Assembly (NCBI GenBank): GCA_944383705.1
Contig: CALWQR010000001.1
Coordinates: 18,718-82,717, forward strand
Length of the DNA stretch: 64,000 bases
DNA from: an uncultured Clostridia bacterium
Lineage (GTDB): Bacteria; Bacillota; Clostridia; Oscillospirales; CAG-272
Reading direction: 5' to 3'
Shown: in pieces, positions 1-64,000 of the stretch
Layout of the letters: each line of letters starts with the position of its first letter
How positions within the stretch are numbered: position 1 is the stretch's first letter
Notes under the pieces: generated by a model
Told to the model about the DNA's origin: nothing
What the model saw: only the letters and a program-made list of their open reading frames with translations
Databases searched by the model: none
Made by a program: the position numbers and the translations under genes

Positions 1-404
1 CCGTCGGTTTCGGTGTCGGTATAAAAGCAGGTGCACACCCACTGACCGTCGGTCTTCTGGTTGGTCCCGTCAAAGGACAGCAGTACCCGAAGAGCCGTGG
101 TTTCAACGGTGGTAAGAACGAACAGGTAGAGATAATCGGCGTCGTAGCTGACATACACTTCGCCGACCACGGCGGGCTGGGCGCTGCCGGTCCAGACGGT
201 ATCCAGCAGCATGTAGGGCGTCTCGGCCCAGCCATCATCGGGGCCCATTTCGCCGTCCATTGTGACCGTGCTGCCGGTGACATCCTTGACCACGGGCAGC
301 TCGGCAGCCGCGGCGTCCCCGGCTGCGGCGGGCAGAATCAGGGATGAGAGCAGCAGCATGGCTGCCAGCAGAAAGGCAAGGGATTTTTTCAGCGTCTGTT
401 TCAT
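1..404 (-). CDS. N-terminal part of a secreted CBM9/DOMON-like-domain protein; the gene runs off the window start. Paralog of 434..2614
   Basis: ATG at 404..402. My translation MKQTLKKSLAFLLAAMLLLSSLILPAAAGD..ELPVVKDVTGSTVTMDGEMGPDDGWAETPYMLLDTVWTGSAQP..YLYLFV..LRVLLSFDG aligns almost residue for residue with the N-terminus of the 726-aa neighbour. Signal-peptide-like start. Absent from the ORF track because no stop lies in the window. Confidence 0.6.
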   Translation of the reverse strand, partial: MKQTLKKSLAFLLAAMLLLSSLILPAAAGDAAAAELPVVKDVTGSTVTMDGEMGPDDGWAETPYMLLDTVWTGSAQPAVVGEVYVSYDADYLYLFVLTTVETTALRVLLSFDGTNQKTDGQWVCTCFYTDTETD

Positions 405-433
405 GATGGTTGTCTCCTTTCCGTGATTGCGGA

Positions 434-2614
434 TCATTGTGCCGCGCTACGGGCGCGCCGTCCGAACAGGACCAGGGCGGCCCCGGCAAGCAGCAGGACA
501 AAGAACAGGGGTGCGCCGGCAGCGGACTGGCAGCCCTCCTCGGGCTCCTGCGGGGCCGTGCCGGAGTCGGTGCCTGTGGGCTGCTCGGCCGGGCCGGTCT
601 CCTCGCCGGTATCGGTGTCGGACGGGGTTTCCACCTCACGGGCGTCCCACTCGGCCCAGGATTCGGCCAGGAAGGCCTCGTATACCGGCATCACCAGCTT
701 CATGCCGTCCAGATTGAGGTGGCTGATGTCGTCCGCATGCAGGCAGTACTCTGCGCGGAAGGCCTCGTCCCGCATATCCACACCCGAGACCTCGGGGTCA
801 TAGGCGCGGAAGCAGTACACGCCCCATTTCTCGCAGACCTGCTCGGCCGCCTGGGCGTAATCGAGATAGGTCAGCGTGGTGCCCGTGTTGGTGTCCGGGA
901 AGTTCCACACCGTGGTGTACATCAGCATGGCGTTGGGGTATTTTTCGCGCAGGCCGGCAAACAGCGTGTTCAGCGCGCCCATAAAGGTGTTGGTATCCTC
1001 GCTGTCCACCGTGCCCAGGGGCACATTGTTGTTGTAATCGTTGCGACCGCCGTTGACCATGATGACGTCCGCGTCATTGGAGGGCATCATGCGGTAGCGC
1101 TTGCACATGGGCTGATTGTCCAGGTTGTTGTAGGAGGACACCAGGTTGCCGTTGGAGCCGAAGTTGGTAAACACCCAGTTGTATTTGGTGGCAAGCAGGG
1201 CCGGCCACACCTGCTCCTGCGGCAGGGTCTGTCCCGCAAAATAGCTGTCGCCGATGATGTTGACCTTCAGGCCCTCCAGCGCTTCCTCGTTCACCTGGGT
1301 TTTGTCAAAGGCAATCCACATATTCAGGTCCAGGTTCTGCGCCAGAGCCAGGGGCACCAGCGCCCGGGAGGCGTCGTAGCCCTCGGCAGGGGTCAGGCCC
1401 TCCTCACTGCCGGCCTTTTTCTCAAAGAAGCCGACCGCACCGTTCAGGGGCGCCTCAAACAGCCCTTCCATCACGGCGTCGGGATACGCGACGCGGATCT
1501 CCACGCCGATGGTCTCGCTGCCGGCGGCCACACAGACCTCGCTGCCGTCAAACAGCGCGTCCCCGGCGGCGTACTCCCCTTCCCCGTAGCGGATGGCGGT
1601 GAGTGCCTCTGCGCCGCTTTTGGTCAGGTCAATCTCAAAGGCAGCGTATTTGTCCTTGTCAAGGCTCTGGGGGTCGTCTCCGTTCAGCGCCAGCTGCACG
1701 GTCAGCGTCTCGCTGCCGGTGGGCTGACAAGAGATGAAGAAGTAGAGATTTTTGCCGTCCGAGCTGATCCACACCCGGCTGGGGGCGGCAGGGGAGGTGC
1801 CGTCGGTATACTCCTCCATCAGCAGGTAGGGCAGGCTGCGCCAGCCCTCATCCTCACCCATGACGCCGTCAACCGTCAGGGTTGCGCCGGTGACGTCCAT
1901 CACCGACGGGAGCGAGGTGGCCTCGCGCGCCTCAAAGCTCAGCGGGGTGTTGGCCTTGTCCCAGTCAAAGCCCTCGCTGGCGGTATAGGTATCGCTGAGC
2001 GATACCCCCAGCCGCACGGTTCCGGCCTCGATGCCGGCCTGCAGCTCCTCGGTCAGGGGAATTTTCATCTCGAAGAATTCCAGCCCGTTGACGCCCGAGC
2101 CGAACCAGCCGGTCTTCTGCCAGAGCTCGTGCTCGGGCGCCCCGCTGGCGTACATGGTGTAGAACTCGCAGTACACATCCAGCTGCTGGGAGGAGCCGGG
2201 CACCATGCCGGCCGAGCGGCCATTGGTGGAGAGATTGGTGTAAAAGCAGGAGCAGAACCACTGGCCAAGGGTCTTTTCGTTTTTGCCGTCAAAGGACAGC
2301 AGCACGCGCATGACCGTGGTCTCGATCAGGGAATGCACAAAGAGGTAGAGATACTCGGTGTCGTAGCTGGCGTACACCTCGCCGGCCAGGGTCGGCTCGG
2401 CGCTGCCGGTCCAGACGGTATCCAGCAGCATGTAGGGCGTCCCGGCCCAGCCCTCGTCGGCGCCCATGACCCCGTCGATGGTGACGGGCGAGCCGGCGAC
2501 GTCTTTGACCAGAGGCAGCTCGGCGGTCTCTTCCCCCTGGGCGGCCAGAGCCGGCAGGGCCAGGGCAGAGAGAACCAGCAGCAGTGCAAGAACAAGCGAT
2601 AAACTCTTTTTCAT
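434..2614 (-). CDS. Secreted, C-terminally membrane-anchored SGNH/GDSL hydrolase with two N-terminal CBM9/DOMON-like repeats
   Basis: Signal peptide MKKSLSLVLALLLVLSALALPALA. Internal duplication (VTIDGVMGADEGWAGTPYMLLD / LTVDGVMGEDEGWRSLPYLLME). SGNH blocks IIGDSYFAG, VNGGRNDYN and DDISH. C-terminal hydrophobic tail PLFFVLLLAGAALVLFGRRAR. GGAG RBS upstream of the ATG. Confidence 0.75.
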   Translation of the reverse strand: MKKSLSLVLALLLVLSALALPALAAQGEETAELPLVKDVAGSPVTIDGVMGADEGWAGTPYMLLDTVWTGSAEPTLAGEVYASYDTEYLYLFVHSLIETTVMRVLLSFDGKNEKTLGQWFCSCFYTNLSTNGRSAGMVPGSSQQLDVYCEFYTMYASGAPEHELWQKTGWFGSGVNGLEFFEMKIPLTEELQAGIEAGTVRLGVSLSDTYTASEGFDWDKANTPLSFEAREATSLPSVMDVTGATLTVDGVMGEDEGWRSLPYLLMEEYTDGTSPAAPSRVWISSDGKNLYFFISCQPTGSETLTVQLALNGDDPQSLDKDKYAAFEIDLTKSGAEALTAIRYGEGEYAAGDALFDGSEVCVAAGSETIGVEIRVAYPDAVMEGLFEAPLNGAVGFFEKKAGSEEGLTPAEGYDASRALVPLALAQNLDLNMWIAFDKTQVNEEALEGLKVNIIGDSYFAGQTLPQEQVWPALLATKYNWVFTNFGSNGNLVSSYNNLDNQPMCKRYRMMPSNDADVIMVNGGRNDYNNNVPLGTVDSEDTNTFMGALNTLFAGLREKYPNAMLMYTTVWNFPDTNTGTTLTYLDYAQAAEQVCEKWGVYCFRAYDPEVSGVDMRDEAFRAEYCLHADDISHLNLDGMKLVMPVYEAFLAESWAEWDAREVETPSDTDTGEETGPAEQPTGTDSGTAPQEPEEGCQSAAGAPLFFVLLLAGAALVLFGRRARSAAQ

Positions 2615-2687
2615 TGTTTGAAATCTCCTTTTCAGAATTCAAGAGCATATACGGGCAGACTTGCAGATACGAACGGGTGAAAACGGG

Positions 2688-3713
2688 TTATGTATAGGTA
2701 CCGGTCTGAATCTTGCGGATGAACTCTTCCAGCAAGGTCTCCATCCGGTCGGCCGACGGGCCGAACTGCGACCACTCCTTTCCGTCCCGCAGGTAGGCGC
2801 CGGTATCGTCACAATAGCCGCCGAACTCGCGGGTGTAGATCCGGCCGAAGTCGAAGGCCTCGGTCCGGCGGATCAGCTCCAGCATCTCTGTCATTTCGGG
2901 GCTGGCGCTGGTCTGGTACTGCATGATGCGGCCGAAGACCACCGGGGTGGTGACGCGGTAGCCCGCGCTGGCCAGCGCCTCCAGCACCGCGGTGTTCATC
3001 TCCAGCCGGCCGGCGGGAACCGCGGCCGGAATGCCGAACAGGGAGATGGGCTGCCGCACCGTGCTGTAGTACTGGGTCTGCGCGCTGTCGTACTTCGGTA
3101 CCGGCACACAGCCGTACTCAAAGCTCACGTCCCGCAGATGCGTGGTGGCAATGCCGTGGTGGGCAATCAGCATCAGAGCCTGCTCCGATACAAAGCATCC
3201 GGCCGGGTTGCTGTCCTCCACAAGGGCATGGTCCACCTGCACAAAGTCGGTGAGCTGATCCATCACATCCAATCCCTTCTCACCGTAGGATTCGGGATTG
3301 ACCGTCAGGCTGCCGGTCTCGTCGCGGACGACCCACGGGATATCGCAGCCGTGAAACACGGCCGGCCAATCCCAGTAGGCGCCCACCGTCGGAATCAGGT
3401 CTCCGGCGTCCACCACCTGATTGCGGTTCTCGTCGCTGTAAAAGCCTTTGCCCAGGGCAATCATCCGCTCCAGCGTCCATTCGTCGGCCTCCACCAGGCT
3501 GTACGGGCTCTCCAGCCCATAGTCCTCGAACAGGTCGGCGTTGAAGTATATGCAGTACACCATCTGAATGAAGCTGGGGGAGACGTCGCCGGTCACCGAG
3601 GAGGACGCAGAGCCCTCCCCGGCCCCTTCCCCGCTCTCCCGGCAGGAGAGCAGCAGGGCGGACAGAAGCACCAGCACCGACAGCAGCAGGGACAGCCTTT
3701 GCGTTGCTTTCAT
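2688..3713 (-). CDS. Truncated paralog of a family-1 solute-binding lipoprotein; C-terminal two thirds only, with its own signal peptide
   Basis: Lipoprotein signal LLSALLLSC. From SPSFIQMVYCIYFNADLFEDYGLESPY to the ...FIRKIQTGTYT end it is collinear with 3749..5239. It lacks about 175 aa of the N-terminal lobe. Confidence 0.65.
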   Translation of the reverse strand: MKATQRLSLLLSVLVLLSALLLSCRESGEGAGEGSASSSVTGDVSPSFIQMVYCIYFNADLFEDYGLESPYSLVEADEWTLERMIALGKGFYSDENRNQVVDAGDLIPTVGAYWDWPAVFHGCDIPWVVRDETGSLTVNPESYGEKGLDVMDQLTDFVQVDHALVEDSNPAGCFVSEQALMLIAHHGIATTHLRDVSFEYGCVPVPKYDSAQTQYYSTVRQPISLFGIPAAVPAGRLEMNTAVLEALASAGYRVTTPVVFGRIMQYQTSASPEMTEMLELIRRTEAFDFGRIYTREFGGYCDDTGAYLRDGKEWSQFGPSADRMETLLEEFIRKIQTGTYT

Positions 3714-3748
3714 ATTGCACCCCTTCCTGCGTCGTCGTGTTTTCCGTT

Positions 3749-5239
3749 TTACTGATAGGTACCGGTCTGAATCTTGCGGATGAATTCGTCCAGCAGGGTC
3801 TGCATCTGCTCGGCCTGCGGGCGGAACTCGGTCCAGGGGCGGTTGTCCCGGATGAAGGCGCCGGGCTCGTCGCAGTAGCTGCCCAGATCGCGGGTGTAAA
3901 TGCGGCCGAAATCAAAGATCTGCGTCTCGCGGACCAGGGCCAGCATCTCGGTCATCTCGGGGCTGGCGCTGGTCTGGTACTGCATAATCTTGTCAAAAAC
4001 CACCGGCGTGGTGGTGCGGTAGCCCGCGCTGGCCAGCGCCTCCATCACTGCGGTATCCATTGCCAGCCGGTCGGCAGGCACCGCGCTCGGAATGCCGAAC
4101 ATCGAGATGGGCTGGCGCACCGTGCTGTAGTACTGGCTCTGGGTGCTGTCATATTTGGGCGTGGGCACGCAGCCGTACTCAAAGCTCACCTCGCGGAAAT
4201 TCCGGGAGGCCGTGCCGTGGTGGGCAATCAGCATCAGCGAATTGCCGGCCACAAAGTTCTCGGTGACGCCGTCCCCCACAAACGCGGAGTCCACCTGGAC
4301 AAAATTCAGCAGCTTCTCCATCACGTCCAGGCCCTTTTCCCCGTAGCATTCGGGGTTGACGGTCAGCGTGCCGGTTTCGTCCCGCACAATCCAGGGCACG
4401 TCGCAGCCATGCAGCAGCGCGGGCCAATCCCAGTAGGCGCCCACCATCGGAATCACGTCGGCCGCATCCACCTCCTGGTTGTGGTTCTCATCCTGGTAAA
4501 AGCCCTTGCCCAGGGCAATCATCCGTTCCAGCGTCCATTCGTTGGAAGCCACCAGATCGTAGGGGCTCTCCAGCCCGTAATCCTCGAACAGGTCGGCATT
4601 GAAGTAAATGCAGTACACCATCTGGATGAACAGCGGGGAGATGTCGCCGGTGCACAGGTAAAAGGTATCGCCGATGCTGGTCTCCTCAATCAGGCTCTGG
4701 TTCCACCAGGGCATCTCAAAATCCAGGTAGCTGCCGTCGATGTCGCCCAGGTCCCGGTAGAGCCCGGCAGCCGCGCAAATGGCCGCGGTGCGGGTGTAGG
4801 CGCCGACAAAGTCGAAATAATCGCCCCCGCTGACCACATTCTGCAGGCTTTGCATGAAGTTGTTTTCCTGACTGTTGGAGCCAATAATCACGGTGTACTT
4901 CAGGGTTACGCCCAGCCGATCCTGCACGCTTTCGTCCCGGGTGAAAATCGAGAGGTCGATTTCGTCGGCCGAGCTGCCGTCCGCGCCGAATTCCTGAATG
5001 CCCTCGGTGTCGGTGTTCCAGCCCAGCACCAGAATGTCCTCGTCATAGTTGAGATCTGCCGGCAGGTGATCCTTGAGATAACCGTTGGCATCGTAGTCGC
5101 CATTTCCGGAGTCTCCGGTGGTAGCGGTCGTATCCTGGGGGGTCGTGGGTTCGGGATCCCGCTTACAGGACAGAAGGACCGACGCCGACAGCGCCAGGAC
5201 CAGCATCAGCAGCAGGACGCGGATGAACAGGTGTTTCAT
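3749..5239 (-). CDS. Extracellular solute-binding lipoprotein (large family-1 / LplA-like ABC substrate-binding protein)
   Basis: Signal plus lipobox MKHLFIRVLLLMLVLALSASVLLSC. About 500 aa, the size typical of sugar SBPs. Paralogous to 2688..3713 and to the C-terminal half of 11498..14212. Confidence 0.75.
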   Translation of the reverse strand: MKHLFIRVLLLMLVLALSASVLLSCKRDPEPTTPQDTTATTGDSGNGDYDANGYLKDHLPADLNYDEDILVLGWNTDTEGIQEFGADGSSADEIDLSIFTRDESVQDRLGVTLKYTVIIGSNSQENNFMQSLQNVVSGGDYFDFVGAYTRTAAICAAAGLYRDLGDIDGSYLDFEMPWWNQSLIEETSIGDTFYLCTGDISPLFIQMVYCIYFNADLFEDYGLESPYDLVASNEWTLERMIALGKGFYQDENHNQEVDAADVIPMVGAYWDWPALLHGCDVPWIVRDETGTLTVNPECYGEKGLDVMEKLLNFVQVDSAFVGDGVTENFVAGNSLMLIAHHGTASRNFREVSFEYGCVPTPKYDSTQSQYYSTVRQPISMFGIPSAVPADRLAMDTAVMEALASAGYRTTTPVVFDKIMQYQTSASPEMTEMLALVRETQIFDFGRIYTRDLGSYCDEPGAFIRDNRPWTEFRPQAEQMQTLLDEFIRKIQTGTYQ

Positions 5240-6248
5240 TGCTTTTCTCTCCTTTTTTGTTTTTATATTCCAACACCGTCTCCGGTGCAGGTTCCAATGT
5301 GTGAAGATGCCGGCTGTATCCGAGAATCATGCGGTCCAGCTGCTCGCCGTATACCGCATCGGAGCAGCGCCGGACCACATACCGGTGCCGGCCGGCCGGG
5401 TCGGGCACAAAGTGCGTACGGCCGTCGGCGGCATTCGCCCGGGCCCAGCCGCGCACCGTGTCAAAGCCGGCGCGCGCGGGGTCGCCCAGGCACGCCATCC
5501 ATACCAGCAGAGGGTCCCAGGACGGCCGGCCGGACGCCGCCCCGTGGTCGCGGAGAACGGTTTTCAGGGCGTCGTCCCAGGTGCAGGCGCGCTCCAGCAC
5601 GCCGCCCGAGTAAACCGAGCAGCCGGCCTCCCAGCCCAGCAGGGTGACCTCCCCCGGCCAGCCCTCCAGCACCCGGTGGGCGGCGCGGCTGGCGCGCGGA
5701 ATTTTGGAAAAATTGAATTCGGGCTGCTCGGCGCCGTCCCAGCGCCCCCCCATCACCCACAGCTCCGAGACCCGTGAGGCAATCAGCTCCCGGCCGCTCA
5801 GCGGCGAGAGATCGTCCGGGCCGGAGTCCATCAGTGCCTCCAGCACCTGCAAAAAACCGATTTCAATCAGCGTCACCGGCTGCCGGGCTTCGGCCAGCAG
5901 GCGGCGGTAGAGCCGGACCGCCTCCTCGCAGCTCCGGTTTTCGGCCTCCCAGTCCATGCCGGCGGCCAGCCGGGGCTGGTATCGCGTCACGCCCCCGTAA
6001 TCGGTGGCCTGGTGGTCCAACCCGACCGGGACCCCCCGGAGCCCTTCGTGGGTAAGGAAGGCCCTCATCGACGCTGCGGAGCAGGCCATGGCGGAGTCGA
6101 TGGAAACCCCCAACAGGCGCACGCACCCCTTCCACTGGTGCCAGGCAAGGATCCGGATGGCCACCGCGTCGTCGCAGTCGGTGTGCCAATCGGTCCCGAG
6201 AATCACCGGCGTTTTTCTTTTTTCCGGCATAGCAAATACTTGTTGCAT
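5163..6248 (-). CDS. Nucleoside hydrolase-like protein (IUNH family-like)
   Basis: N-terminal VILGTDWHTDCDDAVAIRIL resembles the DxDxxxDD aspartate cluster of inosine/uridine-preferring nucleoside hydrolases. The start could be 6248 or 6230 (MPEKRK). The 3' end overlaps the next gene's start by about 77 nt. Confidence 0.55.
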   Translation of the reverse strand: MQQVFAMPEKRKTPVILGTDWHTDCDDAVAIRILAWHQWKGCVRLLGVSIDSAMACSAASMRAFLTHEGLRGVPVGLDHQATDYGGVTRYQPRLAAGMDWEAENRSCEEAVRLYRRLLAEARQPVTLIEIGFLQVLEALMDSGPDDLSPLSGRELIASRVSELWVMGGRWDGAEQPEFNFSKIPRASRAAHRVLEGWPGEVTLLGWEAGCSVYSGGVLERACTWDDALKTVLRDHGAASGRPSWDPLLVWMACLGDPARAGFDTVRGWARANAADGRTHFVPDPAGRHRYVVRRCSDAVYGEQLDRMILGYSRHLHTLEPAPETVLEYKNKKGEKSNETPVHPRPAADAGPGAVGVGPSVL

Positions 6249-6389
6249 GAATCAGCCAACCCGCCTTTTCAAGATACCTAACAAAGCAATCCGATGTCGC
6301 TCGGATTTCTCTTGGTCTTATTATACAATAAATTGCGGCTATAATCTTTCACATTCTGGTCTAAAATTTATATGAAATGGTTTTTCCTA

Positions 6390-6418
6390 TTGACAAACCA
6401 CCCCGCGTCATGTATACT
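6390..6418 (+). promoter_or_regulatory. Sigma-A-type promoter (TTGACA-17-TATACT) for the AraC gene
   Basis: TTGACA at 6390-6395 and TATACT at 6413-6418, with a 17-nt spacer. It lies inside the track's upstream ORF extension, which argues for the downstream TTG start. Confidence 0.6.
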
Positions 6419-6475
6419 ATAGATACATGCGGAGGCGGCATCCGCAGTTCTGCCGCCAGACAAGGAGGCGATCTC

Positions 6476-7246
6476 TTGGATACCGCGCTGGAAATCGATT
6501 TTGTCAAGGCCTACCGGCACCGACCGGGCGAGCGGGTGCCCGATCAGTTTCACACCTGCTATGAGCTGGTCTATTATTTTGACGGAGACGGCAGCACTAC
6601 GATTGGGGGACAGACCCATGCGCTGCGGCCGAACACCTTTTCGCTGATCCGCCCGAAGGCGGTGCACAGCGAGCTGCACGCCGGCCCGAGCGAGGTGCTG
6701 TTCATCGGCTTTCACGGCACCTTCCGGGAGCCCGAGGGCAATCTGTTCCTGCCCGACACGCCGGACGGCAGCATCGGCGCTGCCCTGCGCGCCATCTACG
6801 AGGAGCACATTTCCAACCGGCAGGACGCGACAAAGGCCATGCTGCTGCACCTGCGTCTGCTGCTGCTTTACATCTCGCGCCTGACCCGCAAGGACCCGCC
6901 GTCCGGCGGCAGCGCGCAGATGCAGTTTGCCGCCAATTACATCGGGCAGTACTGCACCGGCTCCATCAACTGGCAGGAACTGGCGGCCTCCTACCATTAC
7001 AGCTATGACTATTTCCGGCACCTGTTCAAGACCGAGCTGGGAATGTCCCCCGCGCAGTATCTCATCCGCGCCAGGCTGAACCTGGCCCGGCGGCTGCTGG
7101 AGGAGGGCGACCTGAACTGTACCGAGATCGCCTATCAGTGCGGCTTTGCCAGCAGCGCGCACCTGTCGGCACAGTTCCAGCGGGTCTTCGGACAGTCCCC
7201 GCTGAAGTACCGCGCGCTGCACCAGCAGCAAACCGGCAAGACATAA
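6476..7246 (+). CDS. AraC family transcriptional regulator (cupin + HTH)
   Basis: C-terminal AraC HTH: YHYSYDYFRHLFKTELGMSPAQYLIRARLNLARRLLEEGDLNCTEIAYQCGFASSAHLSAQFQRVFGQSPLKYR. Start re-set to the in-frame TTG at 6476, preceded by AAGGAGG at 7 nt. The track start 6377 overlaps the promoter. Confidence 0.8.
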   Translation: MDTALEIDFVKAYRHRPGERVPDQFHTCYELVYYFDGDGSTTIGGQTHALRPNTFSLIRPKAVHSELHAGPSEVLFIGFHGTFREPEGNLFLPDTPDGSIGAALRAIYEEHISNRQDATKAMLLHLRLLLLYISRLTRKDPPSGGSAQMQFAANYIGQYCTGSINWQELAASYHYSYDYFRHLFKTELGMSPAQYLIRARLNLARRLLEEGDLNCTEIAYQCGFASSAHLSAQFQRVFGQSPLKYRALHQQQTGKT

Positions 7247-7275
7247 AAAGCCGCCCGGACGGGGCGGCGCAGCGC

Positions 7276-7321
7276 AAAAAGCAGGCCCGGCCGGGGAGAT
7301 GACCTCCCCGGCCGGGCCTGC
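7276..7321 (-). terminator. Rho-independent terminator of the XRE-S24 gene
   Basis: Perfect 18-bp stem GCAGGCCCGGCCGGGGAG / CTCCCCGGCCGGGCCTGC (7281-7321). It is followed on the minus strand by TTTTT (7280-7276). Confidence 0.75.
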
Positions 7322-7338
7322 TGCGGCAATCCGGACGG

Positions 7339-8163
7339 TTATTTTTTGCGCAGGCGGCCGATGACACGGCCCCGGCACTGCACGTCGGAGAAATCCGACA
7401 GCGGAATCGGACTGTAGGCGGGATTGAGCGACAGCAGCCGGCTGCCTCCGTAAATTTTGAAGTAGCCGCAGCCGTCCAGCAGGAAAATACCGGGCTCGCC
7501 GATTTCCACGCTGTCGGTGGTCTGCACCAGCAGCACGTCGCCGTTGTGATATCTGGGCTCCATGCTGTCCCCGCTGATGCGCAGGGCATAGTCGGCCTCG
7601 GCGGTCGCATCGGTCCGCGGAATGCGGATGGTTTCGGCACGGGCATCCTCCAGGTATTCCCCGACGCCAGCCGACACCGGCAGATCGTACAGCGGGATGC
7701 TCCGCTTGCCGTCCTTGGCGCCGCCGGCATAGCGCCCGCTGCCGGCGCCCGCAGGCATGTGCAGGATGCGCGCCGGACGCACCGGCGGCGCCGGCTCCCG
7801 CCCGGACGGGGCGGCCGACGAGCCGCGCACGGCGTCCACCCGCTCGGTCTCCTTGGCCAGTACGGTTCCCACCAGCCCCTGCCCCCAGCCGTCCAGGCGG
7901 CGGTAGGCCTCCACCAGAGCAATCTCCTCTTCGGTCAGTGTGTAGTTGTTGGTGTTTTCGGGTGTTCCGGTCACAATGTACTCCACCGTGCAGTCCAGCG
8001 CGTTGCAGATGGCAACGATGTTGGAAAGCTTGGGAGACTCGCTCATCCCGGCGAGCAGCTTGCTCAGGGTCCCCAGCGGAATGCCCGAGCGCTCGGCCAG
8101 CTGCTCGTTGGTCATCTTTTTCTGCCCCTTGATTTGTTTGATGCGATCGATATAGCTTTCCAT
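7339..8163 (-). CDS. XRE-family HTH repressor fused to an S24 (LexA/CI-like) self-cleaving peptidase domain
   Basis: N-terminal HTH MTNEQLAERSGIPLGTLSKLLAG. Pro/Ala-rich linker. S24 motifs PVSAGVGEYL (Ala-Gly site), SGDSMEP (Ser) and YFKIY (Lys). Confidence 0.8.
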   Translation of the reverse strand: MESYIDRIKQIKGQKKMTNEQLAERSGIPLGTLSKLLAGMSESPKLSNIVAICNALDCTVEYIVTGTPENTNNYTLTEEEIALVEAYRRLDGWGQGLVGTVLAKETERVDAVRGSSAAPSGREPAPPVRPARILHMPAGAGSGRYAGGAKDGKRSIPLYDLPVSAGVGEYLEDARAETIRIPRTDATAEADYALRISGDSMEPRYHNGDVLLVQTTDSVEIGEPGIFLLDGCGYFKIYGGSRLLSLNPAYSPIPLSDFSDVQCRGRVIGRLRKK

Positions 8164-8195
8164 CCGCGGCCTCCGTTTTTTCCGATTGTGGCACT

Positions 8196-8224
8196 ATTAT
8201 ACCACATTCCTCCCGTTTTGTAAA
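8196..8224 (-). promoter_or_regulatory. Promoter of the XRE-S24 gene (TTTACA-17-TATAAT)
   Basis: Minus-strand TTTACA at 8224-8219 and TATAAT at 8201-8196, with a 17-nt spacer. Confidence 0.55.
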
Positions 8225-8265
8225 GAGGATTTGCAAAATTATTTTCTTTTTTCGGAAAAAACCTC

Positions 8266-8294
8266 TTGACAAACGCCGCGTGATCTGCTATAAT
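8266..8294 (+). promoter_or_regulatory. Perfect consensus promoter (TTGACA-17-TATAAT) divergent from the repressor gene
   Basis: TTGACA at 8266-8271 and TATAAT at 8289-8294, with a 17-nt spacer. Confidence 0.65.
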
Positions 8295-8336
8295 ATCATC
8301 AGAATTATTCCAAATTCGATATGAAAGAGGCAGATT

Positions 8337-8669
8337 ATGAACAGAACGGACGTCAGGAACGGCAATTTTGATTCCGGATTCGGAACCGGCATTGGGCGGA
8401 TATACCCGGGCGCCGGCCTGCCGGAGCGCGGCCGGCCCGGCCGCGGGCAGGCTCTGCGGAGCCGTGCGGCAGCCATCCGGCGGGCCCTGTGCGGCGGGGC
8501 CGTCCGGCGGCTGGCCAGAGCCGGCGGCGTGGTGCTGGCTCTGCTCGGCATGATCGGAGCCGCGGGCGCGATGGAAAGAGGCACGCTGCCGCTGGGCGCC
8601 GGACTGCTGATTTGCGCGGCCCTGCTGGGAGTGGAGTTCCTCTGCCTGCGCACCCGAAAGCCGGAGTAA
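8337..8669 (+). CDS. Hypothetical small membrane protein (Arg/Gly-rich N-terminus, two C-terminal hydrophobic segments)
   Basis: ATG preceded by AAGAGG at 6 nt and by the consensus promoter. Hydrophobic stretches VVLALLGMIGAAGA and GAGLLICAALLGVEFLCL. No recognisable family. Confidence 0.45.
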   Translation: MNRTDVRNGNFDSGFGTGIGRIYPGAGLPERGRPGRGQALRSRAAAIRRALCGGAVRRLARAGGVVLALLGMIGAAGAMERGTLPLGAGLLICAALLGVEFLCLRTRKPE

Positions 8670-8699
8670 ACCGACCCGCGCCAGCCGGTGCTCCGCCCC

Positions 8700-9080
8700 T
8701 TCCCGCCCCACTGCCCCGCGCGGTTGATGTGGGGCTTTCTGCCCGTTGTCCTGTGCAGTTGATGGGGGAATCCCGCCCCATTCTACCGCGCGGCCGATGG
8801 AGGATGCCTGCCCGTTGTCCCGTGCAGTTAATGGGGGAATCCCGCCCCATTCTACCGCGCAGCCGATGGGGGATTCCTGCCTGTTGTCCCGTGCAGTTGA
8901 TGGGGGAATCCCGCCCCATTCTACCGTGCAGCCAATGGGGATTCCTGCCTGTTGTTCCGCACGACCGATGGAGGATTCCCGCCTGTTACCCCACATAGTT
9001 GACCGAGGGATTCCCTGCCTGTTGTCCTACGTGGTTGACTGGAGGAAATCTCCGCCTGTTGTTTTGCGCGGTTGAGAACT
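8700..9080. repeat. Degenerate tandem repeat array: 69-bp period built from two ~34-35-bp half-units, about 11 half-units in total
   Basis: CTGCC(C/T)GTTGTCC starts recur at 8739, 8808, 8877 and 8945. Half-unit consensus is about CYGCCYNTTGTNCCGYGCRGYYGATGGRGGAWTC. Three near-identical full units are followed by decaying half-units out to about 9075. Confidence 0.85.
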
Positions 9081-9263
9081 TCCCTGCACCTCCCCCGCTA
9101 CCAATGAAATGACCGCGGGCACGCCCCCTTCAGACGGGCACAGAAGCCAACAGACAGAGGTGCCTCTCACTACGGGACCCACCAGCAAAAAGCCGGTTCC
9201 CCGTGCGCCGGCGGGATGCCAAAGCCAACGGAATTGCATTCCTCCATCAATACCACCACCCTC

Positions 9264-9312
9264 ATACAAAAGCCCGCCCCGGATGCGCTTTGCACATCCG
9301 GGGCGGGGCTGC
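9264..9312 (-). terminator. Palindromic repeat copy 1; rho-independent terminator of gene 9373..11433
   Basis: CCCGCCCCGGATGCGC-TTT-GCACATCCGGGGCGGGG. On the minus strand the single mismatch becomes a G-U pair and the stem is followed by CTTTTG. The same ~40-bp core recurs at 18707-18746. Confidence 0.75.
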
Positions 9313-9372
9313 TGTATGTGTCTGCCGGGCAGGAGGCAGCCGATCAGATTTTTTCTCCGGGGGGGGCTCCGT

Positions 9373-11433
9373 CTACTCCAGTTCGATGGTCACCTCACCG
9401 TCCTTGGCCACATACAGGAACCGGATGATTCCCTGCTCCTGAAGCTGAAGGATGACTTTGGATGTAGGATAACCGGTAACGGTATCCCAGCGGGACTGCT
9501 CCACCGGCCACAGGGCAATCTCCGGCAGTACAGCATTGTAAATTTCCACCGAGCCGCCGTTCCAGCCGTGGTGCGCCACCTGAAGGATATCGCTTTTCAG
9601 CTCACTGCCATATAGACCGTATATGACCTTGACCCCGCTGTCGCGCGCAGCCACAGTACTGACATCGGCCAGAAACAGGATGCGCTGACCGGCAATATTG
9701 ACACGGAACACCGTGGAGGTATCGTTCATATCGGTCAGAACATACGGGTGAAGGGTCTCATGCGTGTACAGAATTTCGACCTCTGCATTGCGGACCCAGA
9801 AACGCTGTCCGGCATGAACCTTGTACACACTGACATCGGAATACTTTGCAAAAGAAGAGAGCATCGCACTGTAATACGAACCGATTCCCTCAAATTCGCA
9901 TGGATCTGCAAAGTTCCAGTAAACCGCCTCCAACGTAACCATGCCTGCATATCTGACCGTAAAATCCAGGTAATTGGTCACATGGTCATAGTGCTCATGC
10001 GTGAACAGCCAACCTGCAATGACAATCTGCCCGTCCGCGCGTTTGTTGTGCGCCCGAAGATAGTTATACAGAACGGTTTCATCTTCTCCGGCACTGCCGC
10101 CGCCATCGATGATGAAAAAGCTCCCATCCTCCAGAGTGAAAATGTACCCCATACCGAAATTGCCGGCCTCATCATCCAGACTGAGTTGCCCCAGCGTACT
10201 GGCAGTGATTGCTTCGGTTTCGGTATAGGAAGCGGCAGGCAACGCAGCCGCGGTTTCCGATGTCACCCGCAAGCTGCCGTCCCATGGAAAATAGCTGACA
10301 GATACCGCTCGGTTTTCCTGTGTATATACGGCAAACAGATTATTGCCGATGCGATTGGTCTGATATTCGGAAAATCCGGCGTCTTTGAGCCGGCCGAGAT
10401 AAGCTTCAAAGTCCGAAGCAACCGCGCCGGTGTAAACGGCGGTCAGCGTATCGTTCAGCCCACGGTAGGCCGAGGATAGTGTCAGCGCCGGCTCCGGCAG
10501 ATTCTCAAAATCCGGGCGTATGCTCCCCTGCTCCGATGCAAAAGCCGGAATGCTGATCTCTCCCCCGGATTGGTTTCTTTCCAGAATATCCAGAAAAGCC
10601 TCTACCGCCTGCCCGATGCCCGCCAGCGACCAGGCGTTGAGGATAATCCGATTACCGGAGCAGGCCACAACATAGCCGTCCGGCGGTACTCCCTCGAGAG
10701 CCGCAGCGGACTCGGGACGGTTGGTGTGCCCCAGCAGGATCTCACAGGCCTGTGGGTCGGTCGCGTCGGTAAAGGTATCCAGATCTACGGAAGGCGCCGC
10801 GCCGGAATATTCCCGGATGCTTTCCCGCAGCTGCATTCCCAAATCAATGGTATAATCCGATGAATTGGTCTGCCGGATGATGGTATAATCGGTTTTCCCG
10901 TTGGCTGCCAGCGTCAGCAGGCGGTACGGATCGCTGAACACCGGAGCGTTCAACTGTACCGTTGGCGTAGCGCTGCCCTGCAGCAAATGTTCGACAAAAT
11001 AGGCAACGGCATCGGACAGAAAGCCGTCCCGTGTGGCGGCAATCACCACCTTGTGCTCGGTGAAGCTGATGGCATACCCCTCCCCGATGATTTGTGAGAG
11101 CAGGTCCGCGCTCTCGGCGCGGTTGGTGTTGCCAATCAGGATTTCTCTGGCGGTCGGATCATACTCCCCCTCCCGGTACCAGTCATCGCTGACCTCCGGC
11201 GTCACGCCGATACCGATCAGTGCGCTGCGCAGCTCAGCTACGGCTGCCAGGCAATCCTGCGAGGTGCTCTCGGGCCGAACAATGCAATACTCCGATAAAT
11301 TCACCGTAGCCATCAAAGCATCCCCGGGGTTCTCCCGGTCCGATTGACAGGACGGCAGCAAAGCCCCCAGTATCAACAGCAGCGCCAGCAGTCCAAAGAC
11401 CGGATGAAGACGTTGTTTGCGCTTCAATTGCAT
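9373..11433 (-). CDS. Lipoprotein with duplicated N-terminal module and a C-terminal ComEC/Rec2-type MBL-fold metallo-hydrolase domain
   Basis: True start MQLKRKQRLHPVFGLLALLLILGALLPSC (ATG 11433; a TTG 6 nt downstream is also possible). Two related ~110-aa modules (..EILIGNTNRAES.. / ..EILLGHTNRPES..). MBL motifs FTHEHYDHV and LQVAHHGWNGGS. Confidence 0.75.
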   Translation of the reverse strand: MQLKRKQRLHPVFGLLALLLILGALLPSCQSDRENPGDALMATVNLSEYCIVRPESTSQDCLAAVAELRSALIGIGVTPEVSDDWYREGEYDPTAREILIGNTNRAESADLLSQIIGEGYAISFTEHKVVIAATRDGFLSDAVAYFVEHLLQGSATPTVQLNAPVFSDPYRLLTLAANGKTDYTIIRQTNSSDYTIDLGMQLRESIREYSGAAPSVDLDTFTDATDPQACEILLGHTNRPESAAALEGVPPDGYVVACSGNRIILNAWSLAGIGQAVEAFLDILERNQSGGEISIPAFASEQGSIRPDFENLPEPALTLSSAYRGLNDTLTAVYTGAVASDFEAYLGRLKDAGFSEYQTNRIGNNLFAVYTQENRAVSVSYFPWDGSLRVTSETAAALPAASYTETEAITASTLGQLSLDDEAGNFGMGYIFTLEDGSFFIIDGGGSAGEDETVLYNYLRAHNKRADGQIVIAGWLFTHEHYDHVTNYLDFTVRYAGMVTLEAVYWNFADPCEFEGIGSYYSAMLSSFAKYSDVSVYKVHAGQRFWVRNAEVEILYTHETLHPYVLTDMNDTSTVFRVNIAGQRILFLADVSTVAARDSGVKVIYGLYGSELKSDILQVAHHGWNGGSVEIYNAVLPEIALWPVEQSRWDTVTGYPTSKVILQLQEQGIIRFLYVAKDGEVTIELE

Positions 11434-11497
11434 CCTCCTTCCATAGTCCCGCGGGCAAAAGCCCGCGGGAAAGAACCAAGCAAGCGACGTTGGCCTG

Positions 11498-14212
11498 TTA
11501 TTGCTTTTGCTGGTCAAAATCGGCCAGCAAATCATCGAGCTTTTCTTCAATGGTGCCGCCAAACACCCGATAAATGCTGCCGAGATTAGCCGAAGCCGCC
11601 TGATTGTATCCGGCCAGCATATTGCGGATCTTGTGCAGCGGGTCCTCAATGGAAGCCCCGTACAGTGAGCCGAAATCGTACGCGATGGAATCGATAATCA
11701 TATCAAACAGTTCACCTGTGATGTCAGAGCTGGCGTAACGGACCTTGTAGGCCAGTTCATGATAGACCGGGCGTACATCCCGATAGGAGTACTCGGACAT
11801 CACCTCCAGCGTAGCAGTTGCCAATCCGAGATCTGCGCCGATGTTATAGGGCATAGAAACAATGCTGTAGGCATCCTGCGGCGTGGTGGCATAGCCTTCC
11901 TGCCCGGAGTTCAGCTTGGGCAGAGGAAGAATGCCATAGTGCAACGTGACATCGGTGGCAAATGTCTTTGCCGATTCCAACAGACCGAATTCCAGCATAC
12001 AACGACCGTTATAAAACACCTCATCCGAAAAATAGTTTGTAGTGGTGCCATAATACTCGTCGTTGGCTGTAGTACCGCGGTACAAGCCATCGCTTTGATA
12101 TATGAAGTCAAACAGCTCGGAAAAGGCATTGGTATACTGCGGCTCCTGAAAAGCCACCTGAATGTTGCCGTCCGCGGTCTTTTCCACCAGCGGAATCCCT
12201 ACCGCCATCAACATCGCATCAACGCACATCGACCCATTGTTGAATACCATCCCGTACAGGTCGCCCCCGCTTTGCTCACCATCGCGGTCAACATCATCGT
12301 ACACATCGTGAATCAGCTCCTGCACATATTCCAGGGTCCAGTTTCCATCCCGCACCACGGCGTACAGATCGCTCAATCCGTTGGTATAATCGGGATGATA
12401 GTCACCAAACAGGTCCTCGTTGAAAAAGGTCACAACCGAACGGTCGGTTGCCGTCAGCGTCACATCCCCCACAATAAAGTACAGCAGACCGTTGTAGCTG
12501 CACTCCTGTACAAAGGACTGATTGTACCAGGGCAGCTCGGTGGAAATATAATTGGCGGAATCGACGGTATTGAGATTGTAATAGAGGTTTTCGGCCGCCA
12601 ATGCCGAGCCGTAATAAGCATAGGTGGTGATGATATCGTAATACGGGCCGCCCATAATGGAGGTGCGCACGGTATTGAGGTACTCGGTAGATGCGTTGGT
12701 GCTGTTGGAGACAAAGTCCAGAGTCACACCCAGGCGGGCCTGCACGTTCTCGTTTCTTTCAAACACCTCATTGTCAATCAGGGCACCCGAGTATTCGGCG
12801 TCAAATTCCTCCTTGAAGTCTTCCCGGATCAGGATACTGACCGTTTCTCCGGGAAACATCAGGTCATCCGGAACCTTGGATTCCGGCATGGGCTCACCAC
12901 TCTCCGCGGACGTCTGCGCAGGAGAGGTCGGGCCCCCCTGCCCGCTGTCGCCTCCGCTGTTCCGGACCGCTGCCGAAATACCGACAATACACCCGACAAG
13001 AATCGCCAAAGCCAGCACACCGGCCACAATTCGGACCACCAGTTTGCCAATGCGCACAATGACCACAACGGCCGCGGCCACGGCAGCAATCATGACAATT
13101 GCCAGCACCACAATCAGAACCGTGTTGGGCTTTTGCGGCTCGGCGGGCGTCTCCCCGTTGCCGGAGAGTTCCCCGGTAGGGGTCGGCGGCACTGTGGTGA
13201 CCTCATCGGAGGGCTCCTCGGTCGGCTGCGGCCCCTCTCCCGTATCCGCATCCGTCTCCTCACCGGAGGGATCGTCCCCGCCGGGATCATCCGGCTGCAG
13301 TGTGGAGGGGATGCTCATGTCATATTCCGGAACGTTCCCTTCTGCGTCGGCCAGCGCCAGCACCGGATAACCGCCAAAATCGGAATTGCCCTGGGAGAGA
13401 GCAAAATTTTTGTAAGCATCCGTGTAATTGTAAAAATACATCTTGCCGTTTTCCAGATAATTTCCAATGGAAATGCGGAAGCTCATCTGGTACCCGGCCT
13501 CGGGTGCAAATACCGGATATCGCTCCTGAATGCAGCTCCAAGGAATGGCTATCTCCATCTGCCAGCCATCGTCGGTCAGCGCTGCGGCGCATTGCACACC
13601 CTCGGGCAGGTCCACATAGCTTTTGGCCGAGAGAGTGGGGTAGGTCATGCGCAGCTGAATCGCGCCGTTTGGCTGAGCCCCGTCATCGGCCAGCGTGGTA
13701 TAAAACTGCCAGATGTCCCCGTCCGCCTCACTCAGACAGAGAGATTCCAGCGGCTGAATGCCAAAAATGGCGCCTTCTGCTTTGGACCACGGCAGTGCGG
13801 CAGAGGTGCCGCCGGGGGTGGCAGGCGATTCGTAATAAACAAAATCGTCCACCCGGCTGTCCAGAATATACAACGCGTTTTCGTCCCACAGGAAACGGAG
13901 CGTTGCCTTGTTTCCCTCAGGCCATGCCTTGGTCTCATCGGTGCAAAGTCCGCCGTATTCGGTCAGAACTGCCTGCAGCTCGGGGTCGGCAGGGTCATAG
14001 ACCAGCACAGAGGCGTTCTGCCATTCTTCATCGGTTACGCTACCGTCAACGGTCGGAGCGGTCTCGGTATACACCGCGGTCCACTGAACATCGGTCAGCC
14101 AATAATCCTCAATTGTAGGGGACGCTTCCTCTGCCGATACCGGCAGAAGCGCCAGCGCGGTCAGCAGAACCGCAAGCAGCAGGGTCAGACAGCTTGATTT
14201 TCTATGTTTCAT
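11498..14212 (-). CDS. Surface protein: signal peptide, CBM9-like domain, acidic/Pro-rich linker, two hydrophobic helices, then a solute-binding-protein domain
   Basis: MKHRKSSCLTLLLAVLLTALALLPVSA. CBM9-like APTVDGSVTDEEWQNAS..ATLRFLWDENALYILD. VLIVVLAIVMIAAVAAAVVVIV-RIGKLVVR-IVAGVLALAILVGC. The C-terminal half aligns with SBP 3749..5239 (NENVQARLGVTLDF, ELPWYNQSF, FFNEDLFGDY). Confidence 0.8.
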   Translation of the reverse strand: MKHRKSSCLTLLLAVLLTALALLPVSAEEASPTIEDYWLTDVQWTAVYTETAPTVDGSVTDEEWQNASVLVYDPADPELQAVLTEYGGLCTDETKAWPEGNKATLRFLWDENALYILDSRVDDFVYYESPATPGGTSAALPWSKAEGAIFGIQPLESLCLSEADGDIWQFYTTLADDGAQPNGAIQLRMTYPTLSAKSYVDLPEGVQCAAALTDDGWQMEIAIPWSCIQERYPVFAPEAGYQMSFRISIGNYLENGKMYFYNYTDAYKNFALSQGNSDFGGYPVLALADAEGNVPEYDMSIPSTLQPDDPGGDDPSGEETDADTGEGPQPTEEPSDEVTTVPPTPTGELSGNGETPAEPQKPNTVLIVVLAIVMIAAVAAAVVVIVRIGKLVVRIVAGVLALAILVGCIVGISAAVRNSGGDSGQGGPTSPAQTSAESGEPMPESKVPDDLMFPGETVSILIREDFKEEFDAEYSGALIDNEVFERNENVQARLGVTLDFVSNSTNASTEYLNTVRTSIMGGPYYDIITTYAYYGSALAAENLYYNLNTVDSANYISTELPWYNQSFVQECSYNGLLYFIVGDVTLTATDRSVVTFFNEDLFGDYHPDYTNGLSDLYAVVRDGNWTLEYVQELIHDVYDDVDRDGEQSGGDLYGMVFNNGSMCVDAMLMAVGIPLVEKTADGNIQVAFQEPQYTNAFSELFDFIYQSDGLYRGTTANDEYYGTTTNYFSDEVFYNGRCMLEFGLLESAKTFATDVTLHYGILPLPKLNSGQEGYATTPQDAYSIVSMPYNIGADLGLATATLEVMSEYSYRDVRPVYHELAYKVRYASSDITGELFDMIIDSIAYDFGSLYGASIEDPLHKIRNMLAGYNQAASANLGSIYRVFGGTIEEKLDDLLADFDQQKQ

Positions 14213-14245
14213 GATTCATCCTTTCCCAGGCTATGCCTGTGTTCA

Positions 14246-15427
14246 TCAGAGTTCAACCGAAATGTCATCCTCCCAGGCGATGTGAAACCGTCTCTTTTGC
14301 GCAGTCATTTCCTGTACCATCACCTGTGTGGCAGGAAAGCTCTGGATGCGCTCCCAGTCCCGCTTCCGCAGCGGCCACAGCACATCCGGCGCGTTCACAA
14401 ACGGATAAAATGCAAGTGCCTCGGTATCCCAGCCATGGTGCGCAGCCTGATACCAGTCGCTTTTGAGATAGTCGCCATAACGCCCGGCCAACATACGGCA
14501 AGCCTTGCCGCAGCTCAGGTCGGCCGGAAAAAAGAGTTTTTTGCCCCGGACGGTAACCAATGTCACCATGGAGCAGTCGTTCATAGCGAGCGGGCCGTGC
14601 GGATAAAGATCCTCGTGTGTGTACAGTATTTCCACACTGGCCGTCCCCACGGTAAAGCGCTGCCCTGTGTGCGGTTTGTAAACCGCCGCTTGCGGCAGAT
14701 GCGTATGCAGCTCGTTGAGCCATAGCCCGCGGGCGGTGGCCAGACTGCCGATTTCCCGATACTGAATCGGAACCGAAAGTGATGGAAAATTGTACAGCAG
14801 ACAGCGCACATCGGTCATGCCGCCGTATTTTTTTGCAAACTGTACGGGGCCGGATACATGATCCCAATGCGGATGGGTCAGGATCCAGGCATCCACCACC
14901 GGCCGCTCACCGGGCGGCGTATCCCGGCAGAGGCACTGCCATAGCCGATCGTGATCGTTGCCGGCGTCCCCGTTGCCGTCGTAAATCAGGAAATGGCCCT
15001 GACCGAGTGAAAACACATAGCACATGCCGAAGTTTGCCGCCGTATCATCCGGACAGACCTGTGTCAGGGTGACTCCTGCGGATTCGGTCGGAGCATCTCC
15101 CAATCGCTCCGGCATGGGCCCCCCCTGGCAGTAAAGCACCCGCAGGGAGTGCTCCGAGGGAAAGCAGCCAAGGACGGTATAAACCTCCTTGCCGTCCTGC
15201 CAGGACGAAAAGCAGCAAAAGAGATTTCCGGCAGCCGAGCGCTCCCACAGCAGTTCTCCACCGGCAAGCAGCTCCTGTCGCAGCTGTCCGTATTCGGTCG
15301 GGCCGCCAGGCAGTACGGTTGCAAATACACCGTCGCCGCAGTCGTATACCGGTCGTTCCCGCAAGCGCGAGAGCTGCCGCACCGTGGCCAGCAGACGGCG
15401 ATATCCATTGATTGCATTGCGTTGCAT
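14246..15427 (-). CDS. ComEC/Rec2-type MBL-fold metallo-hydrolase (no signal peptide seen), paralog of the C-terminal half of 9373..11433
   Basis: Motifs ILTHPHWDHVSG and YQAAHHGWDTEA, plus shared blocks ANFGMCYVF / GNFGMGYIF and VEILYTHE in both. The start is ambiguous: ATG 15427 (MQRNAING) or TTG 15511. Confidence 0.75.
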   Translation of the reverse strand: MQRNAINGYRRLLATVRQLSRLRERPVYDCGDGVFATVLPGGPTEYGQLRQELLAGGELLWERSAAGNLFCCFSSWQDGKEVYTVLGCFPSEHSLRVLYCQGGPMPERLGDAPTESAGVTLTQVCPDDTAANFGMCYVFSLGQGHFLIYDGNGDAGNDHDRLWQCLCRDTPPGERPVVDAWILTHPHWDHVSGPVQFAKKYGGMTDVRCLLYNFPSLSVPIQYREIGSLATARGLWLNELHTHLPQAAVYKPHTGQRFTVGTASVEILYTHEDLYPHGPLAMNDCSMVTLVTVRGKKLFFPADLSCGKACRMLAGRYGDYLKSDWYQAAHHGWDTEALAFYPFVNAPDVLWPLRKRDWERIQSFPATQVMVQEMTAQKRRFHIAWEDDISVEL

Positions 15428-15519
15428 AGCCAAGCCTTTCTGTATCCGATAAAATTTCCGATAATACCGGACGGAACGCAGGGCAGCCGCCCCGTCCGGC
15501 AGAGCAATCAAAGCCTGAA

Positions 15520-15648
15520 TCAGGTAAACTCCTGTCCGCCAAGATCAAATTCCAGTCCGGAGCCCCCCTTCGTGACACTGATGGTCAGCAAATCGGAATC
15601 CGGCAGAAATTCCAGTTTCAATTCGGGCTGAAAATATATGTTTTTCAT
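15520..15648 (-). CDS. Candidate 42-aa small protein
   Basis: My translation: MKNIYFQPELKLEFLPDSDLLTISVTKGGSGLEFDLGGQEFT. ATG 15648 is preceded by GGAGGG at 6 nt. TGA stop at 15522..15520. It fills the gap between two operon genes. Below the ORF-track length cutoff. Confidence 0.4.
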   Translation of the reverse strand: MKNIYFQPELKLEFLPDSDLLTISVTKGGSGLEFDLGGQEFT

Positions 15649-15660
15649 CGCTTTCCCTCC

Positions 15661-18333
15661 TTATTCCACAAGAACACCGTCCGTAACCGTCAGACAACAG
15701 CCACTATCCAGACATTCATTGCCGGCAGCATCTGCCAGAAAGGCCCGAAGATAGATGCGGTAGGTGCCATCGGCCGGAATATTTGTCACAGTCAGCGCGC
15801 AGAGATAATCGGCTCCCAGCTGCTGGGCCGTTACGGACTCCATTCCTCTATCTGTATCTGCCAGAAGCGAGGTGTACACCGTGCTTCCGGCAATCCGCCC
15901 GGATACGGCCTTGCCGTCCTCGCGCACCACACGAAGATAAAATCCGACCTCGGTATACTCCTCCAGCGTTTTCCCTCCCAGGTCAACGGTACTGACCACG
16001 CGCAGCCGGGTACTGTCGCCGGCCGGAGCCGTAGGTTCCTGCACAAAAGCGGTTTCCGCCAGGGTTGGACGGAGCATCTCCGCCACACCGGCGGGAACTG
16101 CCAAACCTTCTGTCATGGTCCAGCCGATCAATGCCGGCAAATCCATCAGTTCGGTGGTTTCGGTCAAAGACCGGATCAACGAAGAGTGATTGGTTGTTGT
16201 GGAGGTATTGCTGTCCATTGCAGCCGAGCCGGTCTGCACTCCGTCATAGGTGACCGTAAGCGCGTAGTAGTTGTGCCAGGCGATCAGAGCATTGGCATTG
16301 GTCCCGGTGAGATAGTAAGTATCGGCAATCGATATTCTGGCCTGCTCGGTGCGGCTGTTGCATTCCAGATAGACCAGCGATCCCGAAAACCCATCCGTAC
16401 TGGGCACTGTGCGGGCATTGTAACAGCGGTTGAGGGTCAGATGCCCGCGGTTGAGCCCGACCAGTCCGCCATTGTGATTGGAAGTAGCCAGAATCTCCCC
16501 GTAATTGGCACAGTCTGAAAGTGTCAGTTCGGAAGAAGGGCTGTTTTCATCTGTTGCAAGGCTGTTGACGTTCCCGACGATTCCGCCAACCCCTGCCGAG
16601 CCCGAGACGGTACCATTGAATACCACGCTCTGCATTTCTGCCACGCCATAATAACAGCCGCCCAGAATACCACCGATGCAGTCGATTGCTGTGCCGTCGG
16701 TTTTTCTTCCTTCCACAATGGCCTCACTGTAGAGATTGCGGAACAACGACGGCTCCTCCCCACTGACCGAGCTGGCAATGCTGCCGATATAGTTCTTGGA
16801 AGTGGACAGAATGTAGGAATTGGTCATCCGGAAATTCTGAACGGTTGCCCCTACCAGTTTGACCAGCAATGCTGAACCGGAGCTTTCCTGATTGACGTAC
16901 ACGCCCGAGAGCGTGTAGCCGTCCCCGTCCAGTACGCCGCGAAATTCAACAATCGGAACCCACACACGCGCCGGGGCGGATTTGGTGGCCGCGTCCCATC
17001 CCGGATTGAGATCCACATCGCCGTTCATTCGCACAGTCAAGCCTTCATAATAGCCATAAGCGGCCGCATACGCGGCAAAATCGAACCAGTCATCGGCATC
17101 GGAAAGGTGAATGACGCCCGCGCCATCCTGCTCCAGCGGCAGAACCAGCTGTTCCATACCGGGCTTAGTAGCCAGCACGGGGAGTGTGGTCACTGTCTGA
17201 ATCACCCCCTTGGCATTGTCCCATGTTGTGGTTTTGTCGGCAAATGTCAAACGATCGGTCTCGCCTCCGGTATAGGACACCGTGACGTCAAAGCGGTTCC
17301 GCGATCCATGCAGGCCAATGCCGTGCTTCAGAACTGCCGCATCCGAGGTATAACAATCTGTGAACCGCACGGCAGCAACGGTTGTGGGGGTATTGGTTTC
17401 GGAATTGTTCTTTGTAATGGTCTTCCGATCCAAATAGGCAAGTCCTCCGCTCCACTGATTGTTTCCGGTGGAAATGGCCCCAAGGTTGGCACAGGCAATC
17501 AACTCGGCATCCGCGGCAATACGGCCGATCATCCCTCCCGCCTCGGTGCCAACGCTGTCTCCGCGCTGAGTCCGAACTGTGCCGTAATTGACGCAGCGCC
17601 GCAGGGTTGCCTTGTACTCGTTGCTGGTGCCGAGAATGCCTCCCACCATCACGCCGCCGCTCACCGTTCCGGAAAAGCTACAGTCGGTAAACTCGGCGTC
17701 TGCCCCGTATAATACGCCGCAGATTCCCCCAGCCACCTGCGAATATCCGGTTTCCGGAGTTTCGGTTTCAATCACAACATTGCTGTGTATATTCTCAAAC
17801 ACACACCGGTTATTGCTGACCGATGCCATCACACCGCCGCTGTAATCACCCGCGGACCAGATGTAACTGTTTTCGATACGCAAATCACGTATGATGCAGC
17901 CGTCCCCGCGCCAGATAAAGCCCTGGTTGCCTGCTCCGTTGAGATACAGACCGGAGATTGTGTAGCCCTGCCCGTCAAAGGTTCCCTTAAAGCGACTGAC
18001 CGGCGTCCAGACCCGCCCCCCGGCGGGCGCTGTCCTGGTAGCCGCATCCCAGCCGGGATTGAGATTCACGTTGCACATCAAGCGCACGGTCTGACTGTTG
18101 AAGCAGTCCAACCCGTTTGAGTCATCGGCACAGGCTGCGGCAAACGCAAACAGGTCATCGACCGAATCGATTTCCCATACCCCATCGCCGTTCGGGTCGC
18201 CCCATTCCTCTGCCGACAGGTCCGGAACGGGCAGAGCCGAGAGTGGCAGCACCCCCATGCTGCCGATGAGTATGGCCACCAGCAGAACGATTGCCAACAG
18301 CCGGACGGAACATTGGTTTTGGTGTGTCTTCAT
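15661..18333 (-). CDS. Secreted GLUG-motif / beta-helix repeat surface protein with an internal duplication
   Basis: Signal peptide VRLLAIVLLVAILIGSMGVLPLSA. Two ~400-aa repeats each carry NLNPGWDAAT..F(K/R)G(T/V)(F/L)DG(Q/D)GYT(I/L)SG(L/V)Y(L/V)N followed by GGI.G-type turns. C-terminal Ig-like domain. Confidence 0.75.
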   Translation of the reverse strand: MKTHQNQCSVRLLAIVLLVAILIGSMGVLPLSALPVPDLSAEEWGDPNGDGVWEIDSVDDLFAFAAACADDSNGLDCFNSQTVRLMCNVNLNPGWDAATRTAPAGGRVWTPVSRFKGTFDGQGYTISGLYLNGAGNQGFIWRGDGCIIRDLRIENSYIWSAGDYSGGVMASVSNNRCVFENIHSNVVIETETPETGYSQVAGGICGVLYGADAEFTDCSFSGTVSGGVMVGGILGTSNEYKATLRRCVNYGTVRTQRGDSVGTEAGGMIGRIAADAELIACANLGAISTGNNQWSGGLAYLDRKTITKNNSETNTPTTVAAVRFTDCYTSDAAVLKHGIGLHGSRNRFDVTVSYTGGETDRLTFADKTTTWDNAKGVIQTVTTLPVLATKPGMEQLVLPLEQDGAGVIHLSDADDWFDFAAYAAAYGYYEGLTVRMNGDVDLNPGWDAATKSAPARVWVPIVEFRGVLDGDGYTLSGVYVNQESSGSALLVKLVGATVQNFRMTNSYILSTSKNYIGSIASSVSGEEPSLFRNLYSEAIVEGRKTDGTAIDCIGGILGGCYYGVAEMQSVVFNGTVSGSAGVGGIVGNVNSLATDENSPSSELTLSDCANYGEILATSNHNGGLVGLNRGHLTLNRCYNARTVPSTDGFSGSLVYLECNSRTEQARISIADTYYLTGTNANALIAWHNYYALTVTYDGVQTGSAAMDSNTSTTTNHSSLIRSLTETTELMDLPALIGWTMTEGLAVPAGVAEMLRPTLAETAFVQEPTAPAGDSTRLRVVSTVDLGGKTLEEYTEVGFYLRVVREDGKAVSGRIAGSTVYTSLLADTDRGMESVTAQQLGADYLCALTVTNIPADGTYRIYLRAFLADAAGNECLDSGCCLTVTDGVLVE

Positions 18334-18417
18334 CCTTTCAATTCCCTTTCTGTCAGATATTTGACTGGCTACGGAACAGAAGCCGCAACCGGCAAACCAC
18401 TCCGCGCCGCCAGTTTT

Positions 18418-18446
18418 ATTATATACAATTGCCCGTTAAATGTAAA
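18418..18446 (-). promoter_or_regulatory. Promoter (TTTACA-17-TATAAT) of the 18333->9373 operon, inside an AT-rich region
   Basis: Minus-strand TTTACA at 18446-18441 and TATAAT at 18423-18418, with a 17-nt spacer. It sits about 85 nt upstream of the ATG at 18333. Confidence 0.55.
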
Positions 18447-18702
18447 TCCCTCCATGTCACCTATATGCACGATTATGTAAATTTGAATTTTTTTGTTTTT
18501 CTGTTTTGCATAAATCACGATTCCATATTTTAAGCATATAAAACAAATCAAAAATAAAATTCGACGGCACATTTAAGCAATCAGAGAACAAAAAAGAAAA
18601 GTAAAGCAGCAACCATGAAAAAGCAAAATGTTTATGTAATGTATATGTAAAGTCACAGCAATTGTATATCAGACAACCGGAGCCGGTCATGCGTCATGCA
18701 GA

Positions 18703-18748
18703 ACAGCCCCGCCCCGGATGCGCTTTGCACATCCGGGGCGGGGCTGTA
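18703..18748 (-). terminator. Palindromic repeat copy 2; probable terminator of the thioesterase gene / T-box operon
   Basis: CCCCGCCCCGGATGCGCTTTGCACATCCGGGGCGGGGCTG has the same core and orientation as 9273-9311. It lies 120 nt downstream of the stop at 18867. The minus-strand T-tract is weak (CTGTTCTG). Confidence 0.6.
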
Positions 18749-18866
18749 TCGTTTTGGGCGGTTTGCGGAGGCCGGGTCGGGCGGACGGCCGCGGGGCGCG
18801 GCCTTGCCTGACGGTATGGTCTGCCGCTGGCCGGGCCCTGTTAAAGGGGGCTGCCGTTGTTCGGCC

Positions 18867-19349
18867 TTACCGCGTGGCCTGCCGCTGGGCGGCCTTCTGG
18901 CGAGCGACCTCGTCAAAGAGCTGCCGCTCTTGCTCGGTCACGGGCTCCAGTGGCGGGACCGGGCGCGGGCGCTCGTCGGCGTCCAGGGCAACCAGGGTAA
19001 AGTAGCCGTCGGCCACCGGATGGCGGGTGCCGTCCAGATCCTCGGTCTCGGCCTGCACCAGAACCACCATGGAGGTGCGGCCGGTCCATATCACGCGGGC
19101 CGACACGACAATGGTTTCGTTCTGCCGGGCGGGGTGCAGAAAGCGCAGCCGCTCGATACATGCCGTGGTAACGGCGCTGTTGGCGTACCGCCGGGCGCTG
19201 ACCGCCGCGGTGTCGTCCATCCAGGTCAGCAGATCTCCGCCGAACAGCCGGTCGGCGCCGTTCATATTCGCGCGCGTCAGAATGCGCACGAATTCGGCAG
19301 CCGAATCGGCCGCGTGACCTGCCCGTTTTTCGGTTTCGGGTTCCATCAT
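18867..19349 (-). CDS. Acyl-CoA thioesterase (hotdog fold, YciA/Acot-like)
   Basis: MMEPETEKR... then ANMNGADRLFGGDLLTWMDDTAAVSARRYA..TACIERLRFLHPARQNETIVVSARVIWTGRTSMVV. Start re-set to ATG 19349 (GGAAGGA RBS). Confidence 0.7.
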   Translation of the reverse strand: MMEPETEKRAGHAADSAAEFVRILTRANMNGADRLFGGDLLTWMDDTAAVSARRYANSAVTTACIERLRFLHPARQNETIVVSARVIWTGRTSMVVLVQAETEDLDGTRHPVADGYFTLVALDADERPRPVPPLEPVTEQERQLFDEVARQKAAQRQATR

Positions 19350-19377
19350 ATCCTTCCGCTTCCTTCTGTTCCGCTTT

Positions 19378-19806
19378 TCAGTCGCCGAATCCGGCAAAGT
19401 CCGCCTCGTCAAAGCCGTGTCTGCGCAGGATTTCCTCGGCCACTTCCATGTCCTCCACCTGCACAATCATAATCGCCTTGCCCGAGACCTTTGCCACATA
19501 GGCATACATATATTCGACATTGATGCCGCTTTCCGCCAGCACCCGCAGCGCGCCCAGCGCGCCGCCCGGCGCGTCCTGCGCCGAGAGCGCCAGCACATTG
19601 GTCAGGCGCACCACAATTCCCTCGTTGGCCAGCACCTCACGTCCCTTTTCGGGCTGATCGACAATCAGGCGCAGAATGCCGAACTCGGCAGTATCCGCCA
19701 GCGAGAGCGCGCGGATATTGATGTGATTTTTGGCCAGGGTGTCGGCCACCGCGCACAGCCGCGCGGTCTCGTTCTCCAAAAAAACCGAAAGCTGCTTGGT
19801 AATCAT
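19378..19806 (-). CDS. ACT domain-containing protein (tandem ACT)
   Basis: MITKQLSVFLENETARLCAVADTLAKNHINIRALSLADTAEFGILRLIV plus a second ACT-like half. This is the typical partner of paaK/iorAB clusters. Confidence 0.75.
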   Translation of the reverse strand: MITKQLSVFLENETARLCAVADTLAKNHINIRALSLADTAEFGILRLIVDQPEKGREVLANEGIVVRLTNVLALSAQDAPGGALGALRVLAESGINVEYMYAYVAKVSGKAIMIVQVEDMEVAEEILRRHGFDEADFAGFGD

Positions 19807-19824
19807 ATCGCTTCTCCCTTCCGC

Positions 19825-21135
19825 TCACATTTTTCCCGACCGGTTGTCCACCACCCGCCGGGCCTTGCCTTCGCTGCGTACAATGGTTTTCGGGTTGACC
19901 AGATGCACCTTGGCGCCGATGCCCAGCGTGGAGCGGAGCTGCTCGGTGATGTTGCGCTCCAGCGCCTCGATGGCCCGGACGTTGTCCGAGAAAAACGCCT
20001 CGCTCATCTCCACGTTGACATCGAAGGTGTCGGTATTGTTGACCCGGTCCAGCACAATCTGATAGTTCGGCGTGATGCGGTTGCCGCTCACGCGCAGCAG
20101 CACCTCCTCGATCTGGGAGGGGAAGACGTTGACGCCCCGGATGATCAGCATATCGTCGGTGCGCCCGCTCGGCTTGCTCATGCGGACATGCGTGCGCCCG
20201 CAGGGACAGTCTTCCCGGATCAGCCGGCAGATATCCCTTGTGCGGTAGCGGATGACCGGAAATGCCTCCTTGGTCAGCGACGTGAACACCAGTTCGCCCA
20301 CTTCTCCCTCCGGCAGCACCTCGCCCGTGTCGGGATTGATGGTCTCGGCAATGAAGTGGTCCTCCCAGACATGCATTCCCGCCTGCTCGCTGCACTCGCA
20401 GGCCACGCCCGGGCCCAGCACCTCGGAAAGCCCGTAGATGTCATATGCCCGCAGGCCGAGCTTTTCCTCAATTTTGCGGCGCATGTTCTCGGACCACGGC
20501 TCGGCGCCGAAAATGCCGATGCGCAGCCGGAGCTGATCCTGCACGCCCATCCGCTCGGCCTCCTCACCCAGATACATGGCGTAGGAGGGGGTGCAGCAGA
20601 GCACCGTTGCGCCAAAGTCCACCATGGTCTGAATCTGGTTGGCGGTATTGCCCGAGGAAATGGGAATGACGGTTGCCCCGAGGCGCTCGGCGCCGCTGTG
20701 GGCACCAAAGCCGCCGGTAAACAACCCGTAACCAAAGGACACCTGCACAATATCCTCGGCCGTCACGCCGAGCCCGGCCATCATGCGGGCGACGCATTCG
20801 CCCCACATATCCAGGTCATTCCGGGTGTAGCCCACCACAATGCGCTTGCCCGTGGTGCCCGAGGATGCGTGCAGACGCACCACATCCTTCATCGGCACGG
20901 CAAACAGCCCGTAGGGGTAGTAATCGCGCAGATCCTTTTTGTAGGAAAACGGCAGCAGGTGCAGGTCCTCCACCCCCCGGATGTCGCCGGGGCGGAGCCC
21001 TTTTTCGTCCATGCGGCGGCGGAAGCACTCCACCCGCTCGTAGGAGCGGCGCACCTGCTCGCACAGCCGGCGGCTCTGCAGGGCGCGCAGTTCGTCATAG
21101 GACATGCACTCTTCTTTGGAATTGAGGTATTTCAT
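19825..21135 (-). CDS. paaK: Phenylacetate--CoA ligase family protein
   Basis: MKYLNSKEECMSYDELRALQSRRLCEQVRRSYERVECFRRRMDEKGLRPGDI..LPFSYKKDLRDYYPYG..SSGTTGK. Start re-set to ATG 21135 (GAAGGAG RBS). Confidence 0.85.
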   Translation of the reverse strand: MKYLNSKEECMSYDELRALQSRRLCEQVRRSYERVECFRRRMDEKGLRPGDIRGVEDLHLLPFSYKKDLRDYYPYGLFAVPMKDVVRLHASSGTTGKRIVVGYTRNDLDMWGECVARMMAGLGVTAEDIVQVSFGYGLFTGGFGAHSGAERLGATVIPISSGNTANQIQTMVDFGATVLCCTPSYAMYLGEEAERMGVQDQLRLRIGIFGAEPWSENMRRKIEEKLGLRAYDIYGLSEVLGPGVACECSEQAGMHVWEDHFIAETINPDTGEVLPEGEVGELVFTSLTKEAFPVIRYRTRDICRLIREDCPCGRTHVRMSKPSGRTDDMLIIRGVNVFPSQIEEVLLRVSGNRITPNYQIVLDRVNNTDTFDVNVEMSEAFFSDNVRAIEALERNITEQLRSTLGIGAKVHLVNPKTIVRSEGKARRVVDNRSGKM

Positions 21136-21155
21136 GCAATGATCTCCTTCGGCAT

Positions 21156-21722
21156 TCAGAGTTGATAGCCCAGCGCAAAGGCCCGGAGGTTGACGTCCAG
21201 GAACCTTGCCGGGACGGTGTCCCGCAGGGTTTCCAGCCACTCGTCATACGGAATGGCGGTGTTCTTTGCCATCACGCCGATCAGCACCACGTTCACGGCC
21301 TTCTCCGAGCCGGCCCGGCGCGCCAGCTCCAGCGCATCCACGGCGGTCAGATCGGCCTGGGCCGAGAGCTTCCCGACAATGTCCCGGGGATATTCCGCCG
21401 CGCCGGTAATCACCGGCATGGGGTTGATCTGCTGGGTGTTGACGATGATTTTGCCTCCCGCCCTCAGCCAGGGCAGCGCGCGGTAGGCCTCCAGCAGCTC
21501 GAAGGCCAGAACGATGTCGGCCTCACCGCGGTCGATGACGGGGGACCAGATACGGTCGCCGTATTTGACATATGTCACCACGCTTCCCCCGCGCTGGCTC
21601 ATGCCGTGCACCTCGGAGACCTTGACGTCATAGCCCCGGCGCACCACCGCGTTGCCGAGAATCCGGCTGGCCAGCAGGGTCCCCTGCCCGCCTACGCCGA
21701 CAATCATGATGTTGGTTTGCAT
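21156..21722 (-). CDS. iorB: Indolepyruvate:ferredoxin oxidoreductase subunit beta
   Basis: MQTNIMIVGVGGQGTLLASRILGNA..VKVSEVHGMSQRGGSV. Size and position directly after iorA fit. Confidence 0.85.
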   Translation of the reverse strand: MQTNIMIVGVGGQGTLLASRILGNAVVRRGYDVKVSEVHGMSQRGGSVVTYVKYGDRIWSPVIDRGEADIVLAFELLEAYRALPWLRAGGKIIVNTQQINPMPVITGAAEYPRDIVGKLSAQADLTAVDALELARRAGSEKAVNVVLIGVMAKNTAIPYDEWLETLRDTVPARFLDVNLRAFALGYQL

Positions 21723-21723
21723 C

Positions 21724-23472
21724 TCAGTCCTCCTCCTTTTCGATGGCGCCGAACGGGCAGACGCCCACGCAAAGTCCGCAGCCGTTGCACTGCGTCGGGT
21801 CGATGGAAACCGCTCCGGTGGCGGCGTCCAGGCTGATGGCCGGACAGCCGAGCTTTATGCAGACCTTGCATTTGCGGCAGCGGTCGCTCACCCGGCAGTG
21901 CCCGGTGTAGCGCACCTTTTTGAGCAGGGCGCAGGGCCGCTGCGCGATGATGACCGAGGGCTCCTCGCACTGGGTCTCCTGCCGCACCACCTGCTCCAGG
22001 CGCTTGGTGTCAAACGGGTCCACCACCTCGATGCGGTCAATGCCCACGCTGCGGCACAGCCCGATCAGGTCCACCTGCCGGGTGGCCTCGCCGCGGATGG
22101 TTTTGCCGGTGGTGGGGTTGTCCTGATGCCCGGTCATGCCGGTGATGGAGTTGTCCAGAATGATGACGGTGTTGATCCCCTTGTTATATACAATGTCGAT
22201 CAGCCCCGTGATACCGGAATGGATAAAGGTGGAATCGCCGATGACCGAAACCAGCTTTTGGGCAAATTCCCTGCCCCGCACCTTGGCCATGCCGTGCGCC
22301 GCGCTGACCGACGCCCCCATGCAGACCGTGGTATCCACCGCAGAGAGCGGCGCCGCGGCCCCCAGCGTATAGCAGCCGATGTCGCCCGAGACCACCAGCC
22401 CCAGCTTATGCAGCACATAAAAGGTTCCGCGATGCGGGCAGCCCGCGCACATGACCGGGGGGCGCGCCGGCAGCGTCTCCGCAGGGGTGCGGACCGGGGC
22501 GGGCTCCTCCCCCAGCACCACCCGGCGGATCATAGAGGGGGTATATTCCCCCAGCGGGGTGAAGAGCCGCTTGCCCTGCACCGGCAGACCCATGGCCAGG
22601 CAGGCCTCCTCCAGGAAGGGGTCCAGCTCCTCTATCACATACACGGTCTCGCAGGATGCGACAAAATCCCGCAGCAGCCGCTCGGGCAGAGGCCAGACCA
22701 TCCCCAGCTTGCAGTAGCTGACGCGGTCGCCCAGCGCCTCCTTTGCGTACTGGTAGGAGATGCCCGAGGCAATCACCCCGATCCCGCCCGCGTGGCGCTC
22801 CACCGTATTGAAGGCGCAGTCCTCGGCATAGGCGGCCAGCCGGCCGGTCCGCTCCTCCACAAACACATGCCGCCCGATGGCCATGGCAGGCATCATGACG
22901 TTTTTGGGGACATTCTTTTCATAGTCCTTCAGGGGTTGCTCGGTCCGTATGCCGGTCTCCACCAGGCTCTGGGAGTGCGACACCCGCGTGGAAAGCCGCA
23001 GCAGCACCGGAGTGTCGAAGCGCTCGCTCAGGTCGAACGCCGCCTTGGTATAGGCCAGGCATTCGGCCGAATCGGACGGCTCGAGCATGGGAATCTTGGC
23101 GGCCTTGGCGTAGTGGCGGGAATCCTGCTCGTTCTGCGAGGAGTGCATCCCGGGGTCGTCCGCTACGCAGAAGACCGCACCCCCGCCCACGCCGATGTAG
23201 GCGTCGGTAAACAGCGGGTCGGCCATGACGTTCAGCCCGACGTGCTTGCAGCAGGACATGGCACGCCCCCCGGCAATGGCCGCGCCGATGACGGCCTCGG
23301 CCGCCACCTTTTCGTTGGGAGCCCACTCCACAAACACCTCCTCGGCAGGATAGGTGGCCATGCACTCGGTAATCTCGGTGCTGGGGGTCCCGGGGTAGGA
23401 GGAAACCAGCCGCACCCCCGCCTCGTAGGCGCCCTGCGCCACGGCGGCGTTTCCAAGCAACAGTTTTTTCAT
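21724..23472 (-). CDS. iorA: Indolepyruvate:ferredoxin oxidoreductase subunit alpha (TPP and 2x[4Fe-4S])
   Basis: MKKLLLGNAAVAQGAYEAGVRLVSSYPGTPSTEI. TPP-binding GDSTFIHSGITG. C-terminal ferredoxin motifs CRKCKVC..CP and CNGCGLCVGVCP. Confidence 0.85.
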   Translation of the reverse strand: MKKLLLGNAAVAQGAYEAGVRLVSSYPGTPSTEITECMATYPAEEVFVEWAPNEKVAAEAVIGAAIAGGRAMSCCKHVGLNVMADPLFTDAYIGVGGGAVFCVADDPGMHSSQNEQDSRHYAKAAKIPMLEPSDSAECLAYTKAAFDLSERFDTPVLLRLSTRVSHSQSLVETGIRTEQPLKDYEKNVPKNVMMPAMAIGRHVFVEERTGRLAAYAEDCAFNTVERHAGGIGVIASGISYQYAKEALGDRVSYCKLGMVWPLPERLLRDFVASCETVYVIEELDPFLEEACLAMGLPVQGKRLFTPLGEYTPSMIRRVVLGEEPAPVRTPAETLPARPPVMCAGCPHRGTFYVLHKLGLVVSGDIGCYTLGAAAPLSAVDTTVCMGASVSAAHGMAKVRGREFAQKLVSVIGDSTFIHSGITGLIDIVYNKGINTVIILDNSITGMTGHQDNPTTGKTIRGEATRQVDLIGLCRSVGIDRIEVVDPFDTKRLEQVVRQETQCEEPSVIIAQRPCALLKKVRYTGHCRVSDRCRKCKVCIKLGCPAISLDAATGAVSIDPTQCNGCGLCVGVCPFGAIEKEED

Positions 23473-23498
23473 CTATGTAGTTCCTTTCCGTATGGCGT

Positions 23499-25133
23499 TC
23501 AGCGTTCGATCTGCTGCGCAACCAGGCTCTCGCCGCAATACTGCCGGCGGAGCTTGGGCTTTTCGATTTTTCCGGTGGGATTGCGCGGCACCGGTGCGAA
23601 GATAATGCGGCGGGGGCGCTTGTAGCGGGGCAGCTCATGGCAAAAGCGCATCAGCTCCTCCTCGGTCAGCGCAGCGCCCGGCTTGCGCTCCACAATGGCT
23701 GCGGCAATCTCCCCCAGGCGCGGGTCGGGCAGACCGATGACCGCCACATCCTTGACGGCGTCGTTCCGGCGGATGAAATCCTCAATCTGCACGGGGTAGA
23801 GATTCTCTCCCCCGGTGATGATGACGTCCTTTTTGCGGTCCACCAGGTAAATAAAGCCGTCCTCATCCTCCATGGCCATATCCCCGGTCAGCAGCCAGTC
23901 GCCGTGCAGCACCTCGGCCGTGGCCTGGGGGTCCTTGTAGTAGCACTTCATCACGCCGGGGCCGCGGACACACAGCTCCCCGACCTCCCCGCGCGGGACG
24001 GGGCGCTCGTGCTCGTCCACAATCCGGACCTGCCAGCCGTACCCCGCCCGGCCGATGGCCCCGACCTTGTCGGTATTCCCGACCCCGAGGTGCACGCAGC
24101 CAGGGCCGATGGATTCGGAAAGCCCGTAGTTGGTGTCATACTGATGGTGCGGGAAGACCGTGAGCCAGCGGTGAATCAGCGAGGGCGGCACCGGCTGCGC
24201 GCCGATGTGCATCAGCCGCCACTGCCCGAGGCTGTAATCCTCGGGATGCAGCTCACCACGCTCGATGGCGTCCAGAATGTCCTGCGCCCAGGGCACCAGC
24301 AGCCAGACGATGGTACAGTGCTCCTCCGACACCGCCCGCAGAATCCATTCGGGCCGGGTCCCCTTGAGCAGCACAGCGCGTCCCCCGCTCATCAGCGAGC
24401 CGAACCAGTGCATTTTGGCGCCGGTGTGGTACAGGGGCGGAATGCAGAGGAAGACGTCCTCGTGCGTCTGCCCGTGGTGATTCTGCTCCACCCGCGCGGC
24501 ATGAATCAGGCTGCGGTGGGGGTGCAGGATGGCCTTGGGAAAGCCGGTGGTGCCCGAGGAAAAATAGATGGCGGCATCGTCCTCCTCGCGCAGCGGCAGC
24601 GCCGGGTCGGCATCGGTGCAGTAGGAAATCATTTTTTCATAGCTGTCGGCAAACGTGGGGCAGTCCTCCCCGACGTAAAACATGTGCCGGACGCCGGGCA
24701 GCCGGTCGCAGATTTCCTCCATCCGTCCGACAAACTCCGGACCGAACACCAGCACCGAGCAGTCGGCCTTTTCCAGACAGTAGCGGATTTCCTCGGCCAC
24801 GTACCGGTAATTCAGCGGGACCACCACCGCGCCGGCCTTCAGCACCCCGAAATAGACGGGCAGCCATTCGATGGAGTTCATCAGCAGAATGGCCACCTTG
24901 TCCCCCGGGCGGCAGCCCCGCGACATCAGCAGATTGGCAAAGCGGTTGGCGCGCGCCTGGAACTCCCCCCAGGTAATGGCGCGGTGAAAGGGCTTGCCGG
25001 GCTCGGGCTGAACCAGCGAATACTCCCGCCAGGTGATCCGGCTTTCGGGCTCAAAGCAGGGGTTGATTTCGGTCAGAGCGGTCTCGTTTGCATACAGAGA
25101 GGCGTTCTGGTTCAGCAAATCGACAATGGTCAT
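23499..25133 (-). CDS. AMP-forming acyl-CoA synthetase/ligase (ANL superfamily); substrate unknown
   Basis: MTIVDLLNQNASLYANETAL. ANL motifs YFSSGTTGFPKA, YGLSE, LTGD and GKIEKPKLR. Start re-set to ATG 25133 (AAGGAG at 9 nt). It is the first gene behind the T-box. Confidence 0.85.
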   Translation of the reverse strand: MTIVDLLNQNASLYANETALTEINPCFEPESRITWREYSLVQPEPGKPFHRAITWGEFQARANRFANLLMSRGCRPGDKVAILLMNSIEWLPVYFGVLKAGAVVVPLNYRYVAEEIRYCLEKADCSVLVFGPEFVGRMEEICDRLPGVRHMFYVGEDCPTFADSYEKMISYCTDADPALPLREEDDAAIYFSSGTTGFPKAILHPHRSLIHAARVEQNHHGQTHEDVFLCIPPLYHTGAKMHWFGSLMSGGRAVLLKGTRPEWILRAVSEEHCTIVWLLVPWAQDILDAIERGELHPEDYSLGQWRLMHIGAQPVPPSLIHRWLTVFPHHQYDTNYGLSESIGPGCVHLGVGNTDKVGAIGRAGYGWQVRIVDEHERPVPRGEVGELCVRGPGVMKCYYKDPQATAEVLHGDWLLTGDMAMEDEDGFIYLVDRKKDVIITGGENLYPVQIEDFIRRNDAVKDVAVIGLPDPRLGEIAAAIVERKPGAALTEEELMRFCHELPRYKRPRRIIFAPVPRNPTGKIEKPKLRRQYCGESLVAQQIER

Positions 25134-25445
25134 TGGTAAAATCTCCTTTTGTTCAGAGCCGCAGAGAATACAAAAAATCCCCTGCGCAGATTCGCAGAGG
25201 ACGATGGGAACACCGCGGTACCACCTCTGTTGCCGGGGACACCCCCGGCCACTCGGATAGCGGACAGACAACTGCCGCGTCTGTGCTGTAACGGGCATAC
25301 CCGGCGCAGCCTACAGGGGCCACCGCCCGTTCGGTGCGCAACTCGCGGAATGTATTCGGAACGCCACTGCCACTGCCTCGCACCGCCCGGCAGCTCTCTG
25401 CGCGCCCGGGACGCCCCTACTTGTTTCCGGTCAGCATCTTTCTTT
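25134..25445 (-). promoter_or_regulatory. T-box riboswitch leader with candidate specifier codon UAC (Tyr)
   Basis: Minus-strand elements in canonical order:
- K-turn UGA..CGAG.
- Specifier-loop 5' side AGUA (25421-25418).
- AG bay AGAGAG (25399-25394).
- Distal hairpin CUGCC-GGGCGGUGCGA-GGCAG.
- Specifier-loop 3' side GAA-UAC-A (25357-25351), flanked by helices GGGGCG/CGUUCC and CGGAA/UUCCG.
- F-box CCGUUA (25294-25289).
- Stem III GCCGGGG-GUGU-CCCCGGC.
- T-box GGUGGUACCGCG (25225-25214).
- Antiterminator AGAGG[UGGUACC]GCGGUG..CAUCGU CCUCU.
- Competing terminator CCUCUGCG..GCGCAGGGG plus U6 (25200-25172). Confidence 0.85.
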
Positions 25446-25462
25446 TTATTATAGCACAGCTT

Positions 25463-25491
25463 ATTATAGCACAGCCCGTCCGGTTTGTCAA
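25463..25491 (-). promoter_or_regulatory. Perfect consensus promoter (TTGACA-17-TATAAT) of the T-box operon
   Basis: Minus-strand TTGACA at 25491-25486 and TATAAT at 25468-25463. A second TATAAT at 25453-25448 arises from a 15-bp tandem duplication. Confidence 0.7.
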
Positions 25492-25504
25492 GTATTTTTT
25501 TGCG

Positions 25505-25541
25505 GAAAAACCGCAAAGGGCGGCAGACATCCGCCCTTTGC
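25505..25541 (-). terminator. Rho-independent terminator of the TPM/zinc-ribbon/SPFH operon
   Basis: Minus-strand CAAAGGGCGG-atgtctg-CCGCCCTTTG followed by CGGTTTTTCC. Confidence 0.7.
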
Positions 25542-25617
25542 ACAGTGCCGGGCGCGCAGCAGCCCGGCCCCGGGCATACCGGGGCACCACGCCGGCTCCG
25601 GCAGCCGGCGCCGCCCG

Positions 25618-26424
25618 TCAGCGGCCGCCGGCATGGCCGCGGCCGCCCCCGTGCCGGGAGCCCCCGCCGCGGTGTCCGCCCCGGTGGACGCCTCCGCCTC
25701 CCCCATGACCGGAGGAAATGACGCGCTTGGTGACAAAGCTCCCGACAAACCGGTCCTCCTGCGCGGTCAGCTCCAGCCTGGCAAAATGCTCCAGCGGATA
25801 CTCCACCGGCCGGTGCCTGACCGAATAGCTCCTTTTGACCAGCATACAGGACACACCGCCGATGGCCAGGGCAATGATCGCCGCAACCGGCAGGGCCCGC
25901 AGATACGGGCTGCGCTCGTAATCGCCGTTGCCGTACTCGGCAGCCGCCAGCTCCAGGAAGGCGCCCGTCCCCTCGGCCAGCCGGCCGGACTTGAGCGGGC
26001 CGTACACGGCCCCCGCGTCCAGAATGGCGTTGGCCTCCCCCTGCAGGATGCGCCGGGAAGCGCTGCCGTAGAGGTAAAGATCGTAATAATACCCGTCGCC
26101 GGGCAGGTCACGGCCGCTGTCCTCCAGCGTCACCACCAACAGCACCAGGTCGGCGCTGTCGGAGAGGCCGTAATCCTCCAGATAATCCTCACCCAGATAG
26201 CTGTCAGAGCCGCCGGCCGACCGGTAGAACACCACCGAAAAGGCGCAGCCGGCAGCATCGGCAGCCGCGCGCACCTCGCTCTCCAGTACGGAGCGCTCCC
26301 CCGGGGTCAGCAGATCGTCGGAATCCAGCACCTCCGGGACGTCGGGAGCCCCGGCACAGGCCGACAGCGTCAGCACGGCCGCCAGCAACAGCAGACCGAA
26401 AATCCATCTCACACCGTGTCTCAT
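25618..26424 (-). CDS. TPM-domain membrane protein (YdjH/YgcG-like) with a Gly/His/Arg-rich tail
   Basis: True start MRHGVRWIFGLLLLAAVLTLSAC (ATG 26424, sharing one nt with the upstream TGA). Internal TM ALPVAAIIALAIGGVSCMLV. Tail GHGGGGGVHRGGHRGGGSRHGGGRGHAGGR. Confidence 0.7.
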   Translation of the reverse strand: MRHGVRWIFGLLLLAAVLTLSACAGAPDVPEVLDSDDLLTPGERSVLESEVRAAADAAGCAFSVVFYRSAGGSDSYLGEDYLEDYGLSDSADLVLLVVTLEDSGRDLPGDGYYYDLYLYGSASRRILQGEANAILDAGAVYGPLKSGRLAEGTGAFLELAAAEYGNGDYERSPYLRALPVAAIIALAIGGVSCMLVKRSYSVRHRPVEYPLEHFARLELTAQEDRFVGSFVTKRVISSGHGGGGGVHRGGHRGGGSRHGGGRGHAGGR

Positions 26425-27476
26425 CAGAAAAACAGCCCTCCTACCAAGGTCAGCAGTCCGGTCACCGCAACCGCAACCGCACCGAAGAGAATCCCCAGCT
26501 TCCAGGGACTCACAGGCAGCTCTCCGTACACCTTTCCTGTGTACCCGTTCATGGCATAGGTATAGCTTTTGCCCCGCCGGTCGCGGTAGGTCAGCATCCA
26601 TATCGGCAGCAGCGAGTACTCCCAACGGCTCTTCCGGATGGTCAGGCGGCTCTGCGCCGGGCTGACCGTGGTGTAGCCCGTGACCGTGCCGCGCAGCAGC
26701 TGGTTGGTGTACTGCTGCATCCGGTCCCGCACCTCCCCGCTGAGCTGCTCCCGCTCCAGATTGCGCTTTTTTGCGACATAGCCCGAGAGATAGGGCATGG
26801 AAAACGCCTGCAGCGCCTCGGACGGATAGGGCAGCACCCCCTCCAGCATCCGCTTGTCGGCGTCCGAGAGGGCGGCGGTTGTGATGTCCTCAAAGTGCAG
26901 ATTTCCGCTCCGGTGAATCCGGTAATTCGAGGTTTCGGTATACTCGGTCCGTCCGCTGCGCCAGGTCCGCACCCGGGTGGCGTCGGCGTCCATTTCGCCC
27001 GCCGCGTCGGCGTCGGTCACCCAGAACGGGTAATAAATACCGGTCAGGTTCCGGATCTGCGCCTCCGAACGGAAGTCCGAAGGCACAAACCATTTGCCCC
27101 GGACGAATTTGCGGAAGAGCCGCTTGGCCTCATCCCGGTCGTACCGGAAGGGGACAATGCGCTGCGGCTTCATCTCGCCCGAGAGCCGCCCCACCAGCAC
27201 CACGGGATTGTGGCAGTAGCAGCAGCTGCCGGCCGCGGTGTGCTCATCGGCCAGAATTTCGGCCCCGCAGTTGGGGCAGCTGTACTCCCGCATCTGCTCG
27301 TTGTAGGCCTGCCGCTCGGCCTGTGCCTCCCGCTCGGCCTCGGCGGTGTTGGCCGCGAGCACCTCGTCACGGGTGAATTCGGAGAGGCAGAAGGCACAGC
27401 TGAAGCATTGCTTTTCGGCGTCGAATTCCAGCCCGGCGCCACAGTTCGGGCATTGATAGGCCAGTGTCTGTTCCAT
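26424..27476 (-). CDS. Zinc-ribbon protein with a C-terminal TM helix (YdjG-like)
   Basis: Two CxxC..CxxC ribbons (YQCPNCGAGLEF..FSCAFC and YSCPNCGAEI..GSCCYCHN). C-terminal WKLGILFGAVAVAVTGLLTLVGGLFF. AGGAG RBS. Confidence 0.7.
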   Translation of the reverse strand: MEQTLAYQCPNCGAGLEFDAEKQCFSCAFCLSEFTRDEVLAANTAEAEREAQAERQAYNEQMREYSCPNCGAEILADEHTAAGSCCYCHNPVVLVGRLSGEMKPQRIVPFRYDRDEAKRLFRKFVRGKWFVPSDFRSEAQIRNLTGIYYPFWVTDADAAGEMDADATRVRTWRSGRTEYTETSNYRIHRSGNLHFEDITTAALSDADKRMLEGVLPYPSEALQAFSMPYLSGYVAKKRNLEREQLSGEVRDRMQQYTNQLLRGTVTGYTTVSPAQSRLTIRKSRWEYSLLPIWMLTYRDRRGKSYTYAMNGYTGKVYGELPVSPWKLGILFGAVAVAVTGLLTLVGGLFF

Positions 27477-27494
27477 ATGCCGCCGCTCCTGCCC

Positions 27495-28772
27495 TTATGC
27501 CCTGGGCTTGCCGCATTCCGGACAGAACTTGGTGCCGTCCGGGTTCCTGTGCCCGCACCCGGGGCAGGTCCACTCGCCGGCCGGGCGCGGGCTGCCGCAC
27601 TCGGAACAGAATTTGCCGGTGTTGCCGTGCCCGCACTTGGCGCACTTCCACTCACCGGCCGGCTCCGGCCGGGGCTTGCCGCACTCGGAGCAGAATTTGC
27701 CGGTGTTGCTGTGCCCGCAGGCGCACACCCAGCTCCCCGCTGCCGGAGCGGCCTGGGCGGCCTGGGCCTGCTGCCGCTGCATCTGTGCCTGGTTGGCCGC
27801 CGAGGCGCTGGCGGCAAAATTGCCGCCGGCCCCCATGCCAAGACCGATGCCCATAAAGGCCTGCGCGCTGCCGGCCGTGTTGCTGCCGGCGCTCTCGATG
27901 CCCCTGGCGATAGCCCCCTGCACATATCCCTCGCGCACCGAGGGGTCGCCCAGCATGGCGCCCTGGTTGCGCAGGTTGATCAGCTTCTGGGATTCCTCGT
28001 CATAGCTGATGCCCTTGATGCCGACCGCCAGCACCTCAAACCCGCGCAGCTTCTTCCAGCTCTCGTCCAGCGCATCGGCCAGATAGCGGGAGAGCTCGGG
28101 CGCGTGGGAGATGATCTGCGAGATGCGGATGTTGTCCACCGACATCCGGTTGAGCGAGGCCTGGAAGGCCTCGAGAAACTCGGACAGATACTGCTCGTTG
28201 ATGTCGTTGATGTCCACGCGCGCCGCGTTTTTGGGGATGACCTCGGCATAAAACCGCAGCGGATCGGTCACCTTGATGGAATAGGTCCCGTGCGCGCGCA
28301 GGAAGAGCTCGCTGTTATAAAAATTATCGAAATAGTTGACCGGGCTGGGGGTGCCGAAGCGGATGCCCTTGATTTCCTGCAGGTTGATATAAAACGCCTG
28401 CTGCTTGGCCGAGGGCGTGCCCCCGTATTTGATGCGGTTGAAGGCATCCTTGAGCGAATCCCCGAACTGCCCGTTGAACAGTGAGGGCGTGGAGGAATTT
28501 TTGACGATGTAATAGCCCTCCTCCGCCGTGTAGTCCACAATTTTTCCGCCGTCCACCAGCATCATGAACTGATTGGGGTAAACGTGGATCACCGAGCCGT
28601 CGCTGATGATGTCGCTGTTGCCCTTGCGGTTGTTGTTGCGCCGGTCGGTGCGCACCTTGACCCCTTTGGTGAAGACGGTGGAGTCGTCCATCGCGTCGGC
28701 CTCCAGCACCTCCTGCCATTGGTCGGCAAGATTGCCGCCGACCGCATCGAAAAACGCCTTGACAATGCCCAT
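27495..28772 (-). CDS. SPFH-domain / virion-core-like protein (YdjI-like) with three C-terminal zinc-ribbon repeats
   Basis: True start MGIVKAFFDAVGGNLADQWQE (ATG 28772). The C-terminus carries 3x W.C..CGH.N.GKFC.ECG.PR. The track's N-terminal 90 aa extension has no support. Confidence 0.75.
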   Translation of the reverse strand: MGIVKAFFDAVGGNLADQWQEVLEADAMDDSTVFTKGVKVRTDRRNNNRKGNSDIISDGSVIHVYPNQFMMLVDGGKIVDYTAEEGYYIVKNSSTPSLFNGQFGDSLKDAFNRIKYGGTPSAKQQAFYINLQEIKGIRFGTPSPVNYFDNFYNSELFLRAHGTYSIKVTDPLRFYAEVIPKNAARVDINDINEQYLSEFLEAFQASLNRMSVDNIRISQIISHAPELSRYLADALDESWKKLRGFEVLAVGIKGISYDEESQKLINLRNQGAMLGDPSVREGYVQGAIARGIESAGSNTAGSAQAFMGIGLGMGAGGNFAASASAANQAQMQRQQAQAAQAAPAAGSWVCACGHSNTGKFCSECGKPRPEPAGEWKCAKCGHGNTGKFCSECGSPRPAGEWTCPGCGHRNPDGTKFCPECGKPRA

Positions 28773-29119
28773 ATGTATCTGTCTCCTCTCTTGTATCCTC
28801 TGCCGGCCGCCGGACAGGCCGGTCAAAACCCAAAACGGCCCGCCGACAAGCAGCTTGCCGGCGGGCCTCACAACTCCGGGAGAGCCCCAGGGGCGCTCCC
28901 GGAAAAACCCCCACCGAGCCGTGTAACCGGGAAAGAAAAACCCTGTATTTCCAGGGCGGTGTCCTCGCCGAGGCTTTACTGCTCCCAACGTCCGCCGCCG
29001 TCCGAGACAAGTCGATCGGGATCGCCGGCGGGAGGTCTGCAAACCACCTGCGGATTCAGACTCCTTTTGTCATTCGTGGGTTTACATCGCCGATTATCAC
29101 GCACTAAGCAGGTTTTCTC

Positions 29120-29476
29120 TTACGGATTGTCTCCGTCGTAATTGATTTCGTCCGAAAACAGATTGTCAAAGTAATCGGCCACATCGTCAAACTCATCGTC
29201 GTCGTCAATGGTGACCAGCATCTCCTCCCCGTTCTCGTCGGTATCTCCCCGAAGGATGACGTACTCGCAGAACTCGTCGTCCGGCTGCGCGTCCTCGGGC
29301 TGAACCGAATCCTCCGCCGGGATCATCGCGTAGTAGGTTACGCCCTTGATCTCGGTTTTTCCGATCAGCTCAAATTCGGTTTCGGTTCCCTCTTCGTCCA
29401 CCAGGGTGAAAAACTCCCGCTCAGTTTCGGCCTCGTTTTCTTGCCCTGCTTCGTTTTCCTGTCGGTTCTCTGCCAT
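29120..29476 (-). CDS. DUF1292-like small acidic protein
   Basis: MAENRQENEAG..FFTLVDEEGTETEFELIGKTEIKGVTYYAMIP..EYVILRG...EMLVTIDDDDEFDDVADYF. Start uncertain (ATG 29476 vs GTG 29497). Confidence 0.65.
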   Translation of the reverse strand: MAENRQENEAGQENEAETEREFFTLVDEEGTETEFELIGKTEIKGVTYYAMIPAEDSVQPEDAQPDDEFCEYVILRGDTDENGEEMLVTIDDDDEFDDVADYFDNLFSDEINYDGDNP

Positions 29477-29541
29477 TGCTATCACGCCCTTTCTCACGGC
29501 CGTGCCCGACAGCGGTTGCGGCCGATTTGTTCTCCGCTATT

Positions 29542-29570
29542 ATTTTACACGAAAACGCGCCTTTTGTCAA
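29542..29570 (-). promoter_or_regulatory. Promoter (TTGACA-17-TAAAAT) of the DUF1292 gene
   Basis: Minus-strand TTGACA at 29570-29565 and TAAAAT at 29547-29542. Confidence 0.55.
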
Positions 29571-29608
29571 GTGGTTTTTCATGTTTTTTTCGAAAGGTTT
29601 TCTGAAAT

Positions 29609-30736
29609 TTAAGCGTTGAAATCCAGAACCTCCGAGAGAATGGTGTTGCTGACCAGCATTCCCTCCGGAGTAAAGGCTGGGCCGGACGCCGTCCGCCGCA
29701 CAAATCCCCCTGCCGCATAGCGCTCCAGCGCCGCGCAGAAGCGCCCGGCTCCCGTGCCGAAACGGGCGGCAAAGGCCCGGGTATCCAGCCCGGCGCACAG
29801 GCGCATGCGCAGCATGACATACTCGTTCATGCGCTCCTCCCGGCCGGGCGTCTCGCGCGCGGCGGGCAGGCTGCCCGCAAGATAGGCCGGCAGGTCCGCC
29901 GCGTTGGCGGTGCGCACCCCGCCGAAATCCGAGTGCGCCGCCGGGCCGAATCCCAGGTATTCCTCCGCATTCCAGTATTTCAGATTGTGCCGGCATTCAT
30001 ACCCCGGTCGGGCAAAATTGCTGATTTCGTACTGCGCCAGCCCCTGCGCCCCGAGATATGCAATCGCGTCCAGATACATCTGCCGCACGCGCTCTTCATC
30101 CGGCAGATCCAGCGCAGCCTCCCCCCGGCGGCCATAGGGCGTGCCCGGCTCCACGGTCAGCGCATAGCAGGAGAGGTGCTGCGGGCGCAGCGCGCAGACC
30201 TGCTCCAGCGTGCGCGCAAAGCTCTGCCCGGTCTGGTGCGGGATGCCGAACATCACATCGGCGCTCAGGTTGTCAAAGCCGGCCGCCCGGGCCTGCTCCC
30301 AGGTCCGCAGGAAGTCGGGCCAGGTGTGCAGCCGTCCCAGCGCGCGCAGTTCGGCCGCGTCGGCGCTCTGCAGGCCGATGCTCAGGCGGTTGAAGCCGGC
30401 GCGGCGCAGCAGGGCAAAGGCCTCCCGGCTCCCGGTGGCGGGGTTACACTCGGCCGTGACCTCGGCCTGCGGAGAGAGCCGGAATGCCGACGCCACGGCA
30501 GAGAGAAGCCCGGCCAGCCGCCCGGGCGGCAGCAGCGTGGGGGTTCCGCCGCCGAAATAGACGCTGTCCACCGTGCAGTCCCCACACAGCCGGGCAGCGG
30601 CCCGCAGGTCGGCCTCCAGCCGCGCAAGGTATGCGTCCACAACGCCGGCTTCGGGACGCGGAACCGAGCAGAAATCGCAGTACAGACATTTGCTGCGGCA
30701 GAACGGAATGTGCAGGTACAGTCCCAGCGGTCTCAT
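29609..30736 (-). CDS. hemW: Radical SAM heme chaperone HemW (coproporphyrinogen III oxidase-like)
   Basis: MRPLGLYLHIPFCRSKCLYCDFCS (CxxxCxxC radical SAM motif). About 375 aa with a HemN-C-like tail. Confidence 0.8.
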   Translation of the reverse strand: MRPLGLYLHIPFCRSKCLYCDFCSVPRPEAGVVDAYLARLEADLRAAARLCGDCTVDSVYFGGGTPTLLPPGRLAGLLSAVASAFRLSPQAEVTAECNPATGSREAFALLRRAGFNRLSIGLQSADAAELRALGRLHTWPDFLRTWEQARAAGFDNLSADVMFGIPHQTGQSFARTLEQVCALRPQHLSCYALTVEPGTPYGRRGEAALDLPDEERVRQMYLDAIAYLGAQGLAQYEISNFARPGYECRHNLKYWNAEEYLGFGPAAHSDFGGVRTANAADLPAYLAGSLPAARETPGREERMNEYVMLRMRLCAGLDTRAFAARFGTGAGRFCAALERYAAGGFVRRTASGPAFTPEGMLVSNTILSEVLDFNA

Positions 30737-30805
30737 GCGTCTCTCCCCCTTTTTTGCCTGCCGCCCGCCGGCGGCCGCCGCGCCTCCTCGCGCCTTTTTG
30801 CGTAT

Positions 30806-30834
30806 ATTATACCAGACCCCGGCGGTTTTGTCAA
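30806..30834 (-). promoter_or_regulatory. Perfect consensus promoter (TTGACA-17-TATAAT) of hemW
   Basis: Minus-strand TTGACA at 30834-30829 and TATAAT at 30811-30806. Confidence 0.6.
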
Positions 30835-31014
30835 CGCCCCGGGGAGGCTGACCGGAAAAATCCCGGGAAATTACGCGTTTCCTCTTTTCTTTTGCGCCGA
30901 AATGTGATATACTTATGGAGCAGACACAAACGGACCGGCCGCCGCAGGTCCCTTCCCCGGCCGGCGGCCGGGGACCGGCGTCCCGATCCCATTTTCACGC
31001 AAGGAGCCGAACAT

Positions 31015-32076
31015 ATGAAACTCATTCACTGCGCCGACCTGCACCTGGATTCTCCGCTGGAGACCAACCTGCCCCCGCCCCGGGTCCGGGAGCGGCGGGG
31101 GGAGCTGCTTTCCGCCTTTGCGCAGCTGGTCGAGCTGGCCGACCGCGGCGGGGTATCGGCCATTCTGATTGCGGGGGACCTGTTCGACGGCACCCGCACG
31201 ACCCGCCGCACCGAGCAGTATGTACTGAATCTGATTACAGAGCACCCGAACGTCTTCTTCTTCTACCTGGCCGGCAACCACGACAGCGGCCACCATCTGG
31301 CCGAGGGCGGCAGCCGGCCCGAGAATCTGCTGACCTTTGGCAGCGACTGGAGCACCTACGACTTCGGCGAGGTGCTGATTTCGGGCAGCGAGCGCCCCGA
31401 CCCCGACAGGCTCTCGCTCCCAGCCGACCGGCTCAATATCGTGCTGCTGCACGGGCAGAGCCGGGAGGGCGGCGCCGCGCGCGAGAACGTCATCCCCTTT
31501 GGCAAATACAAAAACCGCAACATCGACTACCTGGCGCTGGGACACCTGCACGCCTACCGGGAGGCCGCGCTGGACGAGCGCGGGGTGGCCTGCTACTCCG
31601 GGTGCCTGGAGGGGCGCGGCTTTGACGAGTGCGGCCCGAAGGGCTATGTGCTGCTGGAAATCGAGAACGGGAAAATCCTGCACCAGTTTGTCCCGTTTGC
31701 CAAGCGCCAGCTGCACGAGATCGGCTGCGACGTCACCGGCTGCGCCTCGCAGCTGGAGCTGGAGAAACGGGTGGACGAGGCCGTACGGGAGCTCCCGGCG
31801 TGCGACCTGGTCCGGGTTGTGCTGACCGGCTCCCGCCCGGCCGAGCTGCTGACCAACCTGCCCCGCGTGGAGCGAATGCTCTCGGACCGCTTTTATTTTG
31901 CAAAGCTGGCCGACAGCACCCGTCTGCTCATCCGGCCGGAGGACTACAGCCACAGCGTCTCGCTCAAGGGAGAGTTCGTGCGGCGGGTGATGGCCTCGGA
32001 GCTGCCCGAGCAGAAAAAAGAACAGATCATTGCCTGCGGGTTCCGGGCGCTGAGCGGAGAGGAGCTGGATCTATGA
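31015..32076 (+). CDS. Metallophosphoesterase / SbcD-like DNA repair exonuclease (YhaO-like)
   Basis: MKLIHCADLHLDSP..ILIAGDLFD..LAGNHD..GHLH calcineurin-like motifs. ATG 31015 with AAGGAG at 9 nt. The track ORF start 30484 is an unsupported extension. Confidence 0.8.
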   Translation: MKLIHCADLHLDSPLETNLPPPRVRERRGELLSAFAQLVELADRGGVSAILIAGDLFDGTRTTRRTEQYVLNLITEHPNVFFFYLAGNHDSGHHLAEGGSRPENLLTFGSDWSTYDFGEVLISGSERPDPDRLSLPADRLNIVLLHGQSREGGAARENVIPFGKYKNRNIDYLALGHLHAYREAALDERGVACYSGCLEGRGFDECGPKGYVLLEIENGKILHQFVPFAKRQLHEIGCDVTGCASQLELEKRVDEAVRELPACDLVRVVLTGSRPAELLTNLPRVERMLSDRFYFAKLADSTRLLIRPEDYSHSVSLKGEFVRRVMASELPEQKKEQIIACGFRALSGEELDL

Positions 32077-34652
32077 GGCTGTTACATCTCGACATCGAAA
32101 ATTTCGGCCGGCTGCAGGGCTATTCGCTGGACCTGCGGGAGGGGCTGAACGTCCTGCACGAAAAAAACGGCTGGGGAAAGAGCACACTGGCAGTATTTAT
32201 AAAGGCGATGCTCTATGGTCTGCCGGCCACTACCAAGCGCAGCCTGGACCGCAACGAACGGAAAAAATATACGCCCTGGCAGGGGGGCGCCTATGGCGGA
32301 AGCCTGGAATTTGAATGCGAAAAGGGGCGCTTCCGGGTGGAGCGCATCTTCGCGGCCAGGGAGGCCGATGACGAATTCCGGCTCTTTGATCTGTCCACCA
32401 ACCGGCCCTCGTCGGCCTTTTCCCCGGCGCTGGGGACCGAACTGCTGGGCATTGACGCCGAGGGCTTTGAGCGCAGCGCCTACCTCTCGCAGCAGGGCAT
32501 GGACCTGCAGGAGGGGAACGCCTCGGTCACGGCCAAGCTGACCGGTCTGCTGGAGGAGGTCAACGACATGGGCAGCTTTGAGGAGGCCGTGCGGGCGCTG
32601 GACCGCCGCCGGCAGTACTATGAGGTAAAGGGCGGCCGCGGCAGGGTGCCGGACCTGCAGCGGGAGCTGATCGAGCAGAAGGCCGACCTGGAACAGCGGC
32701 GGGCCCTGCTGCCCGGGCAGGAGCAGCTGGAACGGGAGCTGGCCGAGTGTCTGCGGCAGCGGAAGCTGGCAGAGCAGGAGGAGGAAACGCTGCGGCGGAG
32801 CCTGGAGCGTGCCGGCAAGGAGAGCGCCCGGCGGGAGGAGTACGAACGGATGCGCCAGCGTCTGCAGGACGCCGAGCGGCAGCGGCAAGAGCTGCTTGAC
32901 GCCTTCCGCGACCGGCAGCTCCCCACCGACGCGGAGCTGTCCGACGCCCGGGCACGGCTGCAGGATTACCGCACGGCCAAGGCCGCACGGGAGGCCTGCC
33001 GGCTGTCGGAGCGGGAGAGCGCCGAGCTGGAGCGCCTGCGGCGGGCCTATCCCCCGGACGGGCCGGCCGGGCAGGCGCTGAAGGCCGTGCAGGAAAACCT
33101 GCAGCATCTGACCGACGCCGGCGCCCGTCTGCGCGCCGCGCAGACGCCGTCCGATACGCCCGAGCAGCGCCGCTTCCGCGGGACCGGCATCCCCTCCCAG
33201 CCGATGCTGGACGAGGCGGCCGAACAGCTCCGGCGGGCCGACGAGCTGCAAAAGCAAATCCATGAGGCGCAAAATACCCAGCCGCCCCCCGCCCGGCGGC
33301 GCATTCCCCTGCCGGTTCCGGTTGCCGCCCTGCTGGCCGCCGCGGCGGCGGGAATTGCCGGGCTTGCGCTGACCGCCTATCGGGTCCCCCTGCTGGCCGC
33401 CTGCGGCGTGCTGGCGCTGGTCGGCGTCCTGACCCTGATTCTTGGCGGAAAGCACACCGACACCTCTGCCGTGGAGGCCGAGCAGCAGCTGGCCGCCTCG
33501 CTGAAGGCCGAGCAGGAAAAGCTGCTGGGCTTTGTGCGGGGTCTGCTTACCCGCTACGGGATGCTGCCGGCCTCGGGAGACTTCCGTGCGGCCCTGGCCG
33601 AGCTGAAAATGCTTGCCGCGCGGGCACAGGCCGACGCGGCAAGGCAGCAGAAGCAGCAGGCCGATGCCGAGGCGCTGCGCCTGGAGGCCGAGGGCTACCG
33701 CATGGCAGTGGCAGAGGGGCTGCGCAGCTTCGGCGTCAATCCCCTGCCGGCCGACCCGCAGGAGGCGCTGCTGCGCATCCGCGCCGAGCTGAACCAGCGC
33801 CGGCAGCTGTCCGAAAAGCAGGCGCAGGCCGAGCGGCGGCTGGCCGAGGCAGACGCGGATCTGCGCGCGCGGCAGGAAAACCTGGGCGCCTTTCTCGGCC
33901 GCCTGACCGAACGCACGGGCAACCAGCCCGAGCAGGTGCTGAGCCGGATGGAATATCTGGTGCAGGAGCACGCGCGCCTGCTGGAGGAGACCGGCCGCCA
34001 GCGCCGGGAGCTGCAGCGGTTTGGCGAGCAGAACCGGCTGGAGGGATCCGCAACCGGTCCGGACGCGCAGGAGCTGCGCGCGCGGCTGGATGCACAGAAG
34101 CGCCGGCTGGAGGAGCTGCGGGAGCAGGAGACGGACGGCAGCCGCAGACTGGACCGGCTGACCGCGCAGACGCAGGACATCCCCGCGCTGGAGGATCTGG
34201 TAAACAGCCTCTCTGAGGAGCTGCGCACCGCGCAGGACAATCTGGACACGCTGCGCCGCACCGAAAGCTTTCTGTCCGAATCCCGGGAGGCGCTTTCCAC
34301 CCGCTATCTGGACGGAATGCAGCGGCATTTTACGCACTACTGCGCGCTGCTGGGAGGCGCGGACGCCCCGGCGGCCCAGCTGGACACCGCGCTTTCCGTT
34401 ACGGTGCGGGAGGGCGGACGCAGCCAGAAGCTGGAAAGCTACAGCCGGGGCAGTCGCGACATGCTGCTGTTTTGCGCCCGCCTGGCCCTGACCCGCGCGA
34501 TGTTCCCTGCGGGGGAGGCGCCCTTCCTGCTGCTGGACGACCCGTTTGTCAACCTGGACGAGGAGCACCTCTCCGCGGCCCGGGCGCTGCTGGACCGGCT
34601 GGCAGAAGAGCTGCAGATTCTGTATTTTGTCTGCCACGTGGGCAGGGCCTGA
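32073..34652 (+). CDS. SbcC/YhaN-like AAA ATPase with a long coiled coil
   Basis: MRLLHLDIENFGRL..EKNGWGKSTL (Walker A). Long Glu/Arg/Leu/Gln-rich middle with two hydrophobic helices. C-terminal LLLDDPFVNLD (Walker B). ATGA overlap with the upstream gene. Confidence 0.8.
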   Translation: MRLLHLDIENFGRLQGYSLDLREGLNVLHEKNGWGKSTLAVFIKAMLYGLPATTKRSLDRNERKKYTPWQGGAYGGSLEFECEKGRFRVERIFAAREADDEFRLFDLSTNRPSSAFSPALGTELLGIDAEGFERSAYLSQQGMDLQEGNASVTAKLTGLLEEVNDMGSFEEAVRALDRRRQYYEVKGGRGRVPDLQRELIEQKADLEQRRALLPGQEQLERELAECLRQRKLAEQEEETLRRSLERAGKESARREEYERMRQRLQDAERQRQELLDAFRDRQLPTDAELSDARARLQDYRTAKAAREACRLSERESAELERLRRAYPPDGPAGQALKAVQENLQHLTDAGARLRAAQTPSDTPEQRRFRGTGIPSQPMLDEAAEQLRRADELQKQIHEAQNTQPPPARRRIPLPVPVAALLAAAAAGIAGLALTAYRVPLLAACGVLALVGVLTLILGGKHTDTSAVEAEQQLAASLKAEQEKLLGFVRGLLTRYGMLPASGDFRAALAELKMLAARAQADAARQQKQQADAEALRLEAEGYRMAVAEGLRSFGVNPLPADPQEALLRIRAELNQRRQLSEKQAQAERRLAEADADLRARQENLGAFLGRLTERTGNQPEQVLSRMEYLVQEHARLLEETGRQRRELQRFGEQNRLEGSATGPDAQELRARLDAQKRRLEELREQETDGSRRLDRLTAQTQDIPALEDLVNSLSEELRTAQDNLDTLRRTESFLSESREALSTRYLDGMQRHFTHYCALLGGADAPAAQLDTALSVTVREGGRSQKLESYSRGSRDMLLFCARLALTRAMFPAGEAPFLLLDDPFVNLDEEHLSAARALLDRLAEELQILYFVCHVGRA

Positions 34653-34736
34653 CCCCTGTCCCGGGCAACCAACATCCCGCCCTCCCGGGAAGCCGGGCCG
34701 GGCGGGACATATCACCACCATCCGGAGGCATTCATC

Positions 34737-35393
34737 ATGAGCGAAGAAGAAAAAATCATAGCCGGCGTTCTGTTCTGCCCCGCCGACCCCGACCTGAAGG
34801 CGATCAAGCGCCGGACGCACAACCTCAATCTGGACTACAACAAGACCTATGAGGACGAGACCGAGCTGCGCGACCGGCTGATCCGCGAAATTGTGGGGGA
34901 AATCGGCGAGGGGAGCTTTTTGCAGGGCCCTGTCTGGTTTCATTACGGAAAGCACACCACCATCGGCAAACGGCTGTTTGCCAACTTCAACTTTACGGTG
35001 CAGGACGACGCGCCGGTGACCATCGGCGATGACTGCAACTTCGGCCCCAACGTCACCATTGTCACCCCGCTGCACCCCATGCTGGCAGGGGAGCGCAACG
35101 CCATGCGCACGCCAAAGGGCGAAATCCGGCGGCTGTGCTACGCCAGGCCGGTGCACATCGGCAGCGGCTGCTGGTTCGGCGCGGGCGTGACGGTATGCCC
35201 CGGCGTGACTATTGGCGACGGCTGTGTCATCGGCGCGGGCAGCGTGGTCACGCGGGATATCCCGGCCGGCTGCTTTGCCGCAGGCGTGCCCTGCCGTGTC
35301 ATCCGGCAGCTGGGGGAGGCCGACAGCATGGTCAACCACCCGGAGATTCTGGCCGGGAACCGCGTCATCGGACGGGAGGATGAAAACCGCTGA
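34737..35393 (+). CDS. Sugar (maltose/galactoside-type) O-acetyltransferase, hexapeptide repeat
   Basis: Mac-type N-terminus plus LbH: TIGDDCNFGPNVTI..HIGSGCWFGAGVTVCPGVTIGDGCVIGAGSVV. GGAGG RBS. Confidence 0.75.
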   Translation: MSEEEKIIAGVLFCPADPDLKAIKRRTHNLNLDYNKTYEDETELRDRLIREIVGEIGEGSFLQGPVWFHYGKHTTIGKRLFANFNFTVQDDAPVTIGDDCNFGPNVTIVTPLHPMLAGERNAMRTPKGEIRRLCYARPVHIGSGCWFGAGVTVCPGVTIGDGCVIGAGSVVTRDIPAGCFAAGVPCRVIRQLGEADSMVNHPEILAGNRVIGREDENR

Positions 35394-36589
35394 TGTATAC
35401 GCTCTTACTTGCCGTCATTTATCTCGCATTCGTCAGTCTCGGCCTGCCCGATTCGCTGCTGGGCTCGGCCTGGCCGGTCATGCAACAGTCCTTTGCCGTG
35501 CCGCTCTCCTACGCCGGGGTGGTCACCATGATCATCTCGGGCTGCACCATCCTCTCCAGCCTCTGCTCGGAACGCATGACCCACCGTCTGGGCACCCGGG
35601 CCGTGACCGTGGCCAGCGTGCTGCTCACCGCGGTGTCGCTGCTCGGCTTTTCGATGTCCTCCGCCTTCTGGATGCTCTGCCTCTGGGCCGTTCCCTATGG
35701 CCTGGGCGCCGGGGCTATCGACGCCGCGCTGAACAATTATGTCGCCCTGCACTATTCCTCCCGGCAGATGAGCTGGCTGCACTGCTTCTGGGGCGTTGGC
35801 ACCATCATCAGTCCCTATATCATGAGCCACTCGCTCACACATGCCGGCTGGCAGAGCGGCTACCGCACGGTGGCCCTGATTCAGTTCTGCATCCTGGGGG
35901 TGCTGCTGCTCACGCTGCCGCTCTGGAAGGCAAACCGTCCGGCCGACGGCGCGGCCGATTCCCAGGGCGAGGTGCTGGGGCTGCGGCGGGTTTTGCGGAT
36001 CCGCGGCGTGCCCTTTCTGCTGACCGGCTTTTTTGCCTACTGCGCGGCCGAATCGACCGTGGGACTGTGGGCCAGCAGCTATCTGGTTGGTGTGCGGCAG
36101 GTGTCCGAGGAGCTGGCCGCCGCCTTCGGCTCGCTGTTCTACATCGGCATCACGGCCGGGCGCTTTCTCTCCGGGCTGGTCTCGGACCGGCTGGGCGACC
36201 GGCGCCTGATCCGCATCGGCGCAGGCGTCGGCGCGGTCGGCATCCTCTGCCTGCTGCTGCCGCTCCCCTCCGATTGGCCCGCCCTGTGCGGACTGGTGGT
36301 CATCGGGCTGGGGTTTGCGCCCATATACCCCTGCATCATCCATTCCACCCCGCATAATTTCGGGGCGAAAAATTCCCAGGCCATCATCGGCATCCAGATG
36401 GCCAGCGCCTATATCGGCTCCACCTTCATACCCCCGCTGTTCGGTCTTGCCGCCAACCACGTCAGCATCCGGCTGCTCCCCATCTTCCTCATCGTTTTCG
36501 TCCTCCTGATGGTATTCATGCTGGAGCAAACCAACCGCACGGTGGGGGATGGATACCTGGAGGAAAAGACCTTGGAGAGACCCGCCTAG
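35393..36589 (+). CDS. MFS transporter
   Basis: About 12 predicted hydrophobic segments. Start overlaps the upstream stop. The last ~8 codons (EEKTLERPA) and the stop lie inside the left terminus of the mosaic repeat. Confidence 0.8.
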   Translation: MYTLLLAVIYLAFVSLGLPDSLLGSAWPVMQQSFAVPLSYAGVVTMIISGCTILSSLCSERMTHRLGTRAVTVASVLLTAVSLLGFSMSSAFWMLCLWAVPYGLGAGAIDAALNNYVALHYSSRQMSWLHCFWGVGTIISPYIMSHSLTHAGWQSGYRTVALIQFCILGVLLLTLPLWKANRPADGAADSQGEVLGLRRVLRIRGVPFLLTGFFAYCAAESTVGLWASSYLVGVRQVSEELAAAFGSLFYIGITAGRFLSGLVSDRLGDRRLIRIGAGVGAVGILCLLLPLPSDWPALCGLVVIGLGFAPIYPCIIHSTPHNFGAKNSQAIIGIQMASAYIGSTFIPPLFGLAANHVSIRLLPIFLIVFVLLMVFMLEQTNRTVGDGYLEEKTLERPA

Positions 36590-37268
36590 GAAGACTCCCC
36601 CGGGCGGTACAGACCGGGTAACTTCTTGCATCTTTTCCGTCATGCATCGCAAGCCGTCTACAAGCGTAGCTTGTTGCAATAAGGGTCAACTATTGCCGTT
36701 GGCGGTTTGCTCGCCTGACGAAAAATCTGCTAGCGGAGAGCCGCAAGCGGCACCCGCCCCGCCCCACCCGGTGAAGCCTTTCGGAGAGGCCGGTCCCTCG
36801 GGGGCCTCCCCCCGGCAAGACCTTCCCTAGCCACCGCCCGCCTCTTTGGTATAAACGCCAATGCCAGCGCTCCGCCGGCGGGCGGCAGCCGGGGAAGCCC
36901 TTTTTCAGAGGGAGGTAAGCAAAAAAATAAGAGCATATCGCCATACAATACAAAGCGATTTGCCCTGCATATCAGAAAACCGGACAGCCGCCATGGGTTG
37001 TCCGGTTTTTGATGATATATTCCTATGTAACATACCAACTGTTGCCCTTGCTTTTGACTGTCCACTCTGCGCATTGCTCATTGCAAATTGCACATTGCCA
37101 ATTGTCTATCCGCTACCAAAAGAAATTCCCCGGCACAGGCCCCCGGGCATACTGTATTTACAATACTGTATGCAAAACTGGGGGCCTTGCGCCGGGGAAG
37201 GTCTCGCAGGGGGAGACCCCCGAGGGGTGTGCCTCTCCTGAAGAGGCCAACCCCTCCAAGGTCTTCTT
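36564..37268. mobile_element. ORF-less mosaic repeat (MITE/BIME-like) bounded by inverted termini, copy 1 (~705 bp)
   Basis: Left end AAAAGACCTTGGAGAGACCCGCC (36565-36587). Right end GGCCAACCCCTCCAAGGTCTTCTTT (37246-37268), inverted. The interior shares blocks with 44143..45200 and carries a 78-nt palindromic unit at 37122-37200. Confidence 0.7.
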
Positions 37269-37277
37269 TGAAGAACT

Positions 37278-37655
37278 TTAGAACATGCCGCCGTTGTATT
37301 TGGTCTGGATCCGGTGGCAGAAGATGTAGTCCACCACAATGCCGACGACGAGAATCCCGAGGCCGATGAGGGCAAGCGGGATTTCCGGCTGCACCAGCAT
37401 CAGCACGCCGCAGGCAACCAGCGGCAGGCACAGGCAAATCAGGGCAATGCCGTTGGCCTTTGCGTAGCGACGCAGATCGGTCACCCGGTTCAGGGCGTAG
37501 TCATAAATCAGGTCGTACCCGCCCAGGCAGGTCATAATGCCCGCCAGAAGGAGCAGCGCGGCAAAAACGAACATCAGAACCGCATAAAGAATCATAACCA
37601 GTTCATCCTTTCTTTCCGGCAATCCCGGATATCTGTCATACATATTGTACCACAA
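37278..37655 (-). CDS. Small hypothetical membrane protein
   Basis: Hydrophobic segments MILYAVLMFVFAALLLLAGIMTCLG, GIALICLCLPLVACGVLMLV and LALIGLGILVVGIVV. The start may be ATG 37595. Confidence 0.5.
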   Translation of the reverse strand: MWYNMYDRYPGLPERKDELVMILYAVLMFVFAALLLLAGIMTCLGGYDLIYDYALNRVTDLRRYAKANGIALICLCLPLVACGVLMLVQPEIPLALIGLGILVVGIVVDYIFCHRIQTKYNGGMF

Positions 37656-37864
37656 AAATTGTCTCCCGTCAAGAGCAATCCGGCAAATTTATGCGTTGTC
37701 TGCGGATTTTTCCGGCTGGGACGGCCGGACGAACGCCGGCCGGGCGGGGCGGCCTTCCCCGCTCCGGGGCCGGGCTACCGGTATGCGCGGCGCAGGCCGG
37801 CTGCGTCCGGACACAGGCAGGCGGACGAAAAAAGCGAGCGCACAAAATTTTTTTCGCAAAAGGC

Positions 37865-37893
37865 TTGACAAAAGCGGGCGGATATGGTATAAT
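37865..37893 (+). promoter_or_regulatory. Perfect consensus promoter (TTGACA-17-TATAAT) of the tRNA pair
   Basis: TTGACA at 37865-37870 and TATAAT at 37888-37893. Confidence 0.7.
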
Positions 37894-37932
37894 ATCAGCG
37901 TTCCGGAGCCAGATGCTCCGCGGGCAGCCGCC

Positions 37933-38007
37933 GCTGGTGTGGCTCAATGGCAGAGCAGCTGATTTGTAATCAGCAGGTTGTTGGTTCGACTCCGATCACC
38001 AGCTCCA
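37933..38007 (+). tRNA. tRNA-Thr (anticodon UGU), CCA encoded
   Basis: Hand-folded cloverleaf: acceptor GCTGGTG/CACCAGC, D arm GCTC..GAGC, anticodon stem GCTGA/TCAGC with loop TTTGTAA, T arm GTTGG-TTCGACT-CCGAT, discriminator T, then CCA. Confidence 0.9.
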
Positions 38008-38037
38008 ATGAGTCCACCGAAGGGTGGACTTTGATAT

Positions 38038-38123
38038 GGGAGATTTCCCGAGTGGCCAAAGGGGGCAGACTGTAAATCTGTTGTCGTTTGACTTCGGTGG
38101 TCCGAATCCACCATCTCCCACCA
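38038..38123 (+). tRNA. tRNA-Tyr (anticodon GUA), class II long variable arm, CCA encoded
   Basis: Acceptor GGGAGAT/ATCTCCC, anticodon loop CTGTAAA, variable arm GTC-gttt-GAC, T arm GGTGG-TCCGAAT-CCACC, discriminator A, then CCA. Confidence 0.85.
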
Positions 38124-38158
38124 AAAAAGCAGGCTTCACACGAAGTCTGCTTTTTGCT
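38124..38158 (+). terminator. Terminator after the tRNA pair
   Basis: AAAAAAGCAGGCTTC-acac-GAAGTCTGCTTTTTG. Confidence 0.7.
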
Positions 38159-38272
38159 TTGCCTGCGGCAAAGCCGCACGGCAGCGGCGGATGCGCCCAT
38201 GCGGGCGGAAAAGCCTGCGGGAGGGCGCTTGTCCGGCATGGAGCCCTCCCGCGGGGTTTCTCCTCCAGGGAG

Positions 38273-38965
38273 TCAGCTCCCCGCCAGCGCCTCCAGCAGG
38301 GCGGGAAGCTCGCACAGGCGGCGGAAGGAGGCATCGGGCGCCGGTTCGGGCAGCGGCGCACCGGCGGGATTGTACCACACCGTGCGGATGCCGGCATTCC
38401 GGCCGCCGGCAATGTCCGAGGTCAGGCTGTCCCCTACGATGACGGTCTGCTCCCGCCGGAAATCCGGAATGCGGGCGAAGCAGGCGTTGAAGTAGGCCGG
38501 GTCGGGCTTGTCGGCCCCCAGCTCCTGTGAGATGAAGACGTCCGAGAGATACCGCCCGATGCCGGCGCGGCGGAGCCGCTCCCGCTGCACCTGCCGGTTG
38601 CCATTGGAGGCGATGTAAAGCCGGTAGCGCGCGGAAAGGTCGCGCAGCAGCTCCTCCGCCCCCGCAATCAGGTGGCACTGACGGCCCAGCTCGGTCACAT
38701 AGCGCTCCGAAACCGCCGCGGGCGAGAGCGCCAGGCCGAACTCGGCAAACAGCCGCTCATAGCGCAGCAGCATCAGCGCGTCCCGGGTAATCCGCTTTTG
38801 CTCCAGCAGCTTCCAGCATTCGGCATTGATGGCGCTGTAGCGCGCCAGCAGAGCGGGGGTCGGAGGCACACCATAGGCAGAGAGCGCGGCCGAGAGCGCC
38901 TCGCGCTCGGACAGGTGAAAATCGAACAGGGTATCGTCCGCATCCAGCAAAACATTCCGGATCAT
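38273..38965 (-). CDS. HAD-superfamily hydrolase (YjjG-like nucleotidase type)
   Basis: MIRNVLLDADDTLFDF (DxDxT motif I), SNG motif II region, and VGDSLTSDIAGG (motif IV). Confidence 0.75.
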   Translation of the reverse strand: MIRNVLLDADDTLFDFHLSEREALSAALSAYGVPPTPALLARYSAINAECWKLLEQKRITRDALMLLRYERLFAEFGLALSPAAVSERYVTELGRQCHLIAGAEELLRDLSARYRLYIASNGNRQVQRERLRRAGIGRYLSDVFISQELGADKPDPAYFNACFARIPDFRREQTVIVGDSLTSDIAGGRNAGIRTVWYNPAGAPLPEPAPDASFRRLCELPALLEALAGS

Positions 38966-38966
38966 T

Positions 38967-39524
38967 TCACATCTCCTTTTTGTGGATTTTCCGTACCGGC
39001 CAACGCAGATACAGGAGGGTCAGAACGGCAAGCAGCAGGTCCGGCAGCCGGACACGGTCAAACAGAATGGCCGCGTACAGCAGCATACAGGCCGGAATGC
39101 CAATGGCAACCAGCCAGGCAAGCCATCCCCTGCCCTTCCCGTACCACGCGGCAAAGGCAAACAGAGGCGTCAGGCAGGCAAAGGCCGACCAGCCATAGAT
39201 AAACGCCGCCCCGTAGACGCTCCCGGTCAGGTGAGCGGTCAGATAATAGGAGGCCAGCATTCCGGCCGCGAACAGGAACACATACGCCCCTGCGCGCAGG
39301 GGGGAACGGCTGCCCGCGGCAATCAGGGTACACAGAAAGATCCAGACCGAAAGCTGTGAAAACAAATTGCCGGGATTTTGTGTGAAAATATCCAGCAGCT
39401 TGATTCCCACGCCCACGGCCAGCCCCGCGCAAAGCAGGAGAGCGCACCAACCCGCAAAGCGCAGGCGGGAGGGCCCGGCTCCGCACGGCCGTACCGTTTG
39501 CAGAAAGGCTTTGAGCTTCTCCAT
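38967..39524 (-). CDS. Hypothetical polytopic membrane protein
   Basis: Five to six hydrophobic segments. GGAAGGA RBS before ATG 39524. No family recognised. Confidence 0.55.
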   Translation of the reverse strand: MEKLKAFLQTVRPCGAGPSRLRFAGWCALLLCAGLAVGVGIKLLDIFTQNPGNLFSQLSVWIFLCTLIAAGSRSPLRAGAYVFLFAAGMLASYYLTAHLTGSVYGAAFIYGWSAFACLTPLFAFAAWYGKGRGWLAWLVAIGIPACMLLYAAILFDRVRLPDLLLAVLTLLYLRWPVRKIHKKEM

Positions 39525-39601
39525 TCGTTTTTCCTTCCGTTTCTCCTTCCGGAACCGTCGGGCGGTTCTTTTTTGTATTTAGCCCCCATGAGGCGGTATA
39601 A

Positions 39602-40627
39602 TCAGTATCCCAGATAGAGGATGGTTTCACACAGCTCGGGGTAGGACATTCCCACCGCGGCCGCCTCCTGCGGCAGCAGGCTCTGCGGAGTCATGCCGGG
39701 CAGCGAGTTGGCCTCAAGACACCAGAGCCTCCCCTGCCGGTCCAGCATGAAGTCCAGCCGGGCGTAATGCTTCAGCCGCAGCGCGGCAAAGCCCAAAAGC
39801 GCCAGCCGCCCCAGCTCCGCGGTGACCTCCGGGTCCAGCTCGGCCGGGCAGACCTCGCGCGTGGTGCCCTGATATTTGTTTTTGTAATCGTAAAAGCCCT
39901 GCTGCGGGATGATTTCCACCGGGGGCAGCACCCGGCCGCCCAGCACCCCGATGGTCAGCTCCCGGCCGATGATCCTGCGTTCCACAAGAACCCGCCGGTC
40001 CCAGCACGCCGCGCCGGCAAGCGCCGCGGCAAGCTGCTCCCGGGTATCCACCATGGAAACCCCTACGCTCGAGCCGCAGCTGCAGGGCTTGACCACGCAG
40101 GGCAGACCGATCTGCGCGAGCACATCCTCCGGGGAATCCCGGCCGGCGTCCACATCCATCCAGTCCGGCGTGGGAACGCCCGCATCCCGCAGCAGCCGCT
40201 TGGACAGATCCTTATCCATCGACAGCAGGCAGCCCGTATAATCCGAGCCGGTGTAGCCGATGCCGCAGCTGTCCAGAAAGGCCTGGAGCTGCCCGTTCTC
40301 CCCCATGGCGCCGTGCAGAGCGAGAAAGACGCGGTCGGCCAGGCGGCAAAGCTCGGGCACGTTGGGGCCGACCAGCGCGTTGCCGATGCCCACACGGGCC
40401 CGCAGCGCGGCCAGGTCCGGCACCTCCTCGCGGATGTCGTACCGGTAGGCACGGTCGCGGCGGAACAGCGCCCCGGGGTCGGCCGGCAGAACCGGCATTC
40501 CCTCATACACATCCAGCAGCAGCACGCGGTGCCCCTTTTCCATCAGCGCGTTTGCAATCAGACTCCCCGAGCAGAGCGACACCTCGCGTTCCGGGGAAAG
40601 CCCACCGGCCAGCACAACAACCTTCAT
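39602..40627 (-). CDS. ddl: D-alanine--D-alanine ligase
   Basis: MKVVVLAGGLSPEREVSLCSGSLIANAL..ALHGAMGENGQLQAFLD..VVKPCSCGSSVGVS..LEANSLPGMT. Start re-set to ATG 40627. Confidence 0.85.
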   Translation of the reverse strand: MKVVVLAGGLSPEREVSLCSGSLIANALMEKGHRVLLLDVYEGMPVLPADPGALFRRDRAYRYDIREEVPDLAALRARVGIGNALVGPNVPELCRLADRVFLALHGAMGENGQLQAFLDSCGIGYTGSDYTGCLLSMDKDLSKRLLRDAGVPTPDWMDVDAGRDSPEDVLAQIGLPCVVKPCSCGSSVGVSMVDTREQLAAALAGAACWDRRVLVERRIIGRELTIGVLGGRVLPPVEIIPQQGFYDYKNKYQGTTREVCPAELDPEVTAELGRLALLGFAALRLKHYARLDFMLDRQGRLWCLEANSLPGMTPQSLLPQEAAAVGMSYPELCETILYLGY

Positions 40628-40694
40628 TCCGTCATCCACCTTTCCGGCGCCCGCCGGACGCGCCTGCGTCCCCCGGCAACCCATGTATTCCCCA

Positions 40695-41531
40695 TCAGTG
40701 TATGCGCAACCGGTTGAGAATTGCCACACGGTCACGCTCCCCCAGGTCGCGCAGGACGCGGCAGGAAAACCCGCCCTGCTCTGCCAGCGCGGTCAGCTCC
40801 CCGGCCTGGTCGGAACCGATTTCAAACAGGCAGAAGCCGTCGGGCTTCAGCCAGTCCGCCGCCAGCGCAATCAGCGCACGGTAAAAGCGCAGGCCGTCGG
40901 CCCCCCCGTCCAGCGCCATGCGCGGCTCCTGCCGGACCTCCGGGGGGAGCGTCTCCAGCTCCCCCGTGCGGATATAGGGGGGGTTGGAGAGCAGCGCGTC
41001 CGGGCGCGGCCAGACCGCCAGAGTCTCCGGGGTGAGGCGCAGGACGTCCGCCCGCAGCGGCGCAAAGCGCTGCGCCACGCCGTTGCGCCCGGCATTGCGG
41101 ACCGCCAGCGCCAGCGCGGGCTCCGAGAGCTCCACGGCCAGGCACCGGGTGTCGGGGCGCTCTGCCAGCACCGACACCGCAATGCAGCCGCTGCCGGTGC
41201 AGAAATCGGCAAAAAACGCCCCGGGGGGGAGTGAGGCGAGCGCCTCCTCCACCAGCAGCTCGGTGTCGGCCCGGGGAATCAGGCAGTCGGGGCTGACCTC
41301 ATAGCGCTGGCGGCAGAACTCCCAGCTGCCCAGCAGATATTGCAGCGGCACCCGCGCGCAGCGGGCCTGCAGCGCACGGTTCAGCGCCCCGCCGCCGTAA
41401 TCCCTGCCGGGGTCGGCCAGCACGGCGGCGGGGGAGACACCGCAGAAATGCTCCAGCAGCAGCCGTGCGTTCGCCCCGGGATTTTCCACCCCCGCCGCCC
41501 GCAGCGCGCTGCAAATCTCCGCATAGGTCAT
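40695..41531 (-). CDS. prmC: Release-factor glutamine N5-methyltransferase
   Basis: FCTGSGCIAV (SAM-binding) and SNPPYI (NPPY) motifs. About 278 aa. Confidence 0.8.
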   Translation of the reverse strand: MTYAEICSALRAAGVENPGANARLLLEHFCGVSPAAVLADPGRDYGGGALNRALQARCARVPLQYLLGSWEFCRQRYEVSPDCLIPRADTELLVEEALASLPPGAFFADFCTGSGCIAVSVLAERPDTRCLAVELSEPALALAVRNAGRNGVAQRFAPLRADVLRLTPETLAVWPRPDALLSNPPYIRTGELETLPPEVRQEPRMALDGGADGLRFYRALIALAADWLKPDGFCLFEIGSDQAGELTALAEQGGFSCRVLRDLGERDRVAILNRLRIH

Positions 41532-41704
41532 GCGCTCACCTCCCCGCCTTGCAATCTGCCCTCTATTTTATCACACATCTTCGGAAAAAGAAATAGTTTT
41601 TTTGATTTTTTTCAAAAAATCTCGAAAAAGGGGTTGCTTTTTTCTGAAAATATGGTATACTTATGTTATGCTATACAAATCTCATGGAATGTGGAGGAAC
41701 CAAC

Positions 41705-41971
41705 GTGGGAAACGAAACCGATCTCGTAGTCAAAAAACGCTGCACATGGCTGACCGTGCTCAAGGTGCTGCTGGTCATTGCCGCCGTTGCCTTTGTGGCC
41801 TACAAAATTTATGACCATTTTGCCAAGAAGAAAAAGGCCGCGGCGCTCGAGGCGGACGACCTGCCGGACGAGCTGGAGGCTGATTCCTGCACGGCCGGGG
41901 CGGATGCGGACGAGGCCTCTTTTGAAGTGTCCGCGCAGGACGTGATTGCAAATCCGGAAAGCATGGAATAA
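41705..41971 (+). CDS. Small hypothetical single-pass membrane protein
   Basis: GTG 41705 preceded by GGAGGA at 6 nt. TM WLTVLKVLLVIAAVAFVAYKIY, followed by KKKK and an acidic tail. The promoter-like TATACT at about 41655 makes the track start 41663 unlikely. Confidence 0.45.
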   Translation: MGNETDLVVKKRCTWLTVLKVLLVIAAVAFVAYKIYDHFAKKKKAAALEADDLPDELEADSCTAGADADEASFEVSAQDVIANPESME

Positions 41972-42061
41972 GTTTGCAGAAACCGGGGCCCGGGAGGAAA
42001 ATGCGTCCGCATTTCCCTTCCGGTTTTCCGTTGCCGCAGGCAGGAAAGGAGACGCGCCGCC

Positions 42062-42475
42062 ATGGCGAAATACAGACAGAACCGAATCAACGACGAGATG
42101 CAGAAGGAAATGATGACCATTCTGCGCCGGGTGAAGGACCCGCGGGTAGCCGACGCGTTTGTCAGCGTGACCTCGGTGGAATGCTCGCCCGATCTCAAAT
42201 ACGCAAAAATCTATTACTCCGCGCTGCACGGCGACCCCAAGGAGCTGGCAAAGGGGCTGAAGACCGCCGCGGGCTTTATCCGGCGGGAGCTGGCGCACTC
42301 GCTGAATCTGCGCGTCACCCCCGAGCTGACCTTCCTGCGGGATGACTCGATTCCCTACGGCGCGCGCATCTCCTCCATCCTCAACCGGCTGAACATCCGG
42401 CCCGAGGAGCCCGAGGAGCCAGACGCACAGCCGGACCCGACGGAGCCGGACAACCGGGAGGACGGCAAGGCATGA
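42062..42475 (+). CDS. rbfA: Ribosome-binding factor A
   Basis: MAKYRQNRINDEMQKEMMTILRR-VKDPRV..VSVTSVECSPDLKYAKIYYS..LNLRVTPELTFLRD. Confidence 0.85.
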   Translation: MAKYRQNRINDEMQKEMMTILRRVKDPRVADAFVSVTSVECSPDLKYAKIYYSALHGDPKELAKGLKTAAGFIRRELAHSLNLRVTPELTFLRDDSIPYGARISSILNRLNIRPEEPEEPDAQPDPTEPDNREDGKA

Positions 42476-43473
42476 GCGACTATCGGGATTTGAGCTTTGA
42501 GGAACTGTGCGGGGCGCTGGAGCAGCCCGCAGCAACCCTGATTCTGCTGCACCGGGGGCCGGACGGGGACGCCGTAGGCTCGGCATTTGCCCTGCGGCAG
42601 GTACTGGAGAGCCTGGGATCGGAGGCATGGTGCATCTGCGCCGATGAGGTGCCCGACCGCCTGCGCTTTCTTTGCGAGGGGCTGCAGGAAAGCCTGCTGC
42701 CCCAGGCCCTGCCCGCGGGCTTTGCCCCCCAGCGCGTCATCAGCGTGGACGTCGCCTCCCCCGGGCAGCTGGGCAGCCTGCGCGAGCTGTACGAGGGGCA
42801 GATTGACCTGATGATTGACCATCACGAAAGCGGCACGCCGTTTGCCGACTGCTTTGTGCTCCCCGGCGCGGCAGCCACGGGGGAAATTCTGTTTGACATT
42901 GTCAAGCTGTTTGCCCAGCGCGGGCTGGTGCCCATCACCGAGGCCATCTGCACCGACCTCTATGCCGCCATCAGCTCGGATACCGGCTGCTTCCGGTATT
43001 CCAATGTCACGCCCGAAACCCACGCGCGCGCGGCTGAGCTGGTGGCCAGCGGCATCGACTGCGCCGGCATCAACCGCCGTCTGTTTGAAACCCGCACACT
43101 GGACCAGCTGCGCGCCGTATCGGCCGGCATCTCCAACCTGCACCTGTTTGCGGACGGCCGGGTGGCGGTAATTCTCTTCCCCTATGCCCTGAAGGCCGCG
43201 CTCAATCTGCGCGACGAGCACCTGGAAACCCTGGTGGACGTGGCGCGCTCGCTGGAGGGCGTGGAGGTGGCCGTCTCCATCCGCCAACCCTCTACCGAGG
43301 CGGTCTTCCGCGTCTCCATGCGCTCGGCCGGGAGCTGCAATGTGGCCGCAATCTGCGCACAGTTCGGGGGCGGCGGGCACGAAAAAGCCGCCGGCTGCAC
43401 CATCTCTGCCCGGGACGCCGACGAGGCAATGGAAAAAATCGTGGAACAGATCGGGCTTTCCGCGCTCAACTGA
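42472..43473 (+). CDS. DHH-family phosphoesterase (NrnA-like oligoribonuclease/pAp phosphatase)
   Basis: HRGPDGDAVGSAFAL (DHH motifs I-II), IDHH, and a DHHA1-like C-terminus GGGGHEKAAG. ATGA overlap with rbfA. Confidence 0.8.
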   Translation: MSDYRDLSFEELCGALEQPAATLILLHRGPDGDAVGSAFALRQVLESLGSEAWCICADEVPDRLRFLCEGLQESLLPQALPAGFAPQRVISVDVASPGQLGSLRELYEGQIDLMIDHHESGTPFADCFVLPGAAATGEILFDIVKLFAQRGLVPITEAICTDLYAAISSDTGCFRYSNVTPETHARAAELVASGIDCAGINRRLFETRTLDQLRAVSAGISNLHLFADGRVAVILFPYALKAALNLRDEHLETLVDVARSLEGVEVAVSIRQPSTEAVFRVSMRSAGSCNVAAICAQFGGGGHEKAAGCTISARDADEAMEKIVEQIGLSALN

Positions 43474-43531
43474 ATAAAAGCCTCCTGGATGGGCCATGTT
43501 ATAGGCAAACACATCAGGAGGTTTTTTGTTT

Positions 43532-44131
43532 ATGTGGAAAAAGCTCGCCGGATCGGCGCTGATTGTGACCGCCGCCCTGCTCTTTGCCGGGCTGATGCCG
43601 GTACACGGAGAAGAAAAAATTTACGATTCGGTCATCCGTCTGCATGTGCTGGCCAATTCGGACGCCGCCGAGGACCAGGCGCTCAAGCTTGCAGTGCGGG
43701 ACGCGGTGCTGGAGGTGACCGTTCCCCTGCTGGAGGACTGCACCGACCGCGCAGAGGCCGCTGCGCTGCTTGAGAGCAGCATGGGAGACATTCAGACCGC
43801 GGCCGAACGGGTCATCGCCGACGCCGGCAGAACCGATTCCGTTGCGCTGCTGTTGAACGAGGAAAGCTACCCGGAAAAGAACTATGACAGCTTCTGCTTC
43901 CCCTCGGGTACCTATCTCTCGCTGCGGGTCTGCATCGGAGAGGCGGCCGGGCAGAACTGGTGGTGCTGCCTCTTCCCGCCCCTCTGCCTCGGCGCCGCCA
44001 CCGTCCCCGCCGACAAGGCCGAGGATTCCTTCCTCCAGGTGGGCCTGACCCCCGACCAGTATAAAATCATCACAGAAACCGATTCCCCCGGCTACAAAAT
44101 CCGCTTCAAACTACTGGAATTATTCAATTAG
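43532..44131 (+). CDS. spoIIR: Stage II sporulation protein R
   Basis: IRLHVLANSDAAEDQALKLAVRDAVL..NWWCCLFPPLC motifs. Signal-like N-terminus. ATG 43532 is 10 nt after AGGAGG (track TTG 43526). Confidence 0.8.
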   Translation: MWKKLAGSALIVTAALLFAGLMPVHGEEKIYDSVIRLHVLANSDAAEDQALKLAVRDAVLEVTVPLLEDCTDRAEAAALLESSMGDIQTAAERVIADAGRTDSVALLLNEESYPEKNYDSFCFPSGTYLSLRVCIGEAAGQNWWCCLFPPLCLGAATVPADKAEDSFLQVGLTPDQYKIITETDSPGYKIRFKLLELFN

Positions 44132-44142
44132 ACTCCTCCGTT

Positions 44143-45200
44143 GGAGAAGACCTTGGAGGGCCCCGCCTGTGAAGGTTCCCACCGATGGAGAAGACCTTGG
44201 AGGGACCCGCCTAGGAAGGCTCCCCCGGGCGGTACAGACCGGGCAACTTCTTGCATCTTTTCCGTCATGCATCGCAAGCCGTCTCGGCAATAGGGGTAAC
44301 TATTGCCATCAACGGTTTACTCGCCTGACGAAAAATCTGCTTCGGATTTACCCGGTCCGTCCCACCCGGTGAAGCCTTTCGGAGAGGCCGGTCCCTCGGG
44401 GGCCCCTCCGGCGAGACCTTCCCCGGCGCAAGGCCCCCGGTTTTGCATACTGTGTTGCAAACACGGTACGCCCGGGGGCCTGCGCCGGGGAATTCCTTTT
44501 GGAGGGCGGATGGGGTTTTGAGATTGGCGGATGGGGTTTTGAGGTTGGCGGATGGGCGCGAGTGGGTGGCGAAACTCCGGAATACCTGCTTTTTTGTGCG
44601 TCTGGCATGATGCTTTGAAAAGAACAATTCGCAATGTGCAAAGTGCAGGAAACAGCGGGCAGCGGACAGCAGGTCGTGCGCAGTGGCCAGTGGTCAGGGG
44701 TCAGAAAAAAGCAAGAGCAACAGTTGATATAGTACATACAAATTCATCCATAATATCCATACTATTGAAAAAACGGGCAACCCATGGCGGCTGTCCGGTT
44801 TTCTGATATGCAGGGCAAATCGCTTTGTATGGCGGTATGCTCTTATTTTTTGCTCACCTCTCCCTGAAAAAGGGCTTCCCCGGCTGCCGCCCGCCGGCGG
44901 GGGCTGTCATGCGCACGCACCTGAAAGACGCAGGAAGGCTGGAAATATCTCCATGCATTCTACTATGGAATCGCGTCAGTCCGCAAACATCAGAATCCCA
45001 TCCTACCCCAAGAAAAATTCCCCGGCGCAGGCCCCCGGGCATATCGTATTTGCAATACCGTATGCATTGATGGGGGCCTGTGTCGGGGAAAGGTCTCGCC
45101 GGGGGAGGCTTGGAGGGACCGGCCTCTCCTTAAGAGGCGGGTCTCTCCAAGGTCTTCTCCAATGGCGGGACTCTTCCCAGGCGGGTCTCTCCAAGGTCTT
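44143..45200. mobile_element. ORF-less mosaic repeat bounded by doubled inverted termini, copy 2 (~1058 bp)
   Basis: Left termini GGAGAAGACCTTGGAGGG(C/A)CCCGCC at 44143-44167 and 44187-44211. Right termini GGCGGGTCTCTCCAAGGTCTT(CTCC) at 45136-45160 and 45180-45200. Palindromic units at 44419-44496 and 45014-45092. A 20-bp tandem repeat at 44504-44570. Confidence 0.7.
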
Positions 45201-47029
45201 TACTCTACCGTGACCGATTTGGCGAGGTTGCGGGGGCGGTCGATATCGCAGCCCAGGCGGGCGGCGGTCTCATAGGCAATCATCTGCACGGCGGTGAGGG
45301 CGGCGAAGAGCACGGCGGGGGCCGAGCCGTCGGGCAGATACACGATTTCGTCGGTGCTTTCGGCGGGGACTGCGGTTCCCTCCCGGCAAATCATGGTCAC
45401 CTGGGCGCCGCGGCTGCGCACCTCGCGGATGTTGCTTTCGGTTTTATCCACCAGTGCGGGATCGGTGGCCAGGGCAAAGACCGGCGTGCCGGGCTCGATG
45501 AGCGAGATGGTCCCATGCTTCAGCTCACCTGCGGCATAGGCCTCGCAATGGATATAGGAAATCTCCTTGAGCTTGAGCGCGGCCTCCATGGACATGGCAT
45601 AGTCCAGGCCGCGGCCGATATAAAACACATGCTCGTGGTCAACCAGTCCCTTGGCAATGCGCGCGAACTGGTCGCGCTTGGCCAGCATGGCCTCGATGGC
45701 CTGCGGCACCTCCTGTTCCAGCGCGGCAACCACCGCGCGCGCCTGTGCGGCGTCCATCCGCCCGCAGGCATAGGCAATGGCAGCCGCCATGGTCCACAGG
45801 ACCGACACCTGCGTACAGTAGCCCTTTGTGGTGGCCACCGCAATCTCGGGGCCGGCGTAGGTGTAAACGCGGCGGTCTGCCTCGCGCGCGATGGTGGTTT
45901 CCACCGCGTTGACAATGGCCAGCGTGGGCACCCCGCGGGATTTGGCGTAGCGCAGGGCGGCCAGCGTATCGGCGGTCTCGCCCGACTGGGAAATCACCAC
46001 CACCAGCGTTCCCTCCGAGAACAGCGGCGGGTAGTAGCGGTACTCCGAGGCGATGTGCACCGTTGTCGGGGCCCCGGCAAGCTCCTCGAGCACCCGCGCG
46101 CCCACAAGGCCGGCGTGCATGGCCGAGCCGCAGGCCACAATCTGAATCCCCTTGACGGTTTTCCAGAACTCCGGCGTGATGCCGTCGGCCGAGAAATCCG
46201 GCAGACCGTCCGCCACGCGGGGAGAGACCGACTTGCGCACCGCGCCGGGCTGCTCGTGAATCTCCTTGAGCATGAAGTGCGGATATCCCCCCTTCTGGGC
46301 CGATTCGGGGGTCATGGAGGTGGTCTTCCACACGGCGGGCTGCGTGCTGCCGTCCTCGCGCATCAGCAGCGTGTGCTCGGGCGTGAGGCAGGCAATCTCG
46401 CCCTCCTCCATCGCGCAGTACTGCTTGGTAAAGGGCAGCAGCGCGGTCATATCCGAGGCAAGATAAAAGCCGTCCTGCCCTTTGGCCAGAATCAACGGGC
46501 TGCCCCGGCGGATGACCCAGACCTCGCCCGGGCGGTCGTCAAACAGGATGCCGAAGGCATATGCTCCCCGCATCCGGTCGGTGGCCTGCCGGATGGCGGC
46601 GGCCGGGTCGCCCAGGCGGTCGTAGCAGGCGTTGATCAGCGCCGCGGCCACCTCGGTATCGGTTTGGGAGAGGAAGGTGACGCCGCTTTTTTGCAGATCG
46701 GCGGCCAGCTCCCGGTAATTTTCAATGATCCCATTGTGCACCAGCACCACGCGGCCGGCACGGTGAGGATGCGCGTTGACGTCAGAGGGGCCGCCGTGCG
46801 TGGCCCAGCGCGTGTGCCCGATGGCACAGCGGCTCTCGGGCAGGGGTTCGTCCCGCAGCTTTTCCTCCAGCACGTGGATGCGTCCCTTGCACTTGACCAC
46901 ATCCACCCCGCCGGCGGTCTGGGCGGCAATGCCGACCGAATCGTAGCCGCGGTATTCCAGGACCGAGAGTCCCTTGAGCATTTTGGGAACCGCATTGGCG
47001 GTTCCGGTAAAACCGATGATTCCACACAT
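45200..47029 (-). CDS. glmS: Glutamine--fructose-6-phosphate aminotransferase
   Basis: MCGIIGFTGT (Ntn Cys2) ... SIS domains ... C-terminal AKSVTVE. Start re-set to ATG 47029. The ribozyme lies upstream. Confidence 0.9.
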   Translation of the reverse strand: MCGIIGFTGTANAVPKMLKGLSVLEYRGYDSVGIAAQTAGGVDVVKCKGRIHVLEEKLRDEPLPESRCAIGHTRWATHGGPSDVNAHPHRAGRVVLVHNGIIENYRELAADLQKSGVTFLSQTDTEVAAALINACYDRLGDPAAAIRQATDRMRGAYAFGILFDDRPGEVWVIRRGSPLILAKGQDGFYLASDMTALLPFTKQYCAMEEGEIACLTPEHTLLMREDGSTQPAVWKTTSMTPESAQKGGYPHFMLKEIHEQPGAVRKSVSPRVADGLPDFSADGITPEFWKTVKGIQIVACGSAMHAGLVGARVLEELAGAPTTVHIASEYRYYPPLFSEGTLVVVISQSGETADTLAALRYAKSRGVPTLAIVNAVETTIAREADRRVYTYAGPEIAVATTKGYCTQVSVLWTMAAAIAYACGRMDAAQARAVVAALEQEVPQAIEAMLAKRDQFARIAKGLVDHEHVFYIGRGLDYAMSMEAALKLKEISYIHCEAYAAGELKHGTISLIEPGTPVFALATDPALVDKTESNIREVRSRGAQVTMICREGTAVPAESTDEIVYLPDGSAPAVLFAALTAVQMIAYETAARLGCDIDRPRNLAKSVTVE

Positions 47030-47103
47030 AATAATTTCCCTGTTCCTTTTCTGAAAAAAGTGTATTCGGAAAAAACCGTGCCGGAAACGGGCTCCGGACG
47101 GTA

Positions 47104-47252
47104 TGTACCGATATGACAACAGGGTTTGTTTTGCGGTTGCCCGCATATTTGCCTGCCGTTGACGATGCGCTCCCGCGCACCGGAGAAGCATCCGCCGAAG
47201 GTTCGATCACTTCTCTCCTCGTTAACCGCCCACCGGCGGTCTGGCGCTATCA
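47104..47252 (-). ncRNA. glmS ribozyme (GlcN6P-dependent self-cleaving riboswitch)
   Basis: The minus strand reads AUAGCGCCAGACCGCCGGUGGGCGGUUAACGAGGAGAGAAGUGAUCGAACCUUCGGCGGAUGCUUCUCCGG. It matches the conserved AGCGCCAGA / ACGAGGA / GAUCGAA..UUCGGCGGAUGC core, in the canonical position 5' of glmS. Confidence 0.85.
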
Positions 47253-47386
47253 TTTCCCTGATTTTCGGGTGGCTGTTGCCGGGCAAACCTGCCCGCCGGG
47301 GTCATGGCACGGTGTGCCGACGCCGGATTGCCCGCGCGCTCCCGGAGCGGGAGACGGCCGGCAGCCCTCCGGCCTGTGTGCGGACG

Positions 47387-48064
47387 TTACCGCTTGGGAA
47401 CAATGCTGCTCCCGGATTTGTAAATGCTGTCCGCCGGCACATATCCCCGCACCGACGAGAGCGGATACACGTTGCTGCGCGCACCGATGACCGTACCGGG
47501 ATTGAGCACGCTGTTGCAGCCCACCTCGGCAAAATCGCCCAGCATTGCCCCCAGCTTTTTGCGGCCGGTTTCGATGCATTCGCCGCCGCAGCGCACGCAA
47601 ACCGGCGTTTTGTCGCTTTTGACGTTGGAGGTCACCGCACCGGCGCCCATATGCGCGCGGTAGCCCAGCACCGAATCGCCGACATAATTGAAATGCGGCA
47701 CCTGCGCCCCGTCAAACAGGATGCAGTTCTTCAGCTCCACCGAATTGCCCACCACGGCGCCCGCGCCAACCAGCGCGCTGCCCCGGATAAAGGCCCCGTG
47801 CCGGATTTCGGCCTCCGGGCCAATCACGGCAGGACCGCAGATCAGCGCGGAAGGGGCCACCGTGGCCGAGCGCGCGACCCATACCGCCTCTGCCGTGTGC
47901 AGGTACTCCGATTCCGGCAGGGTCGGGCCCAGCGCACGAATCCAGTCCTTCAGGCCGTCCAGCGCCTGCCAGGGATACGCAAAGCGGCAGAGATACTCCC
48001 ATGCCAGCGAATGCTGCGGGCTGCCGAACAACCGCAGGGTTCTGACCTCGTCTTTCCAGCTCAT
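47387..48064 (-). CDS. Left-handed beta-helix (hexapeptide) acyltransferase resembling the GlmU C-terminal domain
   Basis: MSWKDE.. then hexapeptide turns IGPEAEIRHGAFIRGSALVGAGAVVGNSVELKNCILFDGAQVPHFNYVGDSVLG..GAGAVTSN. GGAGG RBS before ATG 48064. It sits between glmM and glmS. Confidence 0.7.
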   Translation of the reverse strand: MSWKDEVRTLRLFGSPQHSLAWEYLCRFAYPWQALDGLKDWIRALGPTLPESEYLHTAEAVWVARSATVAPSALICGPAVIGPEAEIRHGAFIRGSALVGAGAVVGNSVELKNCILFDGAQVPHFNYVGDSVLGYRAHMGAGAVTSNVKSDKTPVCVRCGGECIETGRKKLGAMLGDFAEVGCNSVLNPGTVIGARSNVYPLSSVRGYVPADSIYKSGSSIVPKR

Positions 48065-48078
48065 TCCAGCTCCCTCCC

Positions 48079-49446
48079 TTATGCCAGCCCGCGGCTGCGA
48101 ATCAGGTCCACCACGCGGCCGACGCATCTCTCGCAGATCTGCTCGGTCTCAGCCTCTGCCATCACGCGCACCACCGGTTCGGTTCCGCTTTCGCGCAGCA
48201 GAATCCGGCCCGAGCCGCCCAGCTCGGCGCTGATACCGGCCAGCAGCTCCTGCACGGCGGCGTCCTCGCGCACCGCGCGCTTATCGCTGACCCGCACGTT
48301 GCGCAGCACCTGCGGGAACATCCGTACCGGCTCGGCCAGCTTGGAGAGCGGCAGCTTGGTGCTGATGACGGCCTCCATGAGCTTGATGGCCGTCAGAATG
48401 CCGTCGCCCGTGGTGGCGTACTTGCTCAGGATAATGTGCCCCGACTGCTCGCCGCCGATGCAGTTGCCGGTTTCCAGCATGTTTTCGTACACATAGCGGT
48501 CCCCCACCGTGGTCTGCACGTAGTCGATGCCGGCCTGCTCCAGCGCCCGGTAGAGCCCGAGGTTGGACATGATGGTGGTAACTACCGTGTTGTTGGTCAG
48601 CGCGCCGCTGTCGCGCAGCTGGGTGCCGAGAATGTAGAGGATGTGGTCCCCGTTGACGACATTCCCGTTCTCGTCCACGGCAATGCAGCGGTCGGCGTCC
48701 CCGTCAAAGGCAAAGCCCACGTCCAGCCGGTTCTCGCGCACATGGCGCACCAGTCCCTCGATATGGGTGGAGCCGGCGTCGCGGTTGATGTTCAGCCCGT
48801 CGGGCGAGGCGTTGATGACCGAGACATTTGCGCCCAGCGCCTCAAATACGCTTTTGGCAATCATCCAGGCGCTGCCGTTGGCGCAGTCCAGGCCCACGCG
48901 AAAGGGACGGAAGGAGTAGCGTGAGAGCGAAATCAGATAGCCGATATAGCGGTTGCGCCCGGCGGCGTAGTCCACAATCTGCCCCAGGTCCGCACCGGTG
49001 GCGTAGGGCAGGTCGGGCGTGTGCACCCCCAGCTCATCCAGGCGGCCGTCCAGATAGCGCTCGATGCGGTCGATGGCGGCGTCGTCAATCTTTTCCCCGC
49101 GCCGGTTGACCAGCTTGATGCCGTTGTCGCCGAAGGGGTTGTGGCTGGCCGAAATCATAATGCCGCAGTCAAAATCCTCCCCCGCCACCACATAGGATAC
49201 GCTGGGGGTGGTGGTGACGTGCAGCATGTAGGCGTCGGCCCCGGAGGCGGTCAGCCCCGCCACAATGGCGTACTCGAACATATAGCTGGAGCGCCGGGTG
49301 TCCTTGCCCACCACAACGCGCACCTTCTTTTTGCCGCCGTCCGAATAGTACCATCCAAGAAAGCGGCCGATTTTGTAGGCGTGCTCCGAGGTCAGCGTCA
49401 CCCCAGCCTCGCCGCGGAACCCATCGGTCCCGAAATATTTTCCCAT
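48079..49446 (-). CDS. glmM: Phosphoglucosamine mutase
   Basis: MGKYFGTDGFRGEAG and the active-site loop ISASHNPFGDNGIK. 455 aa. Confidence 0.9.
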   Translation of the reverse strand: MGKYFGTDGFRGEAGVTLTSEHAYKIGRFLGWYYSDGGKKKVRVVVGKDTRRSSYMFEYAIVAGLTASGADAYMLHVTTTPSVSYVVAGEDFDCGIMISASHNPFGDNGIKLVNRRGEKIDDAAIDRIERYLDGRLDELGVHTPDLPYATGADLGQIVDYAAGRNRYIGYLISLSRYSFRPFRVGLDCANGSAWMIAKSVFEALGANVSVINASPDGLNINRDAGSTHIEGLVRHVRENRLDVGFAFDGDADRCIAVDENGNVVNGDHILYILGTQLRDSGALTNNTVVTTIMSNLGLYRALEQAGIDYVQTTVGDRYVYENMLETGNCIGGEQSGHIILSKYATTGDGILTAIKLMEAVISTKLPLSKLAEPVRMFPQVLRNVRVSDKRAVREDAAVQELLAGISAELGGSGRILLRESGTEPVVRVMAEAETEQICERCVGRVVDLIRSRGLA

Positions 49447-49557
49447 ACTGTTTGTTCATCTCTCCCTTCACAGAAAATCACCGTCTGTCACGGACATACG
49501 CAGCACCGCACCATATCTGCTGCGGGCACAAACCGAATGGTGCGGCGTTGCTTTCCT

Positions 49558-49586
49558 ATTATAGCAGATTTTCCCCAGTTTGTCAA
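49558..49586 (-). promoter_or_regulatory. Perfect consensus promoter (TTGACA-17-TATAAT) of glmM
   Basis: Minus-strand TTGACA at 49586-49581 and TATAAT at 49563-49558. It leaves a leader of about 100 nt. Confidence 0.65.
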
Positions 49587-49608
49587 TGTATCATCTTTGT
49601 TTTTAGCT

Positions 49609-50184
49609 CTATTTATTTAAAAACGGATAATCGGACCGTTTATCTTGAAGAATGGATAAATAAATGGCCGTGCAAACCAGCAAAATCTCGCGGCCGTCCT
49701 TGTAAAGGTCCTGCGGGGTCTGCTCATATCGCCGTCGCTCGGCGGCCAGAAAGCCGCTGACATTCGTCGGCGGACGGGGAGCGGGGCCGGCCTGCGCCTC
49801 ACGGACGCAGGCGGGAAAGACCCCGGCCAGCGCGGTCTCGTAGCGCTTGTGCGCCCGCATACTGTCCCGGAAGCCGGCGGTGTGGGGGTAGGTAAAGGAG
49901 TCGGCCAGGTAGTGAATCAGGGTGCCGAAGGCGTAGCTGTCGGCAAGGCCGCGCACCCCGCGCCGGCGCAGGCGCAGCGCCACCCGGCGGATGTGCCGCT
50001 CGGAATAGGGGAAATTGTGCCCCGCCATCCGCCGGCTCTGCCGGACGCCGCGCAGGTAGGTGCCGGGGTTGAAATCCGGCAGGATGTTGCCGACCAGAAA
50101 GGCCCGCCGGCGCAGCCGGGACCAGCGCCCCGGCGTCAGCCCCAGCAGGTAGTAGGCCAGCAGTCTGTGATCCTTATGTTTCAT
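49609..50184 (-). CDS. Hypothetical protein, possibly zinc-dependent phospholipase C-like
   Basis: His-rich motifs HNFPYSERH and LIHYLADSFTYPH weakly recall the PLC/P1-nuclease zinc ligands. ATG 50184 (track TTG 50190). Confidence 0.4.
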   Translation of the reverse strand: MKHKDHRLLAYYLLGLTPGRWSRLRRRAFLVGNILPDFNPGTYLRGVRQSRRMAGHNFPYSERHIRRVALRLRRRGVRGLADSYAFGTLIHYLADSFTYPHTAGFRDSMRAHKRYETALAGVFPACVREAQAGPAPRPPTNVSGFLAAERRRYEQTPQDLYKDGREILLVCTAIYLSILQDKRSDYPFLNK

Positions 50185-50278
50185 ATGCAATCGCTATCCT
50201 TTCCCGATGGCAGACGCGGCGCAGGCCCCGCCGCAGGACCGTGCAGGGGCGGAATCTGCCGCAATCTGCGCTTTTTTA

Positions 50279-50307
50279 TTGACAACGCATGGACCATCTG
50301 TTATAAT
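50279..50307 (+). promoter_or_regulatory. Perfect consensus promoter (TTGACA-17-TATAAT) of the second AraC gene
   Basis: TTGACA at 50279-50284 and TATAAT at 50302-50307. Confidence 0.65.
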
Positions 50308-50353
50308 ATAGAGTGAATCCGCCCCCGGCGGGTCCGCCGAAAGGAGGCAGCCC

Positions 50354-51241
50354 ATGTCACACGAAAAAATCCTGCGCATGGACCATCTGTGCGTTGCGCG
50401 CCGCACCCTGCCCGCCGTCCGGTTCCTGATGTGCGGCGTCACCTATCCCAACAAGGGCTATGCCATCAACCGGCCGTCCTCGTCGGTCTCCTGCATCGAA
50501 TATGTGACCGGCGGCGTGGGACATGTGCGCATAGACGGACAGGAGCTGACCCTGCGCGCCGGGGATACCTACTATCTGCCCCAGGGACACAACCACTGCT
50601 ATTGGTCGGACCGGCAGGAGCCGTGGGAGAAGATCTGGGTGAACTTCCGCGGCGCCTACGCGGACGGACTGGCCGCCCTGTGCGGCGTTGGCGGCATATA
50701 CCGCTACCAGGGGCTGGATACCTCCGACCTGCTGCTACGCTTCCAGTACTACGCGACGCACCGCGAGCCGGAATACGCGGCCGAGCAGTGCGTGGCGCTG
50801 CTGGCACAGCTGTTCTACCGCATGGCCTGCCGGGTCAGCACGCCGCTGCAGGAGCCGCAGACCCCTGTGCGCAAGATGCTGCTGTACCTGGAGCAGCACG
50901 CCACCGAGCCGATTACGCTGGAGAAGATTGCCGCTGCCTGCGGCAAATCTCCCTCGCAGGCCGAGCGGCTCTTCCGCCGGGAGACCGGCTCCCCGCTCTA
51001 CCGCTACGCGCTGGACCGCAAGATTGCCATTGCCCGCCAGCTGCTGACCGAAACCGGCATGTCGGTGCGGGAGATTGCCGACTACCTCTCGTTCAGCGAC
51101 GAGTTCTACTTTTCCGGCCTCTTCCGCCGGAAGGTGGGCATGTCCCCCACCGGTTACCGCGAAAGCGGCGGAGCCGGCGCGGCGCCGCCCGACAGCACGC
51201 CGCAGGAGGACGGGCCCGGCAACGAGAGGCCCGGCGGCTGA
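50354..51241 (+). CDS. AraC family transcriptional regulator (cupin + HTH)
   Basis: AAAGGAGG RBS. The C-terminus LEKIAAACGKSPSQAERLFRRETGSPLYRYALDRKIAIARQLLTETGMSVREIADYLSFSDEFYFSGLFRRKVGMSPTGYR is an AraC HTH. Confidence 0.8.
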   Translation: MSHEKILRMDHLCVARRTLPAVRFLMCGVTYPNKGYAINRPSSSVSCIEYVTGGVGHVRIDGQELTLRAGDTYYLPQGHNHCYWSDRQEPWEKIWVNFRGAYADGLAALCGVGGIYRYQGLDTSDLLLRFQYYATHREPEYAAEQCVALLAQLFYRMACRVSTPLQEPQTPVRKMLLYLEQHATEPITLEKIAAACGKSPSQAERLFRRETGSPLYRYALDRKIAIARQLLTETGMSVREIADYLSFSDEFYFSGLFRRKVGMSPTGYRESGGAGAAPPDSTPQEDGPGNERPGG

Positions 51242-51373
51242 GGCGTCCTCTCTTTGTCACTATATCCAGTTTGCCCCGGTTTTATACCGGAATCGCGCAG
51301 GATTCCGGGCCGGGCCGCGCCGGCTCCGGCCCCTTGCCGTGCGGCGCAGCATCCGTCCGAAAGGAGACCTACG

Positions 51374-52603
51374 ATGAAATCCCTTCGTCCGTATATCCGC
51401 AATGCCGAGCTGCCCGCCTTTTTCGCGGTTGTCAGCGTCGCCGGCTTTCTGATGCGCTGGCTGAGCTTCGGGTTTGAATCGATGGACTACACCTACTTTC
51501 TCTCGCGCTGGTATGAGGAGGTGGAGGCGCTGGGCGGCTTCCCGGCCGTTGGGACCGTGGTGGGCAACTACACCCCAGCATACATGCTGCTGATGGCCGC
51601 CATGACCTACCTGCCCCTGCCCCCGCTGTATGCCATCAAGCTGGTTTCGGTGGCGGCCGATTACCTGCTGGCGGTGTATGTGGGGCTGCTGGTCCGCCGC
51701 CTTTCCGGATCCGACGTCACGGGGCTGACGACCTACACGGCAGCGCTCTTCCTGCCGGCCGTTTTCCTCAACAGCGCCGTGTGGGGGCAGTGCGACAGCA
51801 TATACGTGGCCTTTCTGGTGATGTGCCTGTACTACCTGATGCAGGAGAGGAGCGTTGCCTCGATGGTCTGCTTCGGCGCGGCCTTTGCCTTCAAGCTGCA
51901 GTCGGTGTTCTTTCTGCCGGTGGTGATTCTGGCGGCGCTCAAGGGCAAAATCCGGTGGTGGTCCCCGGCGGCGGCCGTGCTGGTGTTTTTTGCCTCCGGC
52001 CTGCCGGCGATTCTGGCCGGGATGTCGTTTGCCGATGCATACGGGGTATACATTCAGCAGGCCGGGCAGTACTCCGAGCTCTCGCTGAACGCCCCCAACT
52101 TTTACATTGTCCTGGACCGCATGGTCAGCGCCGCGGCCTGCGATGCGGGCTTTGCGGCCTCGCTGGTGTGTTTCGCCTTCGGGGCGGTGGGCTGCACGAT
52201 GCTGCCGCTCTACAGAAAGCGCTACGACACGGGAGACGACCGCCTCTGGCTGACCATGGCCGCCTTTTTCGCCGCCTTTATGCCCTATGTGCTGCCGCAT
52301 ATGCACGAGCGCTACTGGTATCTTTCGGATATCCTGGCGCTGGTCCTGCTGTTTGTGTTCCCGAAGCGGTGGTACATGTCGCTGGCGGTGATGCTGCCGT
52401 CGCTGTACGCCGTGTGCTGCTATCTGTTTGGCAGCGACCGCGGAAAGCTGCCCCTGATGGCGCTGCTGATGCTGGCCGGCATCTGCCTGCTGGGGCTGCA
52501 GCTACTGCGGCTGGTGCGCGCGGCAAAGCCCCTGCCGGATCCCCCGATACCGGACACAGAAGCACGGAATACAGAAGACTCGAACACAGGAGAACCGATA
52601 TGA
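51374..52603 (+). CDS. Polytopic membrane glycosyltransferase-like protein (GT-C fold, mannosyltransferase/DUF2029-like)
   Basis: AAGGAG RBS before ATG 51374. At least 9 hydrophobic segments. An early loop with D/E (ESMDYTYFLSRWYEE) is typical of GT-C enzymes. The family call is tentative. Confidence 0.55.
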   Translation: MKSLRPYIRNAELPAFFAVVSVAGFLMRWLSFGFESMDYTYFLSRWYEEVEALGGFPAVGTVVGNYTPAYMLLMAAMTYLPLPPLYAIKLVSVAADYLLAVYVGLLVRRLSGSDVTGLTTYTAALFLPAVFLNSAVWGQCDSIYVAFLVMCLYYLMQERSVASMVCFGAAFAFKLQSVFFLPVVILAALKGKIRWWSPAAAVLVFFASGLPAILAGMSFADAYGVYIQQAGQYSELSLNAPNFYIVLDRMVSAAACDAGFAASLVCFAFGAVGCTMLPLYRKRYDTGDDRLWLTMAAFFAAFMPYVLPHMHERYWYLSDILALVLLFVFPKRWYMSLAVMLPSLYAVCCYLFGSDRGKLPLMALLMLAGICLLGLQLLRLVRAAKPLPDPPIPDTEARNTEDSNTGEPI

Positions 52604-53397
52604 ACCGTCAATCCCCCTCCCTGCCGCTGCGCAGGGGCGACACCATCCGCATTCTGGCCGTTGGCAACAGCTTCAGCGTGGACGCCATGGAATACCTCTT
52701 TCCGCTCTGCCGTGCGGGCGGAATGCGGGTTGTGCTTGGCAACCTCTACATCGGCGGGTGCAGCCTGGATACCCACTGGAAGAACATTCAGGGCTGCCTG
52801 CCCGCCTACACCTATTTCAAAAACACGGACGGAGAGTGGCTAAGCACGCCCGATGTAAGCGTCCGGCAGGCGCTGGCGGAGGAGCCGTGGGATGTGATAA
52901 CCATGCAGCAGGCCAGCGGCAGCAGCGGACTTCCCCAGACCTACACGCATTTGCGGGATGTATACGATTTTCTGCAGATCAACAAAACCAATCCGGCCGC
53001 CGAAATCTGGTGGCATATGACCTGGAGCTATCAGCAGGACAGCACGCACAAGGAGTTTTCCAACTACGGCTGCAGGCAGGCAGCCATGTACCGCGCGATT
53101 GTGCATACGGTGCGGGACACGGTTCTGCCGGCACGCCCCTTCTCCGGGCTGATCCCCTCCGGCACGGCCATTCAGAACCTGCGCGGAGAGGTCGGCGATG
53201 TGCTGACGCGCGACGGCTTTCACCTGAGCTATGGTCTTGGCCGCTATACCGCGGCGCTGACCTGGTTCGCCGCGCTGGGCGGAGACCCGGACGCGGCGGA
53301 ATGGGTTCCCGCAGCGTACCCGGAGCTGAAAGCCGCGCTTCCGCGCATCCGGGCTGCGGTCAGAGCGGCCTGCCGGAGCCCTCTGGCTACCATCTGA
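52600..53397 (+). CDS. DUF4886-like SGNH-fold hydrolase
   Basis: ATGA overlap with the upstream gene. ILAVGNSFSVDAMEYL and DGFHLS motifs. Confidence 0.6.
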   Translation: MNRQSPSLPLRRGDTIRILAVGNSFSVDAMEYLFPLCRAGGMRVVLGNLYIGGCSLDTHWKNIQGCLPAYTYFKNTDGEWLSTPDVSVRQALAEEPWDVITMQQASGSSGLPQTYTHLRDVYDFLQINKTNPAAEIWWHMTWSYQQDSTHKEFSNYGCRQAAMYRAIVHTVRDTVLPARPFSGLIPSGTAIQNLRGEVGDVLTRDGFHLSYGLGRYTAALTWFAALGGDPDAAEWVPAAYPELKAALPRIRAAVRAACRSPLATI

Positions 53398-53504
53398 ACC
53401 GTTCGGAAACAGTTGCCCTCCTCCGGATGGGCGAAACGGCAATTTGCATTTACACGATTGATTGGCAGCGCTTGCGTCGCCGCATCATCGGAAAGGATAA
53501 ACAG

Positions 53505-54239
53505 ATGAAAAGACCATTCATCAAGTTTCTGTTATGGACATTCGGCATCACCTACGCTTGCTGGGGCGGCTTGGCCATCCTCATTCAAACCGGCGTTTTG
53601 TATTTTACCCATCCGGTTGCCGTTGTCCTGCACCTGCTGGGAGGCTTCGGCCCTCCAGCTGCCGCACTGTTGGCTTGCCGGGAGATGCGTTCCCCAAAAA
53701 TCCTGCTGCGTATGATGTTCGGCTGTAATCGGAAATATCTCGGATATTTTATCCTGTTCTGCATTTTGGAAATTGCAGTGGTCGGATTTTCCTCGATGGA
53801 ACCGAACCCACAGATGCCGCTGTATCTTGTACCGGTTGTTTTTCTGCAGGCAGCTCTGATTTACGGCGGCAATGAAGAACTGGGGTGGCGCGGCACGATG
53901 CAGCCGATGCTGGAAAAGAAAATGCCTTTCTGGCTGGCAGCACTCGTCACCGGTCTGGTATGGGCGGCCTGGCACATCCCGTTGTGGTTTGTGGATGGGG
54001 CATCGCAGCAAAGCATCCCGTTTGTTTGGTTTGCCGCCTTGGCGGTGCTGCAAAGCTACTGGTATGCTTCCATTTACAAAAGGACACAATGTGTGTTCTG
54101 CTGCAATCTGATTCATGGGCTTACCAACACGCTGCTCTCATTATTTGTCATCAAAATCAATGTCGCTTTGATCGTTGGCTTTCTGTTGATGACCGCGTGT
54201 TCCATCTATATGTGGTATTCGCCGAAAAGCACCACATAG
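53505..54239 (+). CDS. CPBP-family intramembrane glutamic endopeptidase (CAAX protease-like)
   Basis: EELGWRG motif, AAWHIPLW, and HGLTN (HxxxN). Polytopic. Noticeably lower GC than its neighbours. Confidence 0.75.
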   Translation: MKRPFIKFLLWTFGITYACWGGLAILIQTGVLYFTHPVAVVLHLLGGFGPPAAALLACREMRSPKILLRMMFGCNRKYLGYFILFCILEIAVVGFSSMEPNPQMPLYLVPVVFLQAALIYGGNEELGWRGTMQPMLEKKMPFWLAALVTGLVWAAWHIPLWFVDGASQQSIPFVWFAALAVLQSYWYASIYKRTQCVFCCNLIHGLTNTLLSLFVIKINVALIVGFLLMTACSIYMWYSPKSTT

Positions 54240-54484
54240 AGACAGCCTTCCGCGGCAGGCTGTCCTGCCGGCCTTGTTTGCCTGCAAGCCGCTCTCAATT
54301 CGTGCGGATGCTGACAGGCAGACCTCTCCTCATACAAAACCGAATCACTTTCCCGAACAGCAATCGGCCGAAGGCTCCCAAGCTGCCCCCGCCGATTGCT
54401 GTCTGTTGATTCATCGGAATCGTGCCTCTTTCATCTTCTGCTGTTCTCTGTCGGCTCCCCAAGCAGCCAGCGCTTCCCTGTTCC

Positions 54485-54829
54485 TTACCGCACCGGTGTG
54501 TAGTTCAGCTCGGCCTCCTCTTCGGTGGCCTCCAGCTTCATAATCACCGGGCGCAGTCCGTCGTTGCAGCTGCATATCGCCACGCCGGGCTTGCAGATCC
54601 AGTCCCCGTAATAAAACAGGCCCTCCCCGGCGCCGTGTGCCAGCGCGAACACATATTGGTATATCGCCTTCCAAGCCTCGTCGCAAAAGCCCTCCGGCTT
54701 GGCATAATCGGCATAAAAGACCTGCCCCTCGCGCATCATCGGGCATGGTCCCAGTCCCGGTACGCCGTATTCGGACGCCAGCTCCTGATTCAGCGTGGTT
54801 TGCAGAACGGTGATTTTGACTTTTTTCAT
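54485..54829 (-). CDS. TIGR04076-like small protein
   Basis: MKKVKITVLQTT..GLGPCPMMREGQVFYAD. AGGAGG RBS before ATG 54829. The family call is from memory of the CP..GQ.F pattern only. Confidence 0.5.
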   Translation of the reverse strand: MKKVKITVLQTTLNQELASEYGVPGLGPCPMMREGQVFYADYAKPEGFCDEAWKAIYQYVFALAHGAGEGLFYYGDWICKPGVAICSCNDGLRPVIMKLEATEEEAELNYTPVR

Positions 54830-55027
54830 ATCGATCCTCCTGTGCCTGATCGGGTCAGTTTTTGTTGTTCGGCCGGCAAAACGAGAGCGGCGCTTCCACG
54901 GCCTCCCATCCCTGCATTTGCCTTCAGACAAGTCCCCAAGGGGGCGTTTCCCGATCGGAAACGCCCCCTTGCTTTTTGCCCGTACATCGGGAGGGACGTG
55001 TCCTCACCCCGGATGTCCGTGTAATGA

Positions 55028-58000
55028 TTATTCGTAGAGCTTGCCCATCTTGAGCAGTCTCTGATATCTTGCCTTGGCGTTGGCGTCGGCCTTGGCAAAG
55101 AGCTCCTCGGCTCTCTGCGGGAAGGACTGCGCCAGGCGGGCATAGCGGGTCTCGGACTTGATGAAGTCGACATAGTCGGCCGTCGGCTCCTTGGAGTCGA
55201 TGGTCAGCTTGTTGTGCTCCAGCATCGGGTTGTAGCGGAACATCTGCCAGTATCCGGCCTCCACAGCCTTCTTCATTTCAATCTGGCAGTTCTGCATACC
55301 GCCCTTCAGGCCGTGCATCTCGCAGGGCGCGTAGCCGATGATCAGCGACGGGCCGTGATAAGCCTCGGCCTCCTTGAGGGCCTTGAGCAGCTGGTTCATA
55401 TCGGCGCCCATGGCCACCTGCGCCACGTAGACGTAGCCGTAGGACATGGCGATCTCGGCCAGATTCTTCTTGCCAATCGACTTGCCGGCAGCGGCGAACT
55501 GCGCCACCTGGCCGATGTTGGAGGCCTTGGAGGCCTGCCCGCCGGTGTTGGAGTACACCTCGGTGTCAAAGACGAAGACGTTCACATCCTCGCCGGACGC
55601 CAGCACATGGTCCAGACCGCCAAAGCCGATGTCGTAGGCCCAGCCGTCGCCGCCGAAAATCCAGACCGACTTCTTGGAGAGGTAGTCCTTCTCGGCCAGA
55701 ATCTTCTTGCCCAGCTCGCAGCCGCAACTCTCCAGCATGGCAACCAGCGCCTTGGTGGCCGGGGTGTTCTTCTCGCCGTCGTCAACCGTGTTGAGGTATT
55801 CGTCAATCACGGCCTTCTTGTCGGCGTCGGTCACCTGTGCGGCCAGCTCTCTGACATAACCGATGAGGCGGTTGCGGATGGTCTTCTGGCCCAGCGCAAT
55901 GCCCAGGCCGTGCTCGGCGTTGTCCTCAAACAGCGAGTTGGCCCATGCCGGCCCGTATCCGGTCTCCTTGTTGACCGTATAGGGCGTTGCGGGAGCCGAG
56001 CCGCCCCAGATCGAGGAGCAGCCGGTGGCGTTGGAGATATACATCCGCTCGCCGAACAGCTGGGTGACCAGGCGCGCATAGGAGGTCTCGGCGCAGCCCG
56101 CGCAGGAGCCCGAGAACTCAAGCAGCGGCTGCTTGAACTGGCTGCCCTTGACCGTGCCGTTGATCAGCTCCTTCTTCTCGGAGACGTTGGCAACCGCATA
56201 GTCGAACACCTCCTGCTGTCCCAGCTGGCTCTCCTGCGAGGCCATGGCCAGCGCGGCCTTTTCGGGCTTGCCCTCCTTGGTGGCCTTGGCGGTCACCGGA
56301 CATGCCTTGACACAGAGCGTGCAGCCCATGCAGTCCAGCGGGCTGATGGCCACGGTGAACTTGTAATTGGTCTTGAGCACCGGCTTTGCGGCAAAGCGGG
56401 TGGCGGCGGGCGCCTTGGCTGCCTCCTCCTCGGTCATCGCAAACGGACGGATGGTGGCGTGCGGGCAGACAAACGCGCAGGTGTTGCACTGAATGCAGTT
56501 GGACTCGATCCAGACCGGGACGTCCACGGCCACGCCTCTCTTTTCGTAGGCCGCGGCGCCCTGCGGGAAGGTACCGTCCACATACTTGGAGAAGGCAGAG
56601 ACCGGCAGCGCGTCGCCGTTCATCACGGACACCGGACGCACCACCTCGTTGACAAAGTCCACCAGCTCCTGACGGGTTCCGGTCGCAGGCGCCTCGGGGG
56701 CCTCCTCTTCCAGCTCTGCCCAGGCGGCGGGCACGTCGATTTTGACAATCGCATCCACACCGGCGTCGATGGCCTTGTAGTTCATTTCCACCACGGCCTC
56801 GCCCTTCTTGAGGTAGGACTTCTTGGCCATGTACTTCATATATTCCACGGCCTGATCAATCGGCAGGATGTTGGCCAGCGCAAAGAAGGCCGACTGCAGA
56901 ATGGTGTTGGTGCGCTTGCCCATGCCGATCTCACGCGCCTTGTCGATGGCGTTGACGGTGTAGAACTGAATGTTGTTCCTGGCAATGTATTTTTTGACCG
57001 AGTTGGGCAGATGCCGCTCGACCTCCTCGGGCGTCCACTGGCAGTTGAGCAGGAAGATGCCGCCCGGCTTGACGTCCTGCACAATCTTGTAGCCCTTGAG
57101 AATGTAGGCGGGCACATGGCAGGCCACAAAGTTGGCCTTGGTGATATAGTAGGGCGACTTGATGGGCTTGTCTCCGAAGCGCAGATGCGAGATGGTCACG
57201 CCGCCGGTCTTCTTGGAGTCGTACTGGAAATAAGCCTGAATGAACTTGTCGGTGTGGTCGCCGATGATCTTGATGGAGTTCTTGTTGGCGCCCACCGTTC
57301 CGTCGCCGCCCAGACCCCAGAACTTGCAGGAAATGGTGCCCGCGGGGGCGGTATCGGGGGCCGGCTTCTCCTCGAGCGAGCAGCCCGAGACGTCGTCCAC
57401 AATGCCGATGGTAAAGCCGTTCTTCGGCTTCTTCTCATCCAGGTTGGCAAACACGGCGAAAATCGAGGCCGGGGTGGTATCCTTGGAGCCCAGACCGTAG
57501 CGCCCGCCGACCACGGTTGCCTTGACGCCGGTCTCGGCCAGCGCGGCCACCACATCGAGGTAGAGCGGATCGCCCAGCGCGCCCGGCTCCTTGGTACGGT
57601 CGAGCACCGCGATCTTCTTCACGGTCTTGGGCAGCGCCTCGGCCAGCTTGGCAGCCACAAACGGGCGGTAGAGGCGAACCTTGACCAGGCCCACCTTCTC
57701 GCCGGCGGCCATCATATAGTCGATGACCTCCTCCGCCACGTCGCACACCGAGCCCATGGCCACAATCACCTTTTCGGCGTCGGGCGCGCCGTAGTAGTTG
57801 AACAGCTTATAATCGGTGCCCAGCTTCTCGTTGATCTGGTTCATGTAATCCTCTACCACGGCAGGCAGCGCCTGGTAGTAGGGATTGCAGGCCTCCCGGT
57901 GCTGGAAGAAGATGTCGCCGTTCTCGGCCGAGCCGCGCAGCACGGGATGCTCGGGATTGAGCGCGCGCGCACGGAAGGCGGCAATGGCGTCCTGATCCAC

Positions 58001-58588
58001 CATTTCCTCCAGATCCTTGTAATCCCAGACCGCAATCTTCTGCACCTCGTGCGAGGTACGGAAACCGTCGAAGAAGTTGAGGAAGGGCACCCGGCCCTTG
58101 ATGGCCGAAAGATGCGCCACCGCGCCCAGGTCCATGATTTCCTGCTGGTTGGTTTCGGCCAGCATGGCAAAGCCGGTCTGGCGGCAGGCGTACACGTCGG
58201 AGTGATCGCCGAAGATGTTCAGCGCGTGAGACGCCACGCAGCGCGCCGACACGTGAATGACGCAGGGGAGCAGCTCGCCCGCGATTTTATACATATTCGG
58301 AATCATCAGCAGCAGGCCCTGAGAGGCGGTGTAGGTGGTGGTGAGCGCACCGGCGGCCAGAGAGCCGTGTACGGTGCCGGCCGCGCCGGCCTCAGACTGC
58401 ATTTCCATCACCTTGACGCTGTCGCCGAAAATATTCTTCAGTCCGGTAGCCGACCATGTATCGGTCACCTCCGCCATCGGTGAGGACGGGGTGATCGGGT
58501 AAATGGCGGCAACCTCGGTAAACGCATACGAGACATGCGCCGCGGCGGTGTTACCGTCCATGGAGAGCTTTTTTCTTTCAATTGGCAT
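55028..58588 (-). CDS. nifJ: Pyruvate:ferredoxin (flavodoxin) oxidoreductase
   Basis: 1186 aa. MDGNTAAAHVSYAFTEVAAIYPITPSSPMAE. Ferredoxin domain CIQCNTCAFVCPHA / CMGCTLCVKACP. TPP-binding GGDGWAYDIG. Confidence 0.9.
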   Translation of the reverse strand: MPIERKKLSMDGNTAAAHVSYAFTEVAAIYPITPSSPMAEVTDTWSATGLKNIFGDSVKVMEMQSEAGAAGTVHGSLAAGALTTTYTASQGLLLMIPNMYKIAGELLPCVIHVSARCVASHALNIFGDHSDVYACRQTGFAMLAETNQQEIMDLGAVAHLSAIKGRVPFLNFFDGFRTSHEVQKIAVWDYKDLEEMVDQDAIAAFRARALNPEHPVLRGSAENGDIFFQHREACNPYYQALPAVVEDYMNQINEKLGTDYKLFNYYGAPDAEKVIVAMGSVCDVAEEVIDYMMAAGEKVGLVKVRLYRPFVAAKLAEALPKTVKKIAVLDRTKEPGALGDPLYLDVVAALAETGVKATVVGGRYGLGSKDTTPASIFAVFANLDEKKPKNGFTIGIVDDVSGCSLEEKPAPDTAPAGTISCKFWGLGGDGTVGANKNSIKIIGDHTDKFIQAYFQYDSKKTGGVTISHLRFGDKPIKSPYYITKANFVACHVPAYILKGYKIVQDVKPGGIFLLNCQWTPEEVERHLPNSVKKYIARNNIQFYTVNAIDKAREIGMGKRTNTILQSAFFALANILPIDQAVEYMKYMAKKSYLKKGEAVVEMNYKAIDAGVDAIVKIDVPAAWAELEEEAPEAPATGTRQELVDFVNEVVRPVSVMNGDALPVSAFSKYVDGTFPQGAAAYEKRGVAVDVPVWIESNCIQCNTCAFVCPHATIRPFAMTEEEAAKAPAATRFAAKPVLKTNYKFTVAISPLDCMGCTLCVKACPVTAKATKEGKPEKAALAMASQESQLGQQEVFDYAVANVSEKKELINGTVKGSQFKQPLLEFSGSCAGCAETSYARLVTQLFGERMYISNATGCSSIWGGSAPATPYTVNKETGYGPAWANSLFEDNAEHGLGIALGQKTIRNRLIGYVRELAAQVTDADKKAVIDEYLNTVDDGEKNTPATKALVAMLESCGCELGKKILAEKDYLSKKSVWIFGGDGWAYDIGFGGLDHVLASGEDVNVFVFDTEVYSNTGGQASKASNIGQVAQFAAAGKSIGKKNLAEIAMSYGYVYVAQVAMGADMNQLLKALKEAEAYHGPSLIIGYAPCEMHGLKGGMQNCQIEMKKAVEAGYWQMFRYNPMLEHNKLTIDSKEPTADYVDFIKSETRYARLAQSFPQRAEELFAKADANAKARYQRLLKMGKLYE

Positions 58589-58636
58589 GAGTGAATCAAC
58601 CTCCTGTTATTTTGGTCCAAAATGACCTCACCTTAC

Positions 58637-58665
58637 ATCATATCATAAAAACCGCAGATTGTAAA
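58637..58665 (-). promoter_or_regulatory. Promoter (TTTACA-17-TATGAT) of nifJ
   Basis: Minus-strand TTTACA at 58665-58660 and TATGAT at 58642-58637. Confidence 0.5.
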
Positions 58666-58674
58666 GGGCTTTTT

Positions 58675-58717
58675 GAAAAAAATCCGGCCCGCAGAGCGAA
58701 AAATCGCGCCTGCGGGC
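58675..58717 (-). terminator. Terminator of the MarR-ABC operon
   Basis: Stem GCCCGCAG / CTGCGGGC (58687-58717), followed on the minus strand by GGATTTTTTTC. Confidence 0.65.
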
Positions 58718-58751
58718 TGCTCCGGGAGCTCTCCCGGCCGGTTTTGGCCGC

Positions 58752-60596
58752 TCAGGCGGCGCTGTCCTCAAACTGGCTGTTGTAGAGCGAGGCGTAAAAG
58801 CCGTTCTTTGCCAGCAGCCCGTCGTGGGTCCCGCTCTCGATGATGTCCCCGTCCTTCATCACCAGAATCAGGTCGGAATTGCGGATGGTGGAGAGCCGGT
58901 GCGCAATGACAAACGAGGTGCGCCCCTGCATCAGCCGGTCCATCGCGCTCTGAATCTGCTGCTCGGTGCGGGTGTCCACCGAGCTGGTTGCCTCGTCCAG
59001 AATCAGCATCGGGCGGTCGGCAATCATGGCGCGGGCAATGGTCAGCTGCTGCTTCTGCCCCTGCGAAAGACCGATGCGGTCGTCCAGCACCGTATCGTAG
59101 CCCTGCGGCAGGGTGCGCACAAAGTGATCCAGCCCCACCGCGCGGCAGGCCTCCTTCATCCGTTCGTCGGTCACATCCGGCGTATTGTAAATCAGGTTTT
59201 CGCGCACGGTTCCCTCAAATACCCATGTATCCTGCAGCACCATGCAGAACTGCGCGTGCACCTGCTCCCGGGTCATCTGCCTGGTGGAAACGCCGTCGAT
59301 GCGGATCTCTCCGCCCTGAATCTCGTGGAAGCGCATCAGCAGATTGACCATGGTGGTCTTGCCGGCGCCGGTGGGGCCGACGATGGCCACCTTCTGCCCC
59401 GGCTTTGCAACGGCCGAAAAATCGTGTATCACGGTGCGGTCGGAGTCCTCATAGCCGAACCGCACATGGTCGAACTCGACCAGGCCGCGGGCCTTCCCGA
59501 CCCGGAGCGTTTTCCCGCTCTCGTCCTCCATCTCCTCGGCCTCCAGGAACTCGAACACCCGCTCGCCGGCTGCGGCCGCCGACTGGAGCGACTGCATGGC
59601 CTGCGCGATCTGGGAGAGCGGCTGTGTGAAATAGCGCACGTACATCATAAACGCCACAATGACGCCGAAGCCGATCTCGCCGTTGAGAATCAGCGCTCCG
59701 CCGACCACGCAGACCGCCACATAGCCGAGGTTGCCGATGAAGGACATGATGGGCATCATCAGGCCCGAGAGGCACTGGGCGCGGAAGCCGCTGGCGCGCA
59801 GCCGTCCGTTCAGCTCGTCAAAGGTGCGCTCGGCGTTCTCCTCCCCGCAGTAGGCCTTGACCACCAGGTGCCCGGTGTACATCTCCTCGATGTGCCCCTC
59901 CACGTCACCCAGGCGCTGCTGCTGCATCAGAAAATACTTCTGGCTGCGGCCCATGATGGCAAACATCAGCACAAAGCCCAGCAGGCTGGCAAGCACGGCC
60001 GTGACCGTGAGAATGCCGTTGGTGACAATCATCATCACCAGGCTCCCGACAAACAGCACCACGGAGGTGACCAGGTTGGCCAGGCTCTGATTGAGCGACT
60101 GGCCGATGGTGTCCACATCGTTGGTCACGCGGGAGAGCACGTCGCCGGTGGTGGTTTTGTTATAGAACCAGATGGGCAGCCGGTTGATTTTGCCCGAGAT
60201 ATCCCCGCGCATCTGCCGCGACACCTGCTGGTTGACGGTGGCCATAATCCAGTTCTGCAGCACCGACAGCAGAAAACCCGCCACATAGAAGCCCACCAGC
60301 GTCAGCGCAATCCGGTTCACCGCATCCATATCAATGCCGCCGAGCATTCCGTTTGTGATTTCGTCGGTCATATCCGAGAGCAGCTCCGGCCCCAGCAGGT
60401 GCAGCACGGTGCCGGCCACGGCGCCGACCAGGGCAACAATCATCCATACCGTGTATTTCCGGCAGCGCCCGAGCAGCTTTTTCCAGGTGCCGATGAGATC
60501 CTTGGGCTTTTCCCCGCCTCCCCGCGGGCCCCCTCCCATCGGGCCGTGCGGGCGCGCGGCCGGACGGCCGCCGGTTTTGTGTTCGCGTTCCTTCAT
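58752..60596 (-). CDS. ABC transporter permease/ATPase (type I exporter half-transporter)
   Basis: MKEREHK.. six TM segments, then GPTGAGKTT (Walker A), LSQGQKQ (signature) and LILDEATS (Walker B). ATGA overlap with the upstream gene. Confidence 0.85.
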   Translation of the reverse strand: MKEREHKTGGRPAARPHGPMGGGPRGGGEKPKDLIGTWKKLLGRCRKYTVWMIVALVGAVAGTVLHLLGPELLSDMTDEITNGMLGGIDMDAVNRIALTLVGFYVAGFLLSVLQNWIMATVNQQVSRQMRGDISGKINRLPIWFYNKTTTGDVLSRVTNDVDTIGQSLNQSLANLVTSVVLFVGSLVMMIVTNGILTVTAVLASLLGFVLMFAIMGRSQKYFLMQQQRLGDVEGHIEEMYTGHLVVKAYCGEENAERTFDELNGRLRASGFRAQCLSGLMMPIMSFIGNLGYVAVCVVGGALILNGEIGFGVIVAFMMYVRYFTQPLSQIAQAMQSLQSAAAAGERVFEFLEAEEMEDESGKTLRVGKARGLVEFDHVRFGYEDSDRTVIHDFSAVAKPGQKVAIVGPTGAGKTTMVNLLMRFHEIQGGEIRIDGVSTRQMTREQVHAQFCMVLQDTWVFEGTVRENLIYNTPDVTDERMKEACRAVGLDHFVRTLPQGYDTVLDDRIGLSQGQKQQLTIARAMIADRPMLILDEATSSVDTRTEQQIQSAMDRLMQGRTSFVIAHRLSTIRNSDLILVMKDGDIIESGTHDGLLAKNGFYASLYNSQFEDSAA

Positions 60597-62353
60597 CCTG
60601 CCAGTTCCTCCTTTGAAAGCTGGGAAAGGGCGATCTGCCGGTAAACCTCGCAATCCCGCATCAGCTCGTCGTGCTTTCCCTTCCCTACAATTTTCCCGTC
60701 CTCCAGCACAAGGATGGTATCCGCATCGCGGATGGTGCCGATGCGCTGCGCCACAATCAGGCGGGTGGCGTCGCCGCATTCCCGACTCAGCGCCTGCCGC
60801 AGCACGCGGTCGGTTTTGTAGTCCAGCGCCGAGAAGGAGTCGTCAAAAATCAGAATCTCCGGCCGGCGGGCCACGGCGCGGGCAATGGAGAGCCGCTGCC
60901 TCTGCCCGCCCGAGAAGTTGGCGCCGCCCGGCGCGACGGCGCCGTCCAGGCCGACCTCCGGCTTCCCGACAAAGTCGCTTGCCTGTGCGGTCTGCACGGC
61001 GTGGGAAATCTCCCCGTCATCGGGCGCCGGACGCCCTCTGTCCCCGAAGGCGATGTTGGAGCGGACGGTCCCGGCAAACAGGGTGGCCTTTTGCGAAACA
61101 TATCCGATTTTATTGCGCAGCGCGTGCTGGGTATACTCCCGGACATTGACTCCGTCCACCAGGATCTCCCCTTCGGTCACGTCATAAAAGCGCGGGATGA
61201 GATTGACCACCGTGCTCTTGCCGCAGCCGGTGGCCCCGATCAGGGCAACCGTCTCACCCTGCCGGGCGGTAAAGCTGATGTCCTGCAGCACATCGTCCTC
61301 GGCGCCGGGATAGCGGAACGACACGTGCCGGAACTCCACCTCGCCCCGCAGACCCGGCCTGCCCTCGGTCAGCGCGCCATCCTGAATGCACGGCCGGGTG
61401 TCCAGCACCTCGTTGATGCGTCTGGCGGCCGTTGACGCCCGCGGCAGCATCATAAAAATCATCACCAGCATCATAAAGGCCATTACCACCTGGATGGCGT
61501 ACTGAGAAAACACCATCATGTCGGCAAACAGCACGGCCTTGTCTGCCAGGCCGGCGCTGTTGATGAGCACCGCGCCGAGCCAGTAAATCGCCAGCGAGAG
61601 GCCGCTCATCACCAGCTGGATGCCGGGCATGAGAAACGCCATTGTGCGGTAGGCGAACAGATTGGTCCCGGTCAGGGCGTCGTTCGCCTTTTCAAACTTC
61701 TGTTCCTGATACGATTCGGCGTTATAGGCGCGCACCACGCGCAGGCCGTCAAGATTCTCGCGGGTGACGCGGTTGAGATCGTCCGTCAGCTTCTGCATCC
61801 TGCGGAATTTGGGCAGGGTCAGGCAGATGCACACCCCCACCACGGCCAGCAGCACCAGGGTGGCCACGCCGGTGGAAAGCGTCCACTGCCAGCTCTTGCC
61901 TGCAATTTTGCAGATGGCCCACACCGCCATGATGGGGGCCTTGATGAGCATCTGCAGCCCCATCACAATCAGCATCTGCACCTGCATGACGTCATTTGTC
62001 GAGCGGGTGATCAGGCTGTCGGTGGAAAAGCGGCCGATTTCCTCCATCGAAAAGGACTCCACCTTGCGGAACAGGCTCCCCCGCAGGTTGGCGCCGAGAT
62101 TGGCCGCAATGCGTGCCGAGCAGACCGCTGTCACCGCCGAGGCGGCCAGGCTCCCCAGCGCGCAGAGCAGCATTTTGCCGCCTGCAAGGTAAATATCCGC
62201 CATTTCGGTTCCGGGCGTCTGCACCAGCAGGGTGATTTCGGACATATACTCCGGCATGGTCAGATCCAGCCAGACCTGCACAACGATAAACCCGATTGAG
62301 AGGACGACCAGCAGCCACTCCTCCCGTTTGAGGTGTCTGAGCATTTTCAGCAT
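60593..62353 (-). CDS. ABC transporter permease/ATPase (partner half-transporter)
   Basis: MLKMLRHLKREEW.. TMD, then GATGCGKST, FSGGQRQ and LIFDDSFS. Start re-set to ATG 62353. Confidence 0.85.
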   Translation of the reverse strand: MLKMLRHLKREEWLLVVLSIGFIVVQVWLDLTMPEYMSEITLLVQTPGTEMADIYLAGGKMLLCALGSLAASAVTAVCSARIAANLGANLRGSLFRKVESFSMEEIGRFSTDSLITRSTNDVMQVQMLIVMGLQMLIKAPIMAVWAICKIAGKSWQWTLSTGVATLVLLAVVGVCICLTLPKFRRMQKLTDDLNRVTRENLDGLRVVRAYNAESYQEQKFEKANDALTGTNLFAYRTMAFLMPGIQLVMSGLSLAIYWLGAVLINSAGLADKAVLFADMMVFSQYAIQVVMAFMMLVMIFMMLPRASTAARRINEVLDTRPCIQDGALTEGRPGLRGEVEFRHVSFRYPGAEDDVLQDISFTARQGETVALIGATGCGKSTVVNLIPRFYDVTEGEILVDGVNVREYTQHALRNKIGYVSQKATLFAGTVRSNIAFGDRGRPAPDDGEISHAVQTAQASDFVGKPEVGLDGAVAPGGANFSGGQRQRLSIARAVARRPEILIFDDSFSALDYKTDRVLRQALSRECGDATRLIVAQRIGTIRDADTILVLEDGKIVGKGKHDELMRDCEVYRQIALSQLSKEELAG

Positions 62354-62357
62354 TTCT

Positions 62358-62858
62358 TCATTCCTCGCTTTCCTTCCTGTTCTTTCCCCCGTCCCGCTCC
62401 CCGCCGGGCCACGGGCCCCGCCACGGGAGCTCCCATTCGGGGGGCTGCACAGCCGTGCGGATTTCGTTGCCCACGGCGATGAATTCCCGGATGCGCGCCC
62501 GGCCCACGCGGTCAATGACCTCCGAGAGCCGGCGGCTCAGCTCGCCCAGCATCCGGGTGCAGAGCGCCCTGCCCTGGTCCGAAAGCCGGATCATGCTTTT
62601 GCGCGCGTCATGCGCGTCCGATACCCGGTCGATCAGCTCCCGCGATTCCATTTTCTTCAGCAGCACCGCGACCCGCGCCGTGCTGACCTGCAAAAAGCGG
62701 CTGATTTCCCCGGCGCTCACCGGCCCGCCGGCCTCGTACAGATAGCGCATTACCGCGCTGACGCCGGCGCCGGTCTCCCCGATCCGCCGGAAAAACTCGT
62801 CCCCATGCAGGGCCTCCAGCGCGGCGCAAAGCTCGGCCACTTCCTCTTTGGTTGCCAT
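62358..62858 (-). CDS. MarR family transcriptional regulator
   Basis: Winged HTH SAGEISRFLQVSTARVAVLLKKMESRELIDRVSDAHDARKSMIRLSDQG. Confidence 0.8.
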   Translation of the reverse strand: MATKEEVAELCAALEALHGDEFFRRIGETGAGVSAVMRYLYEAGGPVSAGEISRFLQVSTARVAVLLKKMESRELIDRVSDAHDARKSMIRLSDQGRALCTRMLGELSRRLSEVIDRVGRARIREFIAVGNEIRTAVQPPEWELPWRGPWPGGERDGGKNRKESEE

Positions 62859-63122
62859 CCTGTCTGCTCCTTTCTATTTTGCTAACCGGGTTAGATTATA
62901 GCGCATGAATCTGACGGCCGCATGGCGGAACGCGCAAGATTCCGTGAACGTTCCGCTAATGTTTGATGTGAAAACAGGATTGCCGGCTTCATATATGAAG
63001 AAAACGAAATATTCGCCCCGGTTTGCCGCACAAACAAAAAAAGCCGCAGGCGCGGGTGGCCGCCCGGGCGGGTTCCCGGGCGGGTTGCCCGGGCGGCGCG
63101 ATATCCTTCCCCGCACCGCTGC

Positions 63123-64000
63123 TTACAGCTCGTAATGCAGCGGGTAGGTCAGGTAGTGCGGCTCCTCCAGTTCGTCGGCCGTCACATAGCCTGCCGGCGC
63201 GTTCAGCAGGGACGGAATGCGGTTGACAATGGTGGCGCAGGTGTGCTCCACGGTGGCGGGCTTGACGACGCGGAACTCGGCGTCGGGCTCGCCGCTAATC
63301 TTCCAGTCGCACAGGTCCCCGTCGTCCGGGCCGTATACCTTGCCGATGGTTTCCTCCTCAATCACAATTCCCTGGGCGGTCTCGATGGTCACCACCGCCG
63401 ACATGCCGATGCAGCGGCCGGCCGGGATGGTTTTGCCCAGCGTTTCGCTGTATAAATCCCGGTCTGCGATATAGGGAACGTTCTCCTGCCGGATCGAGCT
63501 GACGGTCAGCCCCAGCTTGTTGCAGATGGCCTCGGCTGCGTTCCAAGCGTAGGACGGGACCACCTCGGCCGGATGCGCCAGCTCGGCCTCAAACTCCTCG
63601 CGTGTCAGGTCGCAGCCGTGCGCCTTGGCCAGCGCCAGGCCGTACTCGTCTACATTGTAGCTGTAGGACCCCTTGATTTTGCGGATGCAGTGGCAGCCGG
63701 CGGCCACCATGGCCACCATGTTGATCCAGAAAATGTCCTGCATCCCGCTGCCGGTCACGGTGCAGCCGTACTCCTTGGCCAACGCGTCCAGCCGGTTGGT
63801 GAGCGCTGCCGATGTGGTCCAGGGATAAATCGCCTCCTCGCAGGTGGTAATGACGTTGACACCCCGCCGGACGCACTTTTCCACCTGCTCGTAAATGTCC
63901 TCCATAAAGCTGAACAGCGTGACAATTGCCACGTCGGCGTCGCACCCGTCCAGCACCTTGTCCGCATCATCGGAAATCAAAACGCCGGTTTTGACGCCCA
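63123..64000 (-). CDS. DapB-like NAD(P)-dependent (amine) dehydrogenase family protein; N-terminus lies beyond the window end
   Basis: The frame stays open to the window edge. [26 protein letters not shown] pattern resembles the dihydrodipicolinate reductase-like / 2,4-diaminopentanoate dehydrogenase family. Tentative. Confidence 0.5.

Follow-up and report, generated by a model that had tools for sequence, protein, structure and literature searches.

A 69-bp tandem array between two convergent genes of an uncultured Clostridia bacterium: probably a lineage-specific, hypervariable minisatellite of higher-order structure

The array that we describe lies inside a 704-bp gap separating two convergent genes, in a stretch of 64,000 nucleotides that was analysed as a whole and that is called the window hereafter. 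On its left stands a small gene preceded by a perfect consensus promoter, both of which the original prediction had placed upstream of the array and both of which are present; 46 bp separate the stop codon of this small ORF from the first base of the array. The gene of an XRE-S24 regulator is read divergently from the small ORF, and on the right the intergenic region is bounded by the terminator of a metallo-beta-lactamase-fold gene. The features of the locus are the following.

7339-8163, minus strand: XRE-S24 regulator (HTH_3 and Peptidase_S24), divergent from the small ORF
8266-8294, plus strand: sigma-70-type consensus promoter, TTGACA-17-TG-n-TATAAT, with 12 of 12 consensus positions plus the TG; would drive the small ORF
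8337-8669, plus strand: small gene, 110 aa, hydrophobic C-terminal region, GC3 0.81, gene-like codon-position GC
8715-8749, plus strand: half-unit 1, the 5' edge of the array; A-like, diverged, 69-77% identical to the other A units (E 4e-5)
8750-8955, plus strand: homogenised core of three B-A dimers of 69, 69 and 68 bp, the strain-variable part
8762-8781, plus strand: hairpin ATGGGG-GAATCCCG-CCCCAT in the first B unit, repeated at 8831-8850 and 8900-8919
8956-9062, plus strand: three degenerate monomers (33, 37 and 37 bp), 57-76% identical to the core units
9063-9089, plus strand: decayed terminal partial unit, ~50% identical, not significant against the unit profile
9273-9307, minus strand: strong intrinsic terminator of the metallo-beta-lactamase-fold gene, bounding the 704-bp intergenic region
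9373-11427, minus strand: metallo-beta-lactamase-fold gene, 684 aa, convergent

The XRE-S24 family is large in Clostridia: the 120 best of 1924 homologues are 62-75% identical to the regulator, and some homologues carry the labels Ruminococcaceae or Clostridia MAGs. The small ORF is kept beside the XRE-S24 gene in relatives, with an identity of 36-52%, and the pair formed by the regulator and a divergent gene of ~108 aa is conserved across many Clostridia. The small product of this pair is hydrophobic in its C-terminal region and carries a C-terminal E-x-LCL motif that does not vary, and near-consensus promoters face both ways between the two genes. The layout recalls that of lexA-yneA in Bacillus subtilis, which we take to associate LexA with an SOS-induced small membrane division inhibitor. 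No link was found between the XRE-S24 regulator and the array.

The original prediction also set the array at the border of a low-GC island. The array does adjoin a block of lower GC, extending from ~9000 to ~19000, and the contrast is modest (~0.61-0.67 outside, 0.53-0.59 inside). An exact 39-bp direct repeat, at 9273-9311 and 18708-18746, brackets 9.4 kb of this lower-GC DNA (55-57% GC), which consists of four large minus-strand genes (9373-18333), and beyond the repeat the flanks are unrelated in sequence at both copies. This repeat is the GC-rich hairpin CCCGCCCCGGATGCGCTTTGCACATCCGGGGCGGGGCTG; the metallo-beta-lactamase-fold gene has the left copy as its terminator, and the repeat could be either a duplicated terminator or a target duplication generated by the insertion of the block. 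The idea that the array is a subterminal repeat of a mobile island was rejected, because no matching direct or inverted array is found at the other border (18.4-18.8 kb).

A profile HMM of the unit recognises in the 64-kb window ten significant half-units of 33-37 bp each, arranged head-to-tail from 8715 to 9062 (E from 4e-7 to 6e-4). The run of Tandem Repeats Finder (TRF) that had been proposed as a check returns a period of 69 bp at 8730-8959 (3.4 copies, 90% matches, score 365), together with shorter periods of 34 bp at 8715-9027 (9.1 copies) and of 36 bp at 8973-9062. The two methods bear out a tandem array with a 69-bp period and half-units of ~35 bp. In a repeat search, 69-bp copies begin at 8739, 8808 and 8877, with identities of 100, 93 and 87%; these three starts had been correctly placed, and the fourth, predicted at 8945, is actually at 8946 because the third unit is effectively 68 bp long.

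When the array is split manually, the half-units measure, in order, 35, 35, 34, 35, 34, 35, 33, 33, 37 and 37 bp and are followed by a 27-bp stub. The even-numbered core units, or type B (...GATGGGGGAATCCCGCCCCATTCT), share a mutual identity of 94-97%, and the odd-numbered units, or type A (...GATGGGGGATTCCTGCCTGTTGT), one of 82-91%, as against 63-71% between A and B; units 8-10 are 57-76% identical to the remaining units, and the stub is ~50% identical. The alternation of A and B thus results in three 69-bp dimers, 87-93% identical, which are followed by older, degenerate monomers. All units have a direct orientation (57-97% identity when compared directly, 35-65% when compared as reverse complements), and the best-kept positions, degenerate units included, are the GGAWTCC core and the flanking GATGG and GCC. 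In 100 shuffled versions of the window the unit patterns never occur, whereas the real sequence has 3 and 6 matches, and neither these patterns nor the unit profile find any further copy elsewhere in the 64-kb window.

Frames are open on both strands across the array, as had been announced, and the resulting ORFs of 109-294 aa include the GGIPPHSTA peptide. Such ORFs would be expected if the array encoded a repeat protein or were the remnant of one, the 23-codon period keeping four of the six frames open and indels of 69 bp preserving the frame. However, the GC content is flat, with 0.60-0.62 at all codon positions in all six frames of the array, whereas the neighbouring genes have a GC3 of 0.65-0.83; the half-units of 33-37 bp push the repeat peptide out of register; three array ORFs have no match in Pfam; the gene callers leave the gap empty in all 11 contigs that cross it; and the longest array ORFs share sequence with the real small ORF, with the promoter region, or with both. 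On the flat codon-position GC, the lack of a Pfam match and the lack of gene calls, the repeat-protein gene was rejected as a candidate and appears to us scarcely credible, and the same three observations agree with the original view that the array ORFs are artefacts.

The array resembles a CRISPR in that its ~69-bp period can be read as a 35-bp repeat and a 34-bp 'spacer', and in that the B unit carries a small palindrome. Unlike those of a CRISPR, the 'spacers', which are the A units, are 82-91% identical to one another and 63-71% identical to the 'repeats'. The genes called within ~6 kb on each side code only for AraC, IU_nuc_hydro, SBP, metallo-beta-lactamase-fold and unannotated proteins, and no Cas-related Pfam family is among them. 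A CRISPR was thus rejected for want of unique spacers, of Cas-related neighbours and of a match to the CRISPR-DR families of Rfam, and the earlier statement that the array is not a CRISPR and has no unique spacers holds, the intervening segments being themselves repeats.

An exact look-up of the XRE-S24 protein plus two cluster mates (>90% identical) yielded 13 contigs from independent metagenome assemblies and one NCBI MAG (GCA_949294025.1), and the gene order is identical in all the same-species contigs. The 11 complete arrays, on contigs that span the whole array, represent at least nine alleles. Seven arrays, that of the window counted, have ten half-units and occur in six sequence versions, and three have eight half-units, each with a different make-up; in addition, runs of N interrupt the array in two scaffolds and two contigs break off within it, because the repeat disrupts short-read assembly. 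The comparison of copy numbers between strains, suggested at the outset, thus gave arrays of eight or ten half-units, and the forecast of a hypervariable minisatellite usable for strain typing agrees with these data. The flanking coding DNA differs from that of the window by 0-1.2%, and since the array nevertheless has so many alleles, it changes much faster than its surroundings.

The differences in array length between strains occur in 69-bp steps only. One allele (L012) is the ten-unit allele minus one u05-u06 dimer; another (L108) contains a chimera, u16, that starts as u03 (5' end) and finishes as u05 (3' end) and is situated exactly at the missing dimer (a 69-bp loss); and in units u14, u18 and u21 the sequence is a mosaic of neighbouring types. 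Dimers of 69 bp are gained and lost whole in the core, whose units also exchange segments. As the copy numbers come from short-read metagenome assemblies, in which 69-bp repeats can collapse or mis-join, the unit sequences are safer evidence than the copy counts. The number of degenerate units is constant at three across strains, with a few point changes in L107 and L108, and the degenerate 3' units of eight loci are identical to those of the window (0/134). This constancy could hint at a constraint, but the change expected in these units at this divergence is only ~1 per pair, and those of L107 and L108 have in fact changed.

Outside the species, relatives that possess the same XRE-S24 and small-ORF pair have no array at the locus (L020-L025 and the JGI loci). 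In L020-L022, where the XRE protein is 73% identical, unique sequence and a 46-nt palindrome come after the small ORF. Unique sequence also lies behind this ORF in L023 and L024, where it is 53% identical, and in L025 (70%) a distance of 7 bp separates it from the end of the next gene. An alignment of 30 XRE-S24 homologues, used to scan the JGI metagenomes, returned 80 loci, ~25 of which (L026-L050) hold a whole XRE gene of 47-69% identity. TRF detects nothing comparable beside the gene pair in the relatives' loci, and the best hit of the unit profile in 86 related loci, L020-L022 included, has an E of 0.74. The metagenome search for the unit that the original prediction called for was negative, the B-unit pattern having 0 matches in the JGI metagenomes; two scans of viral contigs with the unit patterns also gave 0 matches, and blastn found none in phage and plasmid records. 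A degenerate two-unit pattern finds nine isolated single matches in GTDB representative genomes, dispersed in unrelated phyla; three of these nine loci reappear in the unit-profile search at E >=3, the other six give nothing, and the matches are chance-like. Because neither the relatives' loci nor the database scans show it, the array seems to be young and confined to this lineage, although 'species-specific' may mean a somewhat wider clade, since the nearest sampled relatives are distant (<=75% XRE identity).

These searches also bear on the proposal that the array belongs, as one site among many in this genome, to a dispersed repeat family of the REP/BIME, BOX or MIRU kind, possibly mobilised by a dedicated enzyme. 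What speaks for it is the palindrome of L020-L022, which contains ATCCCGCCCC, has an inverted second copy ~320 bp on and coincides with contig breaks, and the presence of other repeated intergenic hairpins in the window, such as the 39-bp repeat at 9273 and 18708. Yet neither the rest of the 64-kb window nor the 86 related loci contain a copy that the unit profile recognises, the units are direct and do not alternate in orientation (35-65% identity as reverse complements, 57-97% direct), the JGI metagenomes and viral contigs are devoid of matches and those in GTDB representatives are chance-like only; a dispersed family is, in our opinion, improbable.

The palindrome deserves a description of its own. 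In L020 (reverse complement of 1-499), which with L021 and L022 represents the closest relative sampled on a contig of sufficient length, it is perfect, 46 nt long, of the form GATCCCGCCCCTGCCTGCACC-GAAA-GGTGCAGGCAGGGGCGGGATC, and located just downstream of the small ORF; the second copy in L020-L022 is inverted and slightly different, and the three contigs end, one each, just past the second copy, inside the first and between the two. It looks like a dispersed REP-like hairpin in that genome. The derivation of the array from the 5' arm of this terminator-like palindrome was considered on a likeness seen by eye (TTGATGAGATCCCGCCCC in L020, TTGATGGGGGAATCCCGCCCC in the array) and was set aside; we do not claim it because the unit profile finds nothing in L020-L022 at E <=10.

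The position of the array behind the small ORF raises the question of its transcription. The promoter at 8266-8294 would also drive read-through into the array, and the small-ORF mRNA probably includes the array as a passively transcribed 3' tail, since this promoter is strong and no convincing plus-strand terminator occurs between the small ORF and the array. A functional version of this 3'UTR has been considered, in which the repeats would act on the small-ORF transcript and their copy number would tune the effect; the repeats might serve in mRNA stability, in termination or pausing, or in shielding the convergent metallo-beta-lactamase-fold operon from antisense read-through. The perfect promoter 420 bp upstream, the lack of a strong plus-strand terminator from the ORF stop to the array, a weak terminator-like hairpin with a T-rich tail in unit 10 (9040-9054) and the hairpin of 6-7 bp present in every B unit are all compatible with such a role.

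The hairpin itself, however, does not stand up as a meaningful feature. Its three predicted positions are exact, and it folds at -11.1 kcal/mol, but 44 of 200 dinucleotide shuffles fold equally well or better, and in other strains the recombinant units u18 and u21 have a mismatch that breaks it. The A unit, the B unit, the dimers and the double dimers, on either strand, have folding z-scores between -0.6 and +1.6 relative to shuffles; the whole 651-nt gap folds at z -2.8 and -4.4, values that are probably owed largely to the terminator at 9273-9307, outside the array. Rfam has no match, CRISPR-DR included, in 8000-9700 with E up to 10, and nothing at the array when the whole window is scanned at the gathering score. 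A structured non-coding or cis-regulatory RNA was consequently rejected on the lack of an Rfam match, the non-significant z-scores and the broken hairpin, and the structured repeat RNA envisaged in the original prediction is not borne out. Since the relatives with the same gene pair are, moreover, without the array or any analogous repeat, and since strains tolerate eight or ten units and many unit mosaics, a functional repeat 3'UTR is unlikely. Two cis-regulatory RNAs lie elsewhere in the window above the Rfam gathering scores: a T-box leader at 25194-25443 and a glmS ribozyme at 47107-47259, both on the minus strand.

Another role for the array would be that of a set of protein-binding sites, whether iteron-like, serving as a decoy or for titration, or nucleoid-organising, with GATGGRGGAWTCC...GCC as the core of the half-unit. 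The conservation of the GGAWTCC core with GATGG and GCC even in degenerate units, and a transcription factor gene (XRE-S24) 550 bp away, would agree with this role; the recent common descent of the units, however, equally predicts the conservation of the core. Like iterons, the array consists of several direct repeats in non-coding DNA near the gene of a DNA-binding protein. Unlike iterons, which measure ~17-22 bp, its units are 35 bp long and are not spaced by whole helical turns: as 34.5 bp correspond to 3.3 turns, the half-unit sites are not phased. It also differs from iterons in being hypervariable between strains and in having no initiator gene and no plasmid or phage context beside it; the called neighbours are AraC, nucleoside hydrolase, solute-binding and metallo-beta-lactamase-fold proteins, no replication initiator is among them, and the BLAST searches of phage and plasmid records are empty.

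A candidate operator of the XRE-S24 regulator can be proposed from the window sequence. The near-palindrome TTTTCSGAAAA, which recurs here and at related loci in the interval from the XRE-S24 gene to the small ORF, is found at 8249-8259, just upstream of the -35 element of the small-ORF promoter, and has eight matches in the window with at most one mismatch, as against 0.58 expected, none of them in the array.

TTTTCSGAAAA matches start at 8249, 10364, 25499, 37851, 41578, 41640, 47047 and 47063

In L038, L049 and L065, A/T-rich repeats of a similar kind are found immediately before the XRE gene. The motif may define the operator of this regulator, possibly with a small regulon. XRE operator sites within the array were rejected, the candidate motif being absent there. 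With this absence, the unphased spacing, the missing replication gene and relatives that have the same genes without the array, the iteron-like array of the original prediction finds no support, and binding sites of any of these kinds are very unlikely. We also observed that the unit cores GGGGAATCCC and GGGGATTCC, at 8765-8774, 8834-8843 and 8903-8912 and in the A units, fit what we take to be the consensus of the eukaryotic kappa-B site, GGGRNWYYCC; this is most likely a coincidence in GC-rich DNA.

Variable tandem repeats of intergenic DNA offer a closer comparison. Minisatellites are one class of small variable segments in bacterial genomes (PMC2884548), and the intergenic repeats of 45-60 bp in S. 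pneumoniae are VNTR loci used in MLVA typing (PMC1315331). We took tandem units, variation between strains and alleles in the register of the unit as the features that define a VNTR, and all three are found in the array: contiguous units within ~10-100 bp without unique sequence between them (TRF and unit profile), copy number and unit composition that vary between strains while the flanks are conserved (in short-read assemblies), and alleles that differ by entire units and have chimeric units at the junctions (L012, and u16 in L108). Like intergenic VNTR loci, the array has head-to-tail, non-coding units with ~90% internal identity and degenerate edges, a copy number that depends on the strain, and alleles explicable by slippage or unequal recombination. 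Unlike a typical VNTR, it is two-tiered, the amplified 69-bp unit being a dimer of diverged monomers of ~35 bp, and unlike the loci of typing schemes it is a single observed locus, in an uncultured, high-GC lineage of gut Clostridia that has no typing scheme.

MIRU of Mycobacterium tuberculosis are intergenic tandem repeats with a variable number of units and many loci per genome. In pneumococcal BOX elements, tandem 45-bp boxB units, internally very similar, are placed between boxA and boxC (PMC1315331). The array shares with BOX its intergenic tandem repeats, a similar unit size and a variable number of units per locus; unlike BOX, which is dispersed over many loci with boxA and boxC flanks, it has no second locus in the window and no conserved flanking modules. 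It differs from REP/BIME, whose palindromic units alternate in orientation, by units that are all direct.

The explanation we favour, and which is probably correct, is that the array is a lineage-specific, hypervariable, non-coding, higher-order intergenic minisatellite (VNTR). An ordinary, fast-evolving minisatellite is most likely because the array is absent from related species. In this model, an ancestral unit of ~35 bp would have been duplicated into an array of monomers, of which units 1 and 8-10 would be the decayed remains. Two adjacent monomers would have diverged into types A and B, and the 69-bp B-A dimer would have become the unit of amplification. The dimer gains and losses are what slippage during replication, or unequal homologous recombination between units offset by one dimer, would produce. 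Judged from its sequence, the array would have no sequence-specific function.

We also considered the more adventurous reading that the array is a recently evolved cis element tunable by copy number, or a multi-site landing pad for a protein recognising GGAWTCC, and we give it little credence. The transcript would originate from the strong, probably damage-inducible promoter of the XRE-S24/small-membrane-protein pair, and a repeat 3'UTR or roadblock would set the antisense read-through into the convergent operon of the metallo-beta-lactamase-fold and carbohydrate-binding proteins. If this were true, strains would differ in regulation through gains and losses of 69 bp.

Other repeats were observed in the window. 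A complex non-coding repeat of ~700 bp is present at 36554-37267 and 44135-45200, ~7.6-7.9 kb apart, in segments that are 78-97% identical and both direct and inverted, with internal tandem repeats of 44 bp (44138-44224) and 21 bp (44505-44556); its first copy lies ~670 bp upstream of two tRNA genes (37933-38120). Long direct repeats at 2694-4567 and 18-2536, with 78-85% identity and distances of ~1.06 kb and 2.2 kb, are probably paralogous genes in tandem, which may encode solute-binding proteins since PF01547 appears faintly for one gene. A very GC-rich 84-bp tandem repeat at 27549-27739 (2.1 copies, 83% matches), unrelated to the 69-bp array, is probably within a gene.

In conclusion, nothing points to a new mechanism, and the value of the minisatellite that we propose is mostly practical; a new biological question would arise only if its copy number affected the expression of the flanking genes. 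It constitutes a high-resolution strain marker for an uncultured, high-GC species of gut Clostridia (at least nine alleles in 11 arrays, with flanks that differ by at most ~1%), and the short-read metagenome assemblies of this species document that it breaks contigs and leaves gaps in scaffolds. It also offers a clean and small bacterial case of higher-order repeat evolution, leading from an array of monomers to a diverged dimer and to the amplification of this dimer, in which the chimeric junction units reveal the register of the exchange.

Follow-up and report, generated by a model that had tools for sequence, protein, structure and literature searches.

The MBL domain of ComEC is a metal-dependent nuclease (PMC8579336, PMC12455585), and pneumococcal Pce (CbpE) is a teichoic-acid phosphorylcholine esterase (titles of PDB 2bib and 1wra). 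These are the closest described parallels to the two predicted enzymes of the locus reported here. Its beta-helix protein is most comparable to GLUG-domain surface proteins such as the IgA1 protease beta-helix and BACOVA_03286 (PDB 3n6z), and its gene content to Gram-positive polysaccharide-utilisation loci. The borders of the locus were compared with intrinsic terminators, with CIMEs and genomic islands carrying att direct repeats, and with integron cassettes (attC). The block between these borders is probably an accessory operon of horizontal origin, now fixed in the species and proposed to encode a surface glycopolymer phosphodiesterase system, its two bordering palindromes being a duplicated terminator hairpin rather than the active ends of a mobile element.

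The block comprises five minus-strand genes, G1 to G5, separated by gaps of 12-92 nt, and was analysed within a 64-kb window (the whole stretch of DNA under study) from a gut Clostridium not yet in culture. Gene calls were identical across independent assemblies. Coordinates are given in Table 1. A putative sigma-70-like promoter (TTTACA-17-TATAAT) was located at 18446-18418, and Rfam gave no match in the block or leader. The native housekeeping operon before palindrome copy U runs AMP-ligase/iorA/iorB/paaK/ACT/thioesterase on the minus strand, with the 4HBT thioesterase last. An initial annotation had reported no permease, glycoside hydrolase or regulator inside the block, and the gene annotation agrees: no permease, ATPase, transporter, glycoside hydrolase or regulator was found among the block genes, and no ABC permease in the block or neighbouring genes. 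Its description of the gene content as all-secreted was wrong, since G2 and G3 lack a signal peptide in every orthologue. Its domain labels were well supported by fold and weakly by sequence.

Table 1. Positions of the block genes, the upstream region and the two palindrome copies in the window
Feature	Position	Strand	Description
Palindrome copy U	18704..18746	-	20-bp GC-rich hairpin, 120 nt past the 4HBT thioesterase stop codon
Block upstream region	18334..18703	-	36% GC; promoter and G1 leader with ribosome-binding site
G1	15661..18333	-	890 aa, secreted, signal peptide, two GLUG-type beta-helix modules, C-terminal beta-sandwich domains
G2	15520..15648	-	42 aa, acidic, no signal peptide, strong AGGAGG ribosome-binding site
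G3	14246..15427	-	393 aa, MBL-fold hydrolase, HxHxDH motif, no signal peptide
G4	11498..14212	-	904 aa: signal peptide, CBM9-like ectodomain, low-complexity linker, TM1, loop, TM2, SBP-like ectodomain
G5	9373..11427	-	684-aa lipoprotein: two GH20b-like N-terminal domains, alpha/beta domain, ComEC/Pce-type binuclear MBL domain
Palindrome copy D and U-tract	9264..9311	-	16-bp hairpin, 62 nt past the G5 stop codon

G3 and G5 are predicted members of the ComEC/Pce clade of the MBL superfamily, as judged from models and motifs. The HxHxDH binuclear site of ComEC and Pce is found in both proteins. The best Foldseek match of the G5 model (pLDDT 90) was the ComEC MBL domain (9ic4, E 2.6e-12, TMt 0.73), that of a DNA nuclease, followed by Pce (2bib/1wra, ~1e-10); the MBL arylsulfatase 8gyg was a further structural neighbour (E 2.6e-7). 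MBL ligands were invariant in 45 sequences, and in G5 Cys27, H477, H479, D481, H482, D588, H619 and H620 were all invariant. Sequence matches to ComEC were weak, with identity to ComEC/Pce of only 15-18%, and the MBL Pfam scores of G3 and G5 fell just under the cut-offs. Like the ComEC MBL domain and Pce, G5 is extracytoplasmic; unlike them, it has no ComEC channel or choline-binding repeats and instead carries GH20b-like domains and a lipid anchor. The G5 model also matched GH20, GH84, GH67 and GH115 enzymes, presumably via its N-terminal domains, and a sub-threshold Glyco_hydro_20b Pfam match to the N-terminal 380 aa pointed in the same direction. The G5 N-terminal domain is fused elsewhere to EEP, GDPD and alkaline phosphatase. 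G3 is paralogous to the C-terminal half of G5 (34% identity, E 7e-60) and is predicted to be cytoplasmic because it has no signal peptide.

The AF2 model of G1 (pLDDT 85) matched 3n6z best in Foldseek (E 1.6e-6, TMt 0.60), together with the IgA1-protease entries 7uvk and 6xjb. Its Pfam Glug score of 17 bits was below the cut-off of 20.5, and PF07581 is carried by homologues. The modules of G1 have the predicted fold and the F-x-G-x-fDGqGhtIsGL motif of GLUG-domain surface proteins. In contrast to these proteins, G1 lacks an M26 domain, no protease domain having been found in it, its module is doubled, and the gene for a 42-50-aa peptide always comes after it. A homologous ORF of this size was present 3' of the G1-like gene in 6/6 lineages checked. 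In 11 proteins of 1300-1540 aa, a G1-like helix and an MBL domain of the G3/G5 type are fused in one chain, and elsewhere G1-like domains are fused to EEP and GDPD domains. The origin of G2 as a split-off domain was considered and rejected, the G2 HMM having no match inside the G1-MBL fusion proteins. A literature search on the G2 motif returned nothing relevant.

The N-terminal half of G4, scanned alone, gave a marginal match to CBM9_1 (PF06452; 24.8 bits, cut-off 23.4). The loop between TM1 and TM2 is short and TM2 has a lipobox-like LVGC at its end; the relative L043 keeps the TM and lipobox region. The SBP-like part is of the oligosaccharide type. This C-terminal half shows weak SBP_bac_1/8 homology with no adjacent ABC permease, and aligns with a native 485-aa SBP_bac_1-like lipoprotein at 28% identity (E 2e-41); the G4 profile matches the arabino-oligosaccharide binder 6rjy (E 2e-4). 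Thousands of relatives of ~500 aa align to G4 from the second TM on. Among the 150 best representatives listed, the full fusion was found in one other protein, P0271.

The block resembles Gram-positive polysaccharide-utilisation loci in its clustered SBP-like lipoprotein, CBM and extracellular hydrolases and in the AraC gene present in relatives. It differs from them in lacking an ABC permease/ATPase or glycoside hydrolase, and its catalytic domains are phosphodiesterase-like MBLs. PADLOC defence models gave nothing significant, only stretches of <17 bits, all in the generic MBL motif; NCBIfam returned no named family, and a literature search on the five-gene combination found nothing relevant. 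The earlier statement that the combination matches no described system is borne out in these searches. The role proposed for the operon is drawn from folds, fusions and neighbours. Its products may form an apparatus at the cell surface for binding an extracellular glycopolymer and cutting its phosphodiester-type bonds. Substrate would be bound by G1, by both G4 ectodomains (CBM9-like and SBP-like) and by the GH20b-like domains of G5. The G5 lipoprotein would then cut it outside the cell via its ComEC/Pce-type binuclear MBL site, with the cytoplasmic paralogue G3 handling imported fragments. G2 would be a dedicated partner of the G1-type protein.

The G+C content of the block (9312-18707) was 55.5%, against 63.0% for the remainder of the window. 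GC3 was 0.65 in G5, 0.655 in G4, 0.66 in G3 and 0.65 in G1 (0.56 in G2), against 0.81 ± 0.05 for 33 other genes, among them the neighbouring secreted SBP-like and GDSL genes with values of 0.83-0.85. The drop of ~3 sd is sharp and falls exactly between the two palindromes. At copy U, the 370-nt promoter region on the block side is 36% GC and the native side 72% GC. The composition shift claimed in the initial annotation is confirmed by the GC values and by the GC3 of the four large genes (0.65-0.66), and its hand counts of G+C in single 60-nt lines (30, 32, 23, 42 and 43) were all exact on recount.

The four other species examined (L038-L042) share a conserved ior operon, with unrelated genes downstream of it and no block there. 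None of the species compared at this locus is a very close sister species; the nearest has a thioesterase 79% identical and no block at the locus. Thioesterase homologues at 79% and at 63-66% identity were followed by other genes, and no single-palindrome site was seen there. The full five-gene module was found in two other Clostridia lineages of ~57% GC, L035 and L043, directly downstream of an AraC gene, and its GC3 there equals that of the flanks. In L043, the one of the two that was checked, the terminator is different and no flanking repeat is present. All four relatives with enough flanking sequence (L035, L043, L044 and L036) have a gene for an AraC-type regulator no more than a few kb away. 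The closest module relatives (G5 74%, G1 67%) lie on contigs of ~2.5 kb, so that the donor lineage is not pinned down. The GC3 drop of ~3 sd at the palindromes, the absence of the block from this locus in four other species and the native-like composition of the module elsewhere bear out the horizontal acquisition suggested in the initial annotation. The opposing view, vertical inheritance, ascribes the low GC3 to relaxed selection or to a low level of expression, and the identical terminators to local duplication or gene conversion. The block is indeed fixed in the species, its N:S ratios exceed those of housekeeping genes, and functionally related native genes (SBP-like paralogues, EEP enzymes and a G2-like 50-aa peptide) lie 2-9 kb away. 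However, these related native genes have GC3 values of 0.78-0.85, the GC3 step at the repeats is abrupt, the block is absent at this locus from the nearest species, and the composition of the module is native in the ~57% GC lineages. Vertical inheritance is considered very unlikely.

The palindrome has a 39-nt core, CCCGCCCCGGATGCGCTTTGCACATCCGGGGCGGGGCTG, of which the window contains exactly two copies, one at 9273-9311 and one at 18708-18746, in the same + strand orientation. Even with 3 mismatches allowed, no copy was expected from shuffled sequences (n=100). The earlier observation of near-identical, same-orientation cores bracketing one minus-strand operon is confirmed: 39 nt are identical, and copy U has an extra C at 18707 that extends its stem to 20 bp. 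If a 3-nt indel is allowed, similarity between the copies covers ~50 nt (ATACAG[CAG]CCCC...GGGG[G]CT in gene orientation). A search for longer homology around the repeats found the flanks at the level of shuffled sequence, with similarity gone ~6 nt past the stem. Minus-strand RNA folded at -50.4 kcal/mol for copy U (z -8.5) and -47.6 kcal/mol for copy D (z -7.9). Each hairpin forms a G.U pair in minus-strand RNA only, which in copy U stands in place of a + strand C.A mismatch. Copy D is followed by the U-tract CUUUUGUAU and copy U by the U-poor tail CUGUUCUGCAU. Copy D was the top match of a terminator scan and is kept in all same-species contigs that reach the site, with the extra G restored in one variant.

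Copy D is read as the predicted canonical intrinsic terminator of the block, and copy U as the predicted terminator hairpin of the ior/paaK/thioesterase operon. For lack of a U-tract, copy U may terminate with uncertain efficiency, and transcription of the ior operon could run through it. Both copies share with intrinsic terminators a GC-rich 16-20 bp stem-loop with a 3-nt loop, shortly past a stop codon and on the coding strand, with G.U pairing in the sense RNA only; copy D also has the U-tract. They differ from ordinary terminators, and are predicted as such here, in that one ~45-nt sequence is used twice, 9.4 kb apart, and in that copy U has lost its U-tract.

The palindrome might instead belong to a dispersed, genome-specific REP-like family situated at many operon ends, which piles up in intergenic 3' regions or attracts insertions. 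Like REP elements, the sequence is palindromic but imperfect, rich in GC, and lies outside genes at their 3' ends. Examination of the source genome extended to ~70 kb (the 64 kb and flanks), and the genome and metagenome scans did not reach the species. Within those ~70 kb, however, only two copies occur, and the 8 other long hairpins of the window all differ from the palindrome in sequence. Both compositional borders coincide with copies, for which we estimate a chance of ~1 in 300 (given ~25 operon ends), and similarity of the flanks stops ~6 nt from the stem. A REP-like family is quite unlikely on this evidence. A relaxed pattern run against GTDB species genomes, JGI metagenomes and IMG/VR returned only unrelated perfect palindromes, from Bradyrhizobium, Corynebacterium and environmental contigs. 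Across these collections, which did not reach the source species, the palindrome is not a widespread element. The absence of the palindrome from the scanned collections and the differing window hairpins also speak against coincidental bracketing by a generic terminator.

The block was present in every same-species contig spanning a junction. No empty site was found in these contigs, and exact-protein look-ups of both flanking genes always gave the block. The number of contigs carrying the exact G2 peptide was close to that for the flanking thioesterase. One structural variant was seen, an internal deletion of 4111 nt in which both palindromes are kept, and L014 carries a divergent G2 allele with 6 synonymous and 2 non-synonymous codon differences. 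The block and its flanks have the same SNP density. For the block genes, N:S ratios ranged from 7:23 to 12:11, and indicate purifying selection weaker than that on iorA and paaK. No recombinase, integrase or transposase was found in the block or ~10 kb either side, and no tRNA at the borders; the tRNAs of the window are confined to 37.9-38.1 kb. Blastn of the block against plasmids and phages gave no match, and the G5 profile found no relative among viral contigs.

These data bear on the possibility of a non-autonomous, CIME-type cassette that is still mobile, with the palindromes serving as attL and attR and a recombinase encoded elsewhere excising a 9.4-kb circle with one palindrome. The block shares with CIMEs and genomic islands its foreign composition, its sporadic occurrence between species and the lack of an integrase or other recombinase inside. 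Direct repeats of ~39-50 nt lie exactly at both borders of the foreign DNA, and the module has differing genomic contexts in other lineages. The differences are that no tRNA or integrase is nearby, that neither an empty site nor a circular form was seen, that the repeat is a terminator hairpin and not a gene 3' end, and that the block has become fixed and has diversified within the population. Against mobility stand also the junction-spanning contigs, the similar contig numbers of G2 and the thioesterase, the sole rearrangement being internal, the lack of matches in plasmid, phage and viral collections, and the L043 relative without repeats; block diversity equal to that of the flanks implies long residence. 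A cassette that still moves is unlikely. The suggestion that the block is possibly excisable or recombining is unsupported for the same reasons, on evidence drawn from contigs. Integron cassettes likewise end, 3' of a transcription unit, in imperfect palindromes that are directly oriented. Here, no intI is nearby, and the unit is a five-gene segment of 9.4 kb with its own promoter, in contrast to a promoterless cassette of ~1 kb. An attC identity was rejected by direct reading, as no R''/R' core sites (RYYYAAC / GTTRRRY) occur in or beside the palindrome. Judged by the usual appearance of such sites, the palindrome is presumably not a dif or serine-recombinase att site.

The arrangement could also have been produced by assembly, if a separate 9.4-kb circular element sharing the 39-mer had been threaded into the chromosomal contig as a loop. 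The repeat is short, the lower-GC segment lies exactly between its copies, and both palindromes are break points of the k=31 Logan contig L003. In contrast, at least 16 independent assemblies, made in several projects and by several assemblers, show the same structure. The copies differ by a 1-nt indel, their copy-specific flanks are consistent across assemblies, and the deletion-variant contigs keep both junctions. We also assume that the SPAdes-style assemblies here probably used k-mers longer than the 39-nt identity. An artefact of this kind is highly improbable.

Under the preferred reading, a fixed operon of foreign origin flanked by a duplicated terminator hairpin, the acquisition is judged to be old. 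Incoming DNA from a Clostridia lineage of ~55-58% GC would have carried the module and a ~45-50-nt copy of the hairpin. A single Campbell-type crossover inside the native terminator of the ior operon would have produced two hybrid copies, one at either side. If the native left flank of copy U is joined to the native right flank of copy D, this would rebuild a canonical terminator, hairpin plus CUUUUGUAU. The crossover is placed in the hairpin by inference only, because donor, circular form and empty site were none of them observed. Today, the ior/paaK/ACT/thioesterase transcript would end at the hairpin of copy U, and the block would be transcribed from its own promoter in the 36%-GC leader and end at the hairpin of copy D with its U-tract.

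More speculatively, and with considerable doubt, the module may be an undescribed, laterally exchanged surface system for phosphodiester-linked glycopolymers (teichoic acids, capsules) or extracellular DNA, with G2 as a new partner family and the terminator hairpin as a recombination site. If so, the invariably linked acidic peptides of the G2 family (42-50 aa) would serve the GLUG-type protein or the MBL/EEP enzymes as dedicated partners, perhaps as a chaperone or a cytoplasmic inhibitor. The combination of a GLUG beta-helix, a conserved micro-peptide, two ComEC/Pce-type MBL enzymes and a rare CBM9-TM-SBP fusion is an unannotated gene module of uncultured gut Clostridia. The fusion of its domains elsewhere to EEP, GDPD and alkaline phosphatase points to unexplored harvesting of phosphodiester polymers in the gut. 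Neither the insertion nor the module, whose function is putative, overturns current understanding. Foreign DNA would have integrated precisely at an intrinsic-terminator hairpin, and the duplication would leave a hairpin 3' of both the resident operon and the newcomer, a self-insulating insertion. With the hairpin as the recombination site, an incoming operon would be insulated from its neighbours on arrival.

The DNA between the two palindrome copies was 55.5% GC, compared with 63.0% for the remainder of the window, and all five GC counts made by hand in the initial annotation were exact on recount. GC3 was 0.65-0.66 in the four large genes of the block (G1, encoding an 890-aa GLUG beta-helix protein; G3, a 393-aa MBL; G4, a 904-aa CBM9-TM-SBP fusion; and G5, a 684-aa lipoprotein-MBL) and 0.56 in G2, the 42-aa ORF; the 33 other genes gave 0.81 ± 0.05. 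Secretion itself does not account for the dip, because native genes nearby for secreted SBP-like and GDSL proteins had GC3 values of 0.83-0.85. Across copy U, the palindrome beyond the thioesterase gene, intergenic GC fell from 72% on the thioesterase side to 36% on the block side. Outside the block, the lowest GC3 among long genes (0.58) belonged to a gene for a 493-aa Rce1-like CAAX protease, which may be another foreign gene.

The lower-GC block and its bracketing palindromes, as first observed by eye, were both confirmed. The 39-mer CCCGCCCCGGATGCGCTTTGCACATCCGGGGCGGGGCTG was present on the + strand at each border, as copy U and as copy D, beyond the 3' end of G5. A third copy of the 39-mer was absent from the 64-kb window with 3 mismatches allowed, and none was expected by chance. 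An extra C in copy U produces a 20-bp stem. Similarity between the two copies reaches approximately 50 nt if a 3-nt indel is allowed, and beyond this the flanks were no more alike than shuffled sequence. In gene orientation, copy U lies 120 nt past the stop codon of the 4HBT thioesterase, the last gene of the ior operon (AMP-ligase/iorA/iorB/paaK/ACT/4HBT thioesterase), and copy D lies 62 nt past the G5 stop codon. The lone C.A mismatch of the + strand pairs as G.U once read as minus-strand RNA, in both copies. This RNA has a folding energy of -47.6 kcal/mol in copy D and -50.4 kcal/mol in copy U (z about -8). Copy D is directly followed by CUUUUGUAU and was ranked first in a terminator scan; the tail after copy U is U-poor.

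Ten long GC-rich hairpins were present in the window, the eight besides copies U and D each having another sequence; such hairpins are normal for this genome. One 19-bp perfect GC-rich hairpin, between convergent LexA-like (S24/HTH) and AraC genes, is probably a bidirectional terminator, which shows very long terminator stems to be typical of the genome. When a relaxed pattern was run against GTDB species genomes, JGI metagenomes and IMG/VR, a set lying outside the source species, only unrelated perfect palindromes came up, so the palindrome is not a widespread repeat. Chance cannot explain identical hairpins at both block ends. When the native left flank of copy U was joined to the native right flank of copy D, a canonical terminator with a U-tract was rebuilt. 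This is the outcome expected if a DNA molecule with one hairpin copy had crossed over once inside the resident ior terminator.

Same-species contigs were gathered by exact-protein look-up of two flanking genes (ENA, Logan and one NCBI MAG). An empty site would read thioesterase-3'UTR / palindrome / CTTTTGTATGAGG, and a circle junction G5-3'UTR / palindrome / CTGTTCTGCATGACG. Every contig spanning a block junction contained the block and the expected palindromes, and no empty site was found among them. Exact matches to the G2 peptide and to the thioesterase came from similar numbers of contigs. SNP density was comparable in the block (9-26 per kb) and the flanks (6-28 per kb). N:S in the block (12:11, 12:19, 7:23 and 13:15) exceeded that of iorA (5:16) and paaK (2:16), and these ratios indicate that purifying selection still operates. 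The sole structural variant was a clean 4111-nt deletion from the G1 C-terminus into G4, present in two samples (contigs L010 and L016); it took away G2 and G3 whole, together with the C-terminus of G1 and the larger part of G4, and left both palindromes in place. G3 is split into 87 + 297 aa in contig L014 and G5 into 343 + 202 aa in L026; either pseudogenes or assembly errors from low coverage may explain these splits. No recombinase was found in the block or within approximately 10 kb, and no matches were found in plasmids, phages or viral contigs. With the empty site also missing, the suggestion of an excisable cassette was left unsupported, and nothing indicates present-day mobility.

The ior operon is conserved in other species, with different genes downstream. 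In a species with a 79%-identical thioesterase, a response regulator lies 40 nt past the stop codon, without a hairpin, and more distant species carry yet other genes at this position. Horizontal acquisition, also proposed initially, is supported by these differing neighbours, the GC3 drop and the intergenic GC break. The block gene order recurs in two contigs of other Clostridia lineages (L035 and L043), comprising a G1-like protein of ~525 aa, a 42-aa ORF, a 399-aa MBL, a CBM9-TM-SBP protein of ~900 aa and a lipo-MBL of ~690 aa, to whose copies G5 is 54% identical. An AraC regulator precedes the module in both, and the neighbourhoods differ. The L043 module, the one checked, has another terminator at its end and no flanking repeat. 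Module GC3 in these contigs (0.60-0.74) is near that of the flanks (0.72-0.75), and this native-like value fits transfer from a lineage of ~55-58% GC into a 63% GC genome. Partial versions of the module occur in 40% and 55% GC genomes. The closest relatives (G5 at 74%, P0002; G1 at 67%, P0152; GC3 0.70) lie on contigs too short for naming a donor.

Several further features of the window were recorded (see table). A non-coding tandem array of approximately ten 34/35-nt units (69-nt super-unit, 90% identity) had no Rfam match. The 110-aa ORF next to the array lies 633-634, 662 or 701-704 nt from the G5 stop codon, depending on the same-species contig, so array copy number varies between strains. 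Two low-GC intergenic segments flanking a 7-kb region with two tRNA genes are paralogous; their ends align directly and their cores are inverted, at about 81% identity. They look like two copies, in opposite orientations, of an invertible, phase-variable DNA switch. An SBP-like gene encodes 341 aa here and 495 aa in other strains (L017). Its shortening, in a region of paralogous repeats (families D1-D3, 78-82% identical), suggests deletion by recombination between paralogues.

Coordinates of features in the window, or in the contig named
Feature	Coordinates	Remark
Palindrome copy D	9273-9311	+ strand
Palindrome copy U	18708-18746	+ strand
Deletion in L010 and L016	~12100-16220	
Convergent-gene hairpin	7281-7321	
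Rce1-like CAAX protease gene	52758-54239	
110-aa ORF	8337-8669	+ strand
Tandem array	8704-9053	between 110-aa ORF and palindrome D
Low-GC segment, copy 1	36560-37270	
Low-GC segment, copy 2	44135-45200	
Segment ends, direct	36562-36827 with 44187-44423; 37116-37267 with 45008-45158	
Segment cores, inverted	36861-37066 with 44910-44696	
Inverted arms of copy 2	44381-44531 and 44980-45129	150 nt, 80%
SBP-like gene	2688-3713	
Paralogous repeats D1-D3	18-4567	
T-box leader	25194-25443	upstream of AMP-ligase/ior operon region; ordinary housekeeping riboregulator
glmS ribozyme	47107-47259	upstream of glmS; ordinary housekeeping riboregulator
50-aa ORF	L019 20610-20762; L018 20457-20609	between two Exo_endo_phos (EEP) genes; HMM E 3.5e-19 vs G2 family

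A strong ribosome-binding site precedes G2, and in each of the six lineages checked a G2 homologue lies behind the G1-like gene. A divergent same-species allele carries 6 synonymous and 2 non-synonymous codon differences. G2 is a real gene. A 50-aa relative (MKHTYLHPVAELLMLDDAEIRTDLISTSGLSVIENPLGDDDSGNIADLFG) is encoded in a native operon immediately to the left of the window, so the peptide family extends beyond the acquired block. No G2 match was found inside G1-MBL fusion proteins, and literature searches on the block returned nothing relevant for the G2 motif or the gene combination.

The block content had been described as all secreted, which is wrong for G2 and G3; a signal peptide was absent from all three G3 orthologues. 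G3 is a paralogue of the G5 C-terminal half (34% identity, E 7e-60). G5 (model pLDDT 90) is a lipoprotein; its Cys27 is invariant, as are all metal ligands of its MBL domain. A sub-threshold Glyco_hydro_20b Pfam match and Foldseek matches to GH20, GH84, GH67 and GH115 enzymes point to two putative GH20b-like N-terminal domains. Two GLUG-type beta-helices, similar to 3n6z and to the helix of IgA1 protease, make up the G1 model (pLDDT 85), in which a protease domain was not found. In G4, a marginal CBM9 domain is linked via two TM helices, the second terminating in a conserved lipobox-like motif, to an SBP-like domain. This half shares its family with thousands of lipoproteins of ~500 aa, and an arabino-oligosaccharide binder is among its relatives; of the 150 best representatives listed, a single further one (P0271) has the full fusion. 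In eleven proteins of 1300-1540 aa, a G1-like helix and an MBL domain of the G3/G5 type are joined in one chain. Fusions to EEP and GDPD domains occur elsewhere for both the G1-like domain and the N-terminal domains of G5, the latter being joined also to alkaline phosphatase, GH16 or pectate-lyase-like domains.

Structurally, the G5 MBL domain came closest to the nuclease domain of ComEC (9ic4; E 2.6e-12, TMt 0.73), followed by pneumococcal Pce (2bib and 1wra, ~1e-10). The ComEC MBL domain is a nuclease (PMC8579336, PMC12455585), and Pce is a teichoic-acid phosphorylcholine esterase (PDB entry titles 2bib, 1wra). Extracellular DNA or sulfate esters would be alternative substrates to a phosphodiester glycopolymer. 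Overall, an old genomic islet has become fixed at this locus, with a terminator hairpin as its integration site; its gene module is undescribed but recurrent. From the domain matches and models, we infer that the block would encode a surface apparatus for glycopolymer binding and the cleavage of phosphodiester-type bonds.

Follow-up and report, generated by a model that had tools for sequence, protein, structure and literature searches.

A tyrosine T-box leader before a six-gene indolepyruvate:ferredoxin oxidoreductase/CoA-ligase operon of gut and rumen Clostridia, with a proposed role in arylacetate salvage

The stretch of DNA analyzed here (the window, 64,000 nt) belongs to an uncultured metagenome-assembled genome of a Clostridia bacterium and carries, on its minus strand, a leader followed by six genes. 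An earlier note, drawn up from the sequence alone, had described six tightly spaced genes with gaps of 1-28 nt, and the gaps were measured as 26, 1, 20, 18 and 28 nt. All six gene identities are backed by Pfam and NCBIfam.

23499..25133, minus strand: gene 1, ANL-superfamily acyl-CoA ligase, 544 aa (PF00501, 5.6e-79, and PF13193)
21724..23472, minus strand: gene 2, IorA, indolepyruvate:ferredoxin oxidoreductase (IOR) alpha subunit, 582 aa
21156..21722, minus strand: gene 3, IorB, beta subunit, 188 aa (NF005325, PF01558)
19825..21135, minus strand: gene 4, PaaK-type AMP-forming arylacetate-CoA ligase, 436 aa
19378..19806, minus strand: gene 5, ACT-domain-pair protein, 142 aa (PF19571 ACT_8, 5.6e-27)
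18867..19349, minus strand: gene 6, 4HBT-fold acyl-CoA thioesterase, 160 aa (PF03061, 1e-13)
18701..18750, minus strand: large perfect hairpin 3' of the last gene (-49.5 kcal/mol, z -9.5)

IorA, with the Pfam domains POR_N, TPP_enzyme_C and Fer4 (TPP domains plus a 2x[4Fe-4S] domain), scored 698.4 bits against TIGR03336 (cut-off 650.9), and IorB scored 275.2 bits against NF005325 (cut-off 230). The PaaK-like ligase reached 544 bits with TIGR02155, below the equivalog cut-off of 646, and matched PDB entries 2y27 (PaaK, E 6e-135) and 4r1l (phenylacetate-CoA ligase, 3.5e-115), the latter a protein of Bacteroides thetaiotaomicron. For the ANL ligase of gene 1, which has an AGGAG ribosome-binding site at 25147..25143, no NCBIfam model reached its cut-off; its best PDB matches were FadD13 and a feruloyl-CoA synthetase, and its matches were generic fatty-acyl, feruloyl and coumaroyl-CoA ligases only. 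We propose that it is an arylacetate (4-hydroxyphenylacetate?) CoA ligase. The ACT-pair protein, which matched PDB 2f06 (4.4e-24) and whose gene lies 3' of paaK in nearly all related loci, is probably a small-molecule-binding regulatory subunit. The thioesterase had weak matches to YciA and PaaI (PaaI 25 bits, cut-off 118.9) and is confined to the closest relatives (loci L001, L002, L014, L015 and L062). Both ligases are AMP-forming; the operon holds neither an ADP-forming ligase nor a phosphotransacylase-kinase pair, and in the window it includes no transporter and no aminotransferase. The earlier note had allowed that an internal promoter or terminator might uncouple iorAB and paaK from the leader, but no promoter-like or terminator-like site was seen on the minus strand within 18867..25133. 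The six genes form a single transcription unit under the T-box, the end of which is likely the hairpin at 18701..18750, with a weak U-tract.

The regulatory elements before gene 1, and the tRNA gene that bears on them, are as follows.

25512..25542, minus strand: terminator-like hairpin of the upstream gene, 12-bp stem (8 G-C) then a T-run
25491..25486 and 25468..25463, minus strand: sigma-70 promoter, TTGACA, 17 nt, TATAAT (12/12 matches)
25446..25475, minus strand: perfect 15-nt tandem duplication, GCTGTGCTATAATAA twice (read from the sequence)
25194..25443, minus strand: T-box leader (Stem I, Stem II, IIA/B, Stem III, antiterminator; RF00230 match)
25341..25437, minus strand: Stem I (cmscan alignment)
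25421..25418 and 25357..25351, minus strand: Stem I specifier loop, AGUA and GAA-UAC-A (cmscan alignment)
25352..25354, minus strand: specifier codon UAC (Tyr), from the specifier columns of the covariance alignment
25399..25395, minus strand: Stem I AG bulge, AGAGA (cmscan alignment)
25195..25229, minus strand: antiterminator, CAGAGG / bulge UGGUACC / GCGGUG-UUCC-CAUCGU / CCUCUG
25171..25202, minus strand: leader intrinsic terminator, 10-bp stem, 6-nt loop, U6 (hairpin at 25202..25177)
38038..38123, plus strand: tRNA-Tyr(GUA), A73, encoded CCA (ARAGORN, Rfam and sequence)

The leader matched RF00230 over the full model (cmscan, positions 1-219 of 219) with 100.8 bits (E 4.7e-21), above the curated threshold, a gathering score of 93, and the alignment also includes a distal loop in Stem I. 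The antiterminator folds into a helix, the 7-nt bulge UGGUACC (25223..25217) and a second helix at -13.3 kcal/mol, a predicted structure that makes up 88% of the ensemble, and its bulge bases UGGU can pair with a tRNA 3' end reading ACCA. The 3' end of the tRNA-Tyr(GUA) gene in the window reads CUCCC-A-CCA and thus has A73. Because CCUCUG is common to the terminator (-16.7 kcal/mol, z -4.3) and the 3' arm of the antiterminator, the two folds are mutually exclusive, and their energies, -13.3 versus -16.7 kcal/mol, stand in the usual order. By its sequence and predicted folds, the leader belongs to the canonical T-box riboswitches that act by transcription attenuation, and its specificity is for tRNA-Tyr. 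These results bear out what the earlier note had read from the letters: a T-box leader, UAC in its specifier loop, a bulge whose U would pair with A73, a tRNA-Tyr(GUA) gene with that base (on which ARAGORN, Rfam and the sequence agree) and a perfect TTGACA-17-TATAAT promoter. Its elements lie at, or a few bases from, the positions it gave, but the first gene starts at 25133 and not at 25134. The nearby triplet in GAA-CGG-G, which the note had named as a rival specifier, was rejected, since cmscan aligns it to the 'cccGAAa' motif of Stem II.

The -10 box of the operon promoter is preceded by an extended TG, the promoter itself is kept at the related loci L001 and L003, and the terminator-like hairpin of the upstream gene insulates it. 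A separate observation, absent from the earlier note, is that the GCTGTGCTATAATAA duplication created a second -10 box, TGnTATAAT, at 25453..25448; the orthologous leaders at L001 and L003 have no such duplication.

Is this arrangement peculiar to one genome? Comparison of orthologous loci, which the note had suggested, revealed a homologous T-box upstream of the operon in 25 other species-level genomes (IorA 67-89% identical), its specifier always UAC. The codon is thus invariant in 26/26 leaders, including variant ones, in which cmscan puts UAC in the same columns, and GGUGGUACC is likewise conserved in 26/26. Across these leaders 84.4% of Stem I cells are paired, versus 32-47% with slid partners, and compensatory changes occur at 19 of 21 pairs; the observed values were reached by none of 500 shuffles. 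When metagenomes were scanned with the codon left as NNN, all 19 leaders found (on 19 contigs) had UAC, the next gene encoding a symporter or the ANL ligase in 17 and the other two being truncated. Among the 45 leaders examined, this free-codon scan included, there was no Phe or Trp specifier codon. Dozens of related Clostridia from gut and rumen also have a Tyr T-box before this operon. In L001, the nearest relative, almost every base of the leader is retained; at the sister locus L002 the T-box has been lost. Of the ANL-iorAB loci of other species, 48 could be assessed, and 25 of these have a homologous T-box, versus 0 of 16 loci that lack the ANL gene; all 26 T-box loci include the ANL gene. 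T-box regulation is not obligatory, since roughly one in two related ANL-iorAB operons is without it, and the loci that have it are scattered across the IorA tree. A sodium:solute symporter gene opens the T-box unit in 13 relatives, and in 11 a class I/II aminotransferase gene directly follows the ACT gene, four of these loci having the T-box.

What might such an operon do? T-boxes induce genes whose products make more of the cognate amino acid available. We favor the reading, at a probability of roughly 0.65, that this is a Tyr T-box-governed six-gene operon that salvages extracellular arylacetates into tyrosine. With most tRNA-Tyr charged, the terminator of the leader (25202..25171) would form and end transcription before the first gene. 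As uncharged tRNA-Tyr accumulates, its anticodon GUA would pair with the specifier UAC in Stem I and its free ACCA end with the bulge UGGU, stabilizing the antiterminator so that RNA polymerase reads through. The ANL and PaaK-type ligases may then convert an arylacetate to its CoA thioester, with ATP going to AMP; 4-hydroxyphenylacetate appears the most likely substrate, and phenylacetate or indoleacetate are possible too. From the thioester, reduced ferredoxin and CO2, IorAB would form 4-hydroxyphenylpyruvate by reductive carboxylation, and an aminotransferase, whose gene lies in the operon of some relatives but outside it in the genome of the window, would yield tyrosine. The ACT protein probably exerts allosteric control, and the thioesterase is probably a CoA-releasing safety valve.

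We infer the direction of flux from two features: the operon would be induced by uncharged tRNA-Tyr, and both of its ligases are AMP-forming. Together they suggest an anabolic route, from arylacetate via arylacetyl-CoA and arylpyruvate to Tyr. AMP-forming ligases favor thioester synthesis, and a 2026 paper that makes this argument for the Bacteroides IOR holds independently that AMP-forming arylacetate-CoA ligases beside IOR imply biosynthesis (PMC13285125). Anabolic use of IOR, a reversible enzyme, is described for methanogens (PMC13285125 and PMC4162585, citing Tersteegen 1997 and Porat 2004). In the relatives, symporter, ligases, IOR and aminotransferase together would provide uptake, activation, carboxylation and transamination. 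A Tyr-starvation-induced route that is anabolic rather than catabolic, as the earlier note had suggested, is supported by the symporter (13 relatives), the aminotransferase (11), the restriction of the T-box to ANL loci and the argument of PMC13285125.

Could tyrosine instead serve as the sentinel of a general salvage of aromatic amino acids, with phenylacetate, 4-hydroxyphenylacetate and indoleacetate leading to Phe, Tyr and Trp? IORs act on phenyl-, hydroxyphenyl- and indolepyruvate (PMC13285125), two different ligases occur within one operon and the PaaK-like protein is nearest to phenylacetate-CoA ligases. We nevertheless consider this unlikely because UAC stands in 45/45 leaders, with no Phe or Trp codon even where the codon was left free, because the codon that a T-box reads usually corresponds to what the regulated pathway makes (Wels 2008, PMC2494555), and because the strict co-occurrence of the T-box with the ANL ligase suggests a Tyr-specific component.

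Much less probable is a catabolic operon, in which IOR would oxidatively decarboxylate an amino-acid-derived arylpyruvate to arylacetyl-CoA, the thioesterase would release the arylacetate and the T-box would have some other rationale: switching on tyrosine breakdown would work against a cell whose tRNA-Tyr is uncharged, both ligases are AMP-forming while the hallmarks of the energy-conserving oxidative routes described in PMC13285125 (ADP-forming ligase, phosphotransacylase-kinase) are missing, and most T-box loci have no thioesterase. The thioesterase gene in the operon of the window does speak for catabolism; in an anabolic route the enzyme would squander the ATP that the ligases consume. 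The aminotransferase of relatives fits either direction. IOR takes part in Pyrococcus peptide fermentation (PMC13285125). It also contributes to phenylacetate production from Phe in B. thetaiotaomicron (PMC13285125, citing Zhu 2023), so the family can run oxidatively in vivo. Against the salvage reading, the symporter could import Tyr itself instead of a precursor, and the operon of the window has neither transporter nor aminotransferase. That the leader is a decaying, non-regulatory relic, with constitutive expression from a strong duplicated promoter, seems scarcely credible: its 100.8 bits lie near the low end of the family's Rfam matches in the compared set, the T-box was lost at L002 and the -10 duplication is unique to the strain of the window, but that score exceeds the curated threshold, the leader of L001 is nearly identical, and AGUA/GAA, AGAGA, the distal loop, GGUGGUACCGCG, the 7-nt bulge and the terminator with U6 are all intact.

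The proposed salvage of arylacetates into tyrosine matters beyond this locus because the direction of IOR in gut bacteria is currently debated (PMC13285125), and the association with a Tyr T-box argues for backward use, from arylacetates to tyrosine when tyrosine is scarce. Among the papers searched, none linked a T-box with indolepyruvate oxidoreductase or phenylacetate-CoA ligase, in keeping with the earlier note, which knew of no ior/paaK in the standard T-box regulon, and the T-box survey of Wels 2008 (PMC2494555) mentions neither ferredoxin nor oxidoreductase. The ior/CoA-ligase operon is an addition to the known type of T-box regulon and is apparently unreported.

The leader shares with other RF00230 T-boxes, such as that of Bacillus subtilis tyrS, the AGUA/GAA specifier loop, AG bulge, distal loop, 14-nt T-box sequence, 7-nt UGGN bulge, an antiterminator competing with an intrinsic terminator, and control by transcription attenuation. 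The tyrS leader likewise has a Tyr UAC specifier. Whereas the usual T-box targets are an aminoacyl-tRNA synthetase, de novo biosynthesis or a lone transporter, here the target is a 2-oxoacid:ferredoxin oxidoreductase/CoA-ligase operon. With the aerobic paa catabolon it has in common a ligase family (TIGR02155-like) and a hot-dog-fold thioesterase within the operon, but it is without ring-epoxidase genes (paaABCDE) or downstream genes, its PaaK is below the equivalog cut-off and its PaaI match is weak (25 bits versus 118.9).

Archaea are not known to have T-boxes, nor Bacteroidota to use them. Two methanogens, which are archaea, employ the same IorAB family to carboxylate activated aryl acids: Methanococcus maripaludis has an aryl-acid route to aromatic amino acids (Porat 2004), and Methanobacterium has anabolic 2-oxoacid oxidoreductases (Tersteegen 1997), the available parts of PMC4162585 and PMC13285125 describing no link to a tRNA sensor. 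In Bacteroides, iorAB also has an adjacent PaaK-type AMP-forming ligase, with no extra ANL ligase or thioesterase mentioned in the available part of PMC13285125, and the in vivo evidence cited there (Zhu 2023) points to phenylacetate production. HpdDEFG with Pta/kinase in Clostridium scatologenes and C. difficile interconverts 4-hydroxyphenylpyruvate and 4-hydroxyphenylacetyl-CoA by means of a ferredoxin-dependent oxidoreductase, but this is a VOR-like four-subunit enzyme, works with ATP-yielding Pta/kinase or ADP-forming ligases and leads catabolically to p-cresol (PMC13285125), contrary to the logic suggested for the operon of the window. In the Bacillus cereus group, a Tyr T-box controls the tyrosine biosynthesis operon and phenylalanine 4-hydroxylase (Wels 2008, PMC2494555), so that there, as proposed for the operon of the window, uncharged tRNA-Tyr turns on an alternative tyrosine route; in that group the route is the shikimate pathway or aerobic Phe hydroxylation, whereas here it would be an anaerobic, ferredoxin-dependent reductive carboxylation of arylacetyl-CoA.

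We conclude that the association between a tyrosine-specific T-box and an operon for acyl-CoA ligases and an indolepyruvate:ferredoxin oxidoreductase (IOR) is real, conserved and well explained, and that the membership of the ior/paaK operon in a T-box regulon appears to be its new part. The regulator itself is nothing new and we found no novel regulatory mechanism in it. A search of the whole window against all Rfam families detected a single T-box leader, which had been proposed in the earlier note from the bare sequence and which matches the RF00230 model over its full length (model positions 1-219 of 219, 100.8 bits relative to a gathering score of 93 bits, E 4.7e-21). The leader and the signals related to it are as follows.

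Leader, promoter, unit borders and cognate tRNA in the window
25542..25512, minus strand: terminator-like hairpin of the preceding gene, upstream insulation
25491..25486 and 25468..25463, minus strand: -35 and -10 boxes of the promoter TTGACA-17-TATAAT, a 12/12 match with an upstream TG
25443..25194, minus strand: RF00230 match
25421..25418 and 25357..25351, minus strand: AGUA and GAA-UAC-A of the Stem I specifier loop with its S-turn, from the covariance alignment
25399..25395, minus strand: AG bulge AGAGA, one of the Stem I distal elements that in T-boxes contact the tRNA elbow
25354..25352, minus strand: specifier UAC (Tyr), from the cmscan specifier columns
25223..25217, minus strand: 7-nt bulge UGGUACC of the antiterminator, with the T-box sequence AGAGGUGGUACCGCG
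25202..25177, minus strand: stem of the intrinsic terminator, followed by U6 (-16.7 kcal/mol, z -4.3)
18750..18701: 21-bp perfect palindromic hairpin after the last gene (-49.5 kcal/mol, z -9.5)
38038..38123, plus strand: tRNA-Tyr(GUA), ending CUCCC-A-CCA, with A73

Every T-box family feature that could be tested is present in this leader: the full model, the specifier loop, the distal elements, the antiterminator and the terminator. Folded alone, the 3′ part of the leader gives an antiterminator of textbook form (CAGAGG / UGGUACC / GCGGUG-UUCC-CAUCGU / CCUCUG, -13.3 kcal/mol), and as its CCUCUG is also part of the terminator the two structures are mutually exclusive, with the terminator the stabler. 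T-boxes are commonly built in this way, so that the tRNA has to shift the equilibrium toward the antiterminator. For Stem I, folding was uninformative, because the minimum free energy fold was no better than that of shuffled sequences (z +1.41) in its GC-rich context and RNAalifold on a MAFFT alignment recovered the distal helix alone; we therefore assessed it by the Rfam-derived structure and by pair counting. Across 26 leaders, that of the window and those of 25 other species-level loci, 84.4% of cells in the Rfam structure are paired versus 32-47% when the partners are slid, compensatory changes occur in 19 of the 21 Stem I pairs, including the helices that flank the specifier loop, and the observed values were reached in none of 500 shuffles. 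The columns of AGAGA and of the distal-loop GGUG..A are invariant or nearly so (alignment A1).

The earlier note had read the specifier as UAC, while fearing that the nearby GAA-CGG-G could be the true one, and the covariance alignment settles this in favor of GAA-UAC-A, which is followed directly by a purine (A); the GAA-CGG-G stretch is aligned by cmscan to the ‘cccGAAa’ motif of Stem II. Despite a mean column identity of 67% over Stem I, U-A-C is invariant upstream of the orthologous genes in all 26 species. Five leaders are variants in the preceding bases, four reading GAAUUAC (loci L051, L057, L060 and L061 of related genomes) and one GAAAUAC (L013). A literal reading of the three bases after GAA as UUA (Leu) or, in L013, AUA (Ile) was rejected, as cmscan retains UAC in the specifier columns of the four variants that were re-scanned (L013, L051, L060 and L061, with L057 read by analogy) and puts the extra base into an optional column after GAA, and all five are consequently counted as Tyr. 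In Stem I of the GAAUUAC leaders (e.g., L051 4023..4139) a single additional U separates GAA from UAC, and the codon is followed by G in L051, C in L057, U in L060 and C in L061, so that three of the four are without the usual purine, a minor oddity. Also as previously noted, the U of the bulge UGGU matches the discriminator A73 of the window's tRNA-Tyr(GUA), although we consider this to be consistency, not proof, because A73 is common among tRNAs.

Downstream of the leader are six minus-strand genes whose identities and tight spacing hold as first described, with intergenic gaps of 26, 1, 20, 18 and 28 nt.

Genes of the operon in the window
23499..25133, minus strand: gene 1, ANL-superfamily acyl-CoA ligase (PF00501 at 5.6e-79)
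21724..23472, minus strand: gene 2, IorA (TIGR03336, 698.4 bits, cut-off 650.9)
21156..21722, minus strand: gene 3, IorB (NF005325, 275.2 bits, cut-off 230), 1-nt gap to iorA
19825..21135, minus strand: gene 4, PaaK-type ligase (PDB 2y27 at 6e-135, 4r1l at 3.5e-115)
19378..19806, minus strand: gene 5, ACT-domain pair (PF19571; PDB 2f06)
18867..19349, minus strand: gene 6, 4HBT thioesterase (PF03061 at 1e-13)

Judged by these profiles, the window IorAB are bona fide members of the IOR family, and IorA has the Pfam domains POR_N, TPP_enzyme_C and Fer4, that is, TPP and 2x[4Fe-4S] domains. The product of gene 4 belongs clearly to the PaaK structural family (4r1l is also a phenylacetate-CoA ligase) but falls below the PaaK equivalog cut-off (TIGR02155, 544.2 bits versus 646.3), which is why we refer to it as PaaK-type and not as PaaK. 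Gene 1 reaches no curated subfamily cut-off and its best PDB matches are FadD13 and a feruloyl-CoA synthetase. From 18867 to 25133, a consensus scan of the minus strand found no promoter-like or terminator-like site that could uncouple iorAB and paaK from the leader, which, along with the hairpins at both ends, argues for one insulated transcription unit behind the T-box. The neighbors of the operon bear no relation to it and encode a TPM-domain protein, a Band-7 protein, a HemN-like protein and large proteins without a Pfam match, and none of the 20 ORFs scanned outside the operon in the window is an aromatic amino acid gene, a transporter or an aminotransferase.

Several other features of the window were observed. 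The promoter contains a perfect 15-nt tandem duplication (GCTGTGCTATAATAA twice, 25446..25475, minus strand) by which the extended -10 box (TGCTATAAT) is present twice, with the 17-nt distance to the -35 box kept by the first copy alone; the duplication is absent from the orthologous promoters of the nearest relative, L001, and of L003. The hairpin at 18701..18750 is far stronger than a typical intrinsic terminator and has a weak U-tract. A spacer of some 300 nt (18400..18700), unusually rich in AT and with a promoter matching at 11/12 positions (18446..18418), precedes four large consecutive minus-strand ORFs (9373..18333; 758, 904, 421 and 890 aa) that have no Pfam match. Elsewhere, a glmS ribozyme (RF00234, 74.2 bits, 47107..47259, minus strand) lies at the 5′ end of the ORF at 45200..47191 (minus strand), presumably glmS, near a phosphoglucosamine-mutase-like gene (48079..49446, minus strand).

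How widespread is the arrangement? We compared 80 loci encoding IorA proteins 60-89% identical to that of the window, taking one genome per species; all are from Clostridia, nearly all are from gut or rumen metagenome-assembled genomes, and the core ANL-IorA-IorB-PaaK-ACT is widely conserved among them. A T-box above the gathering score lies upstream of the operon in 23 loci, and a family-specific nhmmer profile added two more. Counting only loci with enough upstream sequence, the T-box is found in 25 of the 48 operons that have the ANL gene versus none of the 16 that do not, a strict co-occurrence which suggests that the ANL ligase could supply the Tyr-specific step of the pathway, a role we put forward as a hypothesis. 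In 11 related loci with complete upstream sequence there was no T-box or other known RNA element, and their upstream regions, which are short promoter-proximal leaders, share no motif. In a neighbor-joining IorA tree, loci with and without the T-box are interspersed across the ingroup and the outgroup has no T-box, a pattern consistent with a T-box acquired early and lost repeatedly since. The locus L002, sister to the window and L001 (IorA 83% identical), has lost the T-box while keeping TTGACA-17-TATAAT and a leader of about 110 nt (approximately 3900..4220) ending in a GC-rich hairpin and U5, which may be what remains of a terminator, or else an attenuator of another kind.

A metagenome scan for the Stem I pattern that allowed any codon (NNN) returned 19 matches and all 19 have UAC. 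Seventeen of these leaders are followed by the symporter or ANL gene, the remaining two contigs break off before this can be judged, and none of the 19 has a tyrS-like context downstream. The leader subfamily, the Tyr codon and the SSS/ANL-iorAB operon (SSS, sodium:solute symporter) therefore travel together.

The operons of relatives contain additional genes. At 13 loci the T-box is one or two genes further upstream, before a sodium:solute symporter (PF00474), with short gaps on to the ANL gene. In four of these 13 an Amidohydro_2 protein of 263-271 aa is encoded between symporter and ANL ligase, within the Tyr T-box unit (L017 2935..3726, L018 3563..4354, L019 3540..4355 and L031 3552..4343); this family includes reversible phenolic-acid decarboxylases. 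Directly 3′ of the ACT gene, 11 loci (four with a T-box) carry a class I/II aminotransferase gene. A conserved multi-pass membrane protein of 224-241 aa, without a Pfam or NCBIfam match, occurs in 13 loci (including L010 8355..9035 and L061 5774..6448), mostly between iorB and paaK and in L051 after the ACT gene, and may act as a channel or exporter for arylacetates. The thioesterase gene is confined to the closest relatives of the window. Taking symporter, ligases, IOR and aminotransferase together across relatives, the extended T-box unit would cover uptake, ATP-dependent CoA activation, reversible ferredoxin-dependent (de)carboxylation and transamination. Other RNA elements were seen near these operons: a full-length OLE RNA (RF01071, 480-487 bits) immediately 3′ of the ACT gene in L018 (10479..11114) and L019 (10330..10965), two gut Clostridia genomes with the T-box operon, and an FMN riboswitch (RF00050, 107.6 bits, L051 12269..12383, minus strand) that lies on the strand opposite to the operon, some 2 kb downstream of it.

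A T-box turns on genes whose products make good a deficit of its cognate amino acid, and it is in this sense a built-in functional label, naming the shortage that the downstream genes should relieve. In uncharged tRNA-Tyr, GUA pairs with UAC and ACCA with UGGU, which stabilizes the antiterminator and permits readthrough. In the operon, Tyr starvation would by this mechanism lead to readthrough, and 4-hydroxyphenylacetate could be converted via 4-hydroxyphenylacetyl-CoA and 4-hydroxyphenylpyruvate to Tyr, with IorAB working in the carboxylating direction. The ACT protein plausibly gives allosteric feedback and the thioesterase, by analogy with PaaI, plausibly releases CoA when acyl-CoA accumulates. 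In one Clostridia clade the operon is predicted to be switched on by Tyr starvation, and it is most likely anabolic. We infer the direction of flux from the T-box logic, from the ligases, both of which are AMP-forming and would favor thioester synthesis, and from the anabolic role that IOR and its relatives have in methanogens (Tersteegen, 1997; Porat, 2004, as cited in PMC13285125 and PMC4162585). Energy-conserving oxidative routes, according to PMC13285125, use ADP-forming ligases or phosphotransacylase-kinase pairs. That the operon raises the supply of Tyr we likewise infer from the symporter, the AMP-forming ligases, the IOR and the aminotransferase.

The most far-reaching interpretation, tentative at a probability of roughly 0.4, is that a large gut and rumen Oscillospirales clade has a dedicated, tRNA-Tyr-sensed Tyr salvage route comprising an importer, a 4-hydroxyphenylacetate-specific ANL ligase, IOR acting as a carboxylase and an aminotransferase, and that the T-box carriers may also lack de novo Tyr synthesis. 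Counted against Tyr salvage are that the window operon has neither transporter nor aminotransferase but does have a thioesterase, and that about half of the related ANL operons have no T-box; the leader could also be a relic, which we consider the least probable of the explanations. The strongest competing explanation is that the operon serves aromatic salvage in general and senses Tyr as the sentinel amino acid; this is unlikely, and the 45 leaders from genomes and metagenomes, none of which has a Phe or Trp specifier, speak against it. A catabolic role would be in line with the contribution of Bacteroides IOR to phenylacetate production in vivo (Zhu, 2023, as cited in PMC13285125), which also counts against salvage, but placing Tyr degradation under a Tyr T-box would defeat its own purpose and we regard such a role as very improbable, if slightly less so than a relic leader.

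The earlier note had suspected that ior/paaK is not a standard T-box regulon member. In agreement with this, our literature search found, among the papers it covered, none combining a T-box with indolepyruvate, ferredoxin oxidoreductase, phenylacetate or CoA ligase, and the T-box survey of Wels (2008, PMC2494555) makes no mention of such genes, although an earlier record is possible. If Tyr salvage is indeed the function, the T-box-linked ANL ligase would be a previously unassigned 4-hydroxyphenylacetate-CoA ligase, and the Oscillospirales carriers would be net consumers of arylacetates and not producers. The association also suggests functions for the ANL ligase, the symporter and the ACT protein.

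IOR is reversible, and for gut bacteria it is generally interpreted as a catabolic enzyme yielding phenylacetate, 4-hydroxyphenylacetate and indoleacetate, which are sources of metabolites relevant to the host, among them phenylacetylglutamine and p-cresol. The opposite, biosynthetic direction was raised as a possibility for Bacteroides in a 2026 paper on enzymological grounds (PMC13285125). On this debated direction of gut bacterial IOR, the T-box operons of at least 26 species-level genomes and 19 metagenome contigs provide independent regulatory evidence. They also offer candidate genes for the reductive carboxylation of arylacetates, a reaction that was described decades ago in rumen bacteria, which were long ago shown to make Phe from phenylacetate.
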